This document shows positions 1 through 47,500 of a stretch of 47,500 nt of DNA, piece after piece. Location of the stretch: IMG/VR virus record IMGVR_UViG_3300037264_002141, positions 1 to 47,500 of that record. One strand, written 5' to 3'. The stretch's first letter is position 1. Every line of letters starts with the position of its first letter. The notes under the pieces are model-generated. The model was not told where the DNA came from and did no database searches. It was given only the letters and a program-made list of their open reading frames with translations. A program made the position numbers and the translations under genes. Source of the stretch: a virus (lineage: Duplodnaviria > Caudoviricetes).

Positions 1-32
1 TCGACGGGCCGGAACCACGTGAGGTCCCGGCC
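1..32. repeat. Terminal 32-bp direct repeat (copy 1); circular-assembly overlap
   Basis: tcgacgggccggaaccacgtgaggtcccggcc is identical to 47469-47500, and gene order is continuous across the junction (cement gene, then the 125-aa gene). Confidence 0.95.
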
Positions 33-39
33 CGTCGAC
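1..39 (-). terminator. GC-rich hairpin downstream of the cement gene (weak terminator or mRNA-stabilising stem)
   Basis: tcgacgggccgg (1-12) pairs with ccggcccgtcga (27-38). On the minus strand it is followed across the junction by ctccctttct. Confidence 0.5.
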
Positions 40-47
40 CCACGATG

Positions 48-494
48 CTACGAAATCGTGTAGCCCTTCGCGTAAGGCTTCGGCTGCACAGAGAACATGC
101 TGAACGGCACGAGCCAGGCCGAGACCGTGACCGTGGCATTGCCGCCCGCCGGCGTGATCCGCACGCCGAGATACTGCAGAGCCCCGGCCGCCGGCGCGTT
201 CGGCGGGATCCCGAGGAAGAGGAGGCCACCGGCCGGCAGATCCGCCGCCAGGCGCGTAGCCTCGGCCAGGACGATGATCCCCGCGGTGAGGACGTCGTCG
301 GTGGCCTGAATGATCTCGAGTTTGACCGTCGTGCAGCTCGCCGCGACGTCCACGCCGAAGGCGAATCCCATCGGTTCACCCGTGCCGATCACCCGCTTCG
401 GCACACTGGCGCCGAGGTTGATGGAACTCGCCGAGACAGCCGCGGCGACGAACGCCTGCGCGTCACAGACGAGGTTGAGCGCGTCGATATACAT
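48..494 (-). CDS. Capsid cement/decoration protein (BPP-1 Bbp16-like)
   Basis: N-terminus MYIDALNLVCDAQA..A.SASSINLG and a C-terminal YLGVR..GGNATVTVSAWL pattern; lies directly after the MCP; AGGAGA RBS. Confidence 0.8.
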   Translation of the reverse strand: MYIDALNLVCDAQAFVAAAVSASSINLGASVPKRVIGTGEPMGFAFGVDVAASCTTVKLEIIQATDDVLTAGIIVLAEATRLAADLPAGGLLFLGIPPNAPAAGALQYLGVRITPAGGNATVTVSAWLVPFSMFSVQPKPYAKGYTIS

Positions 495-526
495 GGTGTC
501 TCTCTCCTCGAACCGAGTTGAACCTC

Positions 527-548
527 GGGGCGCCCGGGTGGGCGCCCC
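527..548 (-). other. 9-bp GC hairpin between MCP and cement genes
   Basis: ggggcgccc-gggt-gggcgcccc with no U-tract. Confidence 0.55.
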
Positions 549-563
549 TCACGCGTGCTCAGG

Positions 564-1568
564 TTACGCGACGGTCGCTTCGTTCTCGAGGAGCGCGTCG
601 CACTTGTTGATCGGGATGCCCCGGAACGTCGGGCGCATGACCCCGTCAATGTTCTCGAAGGTGAAGCCGCCGCCCGACCCGACGTCGTCGCGGCGTTGAA
701 TGTCCATCATCTCGTAGCAGGTCCGGTTCATGTAGAACGCGGGTTTGCCGAGACCGAGGGCCGGGATCCGGTGGATCGCCTTGATCATCAGCTCCGTGAG
801 ATCCGCCGCGCTCACCTTGGCGACGAGGTTGCTGATGTCGATGTTGCAGATCCGGACCGCATACCGCCAGTCCTTGAGCACGAGCCCCGCCTTCCACTGC
901 CACCGCTCCTGGAGCGCCCGCATCCGCGAGCCGGCGATGCCCGCCGTCATCTCGACGGTGACTTCGCCGTAGTCCTCATGAATGAGCCCCGCCTTCGAGC
1001 CCTTCGGGAAGATCCCGACGACGGTGTTTTCACCCCAGACGATGAGCCAGATGCTCGAGTTGTCCGATCCGACTCCGCCCCCGCTGAGGACGTGCGAGCC
1101 GTTCGTCGCCCCGGCGATGGCCGAGTAGCGCGGCGCCAAGCCGAGGAACTCCTCCGGCGCGAGTCCGCTGTTCCCAAGGAACAGGGTCGACGCCATTTCC
1201 TGATTCATCGCTTCGAGGAACGCCCGCGCTTCGGAGAGCCGGAACGCGGCGACGTTGCCGTTGAGGATCGCGAGATCCTTGTCGACTTCTGACCACGCCT
1301 CGAGCATGCCCGCCTGCTCGTCGACCTGCGCGGTCGTGCTCTTCGACGGTGTCACACCCTGGTTGAGCAGACGCCAGGCGACGGTCGGGAGGCCGGTCCG
1401 GATCGTCGTCCGGTGTCCGGTCGGGAGGTTGCCTTCGATCCACCGCATGTCGGTGAGGATCTCGTTCGTCTGGCTCAGCAACTCGACAATCGTCGGGACC
1501 TTCCCGTCCGGGTCGAGCCGCTTCGCCCAATCGGCGAGCGTCAGCGCGCCGATGCTAAGTGCGGCCAT
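564..1568 (-). CDS. Major capsid protein (HK97 fold; BPP-1 Bbp17/epsilon15 gp7 family)
   Basis: TLADWAKRLDPDG..IVELLSQTNEILTDM.WIEGNLPTGHRTTIRTGLP and terminal FRGIPI..CDALL.NEATV are family hallmarks. Confidence 0.95.
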   Translation of the reverse strand: MAALSIGALTLADWAKRLDPDGKVPTIVELLSQTNEILTDMRWIEGNLPTGHRTTIRTGLPTVAWRLLNQGVTPSKSTTAQVDEQAGMLEAWSEVDKDLAILNGNVAAFRLSEARAFLEAMNQEMASTLFLGNSGLAPEEFLGLAPRYSAIAGATNGSHVLSGGGVGSDNSSIWLIVWGENTVVGIFPKGSKAGLIHEDYGEVTVEMTAGIAGSRMRALQERWQWKAGLVLKDWRYAVRICNIDISNLVAKVSAADLTELMIKAIHRIPALGLGKPAFYMNRTCYEMMDIQRRDDVGSGGGFTFENIDGVMRPTFRGIPINKCDALLENEATVA

Positions 1569-1586
1569 GTGTGCCTCTTCGCGATG

Positions 1587-2213
1587 CTACGCGGACTTGT
1601 CCGGTCCGTAGAGCACCTCTTCGGGCGAACGCTTGCCGCTCGCCCGCGAGCTGCTCGAGCCCGGCGGGTTGTCCTCGCGCATCAGTTTGCCGAGGTCAGC
1701 CAGGAAGCTGAACATCTCGATATGGTTGCCAATGCCGGTTTTCGTGAGCAGGCGACGGAAGCTCTCCGCCCGCGGATGCCCCTTCGGGCGCACCTTGGCG
1801 AGGACCTGTTCGGCGAGCTGCTGACTCTCCGCGAGCTGGGCGCCGCCGTAGACCGGATCCGCTTCGGTGTCGGTGCGGAACGCGGTCAGCTTCGTGCTCA
1901 GGGCGCCGGCCCGATCCTCGAGAAAGCCCTGTGCCTCCTCATTCGTCCAGGCGTTCTCTTTGGCGAGCGCGGCGATCTCCTCGAGGTCGGCCGCGTCGAC
2001 AAAGGTTTCCGAGCCCTTCGGGATGCTCAGCTCGTAATGGTCGGGCGCCTTCGAGGCGGCGGCTGCCGCTCCGGCCGTGCTCCCGTCTGCGGGCTGACTG
2101 CCATCAGGCTTCTTGGCGGCGGCGGCGGCGGCTGCCGCGTCTGCCGTCGCCTTCGCTGCTGCGACTGCCGCGGCGTCGGGTGTCACCTGAGCCGCGGGGG
2201 TGGTGTCAGGCAT
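1587..2213 (-). CDS. Capsid scaffolding protein (Bbp18-like)
   Basis: Ala/Pro-rich N-terminus, APDHYEL, GIGNHIEM..FLADLGK.MRED and terminal EEVLYG; immediately upstream of the MCP. Start moved to ATG 2213 behind AGGAGA. Confidence 0.8.
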   Translation of the reverse strand: MPDTTPAAQVTPDAAAVAAAKATADAAAAAAAAKKPDGSQPADGSTAGAAAAASKAPDHYELSIPKGSETFVDAADLEEIAALAKENAWTNEEAQGFLEDRAGALSTKLTAFRTDTEADPVYGGAQLAESQQLAEQVLAKVRPKGHPRAESFRRLLTKTGIGNHIEMFSFLADLGKLMREDNPPGSSSSRASGKRSPEEVLYGPDKSA

Positions 2214-2589
2214 GTGATCTCTCCTGCTCGTGGGCGCGTGGTGTGTGTGTCGCGTCGATCTCACGGTTACGAGCGCGCAGTCGCGCCCGCGCTTCCCGTT
2301 CCATGAGCTGATACGCCTCCTCGTCCACTTCGAGTAGGAGCGCCATCAGCTCGTGCCCGAAATCCTGGCGGCCGGCGTTGTAGTGAATCGCCGCGGACGG
2401 ATGCCAGACGCTCTTGTAGACGCCCGCGCGCTCGAGCAGACCCCAGAACACGAACCGTCCCTCAAGGGTCTGGAACACCGCCTTGACCGCCGCCCGCTCG
2501 AGCGCCGCTTGATCGCGCTCCTTGCGAGCGGCGAACCGGACCTGTTGGGGGTCCGCGGTGTTCCGAACGAGCGCGCGGTCTCCGTTCAC
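2206..2589 (-). CDS. Bbp19-like head-module protein
   Basis: VFQTLEGRFVFWGLLERAGVY...YNAGRQDFG; lies between portal and scaffold. Confidence 0.75.
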   Translation of the reverse strand: MNGDRALVRNTADPQQVRFAARKERDQAALERAAVKAVFQTLEGRFVFWGLLERAGVYKSVWHPSAAIHYNAGRQDFGHELMALLLEVDEEAYQLMEREARARLRARNREIDATHTPRAHEQERSHA

Positions 2590-2590
2590 G

Positions 2591-3424
2591 TTACACGTCC
2601 CCGAGGTTCATCCAGGTAATGGTCACGGTGCCGTTGATGAGGACGGTCGCGTCCCCGTCGATGTCGTCGGCGGTCGCGATTCCGATGTTCAGGAAGGCGT
2701 CGACCGGCGTCGTGCAGCCGTCGAGTTGCAGCGCCGCGGCGAGCTGGCCCGGGCTGGCCGCGCCCGTCACGTTGATCGTCGCGCTCGAGACCCCGTTCGT
2801 CGTCGGGATGATGTCCTGTTCGGTCGTGGCGAGTGTGCCGCCGGCCTGGGTCGTCGAGCCGAGACCCCAGTTGTAGGTCTTGCCGGTGTTCAAGGTGTTC
2901 GCCAGGATGGACGTCACGACCATTGCGATCGATCCGACCGCCCCAAGGATCGCGATGCGTCCCTCGGGAAAGGCGTAGATCTTCGCGCCCTGGCCCGTCT
3001 CCGTGTTCCGTAGGGTGATCGGGAAGTTGCCGAGCACGATCGTCGTCTGATGGACGATGTCGTTGCCCGCCTCTACCACCGACACCCCCGACACGCCCTG
3101 GCCGATCCCGGTCCGCACTGTGCTCGCCGGCACTGACCCCAGACCGCACACGGCGGTCCCTGTCATCGCCGTTGTGGAACGGAACCGCAGCAGCACGCTC
3201 CGCGTTCCGATGTTCGAGACGACACCCGCGCCAGACGTGCTCGTCACGCTGACGGCCGCGCCGGCACTGTTGTCGATACTCTCCCAGTTCGCGTCGCCCT
3301 TCTTGCACTGCTCGAGGACGATCGTCCCGGTGTAGGTCCCGGTGATGCTGTAGCCGGCGCGATCGCCGGGTTTCAGCAGGTGATGGAGACTCTCGCCGGC
3401 CGCGGTGAACGATTTACTAATCAT
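2591..3424 (-). CDS. Hypothetical Thr/Gly-rich beta-strand protein, probable virion decoration
   Basis: AGGAGG RBS before ATG 3424; composition and position in the head operon. Confidence 0.6.
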   Translation of the reverse strand: MISKSFTAAGESLHHLLKPGDRAGYSITGTYTGTIVLEQCKKGDANWESIDNSAGAAVSVTSTSGAGVVSNIGTRSVLLRFRSTTAMTGTAVCGLGSVPASTVRTGIGQGVSGVSVVEAGNDIVHQTTIVLGNFPITLRNTETGQGAKIYAFPEGRIAILGAVGSIAMVVTSILANTLNTGKTYNWGLGSTTQAGGTLATTEQDIIPTTNGVSSATINVTGAASPGQLAAALQLDGCTTPVDAFLNIGIATADDIDGDATVLINGTVTITWMNLGDV

Positions 3425-3437
3425 TGCTGTGCTCCTC

Positions 3438-5165
3438 CTACTGGCCGCCCATGCCGGCCACGACCCGGTCAAGGGCCGAGTCGGTCCCCATCTTCGCCTG
3501 GCTCGCGCGTTGCAGCGCCGTCGCGACCTGTGTCGCCTGCTCGGCCTCTGCCTGTGCCTGCGCCGCCGCCGCCTGCGCCGCGAGAATCTGATCGGCCTCT
3601 TCGTCGGTGCGAATGATCTTCGGGTTGACGCCGAGCATGTCCCCGTAGCTGTTCACGACGGCTTTCATGTTGATCTTTGCGCGGACTTCCGGGTCCTCCG
3701 CCATCGGGAACAGGGATTGCAACAGGCGGTCCTGACCCGTCACGCCGACGAGTTTCTGCGCCTGGCTCAGAATCGAGAGATACTCCGCCTTGACTTGCAC
3801 ACCTTGCAACTCCGGCGGAGGCAGGAGATCGTCGTCGCTAAAGAAGCCGCTCACGAGCATGAGGTCGAAGACGCGATCGATGAGCGGATCGAGCAGTTCG
3901 TCGTTGGTCCGTTCGAGCACCGGCCCGAGAGCGATCAGCTTCTCCTCGTGGCGCTCCTCGACTTCCCGCGCGGTCACAGGTTGCTGACCACGGAACGGGT
4001 CGGAGGTCCCGAGCATGAGGAAGAGGTCCTCGAAGAATGCGCGCTTGATCCGATACTCCACCGCTTGGATGTCGAAGGCGAGATGCTGCAGGTTGAGCGA
4101 CACGTCATACATGGACCGCACGCCCTGCATGCCCTCCCGCACGTCGACATAGGTGATGTCGCCCGGGAGTGTGCTCGTCTTCTGGGTCCGCAGAGAGGTC
4201 GGGCCGACGACCGGCGGATCGACCATCTTCGCCAGGGCCTGGCCCTTGCGGCGTTCCATGATCTGGAGCTGCTTGACGTCGCCGAGCGCGTCCATGCCCG
4301 GGCAACTCGTGCCGTAACTGTCTTCTCCCGTGACGTCCCACCGCGGCGCCATGATCGGAAAGACGCGGAACCCGGACTCTCGCAGGAACTTCCCTTCACT
4401 CGAGCCCGTCTCGAAGTGGCAACTCGCCCACGGCAGGTATTTGGCCGCGAGCCGCGTCGGGTCGGCCGCTTCGTTCGGCAACACGATCCACGTCACGTCG
4501 ATCGCGCTCTCGTAGTCTCCGCCCTCCCAGAGGTTCCGCACCGTCGTCGAGATCGTCGTCCAGTCGATGTCTCGCCCGTTCGCCTGCAGCCCGAACTCCT
4601 CGACGATCTGCCGCACCGTGAGCTGATAGTCACGGACGAACGTCGTGACCCGCCCCCGGCGATCCATCCCGAGCGCGTAGCTCCCCACCGGGAATTGGAG
4701 CGCGCGGAACAGCTCGACGTTGTCCTCGACGATCGCCATCGCGCCCGTCGCGAAGACCGCCATGTCGCCATAGACAATCGGGAGGACGTTGTAGAGGTTT
4801 GAGACGGAGAACAGCGTGAGCATGCGCTGCGTGACCTGGTAGAGCCAGGCTTTCACCGGCGGATGCTCAGCGAGGTCGGTGTCCGGCGTCGTGAGTTTCA
4901 GCCAGGGACGCGCCGGCGAGGTCAGGCCCGCGTGCAGCCCGCTCTGGAGCGTGCGCGCGGCGAACCGGCCCGTTGAATTGATGATGTTCTGGTTCCGCTT
5001 GTCGCCGCGGTTGCGATCGCCCGTCCAGAACCGCGTGCGTCGCGGGAAGTAGAAGCTCGCCAGCTCCTGCCAATGCGCGTCGAAGGTCGACCGTTCCGTC
5101 CAGAGGGCAGCCCGGAGCTGCTCGTAGCGGTTGCGCTTCGTGACGGCGTCGACGTAGACAGGCAT
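3438..5165 (-). CDS. Portal (head-tail connector) protein, Bbp21/T7 gp8-like
   Basis: LQSGLHAGLTSPARPW, YGTSCPGMDALGDVKQLQ, TAREVEERHEEKL..LGPVLER..ELLDPLIDR; 575 aa. Confidence 0.95.
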   Translation of the reverse strand: MPVYVDAVTKRNRYEQLRAALWTERSTFDAHWQELASFYFPRRTRFWTGDRNRGDKRNQNIINSTGRFAARTLQSGLHAGLTSPARPWLKLTTPDTDLAEHPPVKAWLYQVTQRMLTLFSVSNLYNVLPIVYGDMAVFATGAMAIVEDNVELFRALQFPVGSYALGMDRRGRVTTFVRDYQLTVRQIVEEFGLQANGRDIDWTTISTTVRNLWEGGDYESAIDVTWIVLPNEAADPTRLAAKYLPWASCHFETGSSEGKFLRESGFRVFPIMAPRWDVTGEDSYGTSCPGMDALGDVKQLQIMERRKGQALAKMVDPPVVGPTSLRTQKTSTLPGDITYVDVREGMQGVRSMYDVSLNLQHLAFDIQAVEYRIKRAFFEDLFLMLGTSDPFRGQQPVTAREVEERHEEKLIALGPVLERTNDELLDPLIDRVFDLMLVSGFFSDDDLLPPPELQGVQVKAEYLSILSQAQKLVGVTGQDRLLQSLFPMAEDPEVRAKINMKAVVNSYGDMLGVNPKIIRTDEEADQILAAQAAAAQAQAEAEQATQVATALQRASQAKMGTDSALDRVVAGMGGQ

Positions 5166-5167
5166 CG

Positions 5168-5536
5168 TCAGCTACCGATCAGCATCTTCGGTTGCAGCAC
5201 CGCCCGCGGTCCCGTCTTCCCGGTGTAGGCGCCGCTGAGGACCGACCCGCTCGCGGCGGCGCGCTTGCGTGCCTTGTCCCGCGCGCCCTGTGCGCTCAGT
5301 GTGGCGGCGCTTGCCGCGACCGTCGCGGAAGGGGGAGGTTGAGGCGCCGTGAGGGGCGGGAGCGCCGCCTGCTGCGCCGCATAGTCAGCTCGAGAGATTG
5401 CCTGCCCGGTGATGGGAGCGTCGCCCCGGCTCCGCGTGCTCACCCCGACCGTCCGACCCTTGCCTGACGGTTTCGCGGCCCACGCGCCAGCCGCCGCCAG
5501 GCCGACGAGGGCAAGCGTTGTGCTGAGTGCCGCCAT
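5168..5536 (-). CDS. Small virion/ejection-associated protein upstream of portal
   Basis: Hydrophobic N-terminus, Ala/Arg-rich body, C-terminal KMLIGS; typical slot between GNAT and portal. Confidence 0.55.
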   Translation of the reverse strand: MAALSTTLALVGLAAAGAWAAKPSGKGRTVGVSTRSRGDAPITGQAISRADYAAQQAALPPLTAPQPPPSATVAASAATLSAQGARDKARKRAAASGSVLSGAYTGKTGPRAVLQPKMLIGS

Positions 5537-5970
5537 TACAACCTCTTGAGGTAGGACGTCTCGATCGGCACGTAGCCCCGGCGTTCGTAGAACTTCCCGA
5601 CCGCCGTTTCGTTCGGTGCGACCATTCTAAGCGCCGTGACGCCTTTTGTCACTGTCCAATTTTCGACAGTCTGCAGCAGACGCGGCCCAAGGCTGCCTGA
5701 CCGATACTCAGGTTCCACCCACCACACGACCTCATCCGCGTAGGGCTCGCCGGTCAGGGGATGCGGGGCGACGACCACGGCGAGCATGCCGACCAGGCGG
5801 CCGGCCTCCTCCGCGACGTAGGCGACGCCATGCTCGAGAACCACAGCCAGGATCCAGCCGAGGGCCTCCGGCGTCGACGGGAAGGCCGCGTAGCCGGTGG
5901 TCGCAATGAACCTGAGCCCCATCGCCACCATCCCCGGCTGGTCGTCGTGTGTGGCCTGCCGGATCCTCAC
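5536..5970 (-). CDS. GNAT-family acetyltransferase
   Basis: MRIRQAT, VEPEYRSGSLGPRLL (motif A), KFYERRGY (motif B). Confidence 0.9.
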   Translation of the reverse strand: MRIRQATHDDQPGMVAMGLRFIATTGYAAFPSTPEALGWILAVVLEHGVAYVAEEAGRLVGMLAVVVAPHPLTGEPYADEVVWWVEPEYRSGSLGPRLLQTVENWTVTKGVTALRMVAPNETAVGKFYERRGYVPIETSYLKRL

Positions 5971-6221
5971 TGACGGCCTCGAGGGCGCCAGAGAGGGCCA
6001 CAGCGGAGGGCGTCGAGCATGCCCCGGAGCGCTGGCGGCCGTTCCGGCGGCGCGGGTGTCACCAGAAGGCAGTCGAGACGCTCGAGGAGGTCGGTCTGGC
6101 GTCGGGCGGACCGATCGTCGTGTTCCTTGAGGAGGGCCTCGAGCCGTTCAAGCGCGCCGCCGATCCCCTTGAGCGCCTGGCCGATCGCGGACAACGCCGC
6201 CAGATGATCCCCGTGTCCCAT
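5967..6221 (-). CDS. Hypothetical protein
   Basis: GGAGG RBS; coupled to the GNAT start by a GTGA overlap. Confidence 0.55.
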   Translation of the reverse strand: MGHGDHLAALSAIGQALKGIGGALERLEALLKEHDDRSARRQTDLLERLDCLLVTPAPPERPPALRGMLDALRCGPLWRPRGRQ

Positions 6222-6225
6222 GCGA

Positions 6226-6375
6226 CTACCTCCGGCGCTTGTTTTGCGCCATCTTCAACGCGATCGCGACGTTCTGCGCGTGCGTCCGCTTCCGGCCGCG
6301 CTTTGTGCGCGAGTGACTCAACTCGTGAATGTTGCGCGCGATCGTCTTCCGACTCCGACCTTTCGTGAGGGGCAT
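6226..6375 (-). CDS. Small basic phage protein (MPLxKGxS..TI..NI...VAIAL family)
   Basis: MPLTKGRSRKTIARNIHEL...AQNVAIAL; AAGGAGG RBS before ATG 6375. Confidence 0.7.
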   Translation of the reverse strand: MPLTKGRSRKTIARNIHELSHSRTKRGRKRTHAQNVAIALKMAQNKRRR

Positions 6376-6423
6376 CGCGCCCTCCTTTCGGCGTGACGAC
6401 GCTCTCCGTCGCCGCGCCATCGC

Positions 6424-6684
6424 TCAGAAGTGGATCTGGATCTTCTTGACCGGGAACGTCTCGCCGGCCGCCTGGCACGCCTTGATGAAGGCGCGCTCGG
6501 CGTAGTTTGGTGTGCCGATCGTCACCAGGAACGTCTGCTGCCGGCTCCCTCGATGACGGCGTCCCTGCCGCGTGGCTTTAACGGTCAGGTCCGGCGCGAG
6601 ATACTTCGTCACCTTGCGGGCGTCGGCGTCCAGCAGCGTCTCGAGCAACCGGCCGACCAGTGCCCGGCCAATCGCGTGTGTCAT
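6424..6684 (-). CDS. Hypothetical protein
   Basis: AAGGAGA RBS; 86 aa with normal codon usage. Confidence 0.65.
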   Translation of the reverse strand: MTHAIGRALVGRLLETLLDADARKVTKYLAPDLTVKATRQGRRHRGSRQQTFLVTIGTPNYAERAFIKACQAAGETFPVKKIQIHF

Positions 6685-6776
6685 GTCGTTCTCCTTACCG
6701 CGGCAATCCTACCAGGAACGCGCGGACCTTCTCTTCCTCTCTCCGGTGCCCATGATCGCCGCGTCGAGTCGCTCAT
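6681..6776 (-). CDS. Possible 31-aa peptide
   Basis: ATGA overlaps with both the terL stop and the next start; no recognisable homology. Confidence 0.3.
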   Translation of the reverse strand: MSDSTRRSWAPERGREGPRVPGRIAAVRRTT

Positions 6777-8272
6777 GTAGTTCCATCGCTGTCTCCTCTT
6801 GTTGTCCACGGGTCGAAGCCTGGCTGGTCCGGCGGCTCCTCCGCCGGCAGGACATACGGGTCGAAGTCGTGTGACGCCTTCTGGATCTTCTTGAGGCGCT
6901 CGATCACGTCGCCCGGCATATCCTCGAGGGCGTAGGTCAAGAAATACGCGTCGGCCAGGTCGGGCGAGCGCCCGAGCCGTTCCTTGATCTGGTCCTTCTC
7001 CTCGAGCTGGAACACGCCGTTGACGAACGTGTAGGTCGGTTCGGTCAGCTCCCCAATCATGTCCGGCAAGGGTGGGAGCGCGGCGCCGCCGCGGATCGCC
7101 TCGGCGCCCTTGATCCACATTTCCGCGCGCCTGTTCCGATACCGCGGGTTGAGTGCCCGACCGGCGAAGTTGATCCCGATCGCTGGGATCCCAGCCGTGA
7201 TGAGGTTGTCGATGACGCCGTGTCCCCAATGCCCGGTGTCGTCGATCAGCTCCAGCTCCGAGCGCCAGCGCCGCTTACACACCATGATCCGCGCCGCGAT
7301 GTCCGTCGTCCGCGCGTTCCGCATGATGATCGGCCGGAAACTCGCGAGCCCCTGCCGCGGGAAGATGACCGTCCGATCGTCGCCGAACCTGGCGACATCG
7401 ACGCCGAGCCGTCGCTGCGCCCAGGTGTATTCATCGTCGCGTAGGTGTCGCTGCATCGCCTTCTCGACTTCCTCGAGGCCGAGTAGCGCGTTGATGCTCG
7501 AAGGCGGGAACTCGCCGAGCACGTTCACCATGACCCACGGGTTGTCTCGACCGTAGGCGGCGATCTGCTCACGCGCCCACTGGAGCGCGATGCGGGACGA
7601 TCGCTTCGGGTTGTCCGGGTCCCCTGTGATGGTGATGACCTCCCAGAGACCGCGGTCCAGGTTACACGCCCGATAGAGCGGGCCGGTGGTGTGCGTCGGG
7701 TTGCCGGCTTGGACGACCTTGGCTTCACTGCCCGCCGTCGAGAGGACGGCTTCCGCCGTGACCATGACCGCCTGCGGGATCCCGCCGCTCTCGTCGAGGA
7801 CGAAAAGAACATGATCCGCGTGCAGTCCGGCCAGAGCGTCGGCCTGCGCTTCCGGATCCCCACTCTTCGGCCAGGACCGTTTGACCGCGAACCAGTTAGC
7901 CGGCGAGGCCCGGCGCGCGATCGTCGTGCGCGACCAGACGAACGTCTCCGACAGCAGCGCCGAGCGACTCATCCACTTGTTGCACTCCGGCCAGAGGTTC
8001 GTGTCGATGTTGGCTTCCGTGATCGACGTGGCGCCGACCTTGGCCTGCCAGCGCGTGAGGAGAAACCAGAGGATGATCCACGCGAGGAGCGTCGTCTTGC
8101 CGGGACCCTTGCAGGCTTTCAGCGCCAGGCGGCGCGTCGACCGCTTCGCAATGAGATGGAGCGCGTCGTCTTGCCAGGCGTCCGGCACGACGCCGAACAA
8201 CTCGCGCACCATGCGCCAGGGCTCGCGGCCCCAGCGGGCGATCTGGCCGGTGACATACTCCCGCTCGGTCAT
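6773..8272 (-). CDS. terL: Terminase large subunit
   Basis: Walker A ACKGPGKT, Walker B FVLDESGG, GNPT coupling motif, nuclease motifs LGVDVARFGDD and SPDLADA. Confidence 0.95.
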   Translation of the reverse strand: MTEREYVTGQIARWGREPWRMVRELFGVVPDAWQDDALHLIAKRSTRRLALKACKGPGKTTLLAWIILWFLLTRWQAKVGATSITEANIDTNLWPECNKWMSRSALLSETFVWSRTTIARRASPANWFAVKRSWPKSGDPEAQADALAGLHADHVLFVLDESGGIPQAVMVTAEAVLSTAGSEAKVVQAGNPTHTTGPLYRACNLDRGLWEVITITGDPDNPKRSSRIALQWAREQIAAYGRDNPWVMVNVLGEFPPSSINALLGLEEVEKAMQRHLRDDEYTWAQRRLGVDVARFGDDRTVIFPRQGLASFRPIIMRNARTTDIAARIMVCKRRWRSELELIDDTGHWGHGVIDNLITAGIPAIGINFAGRALNPRYRNRRAEMWIKGAEAIRGGAALPPLPDMIGELTEPTYTFVNGVFQLEEKDQIKERLGRSPDLADAYFLTYALEDMPGDVIERLKKIQKASHDFDPYVLPAEEPPDQPGFDPWTTRGDSDGTT

Positions 8273-8970
8273 GTGACCGCCACGTCCCGAAGCATCGGGA
8301 GCGGTTGCTGCCGAAGGCGTTCCACGGCTTCGGCACAGTATCGCTCTTCGAGGTCGATCCCGATGACTCTCCGGCCAAGAGCGGCCGCAGCGTCAAGCGT
8401 CGAGCCTCCGCCCATGAACGGATCGACAACAAGGTCTCCCGGTTGTGTCGTCAAGCCGATCAGTTTCATAAGTAAGCCCCGCGGTTTTGAGACGGGGTGT
8501 CTGCGTTCAGATCTCGGCGTCGGTGTGAACCGCAGGATGTCACTCTCGCCCTTCGAACCATACCAGGACGACTCTAGCGCGCGGCCGTGAATCACGAACT
8601 CGTGCGTATGTCGCCAGGGATTCCCCATGCCGATGCGCCCCTTGTCCCACACGAGCGCCGACAGAGCAGCGAATCGCACATACAGAGGCGGATAGAACAC
8701 GGGATAGCTTTCATCGTCACAGAACACAAAGACGTTGCCAGTCGCCATCAGCCGTGGTCTGACGACATCTAGAAAGAGCGCCCACCATCGCGCGAGAATT
8801 GACGTGTCGGCCCAGGATCGCGGCCACTCCGACCGGGCGGCATAGTGCTGCGCCGGCATGAAAAACGCAGGATCTAGGATCATCGTCGCTGACAAGGGTA
8901 GGTCCGGAAGCAGGTCGAGGGCGTCCCCGTGGTAGATCGTGATCCCGCCCTGCTGGTAGTAAGGCGTCAC
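8269..8970 (-). CDS. Beta-class amino (N6A/N4C) DNA methyltransferase with atypical motif IV
   Basis: IYHGDALDLL, DPAF in place of DPPY, HPVSKP, VVDPFMGGGST, IGIDLEERY. Confidence 0.85.
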   Translation of the reverse strand: MTPYYQQGGITIYHGDALDLLPDLPLSATMILDPAFFMPAQHYAARSEWPRSWADTSILARWWALFLDVVRPRLMATGNVFVFCDDESYPVFYPPLYVRFAALSALVWDKGRIGMGNPWRHTHEFVIHGRALESSWYGSKGESDILRFTPTPRSERRHPVSKPRGLLMKLIGLTTQPGDLVVDPFMGGGSTLDAAAALGRRVIGIDLEERYCAEAVERLRQQPLPMLRDVAVT

Positions 8971-9197
8971 GGCTCGATGACCTCATACTCGACGCCGTTG
9001 ATGACCCGGATCTCAGGCGGCGAGTGGGGTGTCTCGCGCCAGCGCAACGTCTCGACGTGAGCGTTTCGCGCACGTGACCGATCGCCCTCTCCCCTGGCGC
9101 AGCCGGTGCAAAGCCCATGCGAGACCTGCGCCCATCGGCTGTGACACTTCCGGCACCGTCGCGCCGCCGGAATCGGGCCGGTCCTCCTGCGGGTCAT
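8967..9197 (-). CDS. Small zinc-finger protein
   Basis: CRKC...CTGC; coupled overlaps on both sides. Confidence 0.6.
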   Translation of the reverse strand: MTRRRTGPIPAARRCRKCHSRWAQVSHGLCTGCARGEGDRSRARNAHVETLRWRETPHSPPEIRVINGVEYEVIEP

Positions 9198-9781
9198 TCC
9201 TCCACCGCCTGGCCGTGGCGGGTGAGGTCCGCCCGGATCGCGTCCGCCAGGGCGTCGATGCTCTCGCCCGGGCCGCGGAGTTTGCCGGTCTGTTCGAGGA
9301 TCGTTCGCAGCGCCGCGTGCGGGCTCTCCACGCTCACCTTGAGCCCATACGGGCCGTCCTGCACAGACCGCACGACGCCGACGATGCTATCCGGCCAGTC
9401 GGCCACGTTGAGCAGCGCCCCCTGCTCGTCGTAGAGATCCCGCACGTCGAAGGCTGCGATCTGAGCGATGCGTGCGAGGGCCTGCTCGCCGTCCATCTGC
9501 CTACTCTTCCAGATCGGCTCGAGGCGCTTCGCGAGCCACTGCCGCACCTTGGGAATATTCAGACTCTTCGAGGCGGCCACGTCTGCGGTCCGCAGACTCG
9601 CCTTCGGATGCGCCTCGAGGTAAGCACGCCGGCCGTTGAAACCGTTGCGGAGGTAACTCGTCGCGAAGACCCGCTGGGCCGCAGTCAATACGGTCGGCGA
9701 CGTTCCGGACCGCCGGCGCGTTTTCGGTGTCGGCGCGCTCAGCTCTCCCGGATCCGCACGATGGGACTTCCGTCTGGACAT
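9194..9781 (-). CDS. terS: Terminase small subunit
   Basis: LTAAQRVFATSYL.NGFNGRRAY..A..AASKSL..PKVRQ HTH, then IAAFDVRDLYDEQGALL...WP; upstream of terL. Confidence 0.85.
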   Translation of the reverse strand: MSRRKSHRADPGELSAPTPKTRRRSGTSPTVLTAAQRVFATSYLRNGFNGRRAYLEAHPKASLRTADVAASKSLNIPKVRQWLAKRLEPIWKSRQMDGEQALARIAQIAAFDVRDLYDEQGALLNVADWPDSIVGVVRSVQDGPYGLKVSVESPHAALRTILEQTGKLRGPGESIDALADAIRADLTRHGQAVEE

Positions 9782-9972
9782 AACCCGACCTGTTCTAGTG
9801 GCGCCTCAAAGACGGCGCACCGATGTTCTCGCCCGAGGGCGGTCTCGAGGCGGCCACCTGGCCCGCCATAGAGTCCGGGGTAACCACAAAAGGCACAGGT
9901 CTCCGGGCCGACCGCGGGCCGGTCGTGATAGGGGTCCTGCCCATAACACTCATCGTCAGGAAGCTGGCACAT
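9739..9972 (-). CDS. Small Cys/His-rich hypothetical protein
   Basis: CAFCG...HRC; GAGGA RBS before ATG 9972. Confidence 0.5.
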   Translation of the reverse strand: MCQLPDDECYGQDPYHDRPAVGPETCAFCGYPGLYGGPGGRLETALGREHRCAVFEAPLEQVGLCPDGSPIVRIRES

Positions 9973-10034
9973 CGCGACGCGTCCTCACGTGAAGAGGCCC
10001 TTGATCGCCCGCCAGATCCACCGGAAGAATCGGA

Positions 10035-10442
10035 TCAGCGGATGACCGGCCGGCCCTGTTGGAGGGGAACCAACTGAAAAGGGGCGCTCGCCTCCGACCA
10101 GGGTGAGACGAAGACCCCAGCCTTCGCCAGGACTTTATACACGAAGCACCCGATGGCCGGCCTCGAGTGCAGGAGCTGCTCGACGTCCCCGTCCGGCCGG
10201 AGCCCTGGCTTCCCGAGATCCTCCCGCTGGAGGGGCTCGGCCGGGATCGTCGTGGCGTCACACGTCCCGTCCCCCCGCACCGCGATCGCGAAGTAACCAC
10301 CCTCGAAGGACGTCACGATCTCGTAGTCCATCGGCGTGAACCGCACGCCTGTCGGATTCTTGACCAGCTCCTGTGCGCTAGCGACGGACCCGATGATGAG
10401 TCCGATCGCCAGCGCCAGAAGCATCCGCAGCAGTGTTCGCAT
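10035..10442 (-). CDS. Secreted beta-sandwich (FN3-like) protein; candidate -1 frameshift isoform ends at 9985
   Basis: Sec signal MRTLLRMLLALAIGLIIGSVASA, two Cys, YKVLAKAG...SPWSEAS FN3-like end; in-frame C CCT TTT at 10083-10077. Confidence 0.75.
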   Translation of the reverse strand: MRTLLRMLLALAIGLIIGSVASAQELVKNPTGVRFTPMDYEIVTSFEGGYFAIAVRGDGTCDATTIPAEPLQREDLGKPGLRPDGDVEQLLHSRPAIGCFVYKVLAKAGVFVSPWSEASAPFQLVPLQQGRPVIR

Positions 10443-10451
10443 GACGCCCCC

Positions 10452-10721
10452 CTACCAGGTTGTGGTGACCGCGACGTCGGCACTGACGCCGCCCGCCGCA
10501 TACCCGATCGAGCCCATCACATACCAGCGTTTGTAGAGCCGCTGGACGAGCAGGAGATCCGCTTGTGGCTTGCCCTGCGCGTTGTAGGACCCGGCCAGGA
10601 TGAGCGCGCCCCGCTGCCCTTCGGGGATCGCATACGCCGCTTGCCGGAGGCGTTCCCAGGTCTCGCCGGTCAAGGAGACCGGCTTGAGCTGAGTCGGCAT
10701 GATGACGGGCGGGTCAGCCAT
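10452..10721 (-). CDS. Small protein with amphipathic beta-strands and terminal Trp
   Basis: ADLLLVQRL..RWYVMGSIGY..GGVSADVAVTTTW; lies between the holin and the secreted protein. Confidence 0.6.
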   Translation of the reverse strand: MADPPVIMPTQLKPVSLTGETWERLRQAAYAIPEGQRGALILAGSYNAQGKPQADLLLVQRLYKRWYVMGSIGYAAGGVSADVAVTTTW

Positions 10722-10722
10722 C

Positions 10723-11079
10723 TCAGGCTCCCGGCCGCCGAAGCAACACCGCCGCCGGGGTCTTCGTCGCCTCCGGCGTCTGCACGGCGACGCGGTAGAT
10801 CACCTTCTGGCTCACGATCTGCACGATGTAATGCCAGAGCGCCGTGGCGATGCCGGTCAGCGTCAGGCCCGTGACGAGCAGGGTCCCCTCGCTCGGCGTC
10901 CACACGTAGCCGATGCCGGCAACGGCCAGGGCGCCGAACACCAGCGAGAATAGCCACTTCACGCGCTTGGTGCTCTCGTCCGTGAGCCAGATAAACCAGC
11001 TCTGCTTTTTCAGCCACTCGAGCAGGAAGACCACGACCGCCGCGCTGCCGAGTTGATCGACGAGTAGATTCGGATCCAT
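10723..11079 (-). CDS. Putative holin (about 3 TM segments)
   Basis: Hydrophobic segments AAVVVFLLEWL, WLFSLVFGALAVAGIGYVW and LLVTGLTLTGIATALWHYIV; GGAGGAG RBS before ATG 11079. Confidence 0.7.
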   Translation of the reverse strand: MDPNLLVDQLGSAAVVVFLLEWLKKQSWFIWLTDESTKRVKWLFSLVFGALAVAGIGYVWTPSEGTLLVTGLTLTGIATALWHYIVQIVSQKVIYRVAVQTPEATKTPAAVLLRRPGA

Positions 11080-11122
11080 GTCTCTCCTCCGTGTTAGGTG
11101 TCGGTGTGACTGTGTGACTGCA

Positions 11123-11461
11123 TCATAGCCCATCCCAGCGCCGGCCACGATGACCAGGCCGGGACTCGTGCGAATCCTCCCGCGCTGGTTCCTGCCAGCC
11201 GGCGGCCCGCGCGTCACCGATGACGCGACGGAACGCGCGCTCATACGTCCCGGTCCCATACTTCCAGCCGTAGCGGCGCACCTTGAGGAGTTCGTCCTCC
11301 TCGAGGGTGAGCGTGCCCTCCGGGTCGGTCACGCGCCTGAGCAACAGGCGGATGAGGTCCTGCGGGCCGCCGGTCTTCTCCTCTGCCTGGCTCGCGGTCT
11401 GCAGCGCCGTAAGCGTGTCATCCCGCAAGGTGAAGGTGAACGCCGGAACGAAGAGACTCAT
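11123..11461 (-). CDS. Conserved hypothetical protein (GGxQ...RY...YGxGxYE family)
   Basis: TGGPQDLIRLL..LTLEEDELLKVRRYGWKYGTGTYERAF; ATGA-coupled to the upstream nuclease. Confidence 0.6.
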   Translation of the reverse strand: MSLFVPAFTFTLRDDTLTALQTASQAEEKTGGPQDLIRLLLRRVTDPEGTLTLEEDELLKVRRYGWKYGTGTYERAFRRVIGDARAAGWQEPAREDSHESRPGHRGRRWDGL

Positions 11462-11946
11462 ACCGCAACCTGCTCGTGCCACAGCGCGGCGAATTGCCCG
11501 TGCCCCTCGAACATGCGATGCCATGAAAGGGACCGCACCTTTCCGCCTGGATAGTGCCGACCGACGTAACCACCTCCGTCTCGAAGGTCAAAACACTGCT
11601 TGATGTGCTGGTCGGCGGTCAGTAGTTCGCTCGCCAGGAAATACGCGACGGCCCGGTGCTCCACGACCACAAAGGCGAACACATCGACCGATCCAGCCTC
11701 GAGGCGCCGAACTCCGCCCCGTGCACGACGAAGGTTGAAACGGTAGACGCCCCTCGCCCGTCGATAATCCTTCGGGCCAGCGGTCGCCTTGACCTGGACC
11801 CGCCATCGCTGCCCCTTATAGTCAGCAATGAGGTCATACGGCAACGCACCTCCCACCAGAAACGCAGGGATGCCTTGCACGATGAGGTCAGCGATCACGA
11901 GATGCTCCGCTGCTCGTCCGACTTCATGCGCCCGCGACACGTTCAC
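11458..11946 (-). CDS. PD-(D/E)XK endonuclease (PDDEXK_5/homing-type)
   Basis: GRAAEHLVIADL..G....PYDLIAD....RVQVKAT; GGGAGG RBS before GTG 11946. Confidence 0.8.
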   Translation of the reverse strand: MNVSRAHEVGRAAEHLVIADLIVQGIPAFLVGGALPYDLIADYKGQRWRVQVKATAGPKDYRRARGVYRFNLRRARGGVRRLEAGSVDVFAFVVVEHRAVAYFLASELLTADQHIKQCFDLRDGGGYVGRHYPGGKVRSLSWHRMFEGHGQFAALWHEQVAV

Positions 11947-12934
11947 GGCGTTCCTCCCTTGTCGCGTCCTCGACCCATCGCTGTGGGTCGGTTCCGAGCA
12001 TCGTCCAGCCTTCCCACGGGCCATGGTAGCCAATGGCGAGCTTCGGCGCGTGTGGATAGAGACGCTCGATCATCCGACGAAACTCGTCGGGCTTCTCCGC
12101 GTCGAACTGACTGCGCCGAATGACCTGAACAGAATCACAGACGGCGTTCGGCACTTCTGGGGGACATTGGCCACGTGTCGCCACCAACAGATGCACGTGT
12201 CGAATGTTCGCGAAGACGCCACCGCAACCAAGCACCCCATCCCAGACTAACCCTGTCATGTAGCCGTAACTCCACGCGGCGAGAACGGACGAAGCCTCTA
12301 TGAGTTTCGACGGAGGCACCCAGAGAAAGAGCACGGATCCTCTCTCGACGTGCGCGGCGATCGGCCACTTGGCGATCTCGGCCGGATCGGTCGCTTCCCA
12401 ATCCGGATCCGCATACACGACCCGATACAGCCCCTCGAGGACGGCCTGGCCTTCGATGATGCGCCGGCGCCGCGAGGCGCGCAGCTCGAGCCGCAGCTCC
12501 CGGACGTTCCAACCGTGCTCGGCGGCCTTGTCGAGCCAGCGTGTCTGTTCCGCGGCTGACAGGGCCGCCACGGCTTCATGAATCCCGAACTCGAGATCGC
12601 CGCGGCGGCGGTCCTGCTCGATCGCCGCGACCGCCCGCACGTTCTTGAGCGTCTTCTCCGCCAGGCCCGTGTCGTTGATCGCTTGGTCGATCCGGTCTTG
12701 CCAGTCCGTCCGGCTGTCGCCGTAGCGCAACCAATCGCCGAGCCAGAACCCGGAGGCGTGGTGTGCCCGTTGAATGAAGTCCCCGACGCCGACGTGCTGC
12801 TCATAAGAAGGCCGGCCCCGAACGACAAGGCTGGTCTCCATGAGCGTGTAAGCGCCGATGACGATGGGCTGGATCGCCGGCACGTGCACGGCGCGCCGCA
12901 TCCGTCCCGACTGTCGGGATATGAGGCTTGGCAT
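11924..12934 (-). CDS. LmbU-like DNA-binding domain fused to a degenerate MT-A70 methyltransferase domain
   Basis: N-half SGFWLGDWLRYG...HEAVAAL..EQTRWLDKA...WNVRELR; C-half YRVVYADPDW, VLFLWVP, HLLVATRG, KPDEF..MIERLYP. Confidence 0.75.
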   Translation of the reverse strand: MPSLISRQSGRMRRAVHVPAIQPIVIGAYTLMETSLVVRGRPSYEQHVGVGDFIQRAHHASGFWLGDWLRYGDSRTDWQDRIDQAINDTGLAEKTLKNVRAVAAIEQDRRRGDLEFGIHEAVAALSAAEQTRWLDKAAEHGWNVRELRLELRASRRRRIIEGQAVLEGLYRVVYADPDWEATDPAEIAKWPIAAHVERGSVLFLWVPPSKLIEASSVLAAWSYGYMTGLVWDGVLGCGGVFANIRHVHLLVATRGQCPPEVPNAVCDSVQVIRRSQFDAEKPDEFRRMIERLYPHAPKLAIGYHGPWEGWTMLGTDPQRWVEDATREERRERVAGA

Positions 12935-13377
12935 CAGCTCTCCGTGTCGACCCCTTCAACCGCCTCAGCCCGCTCCGTCGCAAACTCCTGGCCGGCGGTC
13001 CCGCCCTCGTCGACCTCCGCCGTGGCTTTCTCCCTCGAGGTCCGGACCCGGAGCTTCTCTTCGCCAGGGACGCGCGCCATCTCGACGCCGGCGTGCTGGT
13101 AGGTGTGCAGGCCGCGGGCGCGCATGCGGCTCAGGGCCGCCTGCAGATCGCCCGACTCCTCCTCACGGAGCTTTGCCATCGCGTCCCGGCCTTCGCCGAT
13201 CGTCTGACAGAGATCGTCGAGCCGGCTGTCCCGGACGTGTTCCATCCCGGGAAGGGTCTGGTCGCGCGGTCCTTTCGGCGGCCTGCGCGTGGAGGATGGG
13301 GAGCGGCGCGTCGGCTGTTTGTCGGCCGGGCGGCGCTTGGCCTTGGCCTTGATCGGTGCGGCCTTTCGCTTCGCCAT
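12934..13377 (-). CDS. Hypothetical protein with basic N-terminus and acidic C-terminus
   Basis: AGGAG RBS before MAKRKAAP (ATG 13377); TGATG overlap with the next gene. Confidence 0.65.
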   Translation of the reverse strand: MAKRKAAPIKAKAKRRPADKQPTRRSPSSTRRPPKGPRDQTLPGMEHVRDSRLDDLCQTIGEGRDAMAKLREEESGDLQAALSRMRARGLHTYQHAGVEMARVPGEEKLRVRTSREKATAEVDEGGTAGQEFATERAEAVEGVDTES

Positions 13378-13849
13378 TGGTCTGACTCCTTGGGGCCAGG
13401 AGGCCCCGGTGAAGCCGGCGCCCATACTCCGCCAGGAGCAGCGCGTCGGCGAGTGCGTGAGTGACGCGGAGATCGGGAAAGAGCATTTGCGCGCGGCGCT
13501 TCGAGATGTTCTTGTCGCCGTGTGTGCGACACTGCATCGCGTTCTGCCACTTGATCGGACTGACCGTGTCGAAGGGGATGCTGGCGGCCGTGAGCGCCAT
13601 CTCGAGGTGCCCAAAGTTCCGCATGTAGGTCGCGACGCTCACGACGCCCTGGCCCGGGAACGGCTGGGCCTGCTCGAGCATCGCGCGGACCCCGCCGGCG
13701 CGCGTGGTCTGATCGTGCCAGGAGGCCAAGACGTAGAGGAGATCCTTCTCAGTCGGCGGCATCGGAGAGACCCACATCAGGGCGCCGCCCTCGTCAAGAC
13801 ACGCGAGCCCGCCGCTCCCTCCCGGGTCGACGCCAATATAGAAGTCCAT
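13163..13849 (-). CDS. RuvC-like Holliday junction resolvase
   Basis: YIGVDPGGSGGLA, MLEQ, P.KWQ, ADALLLAEYG. The last ~70 codons overlap the next gene. Confidence 0.85.
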   Translation of the reverse strand: MDFYIGVDPGGSGGLACLDEGGALMWVSPMPPTEKDLLYVLASWHDQTTRAGGVRAMLEQAQPFPGQGVVSVATYMRNFGHLEMALTAASIPFDTVSPIKWQNAMQCRTHGDKNISKRRAQMLFPDLRVTHALADALLLAEYGRRLHRGLLAPRSQTNGEAKGRTDQGQGQAPPGRQTADAPLPILHAQAAERTARPDPSRDGTRPGQPARRSLSDDRRRPGRDGKAP

Positions 13850-13857
13850 GCTCCGAA

Positions 13858-13902
13858 ACCTTGCCTCGCCCCGCCCCGCCTGGCCCAGCCACGCCTAACC
13901 TT
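13858..13902 (-). repeat. Nine tandem NNGG(C/T) pentamers in the leader of the resolvase gene
   Basis: Minus strand aaggt taggc gtggc tgggc caggc ggggc ggggc gaggc aaggt. Confidence 0.85.
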
Positions 13903-13910
13903 GGGGCTCT

Positions 13911-13939
13911 ATTGTTGCGAACAACACCGTATAAGTCAA
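13911..13939 (-). promoter_or_regulatory. sigma70-like promoter with overlapping operator variant
   Basis: TTGACT-17-AACAAT; operator TTGTTGCGAACAA at 13912-13924. Confidence 0.7.
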
Positions 13940-14451
13940 CTGTTCTCTTTCGGCGGCTGTCGCGTCGCTTTCGCCACGTCACAGGCGATCCGCGTCGCGT
14001 GCCGAACCCGCGTGTCACACTGCGGCTTGTGGTGGCAGCCCTTCCACCAGTCTGGGTCAGGGACCTCGACCGGCCGCTCCGCCGCGTAGCGGTTCACGTT
14101 CGCGGCGAACAACACGAAGGGATGCCGGGTCTGCACATAGAAGGGATCGCTGTCCTTCAGGAACGCCACGATGCGGGCCTCGAGGTCTTCGGGCGCCAGG
14201 ATCCGGAGCAGCCGCTTGAGCTTCGCCGAGTCCCGCGCCCCCGCCCAGATATACCTACTGTGATACCGCTGCTCCCAGACGTCGAGGTAGTGATCAGAGA
14301 CCTGGCGCATGATCTTGCCGATCGTCGTCTCGCCGGCAATGATCTTCGTCAGCTCTTCGATCAGCTCGCCGATCTTCACGTGCTGGTCCGCCAGGGCCTC
14401 GAGGAGCCCGCCCGCCCGCTCGAGCCGCTTCTGTTCGTCGGTCCCTGCCAT
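13936..14451 (-). CDS. Hypothetical protein, possibly replication-associated
   Basis: Coiled-coil N-terminus, YLDVWEQRY...FLKDSDPFY..RHPF..F, C-terminal CxH..C...H...C; alternative TTG start at 14511. Confidence 0.6.
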   Translation of the reverse strand: MAGTDEQKRLERAGGLLEALADQHVKIGELIEELTKIIAGETTIGKIMRQVSDHYLDVWEQRYHSRYIWAGARDSAKLKRLLRILAPEDLEARIVAFLKDSDPFYVQTRHPFVLFAANVNRYAAERPVEVPDPDWWKGCHHKPQCDTRVRHATRIACDVAKATRQPPKENS

Positions 14452-14934
14452 CTTCCCCTTCCTCTCTTCCGTCCTCTCTTCCCTGACTGCCTGAGAGCCC
14501 CGAGCAGGCAAAGGCTCCCCTTATGGGAAGCTCAGCCTGCTCGAGAAGTGCGAACGGTCTGCCCGGTCGCCCGTCGATAGGCACCCGAGGCCGCGACAAC
14601 GACCTCGAGCAGGGACCAGACTCTCGTCGGCGTTGCGCGCCGTCCCCAGCGGCCTCTAGTCCTCGAGCCCCAGCCTGCGCGCTTCGCTGCGCCCGGTAGC
14701 GCGCCGTGCTCGAGGCCGCCCCGGTGGCGAGCGTGCTCCCGGCGGCCTCGAATCACTAGACAGTGGTGGAACAGGGGGATGGCTGTAGAATAGATCCAGC
14801 CGTCGACTGTGCCCTCCCACGGTCGCACACGGTGAGCGACTGGCGCGGAGTGATGACCGCGCCAGCCGCCAACTCTACACCCGCCCGCTTCGACAACACA
14901 AGCACACTAGCCCTTGGGGGCGAAGGAGCGGCGA

Positions 14935-16767
14935 TCATACGCGGCCCCTCCGGGCCTGCGCCAGGTCGATGAGATCGGACGCCTGCCCCATCGTGCATTT
15001 AGGCGGAATGAGCGGCACGCGGAGGCGCATGAGTAGCGCGAGCTGTTTGTCGCTCGCCGGCCTCGAGCGCCAGGACGCCTCTCGATCCTTCAGCTTCATG
15101 ACGGCCCGCCGGTCCTGTAGGAGAAACCGCTCGGCGATCTCGCCCGCGACACTCTCGAAGAGGATGGCTGTCGCGAGCGTGCGCTGGCGTTTCGGCGCGT
15201 GGTCGCGCGGCGTCAGGGTGATGACCACTTCCCACTTGCCGAGCAGATCCTTACTGACCTGTAGGACCTCCGTCCCGTCCGCCCACGGATACCGCAGCCG
15301 ATACGTCTCGGCGTCGACCTTGATCCAATTCATGACCCGCCCGACGCCGAAGGATCCCAGCTCCGGGATCGTCCAAATGTCGAAGGTCGACGCTGCGGCC
15401 TGCAGAGCGGCGAGCGTGAGATGACGGCCGTCAGGTGCCTGGCCGATGTCGAAGCCGGGTTGTTTGTTGATCAACTCATCGAGGCCGTCGCTGAGTTGCT
15501 CGAGCGTCTGACCTTTCGCGAGGAGCGCCGGCGGCAGACCGTAGAGCACCGGCGCCGTCTGCAGGGAGTGCTTTCGCGCGACGTCGACGAGATCGATCAC
15601 GACGCACTCAGCTTTGCCAGGGAAGAGCCGGAGACCCCGGCCCGTCATTTGCTCGTAGAGCGTGGCGCTTTTTGTCGGCTTCGCGTGCAGGATACAGGCT
15701 GCCCGCGGGAGATCGGTCCCTTCCGTGAGCACCATGCAATTACAGAGCACGTCGAGATGCCCCGCTTGAAAGTCCGCGAGATGGGACCGCCGCTCATCCT
15801 TCGGCGTGTCTCCGCTGACGGCCGCGGCGTTGATCCCGTAGCGGTTGAACTTCGCGGCGAGGGCGTGCGCGTGCGCGACGTCGACAGTGAACGCCAGCGT
15901 GGCGAGGCCCCGCGCGTGCTCGAGCCAAGAGGCGACGGCCAGCTCGTTGCGCCGCTCGTTGTTGACCGTGTCGGCGAGTTCTCGCTGGTTGAAGTCGCCC
16001 CGGGCCAGGTGGACCTCGTCGAGGGACGTCGACGTCTCGATCGACCACGGCGTGATCGGCACGAGCCAGCCGTCCGCGATCGCGTCCTTCAGGGCGTAAC
16101 TGTAGGCGATCGACTGGAACACACAACCCAGGCCGATCGCGTCGCTACGGTTCGGCGTCGCCGTCATCCCCACGAGCAGCCGATCCTTCGGCGCGACGGC
16201 ATCCCACCCCGAGAGGGACGCTTCCATGTCCGCGACGTCGTCGAAGTTCGCCGCTTCGATGTCCTTCTCCGCGGCGCCGAGCCCGTTGTAGTTCGGCAAA
16301 AATCCGAGATGCACGAGCGCCGTTCGGTAGGTCCGCGCCGCGGCATGGTGGGCCTCGTCGACCACGACAATCCGAAACGTCACGCGCGAGATGAGCCGCT
16401 CGAGGCGTCGGAACTTGCAGGCGCTCAGCGTTTGGATACTCGCGATGATCACGTCCGCGTGGACGCTCGCACGACGCTCGCCCTGCTCGACCATAACGAT
16501 GAGATGCGGGTTTGCCGCGTGGATCTTCGCCGCGGCTTGATCGAGCAGCTCCTCCCGGTGGGCGACGATCAACATCTTCCGGTCGGTCGCGCGGAATTGC
16601 TCGAGCCAGCGGACAATCGGCGGATGCTTGAGCATCGCCGCGAACGTGACCGTCTTCCCCGTGCCAGTCGGGCTCTTGACCAGCAGCCGGTTACTGCCGG
16701 CCTCGAGCCCGGCGACGATCGCCTCGAGCTGCGCGACCTGATAGGGGCGAAGCGTCGGCGCGGTCAT
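14935..16767 (-). CDS. SF2 DExH helicase (Irc3/RadD-like)
   Basis: LRPYQ, PTGTGKT, AHREELLDQ, VVDEAHH, MTATPNR, LTEGTDLP, QMTGRGLR. Confidence 0.92.
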   Translation of the reverse strand: MTAPTLRPYQVAQLEAIVAGLEAGSNRLLVKSPTGTGKTVTFAAMLKHPPIVRWLEQFRATDRKMLIVAHREELLDQAAAKIHAANPHLIVMVEQGERRASVHADVIIASIQTLSACKFRRLERLISRVTFRIVVVDEAHHAAARTYRTALVHLGFLPNYNGLGAAEKDIEAANFDDVADMEASLSGWDAVAPKDRLLVGMTATPNRSDAIGLGCVFQSIAYSYALKDAIADGWLVPITPWSIETSTSLDEVHLARGDFNQRELADTVNNERRNELAVASWLEHARGLATLAFTVDVAHAHALAAKFNRYGINAAAVSGDTPKDERRSHLADFQAGHLDVLCNCMVLTEGTDLPRAACILHAKPTKSATLYEQMTGRGLRLFPGKAECVVIDLVDVARKHSLQTAPVLYGLPPALLAKGQTLEQLSDGLDELINKQPGFDIGQAPDGRHLTLAALQAAASTFDIWTIPELGSFGVGRVMNWIKVDAETYRLRYPWADGTEVLQVSKDLLGKWEVVITLTPRDHAPKRQRTLATAILFESVAGEIAERFLLQDRRAVMKLKDREASWRSRPASDKQLALLMRLRVPLIPPKCTMGQASDLIDLAQARRGRV

Positions 16768-16901
16768 CGTGCCCCCAACCAGAACGCGACAGGCGCGCCC
16801 ACCATCACGACGAGCACGCAAAACCACGGATACCAGCTCGCCGGCCCCGTCTCGCCGGACCGACAGAGCGCCCGGTCGACCGTCTGTAGCAACCTCACCA
16901 T
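16764..16901 (-). CDS. 45-aa membrane peptide (not in ORF track)
   Basis: MVRLLQTVDRALCRSGETGPASWYPWFCVLVVMVGAPVAFWLGAR; GAGGGAGG RBS; ATGA-coupled to the helicase. Confidence 0.65.
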   Translation of the reverse strand: MVRLLQTVDRALCRSGETGPASWYPWFCVLVVMVGAPVAFWLGAR

Positions 16902-16916
16902 GGCGCCTCCCTCAAT

Positions 16917-16996
16917 ACCGACCCCTGCCCTGCCCTGCCCTGCCGGGCCCCGCCCGGCCCCGCTTCGCCTCGCCCCGCCTAGCCATGCCGTGCCAC
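16917..16996 (-). repeat. Sixteen tandem NNGGC-type pentamers including a G-quadruplex motif
   Basis: Minus strand gtggc acggc atggc taggc ggggc gaggc gaagc ggggc cgggc ggggc ccggc agggc agggc agggc agggg tcggt. Confidence 0.9.
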
Positions 16997-17002
16997 TTCG
17001 TC

Positions 17003-17230
17003 TTACGGCTGCGGGCTCTTCCGTAGCGCCTCCCGGTTGAGCCAGCCGTTGAACCGTTGCCGGCCGACCTCGAAGAAATGCACGCTCTCGATCGTGTCCC
17101 GCGGATCCGACAGGAACGCGATCGCCAGTTCGCGCGCTTCGTCCATGTTGTCTGCTGTGCCGAGCGTTCGACGGACCGCGACCCGCTTCGCGGTCAGGCC
17201 CACGCCGACGAGATGGATCGCTGTCGTCAT
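17003..17230 (-). CDS. Small early hypothetical protein
   Basis: GAGGA RBS; 75 aa. Confidence 0.65.
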   Translation of the reverse strand: MTTAIHLVGVGLTAKRVAVRRTLGTADNMDEARELAIAFLSDPRDTIESVHFFEVGRQRFNGWLNREALRKSPQP

Positions 17231-17237
17231 AGTGTCC

Positions 17238-17495
17238 TCAGTCCCGCGGGTCGATCAGCGGGAAGTTGTCGACATACTGTTGATACTGCCGGCGCAGGGC
17301 CGGCTCGAGGACCGTCACCGGCACGACATCGAAGTCCTCGTCCTCGAGGCCCAGCTCCACATGCGCCCGGGCGATCGCGTCCTGCGGCGTCGGGAACGTC
17401 GTTGCGGAGTCGAGATCAGACGTCCAGGGGATGCTCGGGTGCTGCTGGTAGTAGACCTGCACCTTGCGGAACGCGATGACAAAGGCTTGTGGCAT
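17238..17495 (-). CDS. Small acidic early hypothetical protein
   Basis: AGGAGG RBS; 85 aa. Confidence 0.65.
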   Translation of the reverse strand: MPQAFVIAFRKVQVYYQQHPSIPWTSDLDSATTFPTPQDAIARAHVELGLEDEDFDVVPVTVLEPALRRQYQQYVDNFPLIDPRD

Positions 17496-17504
17496 GGTCC
17501 CCTC

Positions 17505-18470
17505 CTACCGGATGCTCGTCTTTTTCGTCGCCCGGACGCCCGGCCAGCGATCGAGCTGCTCGTGCATCCCGCGGGCGTAGTCGTTGAGCTTGACCTGATT
17601 GACCGTGAGCACGTCCCACGGGATCCCGTGCTTGCCGCCGATGGTGGCCGCGATGAACGCGACCTCGTCGAGCACTTCGCCGGACCAGCGACTCGCGTCG
17701 CCGGTTGCGACCTCCGCCGCCACGCGGACATGCTTACTCTCGACCGGCGCCGCGCGCTTTGCCTCGAGTTGAGAAGCGAGCACGTTCGCCGATCGCTGTG
17801 CCTCGATCGCCGCGCGTATCTTCTCGCCGCCGAGCAGCCGTGTGGCCGTGCCGACCGGATCGCGATAGCCGGCATCCCGGGCCGCCGCGACGCCGTTCCC
17901 GCCGTTCCGAAACCACTCCGCCAGGAAGCGCCGCTCCCGTTCGCTGAGATCCTGGCTCGCCTCTTCCGCCGCGATCGCCTTCTGCTCGAGGTCCGCGAGT
18001 TCCCTGTCTCGCGCGACGCGGGCGCGCTCGTCTGCCTCTCGCCGGAGCCGGTCTTCCTCCTCTCGAGCCCGGCGCCGTTCGGCCTCAGCATAGGTCGTGT
18101 GGAGCCGCGTGCCGATCGCGACCGCCTCCTCGAGAGGCGTGATGCCCCGCTCCCGTGCCTGTGTCAGCCGCCGGTGAAAGCGATGCACAAGCTGTGTGAT
18201 CGCCCAATGCTCCTCGATCGCCGCCTTGTCCTTGTTCGCCTGGCGGACGCGCTCGATGAGGACTTGGTCCTCCTCTTTGCTCGTCGGCGCTTTCCATTGT
18301 TTCGCGCGTCCGAGCGTCTGCCGGGCCGCGGCCTCGAGGGCCAGGGCCTCACCGAAGAACACCCGGAGCCCGCCGACAAACCGCTCGAGGGCCGAGCCTT
18401 CCGCCGCGGCGAGTGCCAGCTCGCCTGTCTCGACGACCTCCGGAACTTTGACCTCTGTCTTTTTCGCCAT
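17505..18470 (-). CDS. Coiled-coil phage protein containing an internal TerS-like HTH
   Basis: GGGAGGAG RBS; long E/R/A coiled coil; internal LSERERRFLAEW..NGGNGVAAARDAGY; C-terminal WSGEVLD...WPGVRA. Confidence 0.75.
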   Translation of the reverse strand: MAKKTEVKVPEVVETGELALAAAEGSALERFVGGLRVFFGEALALEAAARQTLGRAKQWKAPTSKEEDQVLIERVRQANKDKAAIEEHWAITQLVHRFHRRLTQARERGITPLEEAVAIGTRLHTTYAEAERRRAREEEDRLRREADERARVARDRELADLEQKAIAAEEASQDLSERERRFLAEWFRNGGNGVAAARDAGYRDPVGTATRLLGGEKIRAAIEAQRSANVLASQLEAKRAAPVESKHVRVAAEVATGDASRWSGEVLDEVAFIAATIGGKHGIPWDVLTVNQVKLNDYARGMHEQLDRWPGVRATKKTSIR

Positions 18471-18490
18471 GTGTCTACTCCTCCCGTGTC

Positions 18491-18697
18491 CTACAGCCGG
18501 CCGCCGGCCGACCGAACCTCACTCGTGAGGTCCTGCACGCAATCGCCCAGGTTGAAGAGGGCGTAGACGACCGCCACGCCCAAGTGATAGAGCAGCCGCC
18601 ACTGCCCCGCACCGTCCGCCGAGGCCGCGCACAGGTCCCTACTGACCTCGTCCGCTGTCTTGAGCGCCTCAACCGCCAGCCCTTCGTCTGTTGCCAT
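18491..18697 (-). CDS. Small hypothetical protein
   Basis: GAGGAGG RBS; 68 aa with one hydrophobic stretch. Confidence 0.6.
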   Translation of the reverse strand: MATDEGLAVEALKTADEVSRDLCAASADGAGQWRLLYHLGVAVVYALFNLGDCVQDLTSEVRSAGGRL

Positions 18698-18717
18698 CGT
18701 GATCCTCCTCTCGTCTG

Positions 18718-19170
18718 TTACCGATCCTCGTCCGACTCCGGCGCCCCGTTCAGGGCGTCATACCGCCGCGCCCAGGCTTCCATGCCCACGTCTCCGCGAC
18801 GCCTCGCCCGACTCCGCGCCCGCGCCCGACTGTCCAGGTCCGGGTCAACCTCCTCATTCAACTCTGAGCCGTCCGGATCCGCCGGCGGCAGTCCGTCACA
18901 CGTTGAATCCGGATGCTCGTCCACCCGATGCCCACACGGCAGCAACATCGCCCCAGGTTCCTGTGATCCCGCCTCCGCGACCACGCGCGCCTGATGCTCC
19001 TCGTAGGCCGCGACCTCATCAGCCGCTATGCTGTCGAGGATCCGCTGGGTCTCCGCGTCGCAGCCGCAGCCGCAGCCGTCAGGATGGGGACGTAGCACCC
19101 CCTCGCGCTCCCACGCTTCCTTGTCATACACTCGCGCCGCCTGCCCCGCCGCTGCTGTCGTCCTGTCCAT
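18718..19170 (-). CDS. Acidic Cys/His-containing early protein
   Basis: AAGGAGG RBS; first gene after the 19218-19246 promoter. Confidence 0.7.
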   Translation of the reverse strand: MDRTTAAAGQAARVYDKEAWEREGVLRPHPDGCGCGCDAETQRILDSIAADEVAAYEEHQARVVAEAGSQEPGAMLLPCGHRVDEHPDSTCDGLPPADPDGSELNEEVDPDLDSRARARSRARRRGDVGMEAWARRYDALNGAPESDEDR

Positions 19171-19217
19171 GTCGCCCCTCCTTGCGCCGTGAGGCCCCGC
19201 TCCCGTGCGCCAGAAAG

Positions 19218-19249
19218 ATCATACACAACTCGCGACTTGTTGGCAACAA
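19218..19249 (-). promoter_or_regulatory. Strong sigma70-like promoter with perfect palindromic operator over the -35
   Basis: TTGCCA-17-TATGAT with an A/T-rich upstream tract; TTGTTGGCAACAA at 19237-19249. Confidence 0.85.
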
Positions 19250-19278
19250 TTATTATGAGTCCGTATTCATTGGTCGGT

Positions 19279-19794
19279 TTACTGTTCCATCTCACCGAGC
19301 TTCTCGAGGATCCGCCGCTGCTGAGCCGTGAGCAGGCCCTCCTCGAGGACACCGATTGCACGCTCCCGGCCGACCTCCGCCCAGCGCGCCGCCTTCGCCA
19401 CATAGCGATACATCCCCGCGAAGAGGGTGTCTGCGTCGACGAACCACGCGACCGGCCCATCATAACCGTCCGGCGTCAGCGGCTTCGCCCAGAGCGTCCC
19501 CTTGTGCAAACTCACGGCGCCGTCCTGATGCCGGTGTGTGCAAAGCAGAATCATTCGATCGGGCGTCGAGCGATCGCCAGCAGGGTTGCCGCCCATCGCT
19601 TTGTGGGCATCGGCATGTGCGACCTCGAGGCGGAGCCCGATCCGCTTGCAGCCGCAGAGCGGGAACCGGCACCGTCGATCCCGCCGGCGGACCGCCGCCT
19701 TCGCGAGACGTTCGTCGTGGTCCCGAGCAACTCGGATACGCCTCTCCCGCACCTTGCGTTCCGTCGTTGAGGGTTTCCAGAATGGACTGCTCAT
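19279..19794 (-). CDS. HNH-family endonuclease
   Basis: RRRDRRCRFPLC...LEVAH..H...GG.....MILLCTHRH. Confidence 0.7.
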   Translation of the reverse strand: MSSPFWKPSTTERKVRERRIRVARDHDERLAKAAVRRRDRRCRFPLCGCKRIGLRLEVAHADAHKAMGGNPAGDRSTPDRMILLCTHRHQDGAVSLHKGTLWAKPLTPDGYDGPVAWFVDADTLFAGMYRYVAKAARWAEVGRERAIGVLEEGLLTAQQRRILEKLGEMEQ

Positions 19795-19883
19795 GTCCGC
19801 CTCCTAGCAAGCGCGAACCCGATGACGATCGCGAGCACCGCGAGCGTCCAGCCGACGATGACCCCGAGCACCTCAGGGGTCAT
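19791..19883 (-). CDS. 30-aa single-TM peptide (not in ORF track)
   Basis: MTPEVLGVIVGWTLAVLAIVIGFALARRRT; ATGA overlaps at both ends. Confidence 0.6.
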   Translation of the reverse strand: MTPEVLGVIVGWTLAVLAIVIGFALARRRT

Positions 19884-20461
19884 GCCGCCACTCCACAGCA
19901 CGTCCGGATGATCCGGTATGCCTCATCGAAGTCCCGCCGCTCCACGAACTGCTCGAGCTGCGCCTTGCCGTGGCCGGAGAGATAGAGGCCATACCGTGTG
20001 ATGAACTCCGGCGGGATCCCGATCTCCTCCCCGACGAGAATCGCTTGAAGGGCCGTCTGGATCCTGTGACTCTTCTCTCTCGCTCCGCTCTTGACCTCGA
20101 GGACGGACTCGGCGGCGTAGACGAGTCCCGCGCGATCGGGCCGGCCGCCGTAGTGATGCAGTCTCGAGACGAGGGGCTCCTCGACGTGGCGCCAGGTCGG
20201 CCGAATCATCGCCATGACCTTGACGTGCGCGAGGAGCCAGCCCTTGTATTTCGACGTGACGGTTCGAGGATCTTCGATCGCCCCGAGGTCATAGTCCGCC
20301 GTGAGCTGATGCACCGCGCGCCCGCGTTCTGAGCTGTCTTCGGTATACCACCGTGCGTCGATCCAGCCGGTCTCTTCGAGCATGCCGGTGATGTGCGGCA
20401 CGATCTCGCCGAGCGTCAGGTCGATATACTCGTGCCGATTCGCGTCGAAGGCCAGGGCCAT
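19880..20461 (-). CDS. PD-(D/E)XK recombination exonuclease
   Basis: HEY..VPHITGML, RGRAVH, VEEPL...YGGRPDR...LEVKSG, Q.ALQ; adjacent to the annealase. Confidence 0.8.
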   Translation of the reverse strand: MALAFDANRHEYIDLTLGEIVPHITGMLEETGWIDARWYTEDSSERGRAVHQLTADYDLGAIEDPRTVTSKYKGWLLAHVKVMAMIRPTWRHVEEPLVSRLHHYGGRPDRAGLVYAAESVLEVKSGAREKSHRIQTALQAILVGEEIGIPPEFITRYGLYLSGHGKAQLEQFVERRDFDEAYRIIRTCCGVAA

Positions 20462-20463
20462 GC

Positions 20464-21468
20464 TCAACCCTCTTCCCCAGGTTCCCGCCCGACCACGATC
20501 GGGAGCGGACCGGGATGTTCGATCGCCGCGCAAATCGTTTCATAGAGGTCCGTTGTAATCAGCTTCGAGCTGGTGAAGCCGAGACTCTCGAGATAGGCTT
20601 TGACCTCCGCGTCGGACCGGCCGCGGCTCCGGATGATCGTCCAGAGTCGTTTGACGCGCGCTTCTGAGATCGCCTTACCGCTCGTGCTGTGATGGCTGGC
20701 GGGGGGGACCGCCCGCGCCGGCGCGACGGGCTCGCTGGCATCGACCGCTCGCCGGCCCGTCTGGATCTCATTCCAGAAGGGCGCGTCCGTCTTGCGGCGG
20801 ACGAACCACTTGACTTTCCGCTGACCGTCGCGCTCCGTCTCCGTCTTCACGCGCACGCAATGCTCGGCGATGAACATTTCACCGAACGACCGCTCCCACA
20901 GCTCGAGAGCCAGGCCGAGATGTTTGCAACAGCGCCGGAGTCCGCTCGCAACAGTGCTCTCGAGCGCGTCGCCATAGCTTTGGTCCGGGTTGTTGGCGAA
21001 GTAGTCCTGTTCGCCGAGGGCGAAGGCGAGCGGTTTGCCATGCACGAGTAGGAGGTAGGGCACGACGACGCTGTTGTTGTTGATCAACGGTTTACTGGCC
21101 GGCCGCAGCGCCCAACCCGTGCGACCGAAAGCCCGATTGAGCCAGCGGGTGTAGACGATATGAGGCAGGTAGACCTGGCCGGTCGGTTTGACCCGGATGT
21201 CCTCGAGCCGCACCGGCTCACTGAGCACGGCCTCCTCTTCGCGCGTGAACTTGACCTCGACGAGCCCGAAGTCCCCGAGCTGGATCGCGTCGTCGAGCAC
21301 ACCTCCGCTCGTGAGGGCCTCGAGGCGCTTGATCTGCCGTTCGAGGTTCTCCTCTGTCTTGACCGGCCGCCGAGCCGGCAACAGTCGCCGGCTGACTGGC
21401 ACGCGCCGGCGCACGACGAGCGCCGTCGACGGCTTCCGCGCCGCGGGTTTCTTCCGCTTGTTTGTCAT
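20464..21468 (-). CDS. Rad52/Sak-superfamily single-strand annealing protein, Mgm101-like
   Basis: VKPTGQVYLPHIVYTRWLNRAFGRTGWALRP, ALGEQDYF, ALESTVASGLRRCCKHLGLALELW. Confidence 0.85.
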   Translation of the reverse strand: MTNKRKKPAARKPSTALVVRRRVPVSRRLLPARRPVKTEENLERQIKRLEALTSGGVLDDAIQLGDFGLVEVKFTREEEAVLSEPVRLEDIRVKPTGQVYLPHIVYTRWLNRAFGRTGWALRPASKPLINNNSVVVPYLLLVHGKPLAFALGEQDYFANNPDQSYGDALESTVASGLRRCCKHLGLALELWERSFGEMFIAEHCVRVKTETERDGQRKVKWFVRRKTDAPFWNEIQTGRRAVDASEPVAPARAVPPASHHSTSGKAISEARVKRLWTIIRSRGRSDAEVKAYLESLGFTSSKLITTDLYETICAAIEHPGPLPIVVGREPGEEG

Positions 21469-21577
21469 GGATGCCCTTTCCGAGGTAGGATGGAGGCACC
21501 TGTCAGGGCGGACCTCCCGCCTACTTCTCCTTCGTCGTGGCCCGGCATGCTTCGCCAGTGTGCCGGGCCGTTGTGTC

Positions 21578-21823
21578 TCACCCCACCTTTGTAGCGAGAT
21601 AGGCCAGGGTCTCTTTCTCCCCCCGGGCCATATACTCGATGACGTCGGCGTCGCTCACCTGCTCAGGGTCCTGACCGACGAGTCGCGCGAGCTTGCGCCG
21701 ATGCAACTCGAACCGAACCGAGCCCCGAGCCGTAATGACAGCGTTGAGGCGATCGCCGCCCTTCTTGTTGCGGAAGATCGACGCGCGCCCCATGAGTGGT
21801 TTGCGGAGTGGTGTGGTTGGCAT
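21578..21823 (-). CDS. Small basic protein, candidate ribbon-helix-helix repressor
   Basis: RLNAVIT strand, a helix, then VSDADVIEYM helix; the ATG overlaps an operator copy (alternative ATG at 21793). Confidence 0.6.
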   Translation of the reverse strand: MPTTPLRKPLMGRASIFRNKKGGDRLNAVITARGSVRFELHRRKLARLVGQDPEQVSDADVIEYMARGEKETLAYLATKVG

Positions 21824-21862
21824 GTTGCCAACAATTCTACACCAGAACCGCATAATTGGCAC
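21822..21862 (-). promoter_or_regulatory. sigma70-like promoter plus operator over the start of the RHH-like gene
   Basis: GTGCCA-17-TAGAAT; ATGTTGCCAACAA at 21822-21834. Confidence 0.7.
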
Positions 21863-22163
21863 GGTCGCACTCCCAACAGCGCGTGCCAATCGGTCCGAGG
21901 GCGCCGCACGCGGCACACTTCCCCACCGGCGCCTCAATCTTGACCCCGGTATAGCGGCCCCGGATGACCTGATGGAAAAACCGCCCTTTCGATTCCGCCT
22001 CGAGAAAGGCGTCCCAGATCTCCGACTTGACCTGGCTGTAGTGAATGACCGTGCCGTCGCGAAACGCAATCGCCAACGTCTCAGTTTCGGCCCTGTAGCC
22101 GGCACTCTTCAGGAAGGTAGACTCGACGAGTGTCTGCGGGATCTCGGTCTTGGACTCGGCCAT
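21837..22163 (-). CDS. KTSC-domain protein with C-terminal zinc ribbon
   Basis: VESTFLKSAGY....LAIAFRDG.VIHY..V....DAFLEAESKGRFF...IRGRY, then CAAC...CWEC; AAGGAGGAG RBS. Confidence 0.85.
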   Translation of the reverse strand: MAESKTEIPQTLVESTFLKSAGYRAETETLAIAFRDGTVIHYSQVKSEIWDAFLEAESKGRFFHQVIRGRYTGVKIEAPVGKCAACGALGPIGTRCWECDRANYAVLV

Positions 22164-22182
22164 GTGACTCCTCCTTGAGAGG

Positions 22183-22215
22183 AGCCTAGCATGGCGCCGG
22201 ACTTGTTGGCAACAA
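22183..22215 (-). promoter_or_regulatory. sigma70-like promoter with perfect palindromic operator over the -35
   Basis: TTGCCA-18-TAGGCT with TGn extension; TTGTTGGCAACAA at 22203-22215. Confidence 0.8.
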
Positions 22216-23817
22216 CTATTTTGAGACGAGCAGCCAGGCGCCGGCACCCTGCTCGAGGCGCACCGTCGCGCCCGCCTCGAGGGTATAGGTCTTGCTCTCC
22301 CCGGCAAGCAGCGGGCGCAACTCGAAACTCATCGGCCAGGCGGCGGTGAGTTGGACGTAACTCTTGACCCCGACAACCGCCGTCACGAACGCTGAGGCGC
22401 GCGTGGCCGAGTAGACGCGGACCGCGCCGTGATCGGGACCGTCCGGCCAGAGGGCGTCAACCGTGAACGGACTCCCGACCCAGCCCGAGTTTTGCTTCGA
22501 CCAGTTCGCCAGGTCGGGCGGGAGGGCCGCAGTCACGGCGGCCAGACCGGCCAGGGTGTCGGCCAGACCGGGCGTCTCCCACAGGTTCGCCGGGATCCCG
22601 CGACTGGCGCCGGACGCGCCGCCGCCCCAGATCCCCGGACCGGCGTGAATGACCGACAACGGCAGGCCGGCGATATGCGCCACGAGCGCCTGCGCGACAA
22701 GTCGCGTCGGATCGCGCTCTTCGGCAACGGAACTATACGGACCGATCGGTTCGTTGCTGTCGCCGGGCGGGAGCCAGTCACACGGGAACTCACCCGGGAA
22801 CCCCCATGGTTGACGCACGGGGCGCCAGAACCCGTCGACGAGGCGCGTCTCCCGGTCAAAGTGGATCGTCGCCACGTCGGCGACGCCGTTCCAATAGAGC
22901 AGGCAGAACTCGTCGAGATCCTCGTGATAAGAGGACGCCGCCACGAGGATACCCGTCGCGTCGTTCGCTCGTCGTGTGAGTGCGCGCAGTTCGGCCAGAC
23001 CCGCTGACCCGCCGAAGCCAGTTTGAAACCCCTCGTTCGCGATCTCGAGGAGGACGATCTTTTCTTCACGGCCGCGACTCATCGCGAGAACGCGGTCGAC
23101 GAGCTGCACCCGCTCCGCCGCGGTCTCCGTGAAGTCGACCCCACCGAAGACGGTCCACTCGATCCGAAGGCGGAACTTATCGAAGGCCAGGTCGGTCAAG
23201 CCGGCCAGGGCCGCGTCATAACCCTCAGCGTGCGGGTCGACGGCCCGGTCCACCCACCACGGCCCGCCGACTGTCGCGAGGACGCGCACGTGATCGATCG
23301 CCCCACTGTCTGCCAGATACGCGAGGTTCTCCTCGAGACGGGCGCGATCGTGCTGATACCCCCAAAGACCCCAGAACAAGGTTGCGCCGTGTCCGAGGAA
23401 ATGCCCGCCATCGTCACGGAGAGCGCGGCCTTCGAGGCGCACCACCCCGCGACGCGCCGACACCGCCGGCGGCAACGACAGGGCGACGCGGACCTCGAGG
23501 CCAGGCAGGGCGTCGATATGTTGGTCGGCCGAGACGTAACCGGCCGCGCTCACGAAGACGTGCGAGTCGGTCAGACTGGCCGGCACGACGAAGACGGCAC
23601 GCCCGGAGACGTCAGCGACCTCACTGAGGGCATCCGCCGGCGTCGCGCCGGTGATCCAGTAGCGGACCAGCGCCCCACCGATGGCCGCCTGGCTCGTGGC
23701 GTCGACGACCGCGATCGTGACAAGCATCACACTCGGGGTCGGCGCCGGCGTCGGGGGGATCGGCGCGCACGCGCTGAGAAGGAGGAGCGCGAGAGCCAGC
23801 CAGGAACGTGGTCGCAT
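22216..23817 (-). CDS. Lipoprotein with Ig-like domain and putative clan GH-A glycoside hydrolase barrel
   Basis: Lipobox LLLLSA/C, Pro-Thr linker, beta-sandwich (VSAAGY), then DHVRVL, EIANE, TIHFDR, SNEPIG. Confidence 0.65.
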   Translation of the reverse strand: MRPRSWLALALLLLSACAPIPPTPAPTPSVMLVTIAVVDATSQAAIGGALVRYWITGATPADALSEVADVSGRAVFVVPASLTDSHVFVSAAGYVSADQHIDALPGLEVRVALSLPPAVSARRGVVRLEGRALRDDGGHFLGHGATLFWGLWGYQHDRARLEENLAYLADSGAIDHVRVLATVGGPWWVDRAVDPHAEGYDAALAGLTDLAFDKFRLRIEWTVFGGVDFTETAAERVQLVDRVLAMSRGREEKIVLLEIANEGFQTGFGGSAGLAELRALTRRANDATGILVAASSYHEDLDEFCLLYWNGVADVATIHFDRETRLVDGFWRPVRQPWGFPGEFPCDWLPPGDSNEPIGPYSSVAEERDPTRLVAQALVAHIAGLPLSVIHAGPGIWGGGASGASRGIPANLWETPGLADTLAGLAAVTAALPPDLANWSKQNSGWVGSPFTVDALWPDGPDHGAVRVYSATRASAFVTAVVGVKSYVQLTAAWPMSFELRPLLAGESKTYTLEAGATVRLEQGAGAWLLVSK

Positions 23818-23826
23818 GGAGAACTC

Positions 23827-24339
23827 CTAGACGTTGACGGGTGTCGCGCCTCGAGAACCGGCCGGACCGACCTGTCGTGTCCAGCCTTCATCCCAGAGCT
23901 TCGGCCACGTGCAGGCCCGTGGTGTGCCAGGACGCCAGGTCGCCAGGTAGATCCGCCAGGCGACGTCTGCTTGATTCTGCGCGGGAAGCGCGTCTGGATG
24001 CGTGAGGAGGAGACACCGGGCGAGGAGGGCCGCCAGCATGTCGTTGTGTTCGATCGCTTGGAAGGTGTCCGCTGGCGACATCTCGGGCGGATACCGGAGC
24101 GACAGGAGCGCGTTGCGGAAGACCCGACTGGCCTGCGGATGATAATGGACGCCGACCACGCCCGCCATCTCAAATTGCCAGAACCCGCGCGCCGGCCCGC
24201 GCTGTTGCTTCCGATCGAGGAAGCGCGACTCCTGCAGACCGATCGCGGTAATGAATGCCGCAGCTTCGACCGTTGCGAGTCGCACCGGGAGCACCGTGAA
24301 GGCGGCCGGGATGATGTAGCGGACGATTTGGTCGATCAC
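23827..24339 (-). CDS. Putative endolysin (lysozyme-like fold)
   Basis: AIGLQESRF..RKQ..GPARGFWQFE, HND.LAA..AR, AWRIYL.TWRPG.P; GTGA-coupled to the upstream membrane protein. Confidence 0.75.
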   Translation of the reverse strand: MIDQIVRYIIPAAFTVLPVRLATVEAAAFITAIGLQESRFLDRKQQRGPARGFWQFEMAGVVGVHYHPQASRVFRNALLSLRYPPEMSPADTFQAIEHNDMLAALLARCLLLTHPDALPAQNQADVAWRIYLATWRPGTPRACTWPKLWDEGWTRQVGPAGSRGATPVNV

Positions 24340-24683
24340 GTCTTGCTCGCGTGAAAGGGACAATTGTTGATCTCGTCCACCACGTGCGTCAGGGCGGCCG
24401 TGACCTTTTCGACGAGAGCCATCAACACCTGGTTTCGGGACTCTTCTTCGTGAAGCAGGCGGGCCAGGTCGCGGCGATACGACCAGAGCGTGCCGAGCAG
24501 GCAGATCGTCAACCCGCCTTGTGTGAGGACCCACTTCAGGAACTCCGACTCGAATCCTCCGACACTAGGCGTGACCTGAGCTGCAAGGACCCCGTTGACG
24601 CTCAACAGACAGACACAGGCGAGACTGAGCGGCCCGCGCAGCCAACGGGCGACGCGACGGAGGCGGGGCATAGTTCGACTCAC
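24336..24683 (-). CDS. Holin/antiholin-like membrane protein
   Basis: Two hydrophobic segments plus a C-terminal coiled coil; directly precedes the endolysin. Confidence 0.55.
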   Translation of the reverse strand: MSRTMPRLRRVARWLRGPLSLACVCLLSVNGVLAAQVTPSVGGFESEFLKWVLTQGGLTICLLGTLWSYRRDLARLLHEEESRNQVLMALVEKVTAALTHVVDEINNCPFHASKT

Positions 24684-24689
24684 CTCTTC

Positions 24690-25349
24690 CTACGCGGCGA
24701 CGGGAACTTCCGTCCAGTCCATGACGAACGTGAAGCGGACCACGCCGACCGCTCCCTGCGTCAACCCGAGTCGCACACGGAGGCCCTGCAACGCCGTGAG
24801 CGTCAAGGGACACTCGAGGCCCGGCGCGACGTCAAAGAGACTGGTGAACGCGGAATTGCCGACCGTGTTCCCGAGCGGGAGCACGGCGAAACTGAGCGCC
24901 GACGCCTCCGCGCTACCCGTGCCCGCGCCGAGGGCGACGGCCTGCGCGACGCGGAGATCCGCGACACGACTCGGATTCATGCCCGTGCCCTTCTGACAGG
25001 CACTCCCAAGCACAAGGGCGGTGCCTCCAGTGTCAGCGGCCGTGAAGCCGTTGATCCGGACGAGGTCGACGCTGTTCTCCTGCGCTGTGGTGAAGGCCGT
25101 CACGATCGTCCCGGCCACGTGCAAGCGGTGCAGAAGACATCGGACCAGCGGATCCGTCCAGCGAAGGGAGAGGATCGCGTCGCCGGCGTTGAGGACCGTC
25201 GTGAGCCCGGTCACGAGGACCGTGCGGTAGTGGCCGCCGATGATCTCCGCGCTCTTATGTTCGGCTGGCTTGAGACTGAGCCGCAGCGCCGAGTAGGTCG
25301 GATCGACCGCGGCCTGCACGCGGGCGTCTGTCGGTGATTCGAGAATCAT
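24690..25349 (-). CDS. Hypothetical beta-rich protein, probably tail-associated
   Basis: GAGGAG RBS; ends FVMDWTEV; follows the fibre module. Confidence 0.55.
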   Translation of the reverse strand: MILESPTDARVQAAVDPTYSALRLSLKPAEHKSAEIIGGHYRTVLVTGLTTVLNAGDAILSLRWTDPLVRCLLHRLHVAGTIVTAFTTAQENSVDLVRINGFTAADTGGTALVLGSACQKGTGMNPSRVADLRVAQAVALGAGTGSAEASALSFAVLPLGNTVGNSAFTSLFDVAPGLECPLTLTALQGLRVRLGLTQGAVGVVRFTFVMDWTEVPVAA

Positions 25350-25410
25350 GATCTCACTCCTCTCGTCAGAGAAACTCTAGCATCAACGGCCGCGGTTGTC
25401 GTCAGGATCT

Positions 25411-25731
25411 TCACGCCTTCCCGGGTTTCAGTTCGGGCGCGTCGAGGATCCGATGCACCAGCTCCACCTCCGGTCGGCCGAGTCCGGTCACGGCCTCGAG
25501 GCCGCCCTTGATCCGATCCCACTCGGCCTCTTCGAGAAGGACCGTGCTCTTCGCCGCGGCGATCTTCTCTGCGATCTTTTGCCGCTTGAGCACTTCGAGA
25601 GGCTTGCATCCCGCGGCCGGCACGAAACACAGCTCTACGAGCGCCTCTTGCACGTCAAACGGAACGCTGGTCTTCGTTCCGTCCGGAGCCCGGCCGGCCA
25701 CCATGTAGTTTCGGAGATCGAGTTTCCGCAC
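25411..25731 (-). CDS. Small protein after tail fibre, possible fibre chaperone
   Basis: AGGAGG RBS; KIAEKI....VLLEEAEW..IK; position. Confidence 0.55.
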   Translation of the reverse strand: MRKLDLRNYMVAGRAPDGTKTSVPFDVQEALVELCFVPAAGCKPLEVLKRQKIAEKIAAAKSTVLLEEAEWDRIKGGLEAVTGLGRPEVELVHRILDAPELKPGKA

Positions 25732-25740
25732 GTTGCCCTC

Positions 25741-27714
25741 CTATGACGCCGGCCCTGTGGCCGAGACGTGGACGTTGCCTAACGCATCGCAGATCAGATA
25801 CTTGTCTCCGGCCGCGAACGCACCGAGAACACTAATCGTGACAAGTCCGGTATCACTAATCCGGAACCGTTCGAGATTTGTGGTGCCAAAGACAAGCGAA
25901 TAAGCCCTATTATTCTTGAACCACAGGTCCCCATCGACTGTTCCAGTGAGTCCGTGGTCGTTTGCGAAAGCAGCACCTACTGAACCCGCAGGCGCCACTG
26001 CATCCGTATCATAGAATGTCACTTGTGGGCTGAACGCCCCTGCTCCTGAAATCCGTAATCCTCCGCCCGCCGCAATCGCGACAAGTTCTAAGGTCGTTGC
26101 CGGCAGTGTGGTGCCAATCCCGACGAAGCCTCCAGTCGATTGAAGAATGACATAGCTTGTGGTCTTTGTCCCGCTGGAGGTCCCTTCAATCGTGATGTCG
26201 CCGTTCGCGGCGGATGAGCCGTAAATCGTCGGGCTCAGAAGGGCGCCTACGAAGCTGTTGACTCCGACATTCGTGAATGCGTTCGCGGCATCGAGCCTCG
26301 GGACATTCGTCGAGGACGAGATCGCCGTGCCTCCACCCCAGGCGAGCGTGCCTGTCGCCGTGAGGACCAGCCAATCACTGCCGCCACCTTGAATCCGGAA
26401 GTCAGTCGAGGACGCCGGCACGTAGAGGTTCCAGGTGAGGTTATAGGAACCGCCGCCCTCGTCGCGTTGCAGCGCCGCCTGCACGATGTTGTTGGTCGTC
26501 GTCTTCAGCCAGAGCCACGTCGAGCCCGCCACGGTGATCTGCTGGTTCGCCAGGAAGGTGTTGCTCGCGCTCAGTCGGGCCAGGTCCGCCGTATCAGAAA
26601 GGTCCGTCGAGGCGTGCGACGCAAGGTCCGCGATCGAGGACCCGACCTTCGAGACGTCGGCCCAGGCGTGACCGTGTGCGGCAGCCGCGGCGCCGACGTC
26701 GGCAAACGTGAGGCCGTGGACCGCGAAGCCGAACGTCGTCGGCGTGAGCGCTTTCAGGAAGTGGCCGGCGGTCAGTCCGGCCGCACTATGGTCCGCCCCG
26801 ACGAGCGCATGCACCTGCGCGTGATGTTGGTCACTCGTGACGTCGGTCAAGCCGGCGTGTTGCCGCGTCGCGAGGTCGGTCAGATTCGATCCGACCTTGC
26901 TGACCTTGCCCCACGACAGGGACGGAATGTCATCCTCGACGAGCGCGCGGAACGTCGGCACAGCCGCAGCGCCGGCCGCCGGGCCGGAGAAGATCAGATT
27001 CGGCGCCTGGGAGATCCACGTCGCGGCCAGTGTGCCGGTCGACGTGACCGGCGATCCGCCGATACTGAATTGTGGCGGTAGGACGAGCCCAACGCTGGTC
27101 ACCGTGCCGAGTCCCGTTGGGAGATCGCTGACCGCGATCTGGCGGAAGGTCGCGGCGCCGTCTGCACCCGCGAGCGGACCCGCCAAGAAAACTCCGGCCT
27201 CCTGGGCGGCCCAGAGCGCACTCAGCCGGCCCGCGACGTCGCCGCGAAGAATCTGATAGGTGACGGCCACTTTCCGCGGCACCGGGAAGGCGCACGACCA
27301 CATGACCCGCATCCGCCTTCGATCGACAATCCGCGCCACGAACTGCACGATGCCCGCTTCGGCCTCGTCACCGCCTGCCGTGGCCATCTGGGTCATGACG
27401 ACCGGCGCGCCGATGTCCGCGTCATCGAACCGGCCGGCTGACCAGACGACACCGCTCCGTCCACCAGCACGCAACTCGAGATCTGCGGTATGGATGGCGA
27501 GACTGGTCAGGGCGTCAACGGCGTCCTCGAGCGCCCCGACGCGCGCCTCGAGTGGTTGGACCTGCGTCGTCGCGATCCCTAACACGATTGAGGTCGACAG
27601 ATCGGTCCCGTCTTGTTTCCGGATCGGAATGTCGACCTTGCGACTGCGACCCGCGGGCGCGCCGGTCGTGCGCCGTGGTTCTTTCGCGCGGCCGGACGGG
27701 GCTCGCGGCGGCAT
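25741..27714 (-). CDS. Tail fibre/receptor-binding protein
   Basis: Internal repeats (AGP..GA...TFR.....D.P x2, W..VSKVGS...DLA x2, RL.A.N.F x2), HxH knots, VGIGTT.P and GTTNLERFRI fibre motifs; TAATG overlap with the giant gene. Confidence 0.85.
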   Translation of the reverse strand: MPPRAPSGRAKEPRRTTGAPAGRSRKVDIPIRKQDGTDLSTSIVLGIATTQVQPLEARVGALEDAVDALTSLAIHTADLELRAGGRSGVVWSAGRFDDADIGAPVVMTQMATAGGDEAEAGIVQFVARIVDRRRMRVMWSCAFPVPRKVAVTYQILRGDVAGRLSALWAAQEAGVFLAGPLAGADGAATFRQIAVSDLPTGLGTVTSVGLVLPPQFSIGGSPVTSTGTLAATWISQAPNLIFSGPAAGAAAVPTFRALVEDDIPSLSWGKVSKVGSNLTDLATRQHAGLTDVTSDQHHAQVHALVGADHSAAGLTAGHFLKALTPTTFGFAVHGLTFADVGAAAAAHGHAWADVSKVGSSIADLASHASTDLSDTADLARLSASNTFLANQQITVAGSTWLWLKTTTNNIVQAALQRDEGGGSYNLTWNLYVPASSTDFRIQGGGSDWLVLTATGTLAWGGGTAISSSTNVPRLDAANAFTNVGVNSFVGALLSPTIYGSSAANGDITIEGTSSGTKTTSYVILQSTGGFVGIGTTLPATTLELVAIAAGGGLRISGAGAFSPQVTFYDTDAVAPAGSVGAAFANDHGLTGTVDGDLWFKNNRAYSLVFGTTNLERFRISDTGLVTISVLGAFAAGDKYLICDALGNVHVSATGPAS

Positions 27715-30700
27715 TACTTCGCCCCCTTCACCTTCGGTCCGAACAGGACAGCCGCCGGACTCGTCGTCCGTCCTTCTTCGAGGGCGATGACGCCCCGCAC
27801 GGTCCGCTCGACTTGGGCGGCCGGATACCGGAAGACGATCCCGCCGGTCTGGTTGATGGACTTGAAGAATGCCTCGTCGAGTTCGCCCTGCTTCACCTGT
27901 GTCCCGGTCTGATAGGCGAGTTGGAGGAGCCGCGCGCCGGCCGGACCGGCATACCCGCGGGTCCCGTCGCCGACGAGACCACCCAGCTCGCGCACGAGCA
28001 CCATGGTGTTGAGCGCCGTTGAGAGGATCTCCTGCCCGACGTTCTTGACGAACTCCACCCACGAATCATCATCGTCACCGCCCGTCCGGCCGAAGGCCCG
28101 ACTCATGGCGATCGTCAGGAACGCCGGCATGACATAGATGAGGCTCAGGTTCCCGAGCATCTCGAGGACTTCGACCGGCGATCGATAGTTCGTCTTCCCC
28201 AACTCACGGGCCGTCTGGTTGAAGACCGTATTCCCGTAGGTGTAGAACACCATGAAGAGGCGCGCCACCGGACCACCGCGTTGCACTTGCGCCAGATCCT
28301 TGAGTTGGCCGGCGCCCTGGCTGTCGAGGACGGCTTGATCGGCCAGGGCGATCGCTTCCGCTTCGGTCCCGCCGCCAGCCTTCGTCTTCTCATACATGCC
28401 GAGCCAGGTCGGCACGTCGGCGACGCGTTGCGCCAGACCGATGTGGAACATATACCCGTCGAGCAGCGCCGTCTGCGTCAGGGTGTCGAACGAGACTTTG
28501 CGGACGAGGCGATCGAAGAAGCCGCCGGCGCGACGCAGCTCGAGGCGCAGGTCGCTCAGATCTTGCGTCTGCGTGTAGAGCCGATACTTCATCATCGGCG
28601 AGACACTGTAGATCCATTTGATCGTGCTCTCGAGGTGCGCCGCGTCGCGGAGCCACCGCTTGATCCCCCGGGCCACCCACACCGGGCCGACCCGCGCCAT
28701 GCCGTTGAACACGCCGAGCGGTTGCTGGACCGCCGTCCACAGGTTGAGTCCGAGCACGGAGAGCTGCGTGCCCTGGCGGGCGAACGTCGCGGCCCGATCG
28801 AGAATCGTCGCGCGTCGACCGTTGATGTTCCCGAGGGCGATGTCCTGCAGCATGCGGGTGAATTGCTGATAGACAATGTCCCCCTTCGTCTCGAAGATCG
28901 CGTTACTCACGCTCGAGTCCCTCAGGATCCGCTGCGCGTCGAGGAGCATCTCGTGATGCGTGAGGTCGTGCAGCACTTGCTGGACGTGTTGGAACACGAC
29001 GCCCAGATCGAGCCGGACGGAGAGCTTCACGTGGGCCTTGCGCGTTTCGATATGCCCGCGTTTCGTGGTGTTGGAGACATACGCGGCTTGCAGGATCCCC
29101 CGGGCTTCACTGGCCGCCTCGAGCTGCTGCGATCGCAGGTTGAGCCGCGGGTCATACATGAGCGGATAGTAACCGCCGCGGTAGTCGCCGAAGGCCGTCT
29201 GCACGGTCAGGGCCTCAACCTTCTCCGGGGCCACGCCGACCACGCGCTCTTGTTTCGCGACGATCTCCGGCCAGAACCCGTCGAGGAAGTCCCACGTTGC
29301 TTGAACGAAGTCCCAATCGCGCTTGTCGAGCGTCTCGAGGATCGCCGCAACCTGCTGGAGTCCCCACTTGCGCCGCGGGTCAGCCAGGATCCGATCACGC
29401 GACGTTTGATTCCCCCAATTGAGCGCGAGGGAGAGGCGCGCCTCTTTCGAGAGACTCGCGCCGATGGCTGGGATGAACCGCTGCGTCGCGAAGTGGCTCA
29501 GATCCTTCGAGGTATAGAAGCGTTCGAGGATCGCCGTGTAGGCGCCGCCGGCCTCCGCGTTGCGGCGCGTCTCGGCGTCTGTGGCGTCGTTGATTGGCTT
29601 GATGATGTAGCGCCACATCGGCCCGCCGTCGACGTAGCCGTCGAGCGCCGCGGCGAGCTGGGCGATCTTCGTGTGCGACGCGAACCAATCGCTCGCGCGT
29701 CGTGTGACTTCGTCCCCCGCCGTGAACTCGAGCGGGAGCGGGCTGACCTTGCTGTGCGTGCGGATACTCTCGACGATCGCCGTGCGGACCTCGGCGAACT
29801 CGCGCTCGTCCTGTGCCTTGAGCAGCTTATTCTTGAGTCGGGCCAGATGGACGATCATCTTGAGCCCGTCCGTGATCCCGACCAACTCCTCGACGGTGAG
29901 GTTCTGGTAGTTCGTCCGGCGCGCTTCGTCCTGCAGCTCCACCGGCAGGGCATCAGGCACCGGGAGGCCGGCCGCCTCGAGCCCGGCCAGGAACTTCGCC
30001 AGACTCCCGCGGCGCTCGAGCGCCTTCGCCGGCACACGCGCGAACTCATACGCGTCAAGGATCCCGTCGACTTGATCCTGGTAGTTCTGCCCGGCGAGTC
30101 CCAGCCGCGCCCGCGACGCCTTCGAGTTGAGATCCTTCGCGAACCTGACCCGAATCGCGATGTCCTCCAGTGTCCGCTCGGCTTCGCGGTAGAGGGCCAG
30201 GTTGAGCAGTTCTTGCTGTTTGGCCGCGATCGCGCCGTCGAAATCCTGCCGGGCCGCGTGGTCGATGGCTTGCTGTCCCGCCCGCCTCGAGGCGGACCAG
30301 AACAGGGCCGGTTTGATCTGTCCGATCTTCATGCGGACGATCCGCGCCCGCGCCGTCCTCTGAATCAGGGCCGCCGGCGGGATGGCCGCGGCGATGACCG
30401 CCGGACCGCCGCGAGCCTTCTGCCGGAGGTTCCGCACCTCATCCTGTAGCTGGTCGATCTCGACTTGCTTCCTTCCGGTCGCGATCGCCACACGGAGTTT
30501 CCCTTCCGCCTCGAACCACCGCCGCTCATAGGCCCGTTCCCGCCGCTCAGCGGCGACCCGCTCCTCTCCAGCACGCTCGAAGGGCGCGACGGTCCGCTTG
30601 AGTTGCGTGAGGGCGCGCAGCTCGGCGCGGATGATACTGTCCCGATCCTCGTTCGCCACGGCGGCCTGCGCGATCTCGCCGAGTGTCCCATCGAGGAGCA

Positions 30701-33700
30701 TCGACCCGTGTTCGTGCAACATGCGCGCCGTCGTCTGTTGCTCGATGACCTGCCGCATGGGCGCCACGTCCTCGAGGGCCGTGAGTAACTCGTCGGCGCT
30801 CGTGTAGCCGAACATCCCCGCGACAGTCTCCGGGTCCACGCCGGCGTCTTTCACGTAGCTGAAACGCGGCAGACGCTTGAGGCGCGCCTCTCCAAACGTC
30901 TGCACGATCAAGGCCCGCGACAGGCGGAGCGGTTTCGTCTCGAGGCCCTCGACGAGGGCGTCGCCGTTCGGATGGGTCCCGCGCAAGACGGCAGAGAGGG
31001 CACGATACTCCCGCCGGGCGTAGACCTCCGCCTCCACCTCCGTTCGGATCTCGTCCCGTTGCGCTTTCCAGCTCTCCTCTTGCTCGCGCCGGACCTCCGC
31101 GAGCAGTTTCGCGTCGAGCTGTTGCCGGGCCGTCCGTGAGGCCCGGGCGACGGTCTCCCGGTAGAGGCCAAACTGCGCCACCGTCATGCCGGCCGTGTCC
31201 GCCGTGGTGAACATCGCCGGCACACCGCGACGCTGTTCCGCCTGCGCGATTGCGAGGTCGCTCGCCAGTAGTCGATCAAAGATCGCCGTCACTTCCGGCG
31301 TCAGGCGCACGTGAAGGTTGATCAAGCTGCGGTAGACCCCCAGGAGCCACGCGCGGAAGCTCGCAAACGCTCCCTCGAGGGCGAGGGAAGGCGCCCGACC
31401 CTCCAGGAGATACGCTTCAAAGGTTCGGGCAAACTCCTCGTGCTGAGCCTCCGTCAGATCCTCACGACGAGCCGCGCCAAGGTGCTCGAGCGCGCCGTGA
31501 TAGTCCCCAAGGAATCGTCGCTGCCGATCGGTGAGCGCCGACGGATCGCGTGTCTCCAGACGCTCAGCGAGGTCCCCCATAATCTCGAGGAAGAAATGAC
31601 CAGTCTCATGGAGAAACGTCGAGAGGTCCGCCTTCTCGAGCAGGGCGATCGTGAATTGCCGGTCCGCGCCGAAGCGGATCGCGCCGCGCTTCTCCTGCTC
31701 GAGCATCGACGGACTCATCGGGTCATAGGTCCCGCGGTTGCCGATGGCATTCTTGATCTGGGTCGGCTCGAAGGCGATGTAATGGACGGTGTCCTCGTCA
31801 ACCCCGGCCATCGCCTTCCCGACGCGCCGATGTGAACCGAACTTGAGATCGACCGTGCGGTCGATGATGCCGTCGAAGCCGACGCACTGCAGCGCCAGGC
31901 GAACGATCTCGTTCGACGCCATGTGACCGGACGGGAGACGCTCCGTGTAATACCCGAATTGCTCATTCTTGCGGAGGACCTCCAGGGCGTCACGGACCTT
32001 GAGTGTCTCGTAGCCCGCCTCCTCAAGGAGTTCTAAGATCACACCGTCAACCGTCCCGTCCTCATACTGGCTGGCGACGTCACGGAGCGCCGCAATGAAG
32101 TCAATCAACGTGCCGGTCGGCTCGACGTCGAGGAACTCGCCCTCTTCGTCGGTCGCTTGCGTCATGTCCAGCCACGACTCGCCGTCTCCGCCGAGGATCG
32201 CGGGATTCTCGAGTTTCAGGAAGACGGCCATCGTCGAGCCCTGATTGGCGAGGAACTCCTCCTCCGCCCGGGCTCGGAGTCCCTTGCGCGTCTCGACGTC
32301 GTTGTAGGCGATGTCCTCTTCTCGCGCGAGTTCGTCGATGCGCCGTTCGATCTTGTTCTCGAGGTCCGGACCGATGCCGGCGTAGTTCTCCTCGACGTCA
32401 CGTGGGTTGTTGCTGAAATAGAAGCCACGGCCGAAGTCGCTCTCGAGGTTCGCCCGGGTCCGGTCGAACTCCGTGAACGTCTGGGTCGTGCCGTGGTAGA
32501 CCCGGAGCGGCGCGCCGGTGTCGTCGACGACCTGGCTTCGGCCGAACCAGTTGCGGAAGGCCGGTGACTCCGTCCGAAGTTGCCCGCTCACGGTCGACGG
32601 CAAGGTCGGCCCGATGGTGGGCTCCCGATACATGCTCGCCGTCAGCGAATAGTCCATGTGGCGGCCGGCGTTCCGGACGAAGCCGAACCGACGATAGAAC
32701 CGCGCCAGGCGATCCTTCGACGTCGTCTTGACGCCGCCGGCGATCGGTTGATAGCCCTTCGGCGCCAGGGTGAGGACGATCCGGAGACCGTTCCGATCGG
32801 CGTAGCGGGTCAGTTCCTGCATCACACGTCCGCCGAGTCCCGCACGAGCGGCGCCGCGACGAATCGCGATCACGTCGAGCTTGAGATCGCCTTGCACGGT
32901 CAGGTAGAGGTCCAGGGCCTCAAGGTCCGGCCCGGTCCGCGCCTTGAGGTCGTTCGCCCACGCTTGCACGTCGGCCGTGGTGAGTTGACGCGCGGGCTCG
33001 AGGCGCTGGTAGAACTCCGTGATCTGGACGAGCCGATCGTCGAAGACCACATAATTCTGCGTGCCCTCCGCCTTCGACCGGGAATACCCATCGAGATAGC
33101 GGATCCCCGCGATGCCGACCGAGTTCAAACGGCGGCTCGCCTGCTCGGCGCGGGCACTCAGGGACGACCGTGTCGCCACGGCGGCCGGCGGTGTGGCCGC
33201 CAACTCCTCGTCGAGCACGCGCGCCAACAGATCCTCGTAGACGCCCTCTCCGGTCGGCTCGAGGCGGCCGCGAGCGCGAAACAGTCCTGCGTTGCGTTGA
33301 TACCAGAGATCGAACGCCTTCTCGTCCGCCGTCAACACGTAATGGCGGCCCTCACGGAGGGTCTCGCGGATTCCCACGTCTTCTCGTGCCAACGCTTCGA
33401 CGTGTTTCGTCTCGAACAAGTGAGCCGCTTGTCGGAGGGTCGGCGTCTTGTCGGGTGTCCACGTGAGCCCAAGGGCCTGCAGCGCCGCCTGCACTTTCGG
33501 GCTCTGCCTTGAGGCCGCGAGGTCCCAGCTCAAGAAGTCGTCGTCTTCCGGGATCTCGACCTTATAGACTCGACCAGTCTTCACCGCCGGCAGGATGTCG
33601 AGACGATCGCCGTAGGTGTCAAGGACGTGGAGGGCCGCCTGATTCTTTTCGAGATCAAACTTGTCGCGGTTGCGATCGCCGCTCCAGGTCGTTCCCGCTT

Positions 33701-36700
33701 GTGCATGCAGAGTCAGGTTGGCGATGGCTCGCTCGACTGATTGACGGATACGCGCGATGCCGGCCTTTCCCGGCGGCTCGAAGTAGACGCGTGCATACAA
33801 CTCGAGGATCCCGGTGTGCAACGTCGCGTCGAGCGTGAAGTCCCGATAGAGGGCCGTGACCTGCGGGCCAAAGATCCGTTCACCATCGAGGGCCAGGCTC
33901 TTCTCTTGCCCCGGCCCCGCCAGGCTCTTGCGATAGGTTTCAGCAATTTCTCGGAGACTCGAGAAGTAAAGACCCCAGCCGTAGGCTTGCGCGCCTTCGC
34001 CGGTCCCGATCGCGTGCAGGCTGAATGCCTCGAACTTCGCCGCCGTGCCGTGATAGACCGGCTGAAAGAGCGTGGTCTGCTTGCCGGCGCGCCGGGCCAC
34101 CTGCGCCGTGAGGGCGAACGGCAACTCGAACTCCGGCGTCGGCACGTTGAGATCCCGGACCGCGCCGACGTCGCCCGGGAGGCGCGGTTGCAGTTCACCC
34201 GTGTCGAGGACGTCGGCCTGTGTCGGTTCGGCGGCCGCGCCCACCATGACGATCGCCGCCTGATCCCAGACCGCCACTTCCTCCAGATGCGGGATCCGCA
34301 CACCGACATACCCCGCCTGCTTGAGTCGTTCACGACGTGCCCGGAACGCGGCCACACTGTCGAGTCCTTGGAACTCCTTTTCCGACAACTCATAGAGGTC
34401 GCCCGTCACCGTCGCCTGGTAGACGGCGCCTCCCTTTCCCGCGTAGTGCTCAGCCGCGAGCGGCGTGGCGCTGAAGAACACGCCGAGCACGGAGGAGTCA
34501 CCCTTGATCGGCAATCCCTCCGGACGCTCCGCCGTCAGGACCTGGAGGCCGGCGCGCTCGTCTCCGTGAAAGAGGACCTCACTGACCGCGACAGGGCCGG
34601 GCTGATGGCCCTTCCAGAATTGCCGAATCGGGACCGACAGAAACCCAGACGACACCAGCGGGAACCCGCGTTCGTGATAAGCCCACTCCTGCAGGTCCAC
34701 GTGGGTCTGATAGATCTTCGCGAGGAAATAGTCTTTGCCTTGAAAGGTGACCCTCGACCCCTTCCGGACCTTCCTGGCCGGCGGTTCCGCCGCAGGGGCC
34801 GGCTGTTGTGGTCGGTCCGTTGTGGGCGTGGTCAACGTCTCGACGCCAGTATCCGGCGTGACCTCGTCGAAGAGTGACTGGTAGAACTCATCAACGTTGA
34901 AACTCGTATCGACCGGCCCTTCCGGCTCGAGGATGTCCGCCTCCATGCTCGCCTCGTCGAGCAGGTTCGTCGCCTCGAGGTCGTCCGTGATGGCGTCAGA
35001 GACGGCGTTCGTGAAGGCGTCGTCGACGATCCGGCCCCACGACGGCGGCAGGTAGGGCAGACTGATGACGCTATGGTCTCCCACGGCGCGCCGTTCCGCG
35101 ACGCGCACCGCGCCCTCAGCTAGGCCCGTCTGGATGTCTTTCGTTTTGATCGTCTCGGCGACGACGCCGCGGACGTGATTGCGGGAGCCGCTCGGCGCTT
35201 TCGCGGGTTGTCCCTTCCGCCGGCCATGCGTCACCCGGCCCACGGGCGCGAACGCGAGGATGTCGTGATAGACCTCCGCGCCCGCCGCGCCGCCGACGAT
35301 GTTCGCCTTCCCGCCGGCCGCGTTGCCGGTGTGCTGTTCGCCGGGACCGAGCCACGACCAGGAATGTGGGATGAACGGGAAGCTCTCTAGCTCGTCGAAG
35401 ATCCGGTCAAGTTCGCGGAGGACTTCCGGCGTGAACCGCCGAGCGTTTTCTTTGGCCGACTTTCGGCTGAAGATCTCGTCAGGGTCCGGGGCCGGTAGTT
35501 CGACAGGTTCAAGGCGTAGCTCATCGCGAGCGGCTTCGGCACGCCGCTCCGTATCAGGCGCACCGCGTTCGCCACCACGATCTCGAACGACTGGCCCCGC
35601 TGGAGGGGCGGCGACAGGTTCGGCATGACGTTCCTTTGCAATGTTAGCAACATCTTCCGTGGTGTCAAGAGGGACCCGTCCCCCGTTCTCCGTGAGGACC
35701 TGGAACCCGGTCGGACTTAGGATCCCAAACGTCTCCCCCGTGACCGGGACGTAGTCCTGCGCGCTCACGTCCGCCAGGCGCCGGAACCGTCCCGCCCGAT
35801 CGTAGACGCCAAAGGTCTGACCGGCCGCCTGCATGGCCGCCTGCCGGTCGATCGCTTCCCGGCTGGCCGCCGATTCGCCGGCGGCATTGATCCCCGTGCC
35901 GGCGTCCTCGACTTGCTCGATCGTGGCGCCGCCGAGGTCCGCCTCGAGGGCCGCGAGCCCCGGGATCTCCGGTTCGATGGCGGTCAGTTGTGCGCCCGGC
36001 GCCGACGAAGCCGCCAGCCCCTCCGTCGTCGGGGCGACAACGGTTCCCAACGGAGCCGCGGCCTCGGTCGGCGTCGGTCCTGTGACGGCGGGCGCCGCCG
36101 GCGCCGCCTCTGCCTCCCGCGTGACGGCAAAGCCATACTGGCGGTAGACGTCGCGCGGATCGACCTCCTCGATCGCTGCAACCTGCTCGAAGGCTGAGGC
36201 GTAGAGATCGGCATACCGCTCGGCGACCCTCACCGGCGTGGAAGCCTCGACGAGACGTGCGATCACGGCCTCACGCACGGCCGCCGCCCGATCCTCACCC
36301 GGGACGGCCTCCGCTTCCGCCGTCTCCGTGAGCGCCGCCTCGAACGCCTCCCCTTCCCGGGCGTTCATCTCTCCAGGTGCGAAGCGCAACTCACGAGCGA
36401 AGAAGGCATTATGGGGCGTGCCGGCGATCGCCGTGGCGTAGCGGGCGGTCGGGATGACGAGGTCCTCTCCCGTTCGCTGGGCCACCGCGAGCGCGTCGCC
36501 CTGGCCGGTGACTTCTGAGGCCACGGCGGCCGGGTCAAGCCCCTGGCTTTGCCAGTAGGTGATCCACGACTCGACGGGCGCGTAGACATGCTCGAGCGGG
36601 CCATCCTTTGTCACCCGCGCCACGAAGGTCTGGGCAGCCTCTGGGAGGCGCTGGAAGGTCTTGGAGCCAGTGACCCCTTGCCCGAGGGCGGTAAAGAACG

Positions 36701-38000
36701 CCTGACCCTGCTGCGCCCGCCTGGCTTGACTCTGGGCGTGTGCTGCGGAGAGGAGCGGGCCGCCGGCGACCGTGAAGGCGAATGCCTGCAGGGCGCCGAC
36801 CGCCTCCTGGCCGAGGTCCTCGAGGATGCTCGGCGCGCCGGTCGATGACGGTTCTGTTAGTTTCCGGCGTTCGATGTCCTGTCCAGACGCCGCCTTCCCT
36901 AGCTCGCCGGACATGATGGTCACGGCCCGCTGGGCGACTTCCGTCGCCGTCTCCCAGGTCAAGGTGCCGGCGTAGCTCTTCATGGCGTCCGCCAGGCCGG
37001 CCCGGACGGTCGGGATGGTGAGGGCCTTCTTGACCGCCTGCCGGACGGCCAGAGCGCTGAGCTTGTTGAGACCCGGGATGCTCTTGAGGAGGATCTGAAA
37101 GCTAAACGCCTCGAGCCCGGCGTTGAGGGCGCCCGTGGCGATCGCCGCAGCCCGGGCGACGGCTGGGTCCAGCGGCTGGCCGTGCTCGTCGTGAAATTGC
37201 TCATACTCGTCGAGGGCGTTCCCCGCTTCGATCTCGAATCCAAACTTGCCGGCGCCGTAGACCACGCCAGCTTGGAACCCGAGCCGGCCGCCCGCCAACG
37301 CGCCGGCCACGGTGCCCACCCCTGGCACGACGGAACCGACGAGCGCCCCGCCGGCGCCGAGGCCCGCCGCCCCGACCGCGCCATACTTTAGGGCATAGAG
37401 GGACGCGCCGAAGAGGTTAGGGACCTGGCCGTAGCCGCCGACGACGGCCTTGCGGAACCAGCTCGTGCCCGCGCCGAACTCACCGCCGGCCTGCATGTGG
37501 AACTTGTAGGCGTTGAGTTGGTCCTGCTCCTCGCGCGTGAGCGTGCGGAAGATGCTCTCCGTCTTGAGCTGGCCGAAGCGGACCTGGTTCACGCCTTGAG
37601 AGAATGACCGTTGCGGCGCCGTGAGCATCCACTCGAGGAAGCCGAGCTGCTCGAGGTCGTCCGCGGCCACCTTCATGTTCTCCGGCTCTTGCGCCCACTC
37701 GACGAGCGCCGGCGTCTGCCGGACCATCTCCGCATACGGCGAGCCCTCGAGCGCGGCCCGCTTCTTGATCTCGTCGAAGTTCCGTTCGACCACGTCGACC
37801 GGCAGGCCGAGCTGGCGGCCGATCCGGATGGCCTCCGCGGTCCGCTCCGGCGTCGACGCTTGCGCGGCGGCCGTCGCCTGGCGGAGCCCGCGCTCGTTCG
37901 CCTGCTGCTGTTGGTCGATGATGGCGAGGTAGGGATTGGCCGGCGCGACTTGCGGCGGCTCGAGATCCTCGAGCGTCTCGTCGTAGACGTTGCCGGCCAT
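27714..38000 (-). CDS. Giant polyvalent internal virion/ejection protein (3 ART-like + GNAT + zincin domains)
   Basis: About 3,430 aa in the last ejection-protein slot. Three [FY]HG...G.[FY]FS modules, GNAT RAGLG..VM/RFYRRFGF, and STFLHETGH. TGATG overlap sets the start at 38000. Confidence 0.9.
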   Translation of the reverse strand: MAGNVYDETLEDLEPPQVAPANPYLAIIDQQQQANERGLRQATAAAQASTPERTAEAIRIGRQLGLPVDVVERNFDEIKKRAALEGSPYAEMVRQTPALVEWAQEPENMKVAADDLEQLGFLEWMLTAPQRSFSQGVNQVRFGQLKTESIFRTLTREEQDQLNAYKFHMQAGGEFGAGTSWFRKAVVGGYGQVPNLFGASLYALKYGAVGAAGLGAGGALVGSVVPGVGTVAGALAGGRLGFQAGVVYGAGKFGFEIEAGNALDEYEQFHDEHGQPLDPAVARAAAIATGALNAGLEAFSFQILLKSIPGLNKLSALAVRQAVKKALTIPTVRAGLADAMKSYAGTLTWETATEVAQRAVTIMSGELGKAASGQDIERRKLTEPSSTGAPSILEDLGQEAVGALQAFAFTVAGGPLLSAAHAQSQARRAQQGQAFFTALGQGVTGSKTFQRLPEAAQTFVARVTKDGPLEHVYAPVESWITYWQSQGLDPAAVASEVTGQGDALAVAQRTGEDLVIPTARYATAIAGTPHNAFFARELRFAPGEMNAREGEAFEAALTETAEAEAVPGEDRAAAVREAVIARLVEASTPVRVAERYADLYASAFEQVAAIEEVDPRDVYRQYGFAVTREAEAAPAAPAVTGPTPTEAAAPLGTVVAPTTEGLAASSAPGAQLTAIEPEIPGLAALEADLGGATIEQVEDAGTGINAAGESAASREAIDRQAAMQAAGQTFGVYDRAGRFRRLADVSAQDYVPVTGETFGILSPTGFQVLTENGGRVPLDTTEDVANIAKERHAEPVAAPPAGPVVRDRGGERGAPDTERRAEAARDELRLEPVELPAPDPDEIFSRKSAKENARRFTPEVLRELDRIFDELESFPFIPHSWSWLGPGEQHTGNAAGGKANIVGGAAGAEVYHDILAFAPVGRVTHGRRKGQPAKAPSGSRNHVRGVVAETIKTKDIQTGLAEGAVRVAERRAVGDHSVISLPYLPPSWGRIVDDAFTNAVSDAITDDLEATNLLDEASMEADILEPEGPVDTSFNVDEFYQSLFDEVTPDTGVETLTTPTTDRPQQPAPAAEPPARKVRKGSRVTFQGKDYFLAKIYQTHVDLQEWAYHERGFPLVSSGFLSVPIRQFWKGHQPGPVAVSEVLFHGDERAGLQVLTAERPEGLPIKGDSSVLGVFFSATPLAAEHYAGKGGAVYQATVTGDLYELSEKEFQGLDSVAAFRARRERLKQAGYVGVRIPHLEEVAVWDQAAIVMVGAAAEPTQADVLDTGELQPRLPGDVGAVRDLNVPTPEFELPFALTAQVARRAGKQTTLFQPVYHGTAAKFEAFSLHAIGTGEGAQAYGWGLYFSSLREIAETYRKSLAGPGQEKSLALDGERIFGPQVTALYRDFTLDATLHTGILELYARVYFEPPGKAGIARIRQSVERAIANLTLHAQAGTTWSGDRNRDKFDLEKNQAALHVLDTYGDRLDILPAVKTGRVYKVEIPEDDDFLSWDLAASRQSPKVQAALQALGLTWTPDKTPTLRQAAHLFETKHVEALAREDVGIRETLREGRHYVLTADEKAFDLWYQRNAGLFRARGRLEPTGEGVYEDLLARVLDEELAATPPAAVATRSSLSARAEQASRRLNSVGIAGIRYLDGYSRSKAEGTQNYVVFDDRLVQITEFYQRLEPARQLTTADVQAWANDLKARTGPDLEALDLYLTVQGDLKLDVIAIRRGAARAGLGGRVMQELTRYADRNGLRIVLTLAPKGYQPIAGGVKTTSKDRLARFYRRFGFVRNAGRHMDYSLTASMYREPTIGPTLPSTVSGQLRTESPAFRNWFGRSQVVDDTGAPLRVYHGTTQTFTEFDRTRANLESDFGRGFYFSNNPRDVEENYAGIGPDLENKIERRIDELAREEDIAYNDVETRKGLRARAEEEFLANQGSTMAVFLKLENPAILGGDGESWLDMTQATDEEGEFLDVEPTGTLIDFIAALRDVASQYEDGTVDGVILELLEEAGYETLKVRDALEVLRKNEQFGYYTERLPSGHMASNEIVRLALQCVGFDGIIDRTVDLKFGSHRRVGKAMAGVDEDTVHYIAFEPTQIKNAIGNRGTYDPMSPSMLEQEKRGAIRFGADRQFTIALLEKADLSTFLHETGHFFLEIMGDLAERLETRDPSALTDRQRRFLGDYHGALEHLGAARREDLTEAQHEEFARTFEAYLLEGRAPSLALEGAFASFRAWLLGVYRSLINLHVRLTPEVTAIFDRLLASDLAIAQAEQRRGVPAMFTTADTAGMTVAQFGLYRETVARASRTARQQLDAKLLAEVRREQEESWKAQRDEIRTEVEAEVYARREYRALSAVLRGTHPNGDALVEGLETKPLRLSRALIVQTFGEARLKRLPRFSYVKDAGVDPETVAGMFGYTSADELLTALEDVAPMRQVIEQQTTARMLHEHGSMLLDGTLGEIAQAAVANEDRDSIIRAELRALTQLKRTVAPFERAGEERVAAERRERAYERRWFEAEGKLRVAIATGRKQVEIDQLQDEVRNLRQKARGGPAVIAAAIPPAALIQRTARARIVRMKIGQIKPALFWSASRRAGQQAIDHAARQDFDGAIAAKQQELLNLALYREAERTLEDIAIRVRFAKDLNSKASRARLGLAGQNYQDQVDGILDAYEFARVPAKALERRGSLAKFLAGLEAAGLPVPDALPVELQDEARRTNYQNLTVEELVGITDGLKMIVHLARLKNKLLKAQDEREFAEVRTAIVESIRTHSKVSPLPLEFTAGDEVTRRASDWFASHTKIAQLAAALDGYVDGGPMWRYIIKPINDATDAETRRNAEAGGAYTAILERFYTSKDLSHFATQRFIPAIGASLSKEARLSLALNWGNQTSRDRILADPRRKWGLQQVAAILETLDKRDWDFVQATWDFLDGFWPEIVAKQERVVGVAPEKVEALTVQTAFGDYRGGYYPLMYDPRLNLRSQQLEAASEARGILQAAYVSNTTKRGHIETRKAHVKLSVRLDLGVVFQHVQQVLHDLTHHEMLLDAQRILRDSSVSNAIFETKGDIVYQQFTRMLQDIALGNINGRRATILDRAATFARQGTQLSVLGLNLWTAVQQPLGVFNGMARVGPVWVARGIKRWLRDAAHLESTIKWIYSVSPMMKYRLYTQTQDLSDLRLELRRAGGFFDRLVRKVSFDTLTQTALLDGYMFHIGLAQRVADVPTWLGMYEKTKAGGGTEAEAIALADQAVLDSQGAGQLKDLAQVQRGGPVARLFMVFYTYGNTVFNQTARELGKTNYRSPVEVLEMLGNLSLIYVMPAFLTIAMSRAFGRTGGDDDDSWVEFVKNVGQEILSTALNTMVLVRELGGLVGDGTRGYAGPAGARLLQLAYQTGTQVKQGELDEAFFKSINQTGGIVFRYPAAQVERTVRGVIALEEGRTTSPAAVLFGPKVKGAK

Positions 38001-39772
38001 CAGCGCACCGTCCGCAGTTTCGTCTCGATCCACACGTCGAGCACGGTCACGTCACTGACGGGCCGGCCCTTGGCGCGAAGGGCTTGCTCGATGAGGAGCC
38101 GGTCCGCGGCCGGGATGTCTTCGACCGTCGTGTCGATCAACCGCTTCTGGACGTCAAAGAACGGCCGGCCGCCGGGCCAGAAGTTCCAGAAGTTCCCCGG
38201 GATCGTGTCCGTCGCACCGAGGAGCCCGTCGAGCATGCGTTGCATGTCGACGTTCGTCGGCTTCTTCCCGATGAGGTCCTCGAAGGTCTGCACGCGGAGA
38301 TCCAGCATGCGCCGAAGCTGCGCGATCGCGGCGGCCTCCTTCGTGCCGGCCTTCGGATTCGGATCGATCTTGAACGCCGCCAGGGCGCCGTCGAGGATCT
38401 CTGTCTTCGTCTGGAAGCCGCCCAGCTCCTTATCGGCTGACCGCTGGTCCCCTTGCCGAAGGGCGAGCTGCAGACTCGTGAGCTGCTTGAACTCCACCTC
38501 TCCAAGTTCATTGCGATGGCCGAGCAGGTTCTCCTTGATGAAGCTCGCCGGGTCGTCCCCGGCCGCCTGCATCAGCACATAGTAAGCGTGCCAGTCGGTT
38601 TCAACCGGGATCCCCTTCGCGAGGGCGTTCGCATACCCGCGCAGCGCCGACCGCGTCGACCCGTCGAGGTTCGCCCACTTGCCCGGCGGGATCTTTGTGA
38701 CGTCGTGCGTCCGGTCGACCACGTCATAGATGATCCGCAACTCCGCCTCGTCATTGTCGCGCCAGGTCTTTTCTTGAACGGCCGCCTCGTGCTCGAGTCG
38801 TTGCATGACCGAGTCACGGACCTCCGGGTCCTCGATCGCGCGGGCCTGCTCGCGTTGCTGGGTCAGCGTGCCGCCGGCGGCTAGGATGGCGTCCGCCCGT
38901 TCCTGTGCTTGCTTTCGGACCTTCCCCTCGTCGAGGGCCTTCTCGATCCGGGCGATCGCCGTGCCGGTGATCTGACTCCGGGTCTCCTCGAAATAGATCT
39001 CGGCGGTCTTCGTGAGATCTTGTGCCAGCAACGAGTCGATCACGCCGACGTGAATCTCCGTCTGCACCGCCTCGACTTGCTGGGCGATCTCTTTCGGCCC
39101 GAGGCCGAGGCGCGGACCGTGCGTCGTGATCGCACTCACCGCCGTCGACAACTCCAGGCCCACGGCCCGCGGGTCCGTGGCCTTCGCGATCGCCGCGTTC
39201 CGGGCGTTGACCACCGTCGCCTGCAGCTCTTGCCCTTCATACCGCTGCATCTCCGTGTAGACGTGCCGGCGGAGCGTGAGGTCGAGCGTCACCGCTCGCG
39301 TGCTGGCGATCTTCGCGGCGGCGATCCGCTGGGTGTCGTTTGTCAGCTCGGCGGCGAGGCTGCCGGTGAGCTCGGCGTATTCACTCGCGATCGTTTCCGG
39401 CAAGCCGAAACTGTCGGTCCCGTGCTTCGTGAGGGCGCCCGTCTCCGGGTTGTAGAGGCGATCGTTTTCCCACTCGGCGATCCCGCGCTGGTAATGGAGC
39501 ACGGCGATGTCGTCCGCGCGGTCCTGCTCTTCCTTCCGCATGGCGATCGCCTGTTTGCCGAGAACGTGGCTCACCTCCCCGAGTGTGCCGCCGAATTGCG
39601 CGATCGCCGATCCCACCGCGACGCCGGCGCGCCCTTGGGTGAGCGCCAGCTCCGCCCGCTTCTGCTCAACGCCGACGCCGGCGCTCAGCTCCGTCGCGGC
39701 CGCCGTCTTCCGCACCGATGGAAGCGGCGCCGTGAGGACTTTGCGCGGACCGTAGACAGGCACCACAGGCAT
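38000..39772 (-). CDS. Internal virion/ejection protein (590 aa, helical)
   Basis: MPVVPVYG start, LYNPETGALTKHG..S.G motif; position between the small and giant ejection proteins. Confidence 0.75.
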   Translation of the reverse strand: MPVVPVYGPRKVLTAPLPSVRKTAAATELSAGVGVEQKRAELALTQGRAGVAVGSAIAQFGGTLGEVSHVLGKQAIAMRKEEQDRADDIAVLHYQRGIAEWENDRLYNPETGALTKHGTDSFGLPETIASEYAELTGSLAAELTNDTQRIAAAKIASTRAVTLDLTLRRHVYTEMQRYEGQELQATVVNARNAAIAKATDPRAVGLELSTAVSAITTHGPRLGLGPKEIAQQVEAVQTEIHVGVIDSLLAQDLTKTAEIYFEETRSQITGTAIARIEKALDEGKVRKQAQERADAILAAGGTLTQQREQARAIEDPEVRDSVMQRLEHEAAVQEKTWRDNDEAELRIIYDVVDRTHDVTKIPPGKWANLDGSTRSALRGYANALAKGIPVETDWHAYYVLMQAAGDDPASFIKENLLGHRNELGEVEFKQLTSLQLALRQGDQRSADKELGGFQTKTEILDGALAAFKIDPNPKAGTKEAAAIAQLRRMLDLRVQTFEDLIGKKPTNVDMQRMLDGLLGATDTIPGNFWNFWPGGRPFFDVQKRLIDTTVEDIPAADRLLIEQALRAKGRPVSDVTVLDVWIETKLRTVR

Positions 39773-39780
39773 GAAGACCT

Positions 39781-40410
39781 CTAGGCGTGCTTGAACCCAT
39801 ACCGCAATTGCAACAACGACGCCCCGCCGCCGAGCAGCGAACTCGCCGCGCCGTAGTAGCTCGCCGTGGCGGCGGTCTGCCCCTGCACGCGCGTCGCCTG
39901 CGCGCCAATCCGCCCCATCTCCGCCAGGTTGCGGCCTTCTTGGCGCATGATCGCCGCGCGCCGACGGAGATCCTCCCCTTGCACGTTATACCCCCACGCC
40001 TCCCGGGCCGCGTTTGTGCGGATCGTGAGCGCGTCCAGCTCGCCGAGGAAGGCGGCGTCCGCCTGCACGTCGACGGCGGATCCATAGCTCACGTCGATGT
40101 TGCCGGCGGCGAAACCGACCCGCTGCGCCGCGATGGCGCTCCGGATCTGCGTCCGGAAGCGGCTCTCTTCCTCCGCGCCGCGGCCGACCGCGTCGAGGGC
40201 CTGCAGCGCGGCCACTTGCGCGTTGTAGTCGGCGAGGCCCGCCTCCGACTCGCTCACTTGTTGCTGGAGCTGGCCGCCTTTTTCCTGTGCGGCGCCGGCC
40301 GTCGTCGCGGCCTTCTTCGCCGCCTTCCCGGCCTTGACCTGGCCGTAGACAGAGACGGCGGTCGAGCCGGCCGCGAGCGCGAGCAAGGCGATGGTTGTGA
40401 AGGCCGCCAT
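39781..40410 (-). CDS. Small internal virion/ejection protein (T7 gp14-like slot)
   Basis: Ala/Gln-rich; FAAGNIDVSYGSAVDV, ELDALTIRTNAAREAWGY. Confidence 0.8.
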   Translation of the reverse strand: MAAFTTIALLALAAGSTAVSVYGQVKAGKAAKKAATTAGAAQEKGGQLQQQVSESEAGLADYNAQVAALQALDAVGRGAEEESRFRTQIRSAIAAQRVGFAAGNIDVSYGSAVDVQADAAFLGELDALTIRTNAAREAWGYNVQGEDLRRRAAIMRQEGRNLAEMGRIGAQATRVQGQTAATASYYGAASSLLGGGASLLQLRYGFKHA

Positions 40411-40412
40411 CG

Positions 40413-42653
40413 TTAGCCTCCGACCTCAACCGGCGGCAGCACGCCGAGGATGCTGACCGGGAGCGGGTCCTGCTGTCGAATGAGGATCCGCCCCTCATTG
40501 TCGAACCGGGCGATCACGCTCATCTCGAGCTGGCCGGTGAAGGGCAGAACCTGTGACGTCCCTTCCTGCGGCGTCAGTTTGTATTGATACAAGCTCGTCG
40601 CATCCGGGCCGGCGTAGAACGATCGCGACGTGGCGTCGACGAGAATGTTGAGCGCCGGGAGTCGCTTGCGCTTGGCGCGCACGTCGGAGCCGGCCACGTC
40701 GAGATCCAAGGTTTCGATCTCCGCGAACCGAATCGGCAGGCCGGCGTGAATCACGGAGTAGCCCGTCGCCGGCGCCACGGGAGCCGGCAAGGTCACGCTG
40801 CCGCCGACGACGCGAAACAGCGGCGCGTTGCCGCCGGCCGGGTCCCCGTTATAGAGGACCGCCCCGTCCGCCAACACCGCCAGGACCTGGCCCTCAAGAT
40901 GCCCGATCCCACCGATGACCGTCACCGGCGCGCCGTCCCAGCTCAGTCCGCTGTCCACGAAGAAGGCATCGGAAATGAACGTGAAGATCTCCCGGCGCTC
41001 GAGTTTCTCGATGAAGCGATGATACACACCGCCGATCGTCCGGCGCACGATGAGGTAGACGACATCTTCGCCCGCCTCCGGGACGACACACACGTGCTGG
41101 AACATCCCGGCGGCCCCCGTGTCGTGCCGGTGCCAGCCCCAGACCTCCTCTTCGCGGAGGTAGGTGAGTCCGAGGAGGGTCCCATCGGAACGGCAACACC
41201 AGACGATCGAGTGCGGCGTCTGCTGGTAGGCGACATCGTCGAGGCTGTAACCGTCGAACAGGTGCGACGCGAAGAGGCTCAGGTCCTTGCCGCCGAGGCC
41301 CTCGACGGTGTAGTCGAACCGGAGATCCCGTAGGATGGCCCCGCGGCTCTGCACGTAGAGGATCGCGTTCCCGATGACCACAGGGGTCACGTCGGCCACA
41401 CCGAAATACGTCTCTTGATCCGCCTCGAGACTCGAGGGCGTCAGTGGGATCCGCGGCTCGCCGACACTCCACTCCCCGGCGTCGGTCAACACCACGAGCT
41501 GCTTGAGGCCGATCAGATGACGGATCGGATTGTGCTGCGCGCCAGCGATCTTGAACGTCAGGGCGTCGTCGTCCTGCAGGGGACTCGAGACGCCGAAATT
41601 GCTATGAAAGCCGGTCCGCGAGCCCCAGATGCTATCGGGGTTGAGGATCGTATTCCCGAAGAAGCGTCGCTGTTGGTAGTAGGTCGCTCGCTTCGGATAG
41701 TTCCCGGCGGTCGTGAAGAGGATCCGCGCTAGCGGCGGCGTGACGGCAAAGTCCGGCGTGAAACCCACGTCACGAAAGCTCAAGATTCCCGTCGCCGTGC
41801 CGATGAAGCCGAACGTCCCGTTCCCGTAGGGATCGCAGTAGACGTAATACTCCGCGGCGCCCACGGCGGCCGTCCACTGCAGCACGTGGGGCGCCGCCGG
41901 CGTCGGTTCCGACACGTTCGCCGCCTGCGCGACGATTGACGGCTCGCTCTCTTCGTAACTCTCAAGGGCGCCGGCCGTGACCTTGTAGGCGTAGGTGAGG
42001 GTGCCGGCGCCGCCCGGCGTGAGGATCGGACCCGTGGGCGGGAGGATCGTCGGCGCCGTCGAGACCTGCCGGATGACCCAGACCGTTGTGGCGACAAAGA
42101 TCAGCTCGTGCGGAGCCACGACGCCGGCGCCCGAGGTCAGGGTGATGACGTTTCCGCTCTGGGCGTGGTGGCACAAGCTCGTCCCGAAGGGCGACGGCAA
42201 CTCAAGCAGCGCCCCGGGCATCGCATACCAATAGGCGGCATTCGGAGGCGCGATCCCGCCGCCCGTGTCTTGCCGGCAGTAGTAATTCACACCGTCGCTG
42301 ACACAGATGTCGCCGATGACGTAATCCGTTGCCCCGTTGTAGGCCGCCACGCCGGCCAGTTCGACCGCAGCGCCGTTCTTGAAGAAACGGAGATACCCGT
42401 TCCCGACCTCGATCAGGATGCTCTCCCCGATCGTTTCCGACACGTAGCGGATGAGCTTCACCGCTGTGCTGTTCGTCTTGCACTCCGCCACGAGGCGCGT
42501 CCCGGGCCGGTTCGCGACGCCGCCCGATCGCTGAATGAGGAAGTTCCGACAGGTCCGCAGGCCGGAGACATACTTGACCAGGTCGGCCCGCGCGTGCAGG
42601 GCCGGCGCCAGCTCGCCGCCGGCGAATGTCCGTTGAATGACCGTCTGTGCCAT
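40413..42653 (-). CDS. Tail nozzle (tail tubular protein B; T7 gp12/P22 gp10-like)
   Basis: QRTFAGGELAP.L.AR.DL..Y, RPGT, YQQRRFF, WGWHRHDT, FVDSG, PLPVSILGV. Confidence 0.9.
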   Translation of the reverse strand: MAQTVIQRTFAGGELAPALHARADLVKYVSGLRTCRNFLIQRSGGVANRPGTRLVAECKTNSTAVKLIRYVSETIGESILIEVGNGYLRFFKNGAAVELAGVAAYNGATDYVIGDICVSDGVNYYCRQDTGGGIAPPNAAYWYAMPGALLELPSPFGTSLCHHAQSGNVITLTSGAGVVAPHELIFVATTVWVIRQVSTAPTILPPTGPILTPGGAGTLTYAYKVTAGALESYEESEPSIVAQAANVSEPTPAAPHVLQWTAAVGAAEYYVYCDPYGNGTFGFIGTATGILSFRDVGFTPDFAVTPPLARILFTTAGNYPKRATYYQQRRFFGNTILNPDSIWGSRTGFHSNFGVSSPLQDDDALTFKIAGAQHNPIRHLIGLKQLVVLTDAGEWSVGEPRIPLTPSSLEADQETYFGVADVTPVVIGNAILYVQSRGAILRDLRFDYTVEGLGGKDLSLFASHLFDGYSLDDVAYQQTPHSIVWCCRSDGTLLGLTYLREEEVWGWHRHDTGAAGMFQHVCVVPEAGEDVVYLIVRRTIGGVYHRFIEKLERREIFTFISDAFFVDSGLSWDGAPVTVIGGIGHLEGQVLAVLADGAVLYNGDPAGGNAPLFRVVGGSVTLPAPVAPATGYSVIHAGLPIRFAEIETLDLDVAGSDVRAKRKRLPALNILVDATSRSFYAGPDATSLYQYKLTPQEGTSQVLPFTGQLEMSVIARFDNEGRILIRQQDPLPVSILGVLPPVEVGG

Positions 42654-42665
42654 GCATCCCCGCCG

Positions 42666-45600
42666 TCAGTTGCGGCCCGTGATCCAGTCGACGTCTCCCT
42701 CCGGGCTCTGCTGTTGCTCGCGCGCATCGCGCACGCGCGCCTCCTCGAGCGTCGCCTGATACATCGCCAGGCAGAACATGACTTTCTTCTCGTCTCGTGA
42801 GAGCGTCGGCGCCAGGCTGGCCGCGTGCCGCCACGTCAACGCCTTCCGGAAGATGCTGTCCCCACTCTCCGCGACACAGTCGAGGCGATAGGTGTATTCC
42901 AGCTCCGGGTCTTCGGCCTCGGTGTAGATGAGCGTCCCGCGGTTGTCGGTGCCCACCCGGAAGCGCGGCGGGTCCGGATCGTAGTCGCGCCGGCTCTTGT
43001 CCGGGTTGACGATCCGCCGGGCGAAGATCATCCACGAGGGCGCCCGGTAGGCATACATCCAGTCCCCGTTGGCCTCGTCGGTCGACGTCGTCGTCCAGTA
43101 GGTGACGTTGGGCGGCGTGTGGTTCGTGTGGCCCAGGACACAGTAGTAGAGGGTTGCGCCGAGCCTGACCGTGTCGCCGGTCAGATACGGCGTCGCCGCC
43201 GTCCACGCCTGCACAAGGGTGATCGCGTCGCCCGGACCGCGGACGAGCGTGAGCAGCTCGTAGCGCGTCGCGAACGCCCACGGGTAGTCTCGCAGCGTCG
43301 CGCTGGCATCGTCCGAATAGTGAAGGCGCGCCGTGACGGCTTCAACGCTCAGCTCCGTCAGGATGTTCCCGATCTGCTTCGAGATCCCGATGTAGCTGAG
43401 CGCCTTGTTCATGATCTTCACGGACGGATCGAGACAATGCTCGGAGAAGTCCCGATCCTCCTCCGGCCCTTCGGGCGCCCCGGGCCATCCCGGGCCTCCG
43501 GGCTCACCTGGCCCCGGCGGCGGCTCTTCGCCCGGTGTCTCGCTCGGCTCGTCCGGCTCCTCATCCCACGGCGTGCCGTCCCCCCCGTCCGGCATCTCTG
43601 GCTCGACGGGATAGAACTCGCCATTGATCGACCATCCCCCATTCCCCGCGGTCGCACTGCCCGGCAGGACGAAGACGTCATGCACGATGCCGTTCCCGTT
43701 GAGCGTCGACCCGACCGTGATCTGGTCGATCCCGCCCGACGTGATCGCCGTCGCGATCGTCGCGCCGCTCGTTAGGTTATAGGAGGACGTCGTTGTGTGC
43801 GACGGGTCGCGCCAGTAGCTCACGCCGTTGTGGGGCGTCACGATCGCGAAGAGCGGCCGGCGTCCGCTCGCCGGCGCCAGGGAGATCGTCCGTGAGGCCG
43901 CGCCGTCGCCGACGTAGGTCGCGAGCTGCAGGACGCGCGCCTCGCCCGGATCGTTGTTGCCGTCGTGGCGGCGCCACAGAATGAAGGCCGCGGAGAGCGC
44001 GTTCACCAGGGCCGTCACGAGCGCCGATCCGACCGTGAGGGCGTTCTCCGCCAGCGTCAAGCTGCTCGCCGCCTCCGCGGCACCAAACTGACTCGCGTAG
44101 CTCGTCGTGTGCCCGATCCCCTTCAGGAACCCCCGGACATCCGTGGACGCCGACGAGTCTTCGCCTTGCACGAGCGCGTATTCCGGGGTCCAGCCGGCGT
44201 AGCCGAGCGGTTGCACGTAGCTGTTGACCCGGACCGCCTGCAGGACGTCGGCCAGACAGAAGCGCATCCCGGGGTCACAGAACGCGATGTATTGATAGGT
44301 CTTGCCGACCGCGTTGAAGAAGGCCAGGGTCCCGACGAGTCGGATGAGCACCCGCATCGACTGGTCATCTTCCGCGACCGGCTCCGGGAAGGCCGGGTCG
44401 ACCAAGACCTCGACGGGACCGACCGCGCGATAGACGAGCTGCCCGCCGCCGTGGCCCGTGTTGAGGGGCGGCGTCCAGATCATCGGCATCTGGTTCGGGT
44501 CGGTGACGTTCCGGATAAAGAGGAAATGCACGGGCACGGCGATCGGTAGTTCGATGAGCGTGCCATTCCCGACGTAGGTCCCCCCGACGATCTCAATCGG
44601 CGAGAACGGCGGCGGGCCGGCCAGCGCCCACGGCGATCGCGGATACGCGGCGTTGTGGTGCATGAGCTGCCGCGGCTCAGGGGCCGGGTCCTCTTCGCCC
44701 GCGTCCGAGTCGGGATTCTTGTCCTCCTCGTAGAATTGGCCGAGCACCTCCGCGACGGCCTGCAGCTCGACGCACTGCGCGCCCGTGGCGCCCGTGTCCT
44801 TCACATACACGATCTCGAGGCCCTCGAGGGGCGTGAGCGGTTGCACGACGCCGCTCGGCACATAGCCGACGTAGTTCCAGGCCCACACGGCTTGTTCGGT
44901 GATCGCCGTGAGGACTTCGCCGGCGCCCGGGAACTTATACCCGAGCTGGCCGTTCGCCGGCCCGACGCGCGAGCCATGCTTACCGACGATCAAGGCCGCG
45001 ATGCCGATCGCGTTCTTGATCCGGTCAATCGAGCGGACCGCGTCCGTCACCATCGACAGCCGATCGCTGGCCGTGCTGCTCGAGAAATACGGATTCGTGG
45101 TCTCGCCGAGCGGTCGCTGCTTGAGGAGCTGCACGCTGGGGCCGGTCCACGTGCCATTCGTCGCGCTGGCGTGGTCGACGGCGATCCGGGTCACGCGCGA
45201 GCCGTTGTTCCAGTCGAGGCCCGGGAAGAGGCCCGGGCCGACGCCGGCGGTCGGCCAGTCGGAGCCGATCCAGTCGTCCACGTCGCAGACGTGCCCGTTG
45301 CTGGCGATCCCGTCCCCGATGCGCGACCAATTCCCGAGCTGCGATTGCCCGAGGCCCGTCGTCCCGAACTCTGAGGAGCCCGAGAACTTCAGCGCGCCGT
45401 CCAGACAGAGCAGGAAGGCGCACGGGATCGCGCCATCGTAAAACCGCCAGAGCACGTCGATCCGGGTCCACGTGTGCAGCGTGAGCCCGTCGACCGTCGC
45501 GATCGGGATGGGCGCCCACGTCAGATCCGACCCGCCCTCAATGAGGAGCTGGCCGCTGGTCGTGATCGACAAGCGCACTCCGCCAGCCGGCGTGCTGGCC

Positions 45601-46256
45601 CCGGACAGCTTCCACAGGGACAGGGCGCTCGTGCCGAAGACGTGCGGCCGGATGTAGAACCGCTCCCACATCTGCCGGACGAGCCCACCGCCGACCAATT
45701 CATTCGCGACGTGCGTCCGGTAGATGCTCGTGTTATCGAGGCGGAACCCGAACCCCTCGAGATGTCGGCTCGCCCCGCGAGCGCACTCCTCGAGGTTGCC
45801 GCTCCCGCCCTCGCCCGCCGCCAACTCGAAGCCATCCACCCAGCGCCGGCGCGCCATCGCGACCTGCGCCTCGCCTTCGATCGGGCTCACGGTCGGGTCG
45901 GGCGAGTAAGCGAAGATCCCGCGCCAGTAGAACCGCGTGGTCGTGCCGAAGAGCCAAGCGATCCCGAACCACCCGCCACTCTTGCGGGTGAACGTCGCGA
46001 CGTTGAGCGGGAAGTTGGCCTCCGTGTCGAACCACGGCGACGTGATGCAGGGCGCCACGAACGGCGCGGCTTTCGGGAGGATCGGGGCGTTGTATTCGAT
46101 CGCGGCGCCGCCCGGCGGCGGTCCGGCGTTGTAGGGCGCGCGGATGATCGCGCCGACAGCTTGGTTGCTGCCAGGGTCCGTCGTCCCCTGCAGGGTCGCC
46201 ACCAGGGCGGGATCGGTGAGGTGAATCGTGTATTGGAGATACTGCGTCTTCGCCAT
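42666..46256 (-). CDS. Head-tail adaptor (tail tubular protein A) fused to a ~900-aa N-terminal lectin-like region
   Basis: C-terminal IMNKALSYIG...YPWAFATR...WMYAYRAP...FRKALTWRHAASLA is adaptor-like; N-terminus is LamG-like with YVG[ND]G repeats. Confidence 0.8.
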   Translation of the reverse strand: MAKTQYLQYTIHLTDPALVATLQGTTDPGSNQAVGAIIRAPYNAGPPPGGAAIEYNAPILPKAAPFVAPCITSPWFDTEANFPLNVATFTRKSGGWFGIAWLFGTTTRFYWRGIFAYSPDPTVSPIEGEAQVAMARRRWVDGFELAAGEGGSGNLEECARGASRHLEGFGFRLDNTSIYRTHVANELVGGGLVRQMWERFYIRPHVFGTSALSLWKLSGASTPAGGVRLSITTSGQLLIEGGSDLTWAPIPIATVDGLTLHTWTRIDVLWRFYDGAIPCAFLLCLDGALKFSGSSEFGTTGLGQSQLGNWSRIGDGIASNGHVCDVDDWIGSDWPTAGVGPGLFPGLDWNNGSRVTRIAVDHASATNGTWTGPSVQLLKQRPLGETTNPYFSSSTASDRLSMVTDAVRSIDRIKNAIGIAALIVGKHGSRVGPANGQLGYKFPGAGEVLTAITEQAVWAWNYVGYVPSGVVQPLTPLEGLEIVYVKDTGATGAQCVELQAVAEVLGQFYEEDKNPDSDAGEEDPAPEPRQLMHHNAAYPRSPWALAGPPPFSPIEIVGGTYVGNGTLIELPIAVPVHFLFIRNVTDPNQMPMIWTPPLNTGHGGGQLVYRAVGPVEVLVDPAFPEPVAEDDQSMRVLIRLVGTLAFFNAVGKTYQYIAFCDPGMRFCLADVLQAVRVNSYVQPLGYAGWTPEYALVQGEDSSASTDVRGFLKGIGHTTSYASQFGAAEAASSLTLAENALTVGSALVTALVNALSAAFILWRRHDGNNDPGEARVLQLATYVGDGAASRTISLAPASGRRPLFAIVTPHNGVSYWRDPSHTTTSSYNLTSGATIATAITSGGIDQITVGSTLNGNGIVHDVFVLPGSATAGNGGWSINGEFYPVEPEMPDGGDGTPWDEEPDEPSETPGEEPPPGPGEPGGPGWPGAPEGPEEDRDFSEHCLDPSVKIMNKALSYIGISKQIGNILTELSVEAVTARLHYSDDASATLRDYPWAFATRYELLTLVRGPGDAITLVQAWTAATPYLTGDTVRLGATLYYCVLGHTNHTPPNVTYWTTTSTDEANGDWMYAYRAPSWMIFARRIVNPDKSRRDYDPDPPRFRVGTDNRGTLIYTEAEDPELEYTYRLDCVAESGDSIFRKALTWRHAASLAPTLSRDEKKVMFCLAMYQATLEEARVRDAREQQQSPEGDVDWITGRN

Positions 46257-46307
46257 TGCGCCCTCACAGCCTCACCGCGCAACCCGCCGCCCTGCTGCGC
46301 CTCGAGG

Positions 46308-46667
46308 CTAGCCGTCGCCGAGCACGTCCTGCGCGCCGGTGACGACCTGGCCGCCGAGGATCTTGTCGTGGTGCTGGCGGAGCGACTGCGCCGCCGTCGT
46401 CATCCGTTCCGGCGTTCGCACGTCGACCCGTTCCATCCACTTCTCGGAGAAGGCGCGCTCGTCCGCGATGAGGAAGACGTCGCCCTCGCGCCGGCGCGCG
46501 TGGTCGTAGTAGCCCATCTCAAGGGCGCGCACCTTGATCGGATGCGGCTTTGGCACGGGCGGCGGGTTGCGCGGTGGCACGCCGCCCGGCCTGATCCGCG
46601 CGGTGATCGGTCGTGCCGTCGTTTTCGGCGGAGTCGGTGTCGGCCTGACCGCCTTATGTGTGATCAT
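46308..46667 (-). CDS. Small head-tail region protein
   Basis: IKVRALEMGYY....REGDVF.I.....KWME; GAGGAGCAGGA RBS. Confidence 0.65.
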   Translation of the reverse strand: MITHKAVRPTPTPPKTTARPITARIRPGGVPPRNPPPVPKPHPIKVRALEMGYYDHARRREGDVFLIADERAFSEKWMERVDVRTPERMTTAAQSLRQHHDKILGGQVVTGAQDVLGDG

Positions 46668-46682
46668 CGTCCTGCTCCTCGC

Positions 46683-47000
46683 TTAGGTGAACCGTCCCAC
46701 GGCGAGCACAGTGGATCCCGCGCCCGTCGTGACTTTCCAGCCCGGCGTCGTGGCGTTCACGCACACCGCGCCGATCTCGACACAATAGACGCCGACGCCG
46801 GCGCCGACCGCGTCCGGCAGAATCGGCACGGCCGCGCCGTTGCCGTCTTTGATGCTGACTGCGGAGGTCAACGCCGTGCCGACCGTGATGATGAGTCGCT
46901 GGAGGATGTCGCCCACGTGGCCGGTCGGTCCGAGGATCTGGTCGGCCTGACCCGCCGCGACGGCTTCGTAGTCGGTCCGTTTCACAGACATGAGGCTCAT
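46683..47000 (-). CDS. Small beta-rich virion protein
   Basis: LGPTG..GD.L.RLII...GWKVTTGAG..V.AVG.F; position in the structural operon. Confidence 0.6.
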   Translation of the reverse strand: MSLMSVKRTDYEAVAAGQADQILGPTGHVGDILQRLIITVGTALTSAVSIKDGNGAAVPILPDAVGAGVGVYCVEIGAVCVNATTPGWKVTTGAGSTVLAVGRFT

Positions 47001-47027
47001 CTCCGTTAGTGCCGGGTTGAGCGACGT

Positions 47028-47058
47028 TGCCGGCCAGGTCCTTGAGACCCGGCCGGCA
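47028..47058 (-). other. GC hairpin after the 125-aa gene
   Basis: tgccggcc (47028-47035) pairs with ggccggca (47051-47058), with an inner ggtc/gacc stem. Confidence 0.5.
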
Positions 47059-47066
47059 GAGGTCTC

Positions 47067-47444
47067 TTACGCCGCCGGGGTGACGGCCTGGATGAACTCA
47101 GCGATCCAGGTGTTCGCGGCCACGCACCGCAACCGCACGGCACTGCCCGCGACCGCGGCGAACGTCAAGGTGGTGTTACCGCCCGCCGTGCCGTCCCAGA
47201 TGTTCGCTGCCGCGGAGGTCACGACGTGCGCGAAGTCGGTGCCCCCGAGAATGGTCACCTTGCGCCCCACGTGCTTGGCCGTGGGCGCCGCCAGGGTGTA
47301 GGCGCCTGCGTCGGCGTGCATGAGCCACAACACGAGATCGCTGTCCTCCGGTAGGGGCAGCACACCCTCCGCCGTGTAGATCAGAATCTCGTCCGGGGCG
47401 AACGCGGCCCGGTGTGGATAGAAATGCGTGCGTGGTCGTGCCAT
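47067..47444 (-). CDS. Small beta-rich virion protein (possible capsid fibre/decoration)
   Basis: GAGGAG RBS; AYTLAAP....G..VTI...TDFAHVVT...TFAA..G; follows the cement gene across the junction. Confidence 0.65.
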   Translation of the reverse strand: MARPRTHFYPHRAAFAPDEILIYTAEGVLPLPEDSDLVLWLMHADAGAYTLAAPTAKHVGRKVTILGGTDFAHVVTSAAANIWDGTAGGNTTLTFAAVAGSAVRLRCVAANTWIAEFIQAVTPAA

Positions 47445-47468
47445 GTCCAGAACTCCTCAGAAAGGGAG

Positions 47469-47500
47469 TCGACGGGCCGGAACCACGTGAGGTCCCGGCC
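47469..47500. repeat. Terminal 32-bp direct repeat (copy 2)
   Basis: Identical to nt 1-32. Confidence 0.95.

Follow-up and report, generated by a model that had tools for sequence, protein, structure and literature searches.

Does the short minus-strand gene at positions 10035-10442 of this phage genome encode one protein or two? The initial annotation had proposed that some ribosomes slip into the -1 frame near the end of this gene and give a secreted protein a cationic amphipathic tail, which would act in lysis or envelope function and possibly replace spanins. The window, by which we mean the whole stretch of DNA analyzed (47,500 nt), is a complete virus record with terminal repeats. Its terminase is 49% identical to the best matches in GenBank. 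A contig of a sediment metagenome that may be the source of the window showed 0 differences and 0 gaps against window positions 9000-12000; it is not independent. The features needed below are as follows.

564-1568, minus strand: capsid gene (Pfam/PHROG scans)
3438-5165, minus strand: portal gene (Pfam/PHROG scans)
6773-8272, minus strand: large terminase gene (Pfam/PHROG scans)
9194-9781, minus strand: small terminase gene (Pfam/PHROG scans)
9972-9739, minus strand: next open reading frame, 77 aa, with ATG at 9972
9982-9986, minus strand: GAGGA ribosome-binding site of the 77-aa frame, 9 nt before its ATG at 9972; the TGA of the -1 frame overlaps it
9985-10038, minus strand, -1 frame: predicted cationic amphipathic helix of 17 codons plus stop, starting at a CTG that lies over the 0-frame TGA
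10038-10076, minus strand: putative dual-coding stretch, with the family-type end in the 0 frame and a Pro/Gly linker in the -1 frame
10048-10071, minus strand: weak imperfect hairpin (-8.1 kcal/mol), 5 nt past the heptamer
10077-10083, minus strand: in-frame heptamer C_CCU_UUU (third base of Ala120, Pro121, Phe122)
10091-10095, minus strand: GGAGG, Shine-Dalgarno (SD)-like, about 7-8 nt before the heptamer
10035-10442, minus strand: 0-frame gene of 135 aa, with a predicted signal peptide and one FN3-like domain
10374-10442, minus strand: predicted Sec signal peptide, residues 1-23 (A-S-A, then Q24), read from the sequence

The 0-frame product was characterized by searches and structure modeling. 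The signal-peptide segment forms a helix at residues 2-22 of the model, and A21 and the region of Q24 are conserved across the family. Word-based searches gave P0003 (70%), P0004 (64%) and P0005 (39%) as the closest proteins, and the first two have a 0-frame C-terminal end almost identical to that of the window protein. A profile run against 1.84 billion representatives returned 79 matches, mostly short signal-peptide proteins, and a wider profile returned 28. There are 95 distinct short family proteins. In 67 of the 85 that were parsed, the chain ends 13-14 residues past a conserved Phe, like the 0 frame, according to a tally made with a rough regular expression that misplaced some long cases. 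The same tally counts 39 other family members with Pro-Phe. Because most parsed family proteins end where the 0 frame does, the 135-aa product is the normal one and its end the family's normal, ancestral end.

Pfam, PHROG and NCBIfam gave no name for the 135-aa protein, and the ESM Atlas gave no usable match for either the protein or the tail. The structure model built from 61 sequences reached a pLDDT of 94.6 and places the last beta-strand at residues 122-124; it supersedes an earlier model from 4 sequences (pLDDT 64.5). FN3 domains account for most of the top 50 structural matches. The best one (Z 7.5, rmsd 3.1, 83 aligned) is moderate and inside the range of common arrangements. Foldseek with the model found nothing at E 0.001 or better, and Pfam fn3 (PF00041) did not match the 135-aa protein and matched 3 of 61 family members (best E 0.017). 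We describe the protein as likely exported, FN3-like by its model, and a member of a small family of exported phage proteins. The signal peptide had been recognized in the initial annotation, which had overlooked the FN3-like fold and the ancestral nature of the 135-aa end. A lipobox-like Cys was read by eye in three family members (P0005, P0006, P0046), and two others (P0108, P0113) continue in frame beyond the last strand with an aromatic extension, so the family seems to have other membrane anchors too.

Heptamers of the form X_XXY_YYZ, with Y being A or T, occupy 4 of the 13,115 in-frame positions of the genome, and only from the one at 10083-10077 does the -1 frame stay open beyond the stop. 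After the slip the -1 frame reads 32 aa to a TGA at 9987-9985, which gives a fusion of 120 + 32 = 152 aa. The shift exchanges the last 13 residues for 30. No ATG, GTG or TTG is found in the -1 frame after the slip site; a CTG is present at 10038-10036, where it overlaps the 0-frame TGA. The heptamer at Pro121-Phe122, the open frame to 9985 devoid of the three usual start codons, the GGAGG, the TGA overlapping the GAGGA of the next gene and the product lengths of 135 and 152 aa (as reading frames) had all been reported in the initial annotation, and each was confirmed at its position; the CTG is our addition.

According to the accessible part of PMC4066793, H_HH.U_UU.Y heptamers are among the most efficient -1 shift classes measured in E. 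coli, C_CC.U_UU.U is listed with the motifs that give more than 0.10% shifting without stimulators, and SD-like words 6-17 nt upstream stimulate -1 shifting. Both a Shine-Dalgarno word and a hairpin had been put forward as stimulators here, and they fared differently. The spacing of the GGAGG falls within the published 6-17 nt; GGAGG at the same spacing was found at 42 of 1,500 random codons, whereas 336 of 1,500 had an SD-like word of some kind. Applying the hairpin rule of PMC4066793 (a structure 4-10 nt downstream) in our own implementation, we found no qualifying structure of 45 nt or less after the heptamer, although 685 of 1,500 random sites pass; a branched fold of 139 nt does qualify. 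The hairpin is indistinguishable from background and lends the frameshift no support.

The codons on either side of the 0-frame stop were then compared between frames. The 15 codons of the -1 frame after the stop have a codon adaptation index (CAI) of 0.89 with a reference of 32 hand-picked genes, a level reached by 56 of 841 real windows and by 0 of 1,275 stop-free off-frame windows. When the reference genes were picked automatically, 3 of 1,475 off-frame windows reached it. Here the -1 frame is the best of the three (base-shuffle p = 2e-5), for a region that was chosen after the fact out of a few dozen intergenic gaps. The tail carries a charge of +4. Its hydrophobic moment over 15 residues, 0.87, is the highest of the 72,939 windows with similar hydrophobicity across the six frames. 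In the 0 frame, codons 121-128 are rare (CAI 0.246), as low as in 39 of 12,726 windows; under a second gene set, 95 of 14,601 windows are as low. Such rare codons are as expected if a second coding constraint, from the -1 frame, acts on the same stretch.

Several simpler accounts of the open frame were considered and set aside. A +1/-2 shift would read a frame open to 9956, but its coding score is -0.6 against +12.7 for -1. Transcriptional slippage was rejected because the run consists of only four T, which is too short for it. An assembly error is disfavored by P0003 and P0004, which keep the 0-frame end, and by the sediment-metagenome contig, which has no indel. A gene broken by the loss of one base was ruled out, as the 0-frame end matches the family.

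The DNA-level comparison comprised six other distinct family proteins, and the close homologues P0003 and P0004 were compared as proteins only. DNA of close homologues was not found in scans of viral sequences and genomes or by tblastn of five family proteins against GenBank phages. The lone metagenome-scan match (L001) was spurious, and two of the three codon-neutral pattern matches (L096, L098) were dropped as unrelated AT-rich genes. Three of the four Pro-Phe loci with DNA have C_CCU_UUY (the window, G043 and G009), and the fourth, G017, has CCA-TTC. Neither Pro-Phe nor the heptamer is present in G014, G042 and one protein common to G019, G021 and G034. Altogether, 4 of the 7 distinct family proteins with DNA are without the heptamer. 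Heptamer and open -1 frame are both kept in 2 of the 3 other Pro-Phe loci, a count that covers three loci only, all from distant relatives. Of 120 Pro-Phe pairs in the long open reading frames of five genomes, 2 were C_CCU_UUY, and the G009 family gene probably accounts for one of the two. The chance of at least two heptamers in three loci was estimated by hand from codon frequencies at p about 0.016; this value leaves out the discovery locus, assumes a preceding Asn and is described as conservative.

In G043, which was located by the codon-neutral pattern, C_CCU_UUC lies at the same Pro-Phe and opens a 32-aa -1 frame that has no ATG, GTG or TTG and continues beyond the stop as far as the next gene. 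Its end, LTRFACWIFR, is identical to the LIRFFRWIWR of the window at 6 of 10 positions. The score of this pair was reached by 6 of 12,864 random 16-mers, 56 of 5,570 30-mers and 244 of 20,000 shuffles; BLASTP between the two tails gave no alignment, and the codon bias of the G043 tail is not significant (206/1,183). An SD-like word (GGAG) lies 13 nt before the heptamer. In both the window and G043, the -1 stop overlaps the ribosome-binding site or start of the next gene. That next gene in G043 (L099:1814-2377, plus strand) resembles by eye a permuted papain-like amidase, with no match in Pfam and NCBIfam.

G009, located by the profile, has C_CCU_UUC with SD-like words 14 and 17 nt upstream. 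Its -1 frame stays open for 21 codons past the stop, with G or C at 19 of 21 third positions. This tail is non-amphipathic and has a borderline codon bias, equaled by 73 of 920 off-frame windows, and a GTG lies upstream in the -1 frame. In this locus (L107:1345 onward, minus strand), the -1 tail contains two Cys, and the 0 frame past its TAG also reads an Arg/Trp-rich stretch. The 0-frame codons past the site are rare in all three heptamer loci, the window, G043 and G009. In G017, which has no heptamer, the codons after Pro-Phe are rare as well (306 of 4,372 windows as low), so the rare-codon signal is partly family-wide. G017 also has an SD-like word.

We consider it probable from these sequence comparisons that C_CCU_UUU in the window is a programmed -1 frameshift site. 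Recoding is supported by the heptamers found at this Pro-Phe in 2 of 3 other loci, each with an open -1 frame, and by the codon-optimized, amphipathic tail. With somewhat less confidence, yet still leaning toward it, we favor an anchor role, in which the 135-aa form would be free and the 152-aa form of the same gene would be tethered to a membrane. With CCU in the P site and UUU in the A site, ribosomes would re-pair on CCC and UUU by tandem slippage of tRNA-Pro and tRNA-Phe, a slip stimulated by the upstream SD word. A minority of ribosomes would shift, so that most of the product stays in the free 135-aa form. In the shifted product, the Pro/Gly linker and amphipathic helix would take the place of the last 13 residues. 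The body of both forms would be exported by the Sec route, after which the helix would bind the inner membrane from its periplasmic side, as the PBP5 anchor does. The slip lies at the start of the last modeled strand (122-124), and the new frame opens with strand-compatible residues; from this position, both forms would keep the fold.

The tail may instead be a separate micro-gene of 17 codons, coupled to the FN3-like gene by the overlapping CTGA and initiated at its near-cognate CTG, that makes a free cationic membrane-active peptide, with the heptamer being incidental. The -1 codon bias sets in at about the CTG, NTGA coupling is common in the window genome, and GTGA-coupled frames follow three distant family genes (of the G017, G014 and G019 types). 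The three close proteins all end in Arg, for which a CGG or CGA codon would supply a proper start in the relatives. However, CTG is a poor start codon and no SD word precedes it here. Moreover, the heptamer and its recurrence are left unexplained, and the similar tail of G043 comes after a TAA, with no overlapping start and no ATG, GTG or TTG. On balance we regard a micro-gene as unlikely. In G014 (L032:6601-6711, plus strand), which is without the heptamer, the GTGA-coupled frame after the family gene encodes 36 hydrophobic residues and is possibly a separate membrane partner.

A real frameshift could also produce a tail that is not a membrane anchor. It would then be a protein-binding or turnover tag, or it would mainly serve to deliver ribosomes to the start of the next gene. 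G009, with its heptamer and non-amphipathic tail, fits such a role, as does the -1 stop lying over the ribosome-binding site or start of the next gene in the window and G043. On the other hand, the hydrophobic moment of the window tail is the highest of the genome, and G043 retains the Arg/Phe/Trp pattern, which mere coupling would not require. We give this alternative a low probability, and continue to prefer the membrane anchor.

The distribution of the gene bears on its function. The closest phage, G001 (terminase 81%), has both upstream genes and the small terminase in common with the window, and carries an unrelated gene in the FN3 slot. The family profile matched 8 of 43 and 0 of 39 records. 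Among records selected by their terminase, 6 of 80 have the family gene, and 2 of 24 among the near-complete ones; two records chosen for carrying the gene were left out of the 6/80, and fragments cannot show absence. The neighbors of the family gene differ in each phage. We class the FN3-like gene as accessory. A circular relative of 47,628 nt in run X2 diverges from the window across 9796-10447, with 1,051 different letters there, and may carry another allele of the accessory slot. The 77-aa frame at 9972-9739 has no relatives among the 85 loci searched. Upstream of the FN3-like gene, a 119-aa membrane protein is followed one base later by a beta-rich, Trp-ending protein of 89 aa (10723-11082 and 10452-10721, minus strand). 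They are present in G001 at 62% and 59%, with no other match among the 85 loci, and neither received a family name.

A further reading is that nothing is recoded and that the tail is what is left, untranslated, of a small gene whose start was recently lost. The heptamers would then have arisen by chance. In its favor, the region is an accessory slot, with a different gene in G001 and a diverged insert in the X2 relative, and the comparison loci are few. Such a remnant requires the coincidence of a rare heptamer, an SD word, an intact optimized frame and, at the same two codons, two more heptamers, and we judge it quite unlikely.

The lysis role put forward in the initial annotation was that the tailed form disrupts the outer membrane and replaces spanins like gp28 of phiKT, which is described in the available part of 10.1101/515445 as a free 56-aa peptide that complements the loss of spanins. 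The tail is indeed cationic (+4) and amphipathic. Pfam and PHROG scans (43 and 42 open reading frames) name no spanin, a lipobox scan gave a single lipoprotein, of 533 aa, and the 119-aa membrane protein, whose role is not assigned, lies two genes upstream of the FN3-like gene. Against this, the FN3-like gene is not in G001 or in 74 of the 80 terminase-selected records (22 of the 24 near-complete ones), and its neighbors vary. The likely holin and endolysin genes are at 24336-24683 and 23827-24534, which places the likely pair 13 kb from it; the endolysin candidate matches PHROG 3108, where its function is not named. A 17-aa helix on an exported FN3 domain is not a free 56-aa peptide, and a minor recoded form would be a poor route to a bulk disruptor. 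Finally, a need for spanins would depend on the host. We find a spanin-replacing disruptor very unlikely. The recoding part of the initial proposal thus held up, with the heptamer in 2 of 3 other Pro-Phe loci and a codon-optimized amphipathic tail, whereas its lysis part did not, the gene being accessory and 13 kb from the likely lysis pair. The comparison with gp28 failed for want of a stand-alone peptide of about 56 aa, as the tail consists of 17 codons on or after an exported FN3 gene. The 533-aa lipoprotein (22216-23817, minus strand) lies directly after the likely holin-endolysin pair and is not in G001, which is also without a match to the endolysin candidate of the window.

The gene product is most likely not a core lysis protein. 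Its architecture weakly suggests an accessory envelope protein that binds a component of the host envelope, for example in receptor masking or remodeling of the infected-cell surface, with a fixed free-to-tethered ratio. In a more general form, the family, a widespread one, would have a reusable -1 switch in the last beta-strand (C_CCU_UUY at Pro-Phe) that bolts exchangeable tails, here a membrane anchor, onto some of the molecules; this we propose tentatively, at slightly less than an even chance. If true, it would be a recoding counterpart, at the host envelope, of the secreted and membrane-bound antibody isoforms.

The predicted system was compared with known ones, as far as the cited sources were accessible. 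Like bacterial -1 frameshifting in dnaX and IS911/IS3 (PMC4066793), it has an efficient-class heptamer, an SD-like word 6-17 nt upstream and two products per gene. Unlike those systems, it has no convincing short 3' hairpin, and an exported protein would have its C-terminus exchanged. The accessible part of that paper names common IS motifs, and C_CCU_UUU is not one of them. In phages, frameshifts extend virion proteins with Ig-like/FN3 domains, as in the T3 coat, Lactobacillus A2, Listeria A118/A500/PSA and SPP1 gp17.1* (PMC5009743, PMC8718954). The likeness consists of a phage gene, a 3'-terminal slip, short and long isoforms and an FN3/Ig fold. In the virion systems, however, a capsid or tail subunit gains an Ig domain through the slip, whereas here the FN3 domain is the body, preceded by a signal peptide, and the slip would add a short helix. 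By Pfam/PHROG scans the FN3-like gene is neither a capsid nor a tail gene, and its extension is a 30-residue linker plus helix.

The closest parallel for the anchor itself is the periplasmic PBP5 of E. coli, tethered by an 18-residue C-terminal amphipathic helix (PMC2909392). Both have a signal peptide, a folded periplasmic body and a terminal amphipathic helix of 17-18 residues, which is predicted here. The PBP5 anchor is constitutive and in frame, and PBP5 is an enzyme, which is not the case here; homology is not claimed. With phiKT gp28 (10.1101/515445), the likeness is a phage-encoded cationic amphipathic helix, but gp28 stands alone with 56 aa and here a 17-aa tail sits on the exported domain of an accessory gene. 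The tail chaperone of phage 9g slips -2 on CCC followed by seven U (PMC4276943). The window site likewise has CCC and then a U run, of only four U, and its -2/+1 frame is without coding bias. A literature search that covered few subscription journals found no case of a frameshift giving an exported phage protein a membrane tail. Documented phage frameshifts are mostly in tail chaperones and virion Ig extensions, and setting the free-to-tethered ratio of an exported protein differs from these uses. The locus offers a natural test case for C_CCU_UUY, with the whole signal within a 130-nt cassette, and gives access to a family of exported phage proteins, about 95 in number, that lacks annotation. 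Gene callers overlook such isoforms.

Other observations concern the rest of the genome. Two DNA methyltransferases (N6_N4_Mtase, MT-A70) and a PD-(D/E)XK nuclease are encoded near the packaging genes (8269-8970, 11458-12033 and 11924-12934, minus strand). A recombination protein that is Mgm101-like (PF06420, E 5e-38) is encoded at 20464-21468 on the minus strand. A virion-region protein of 3,439 aa (27714-38033, minus strand) has ART-PolyVal and LPD22 domains, and its gene contains two in-frame G_GGA_AAG heptamers whose -1 frames are soon closed.
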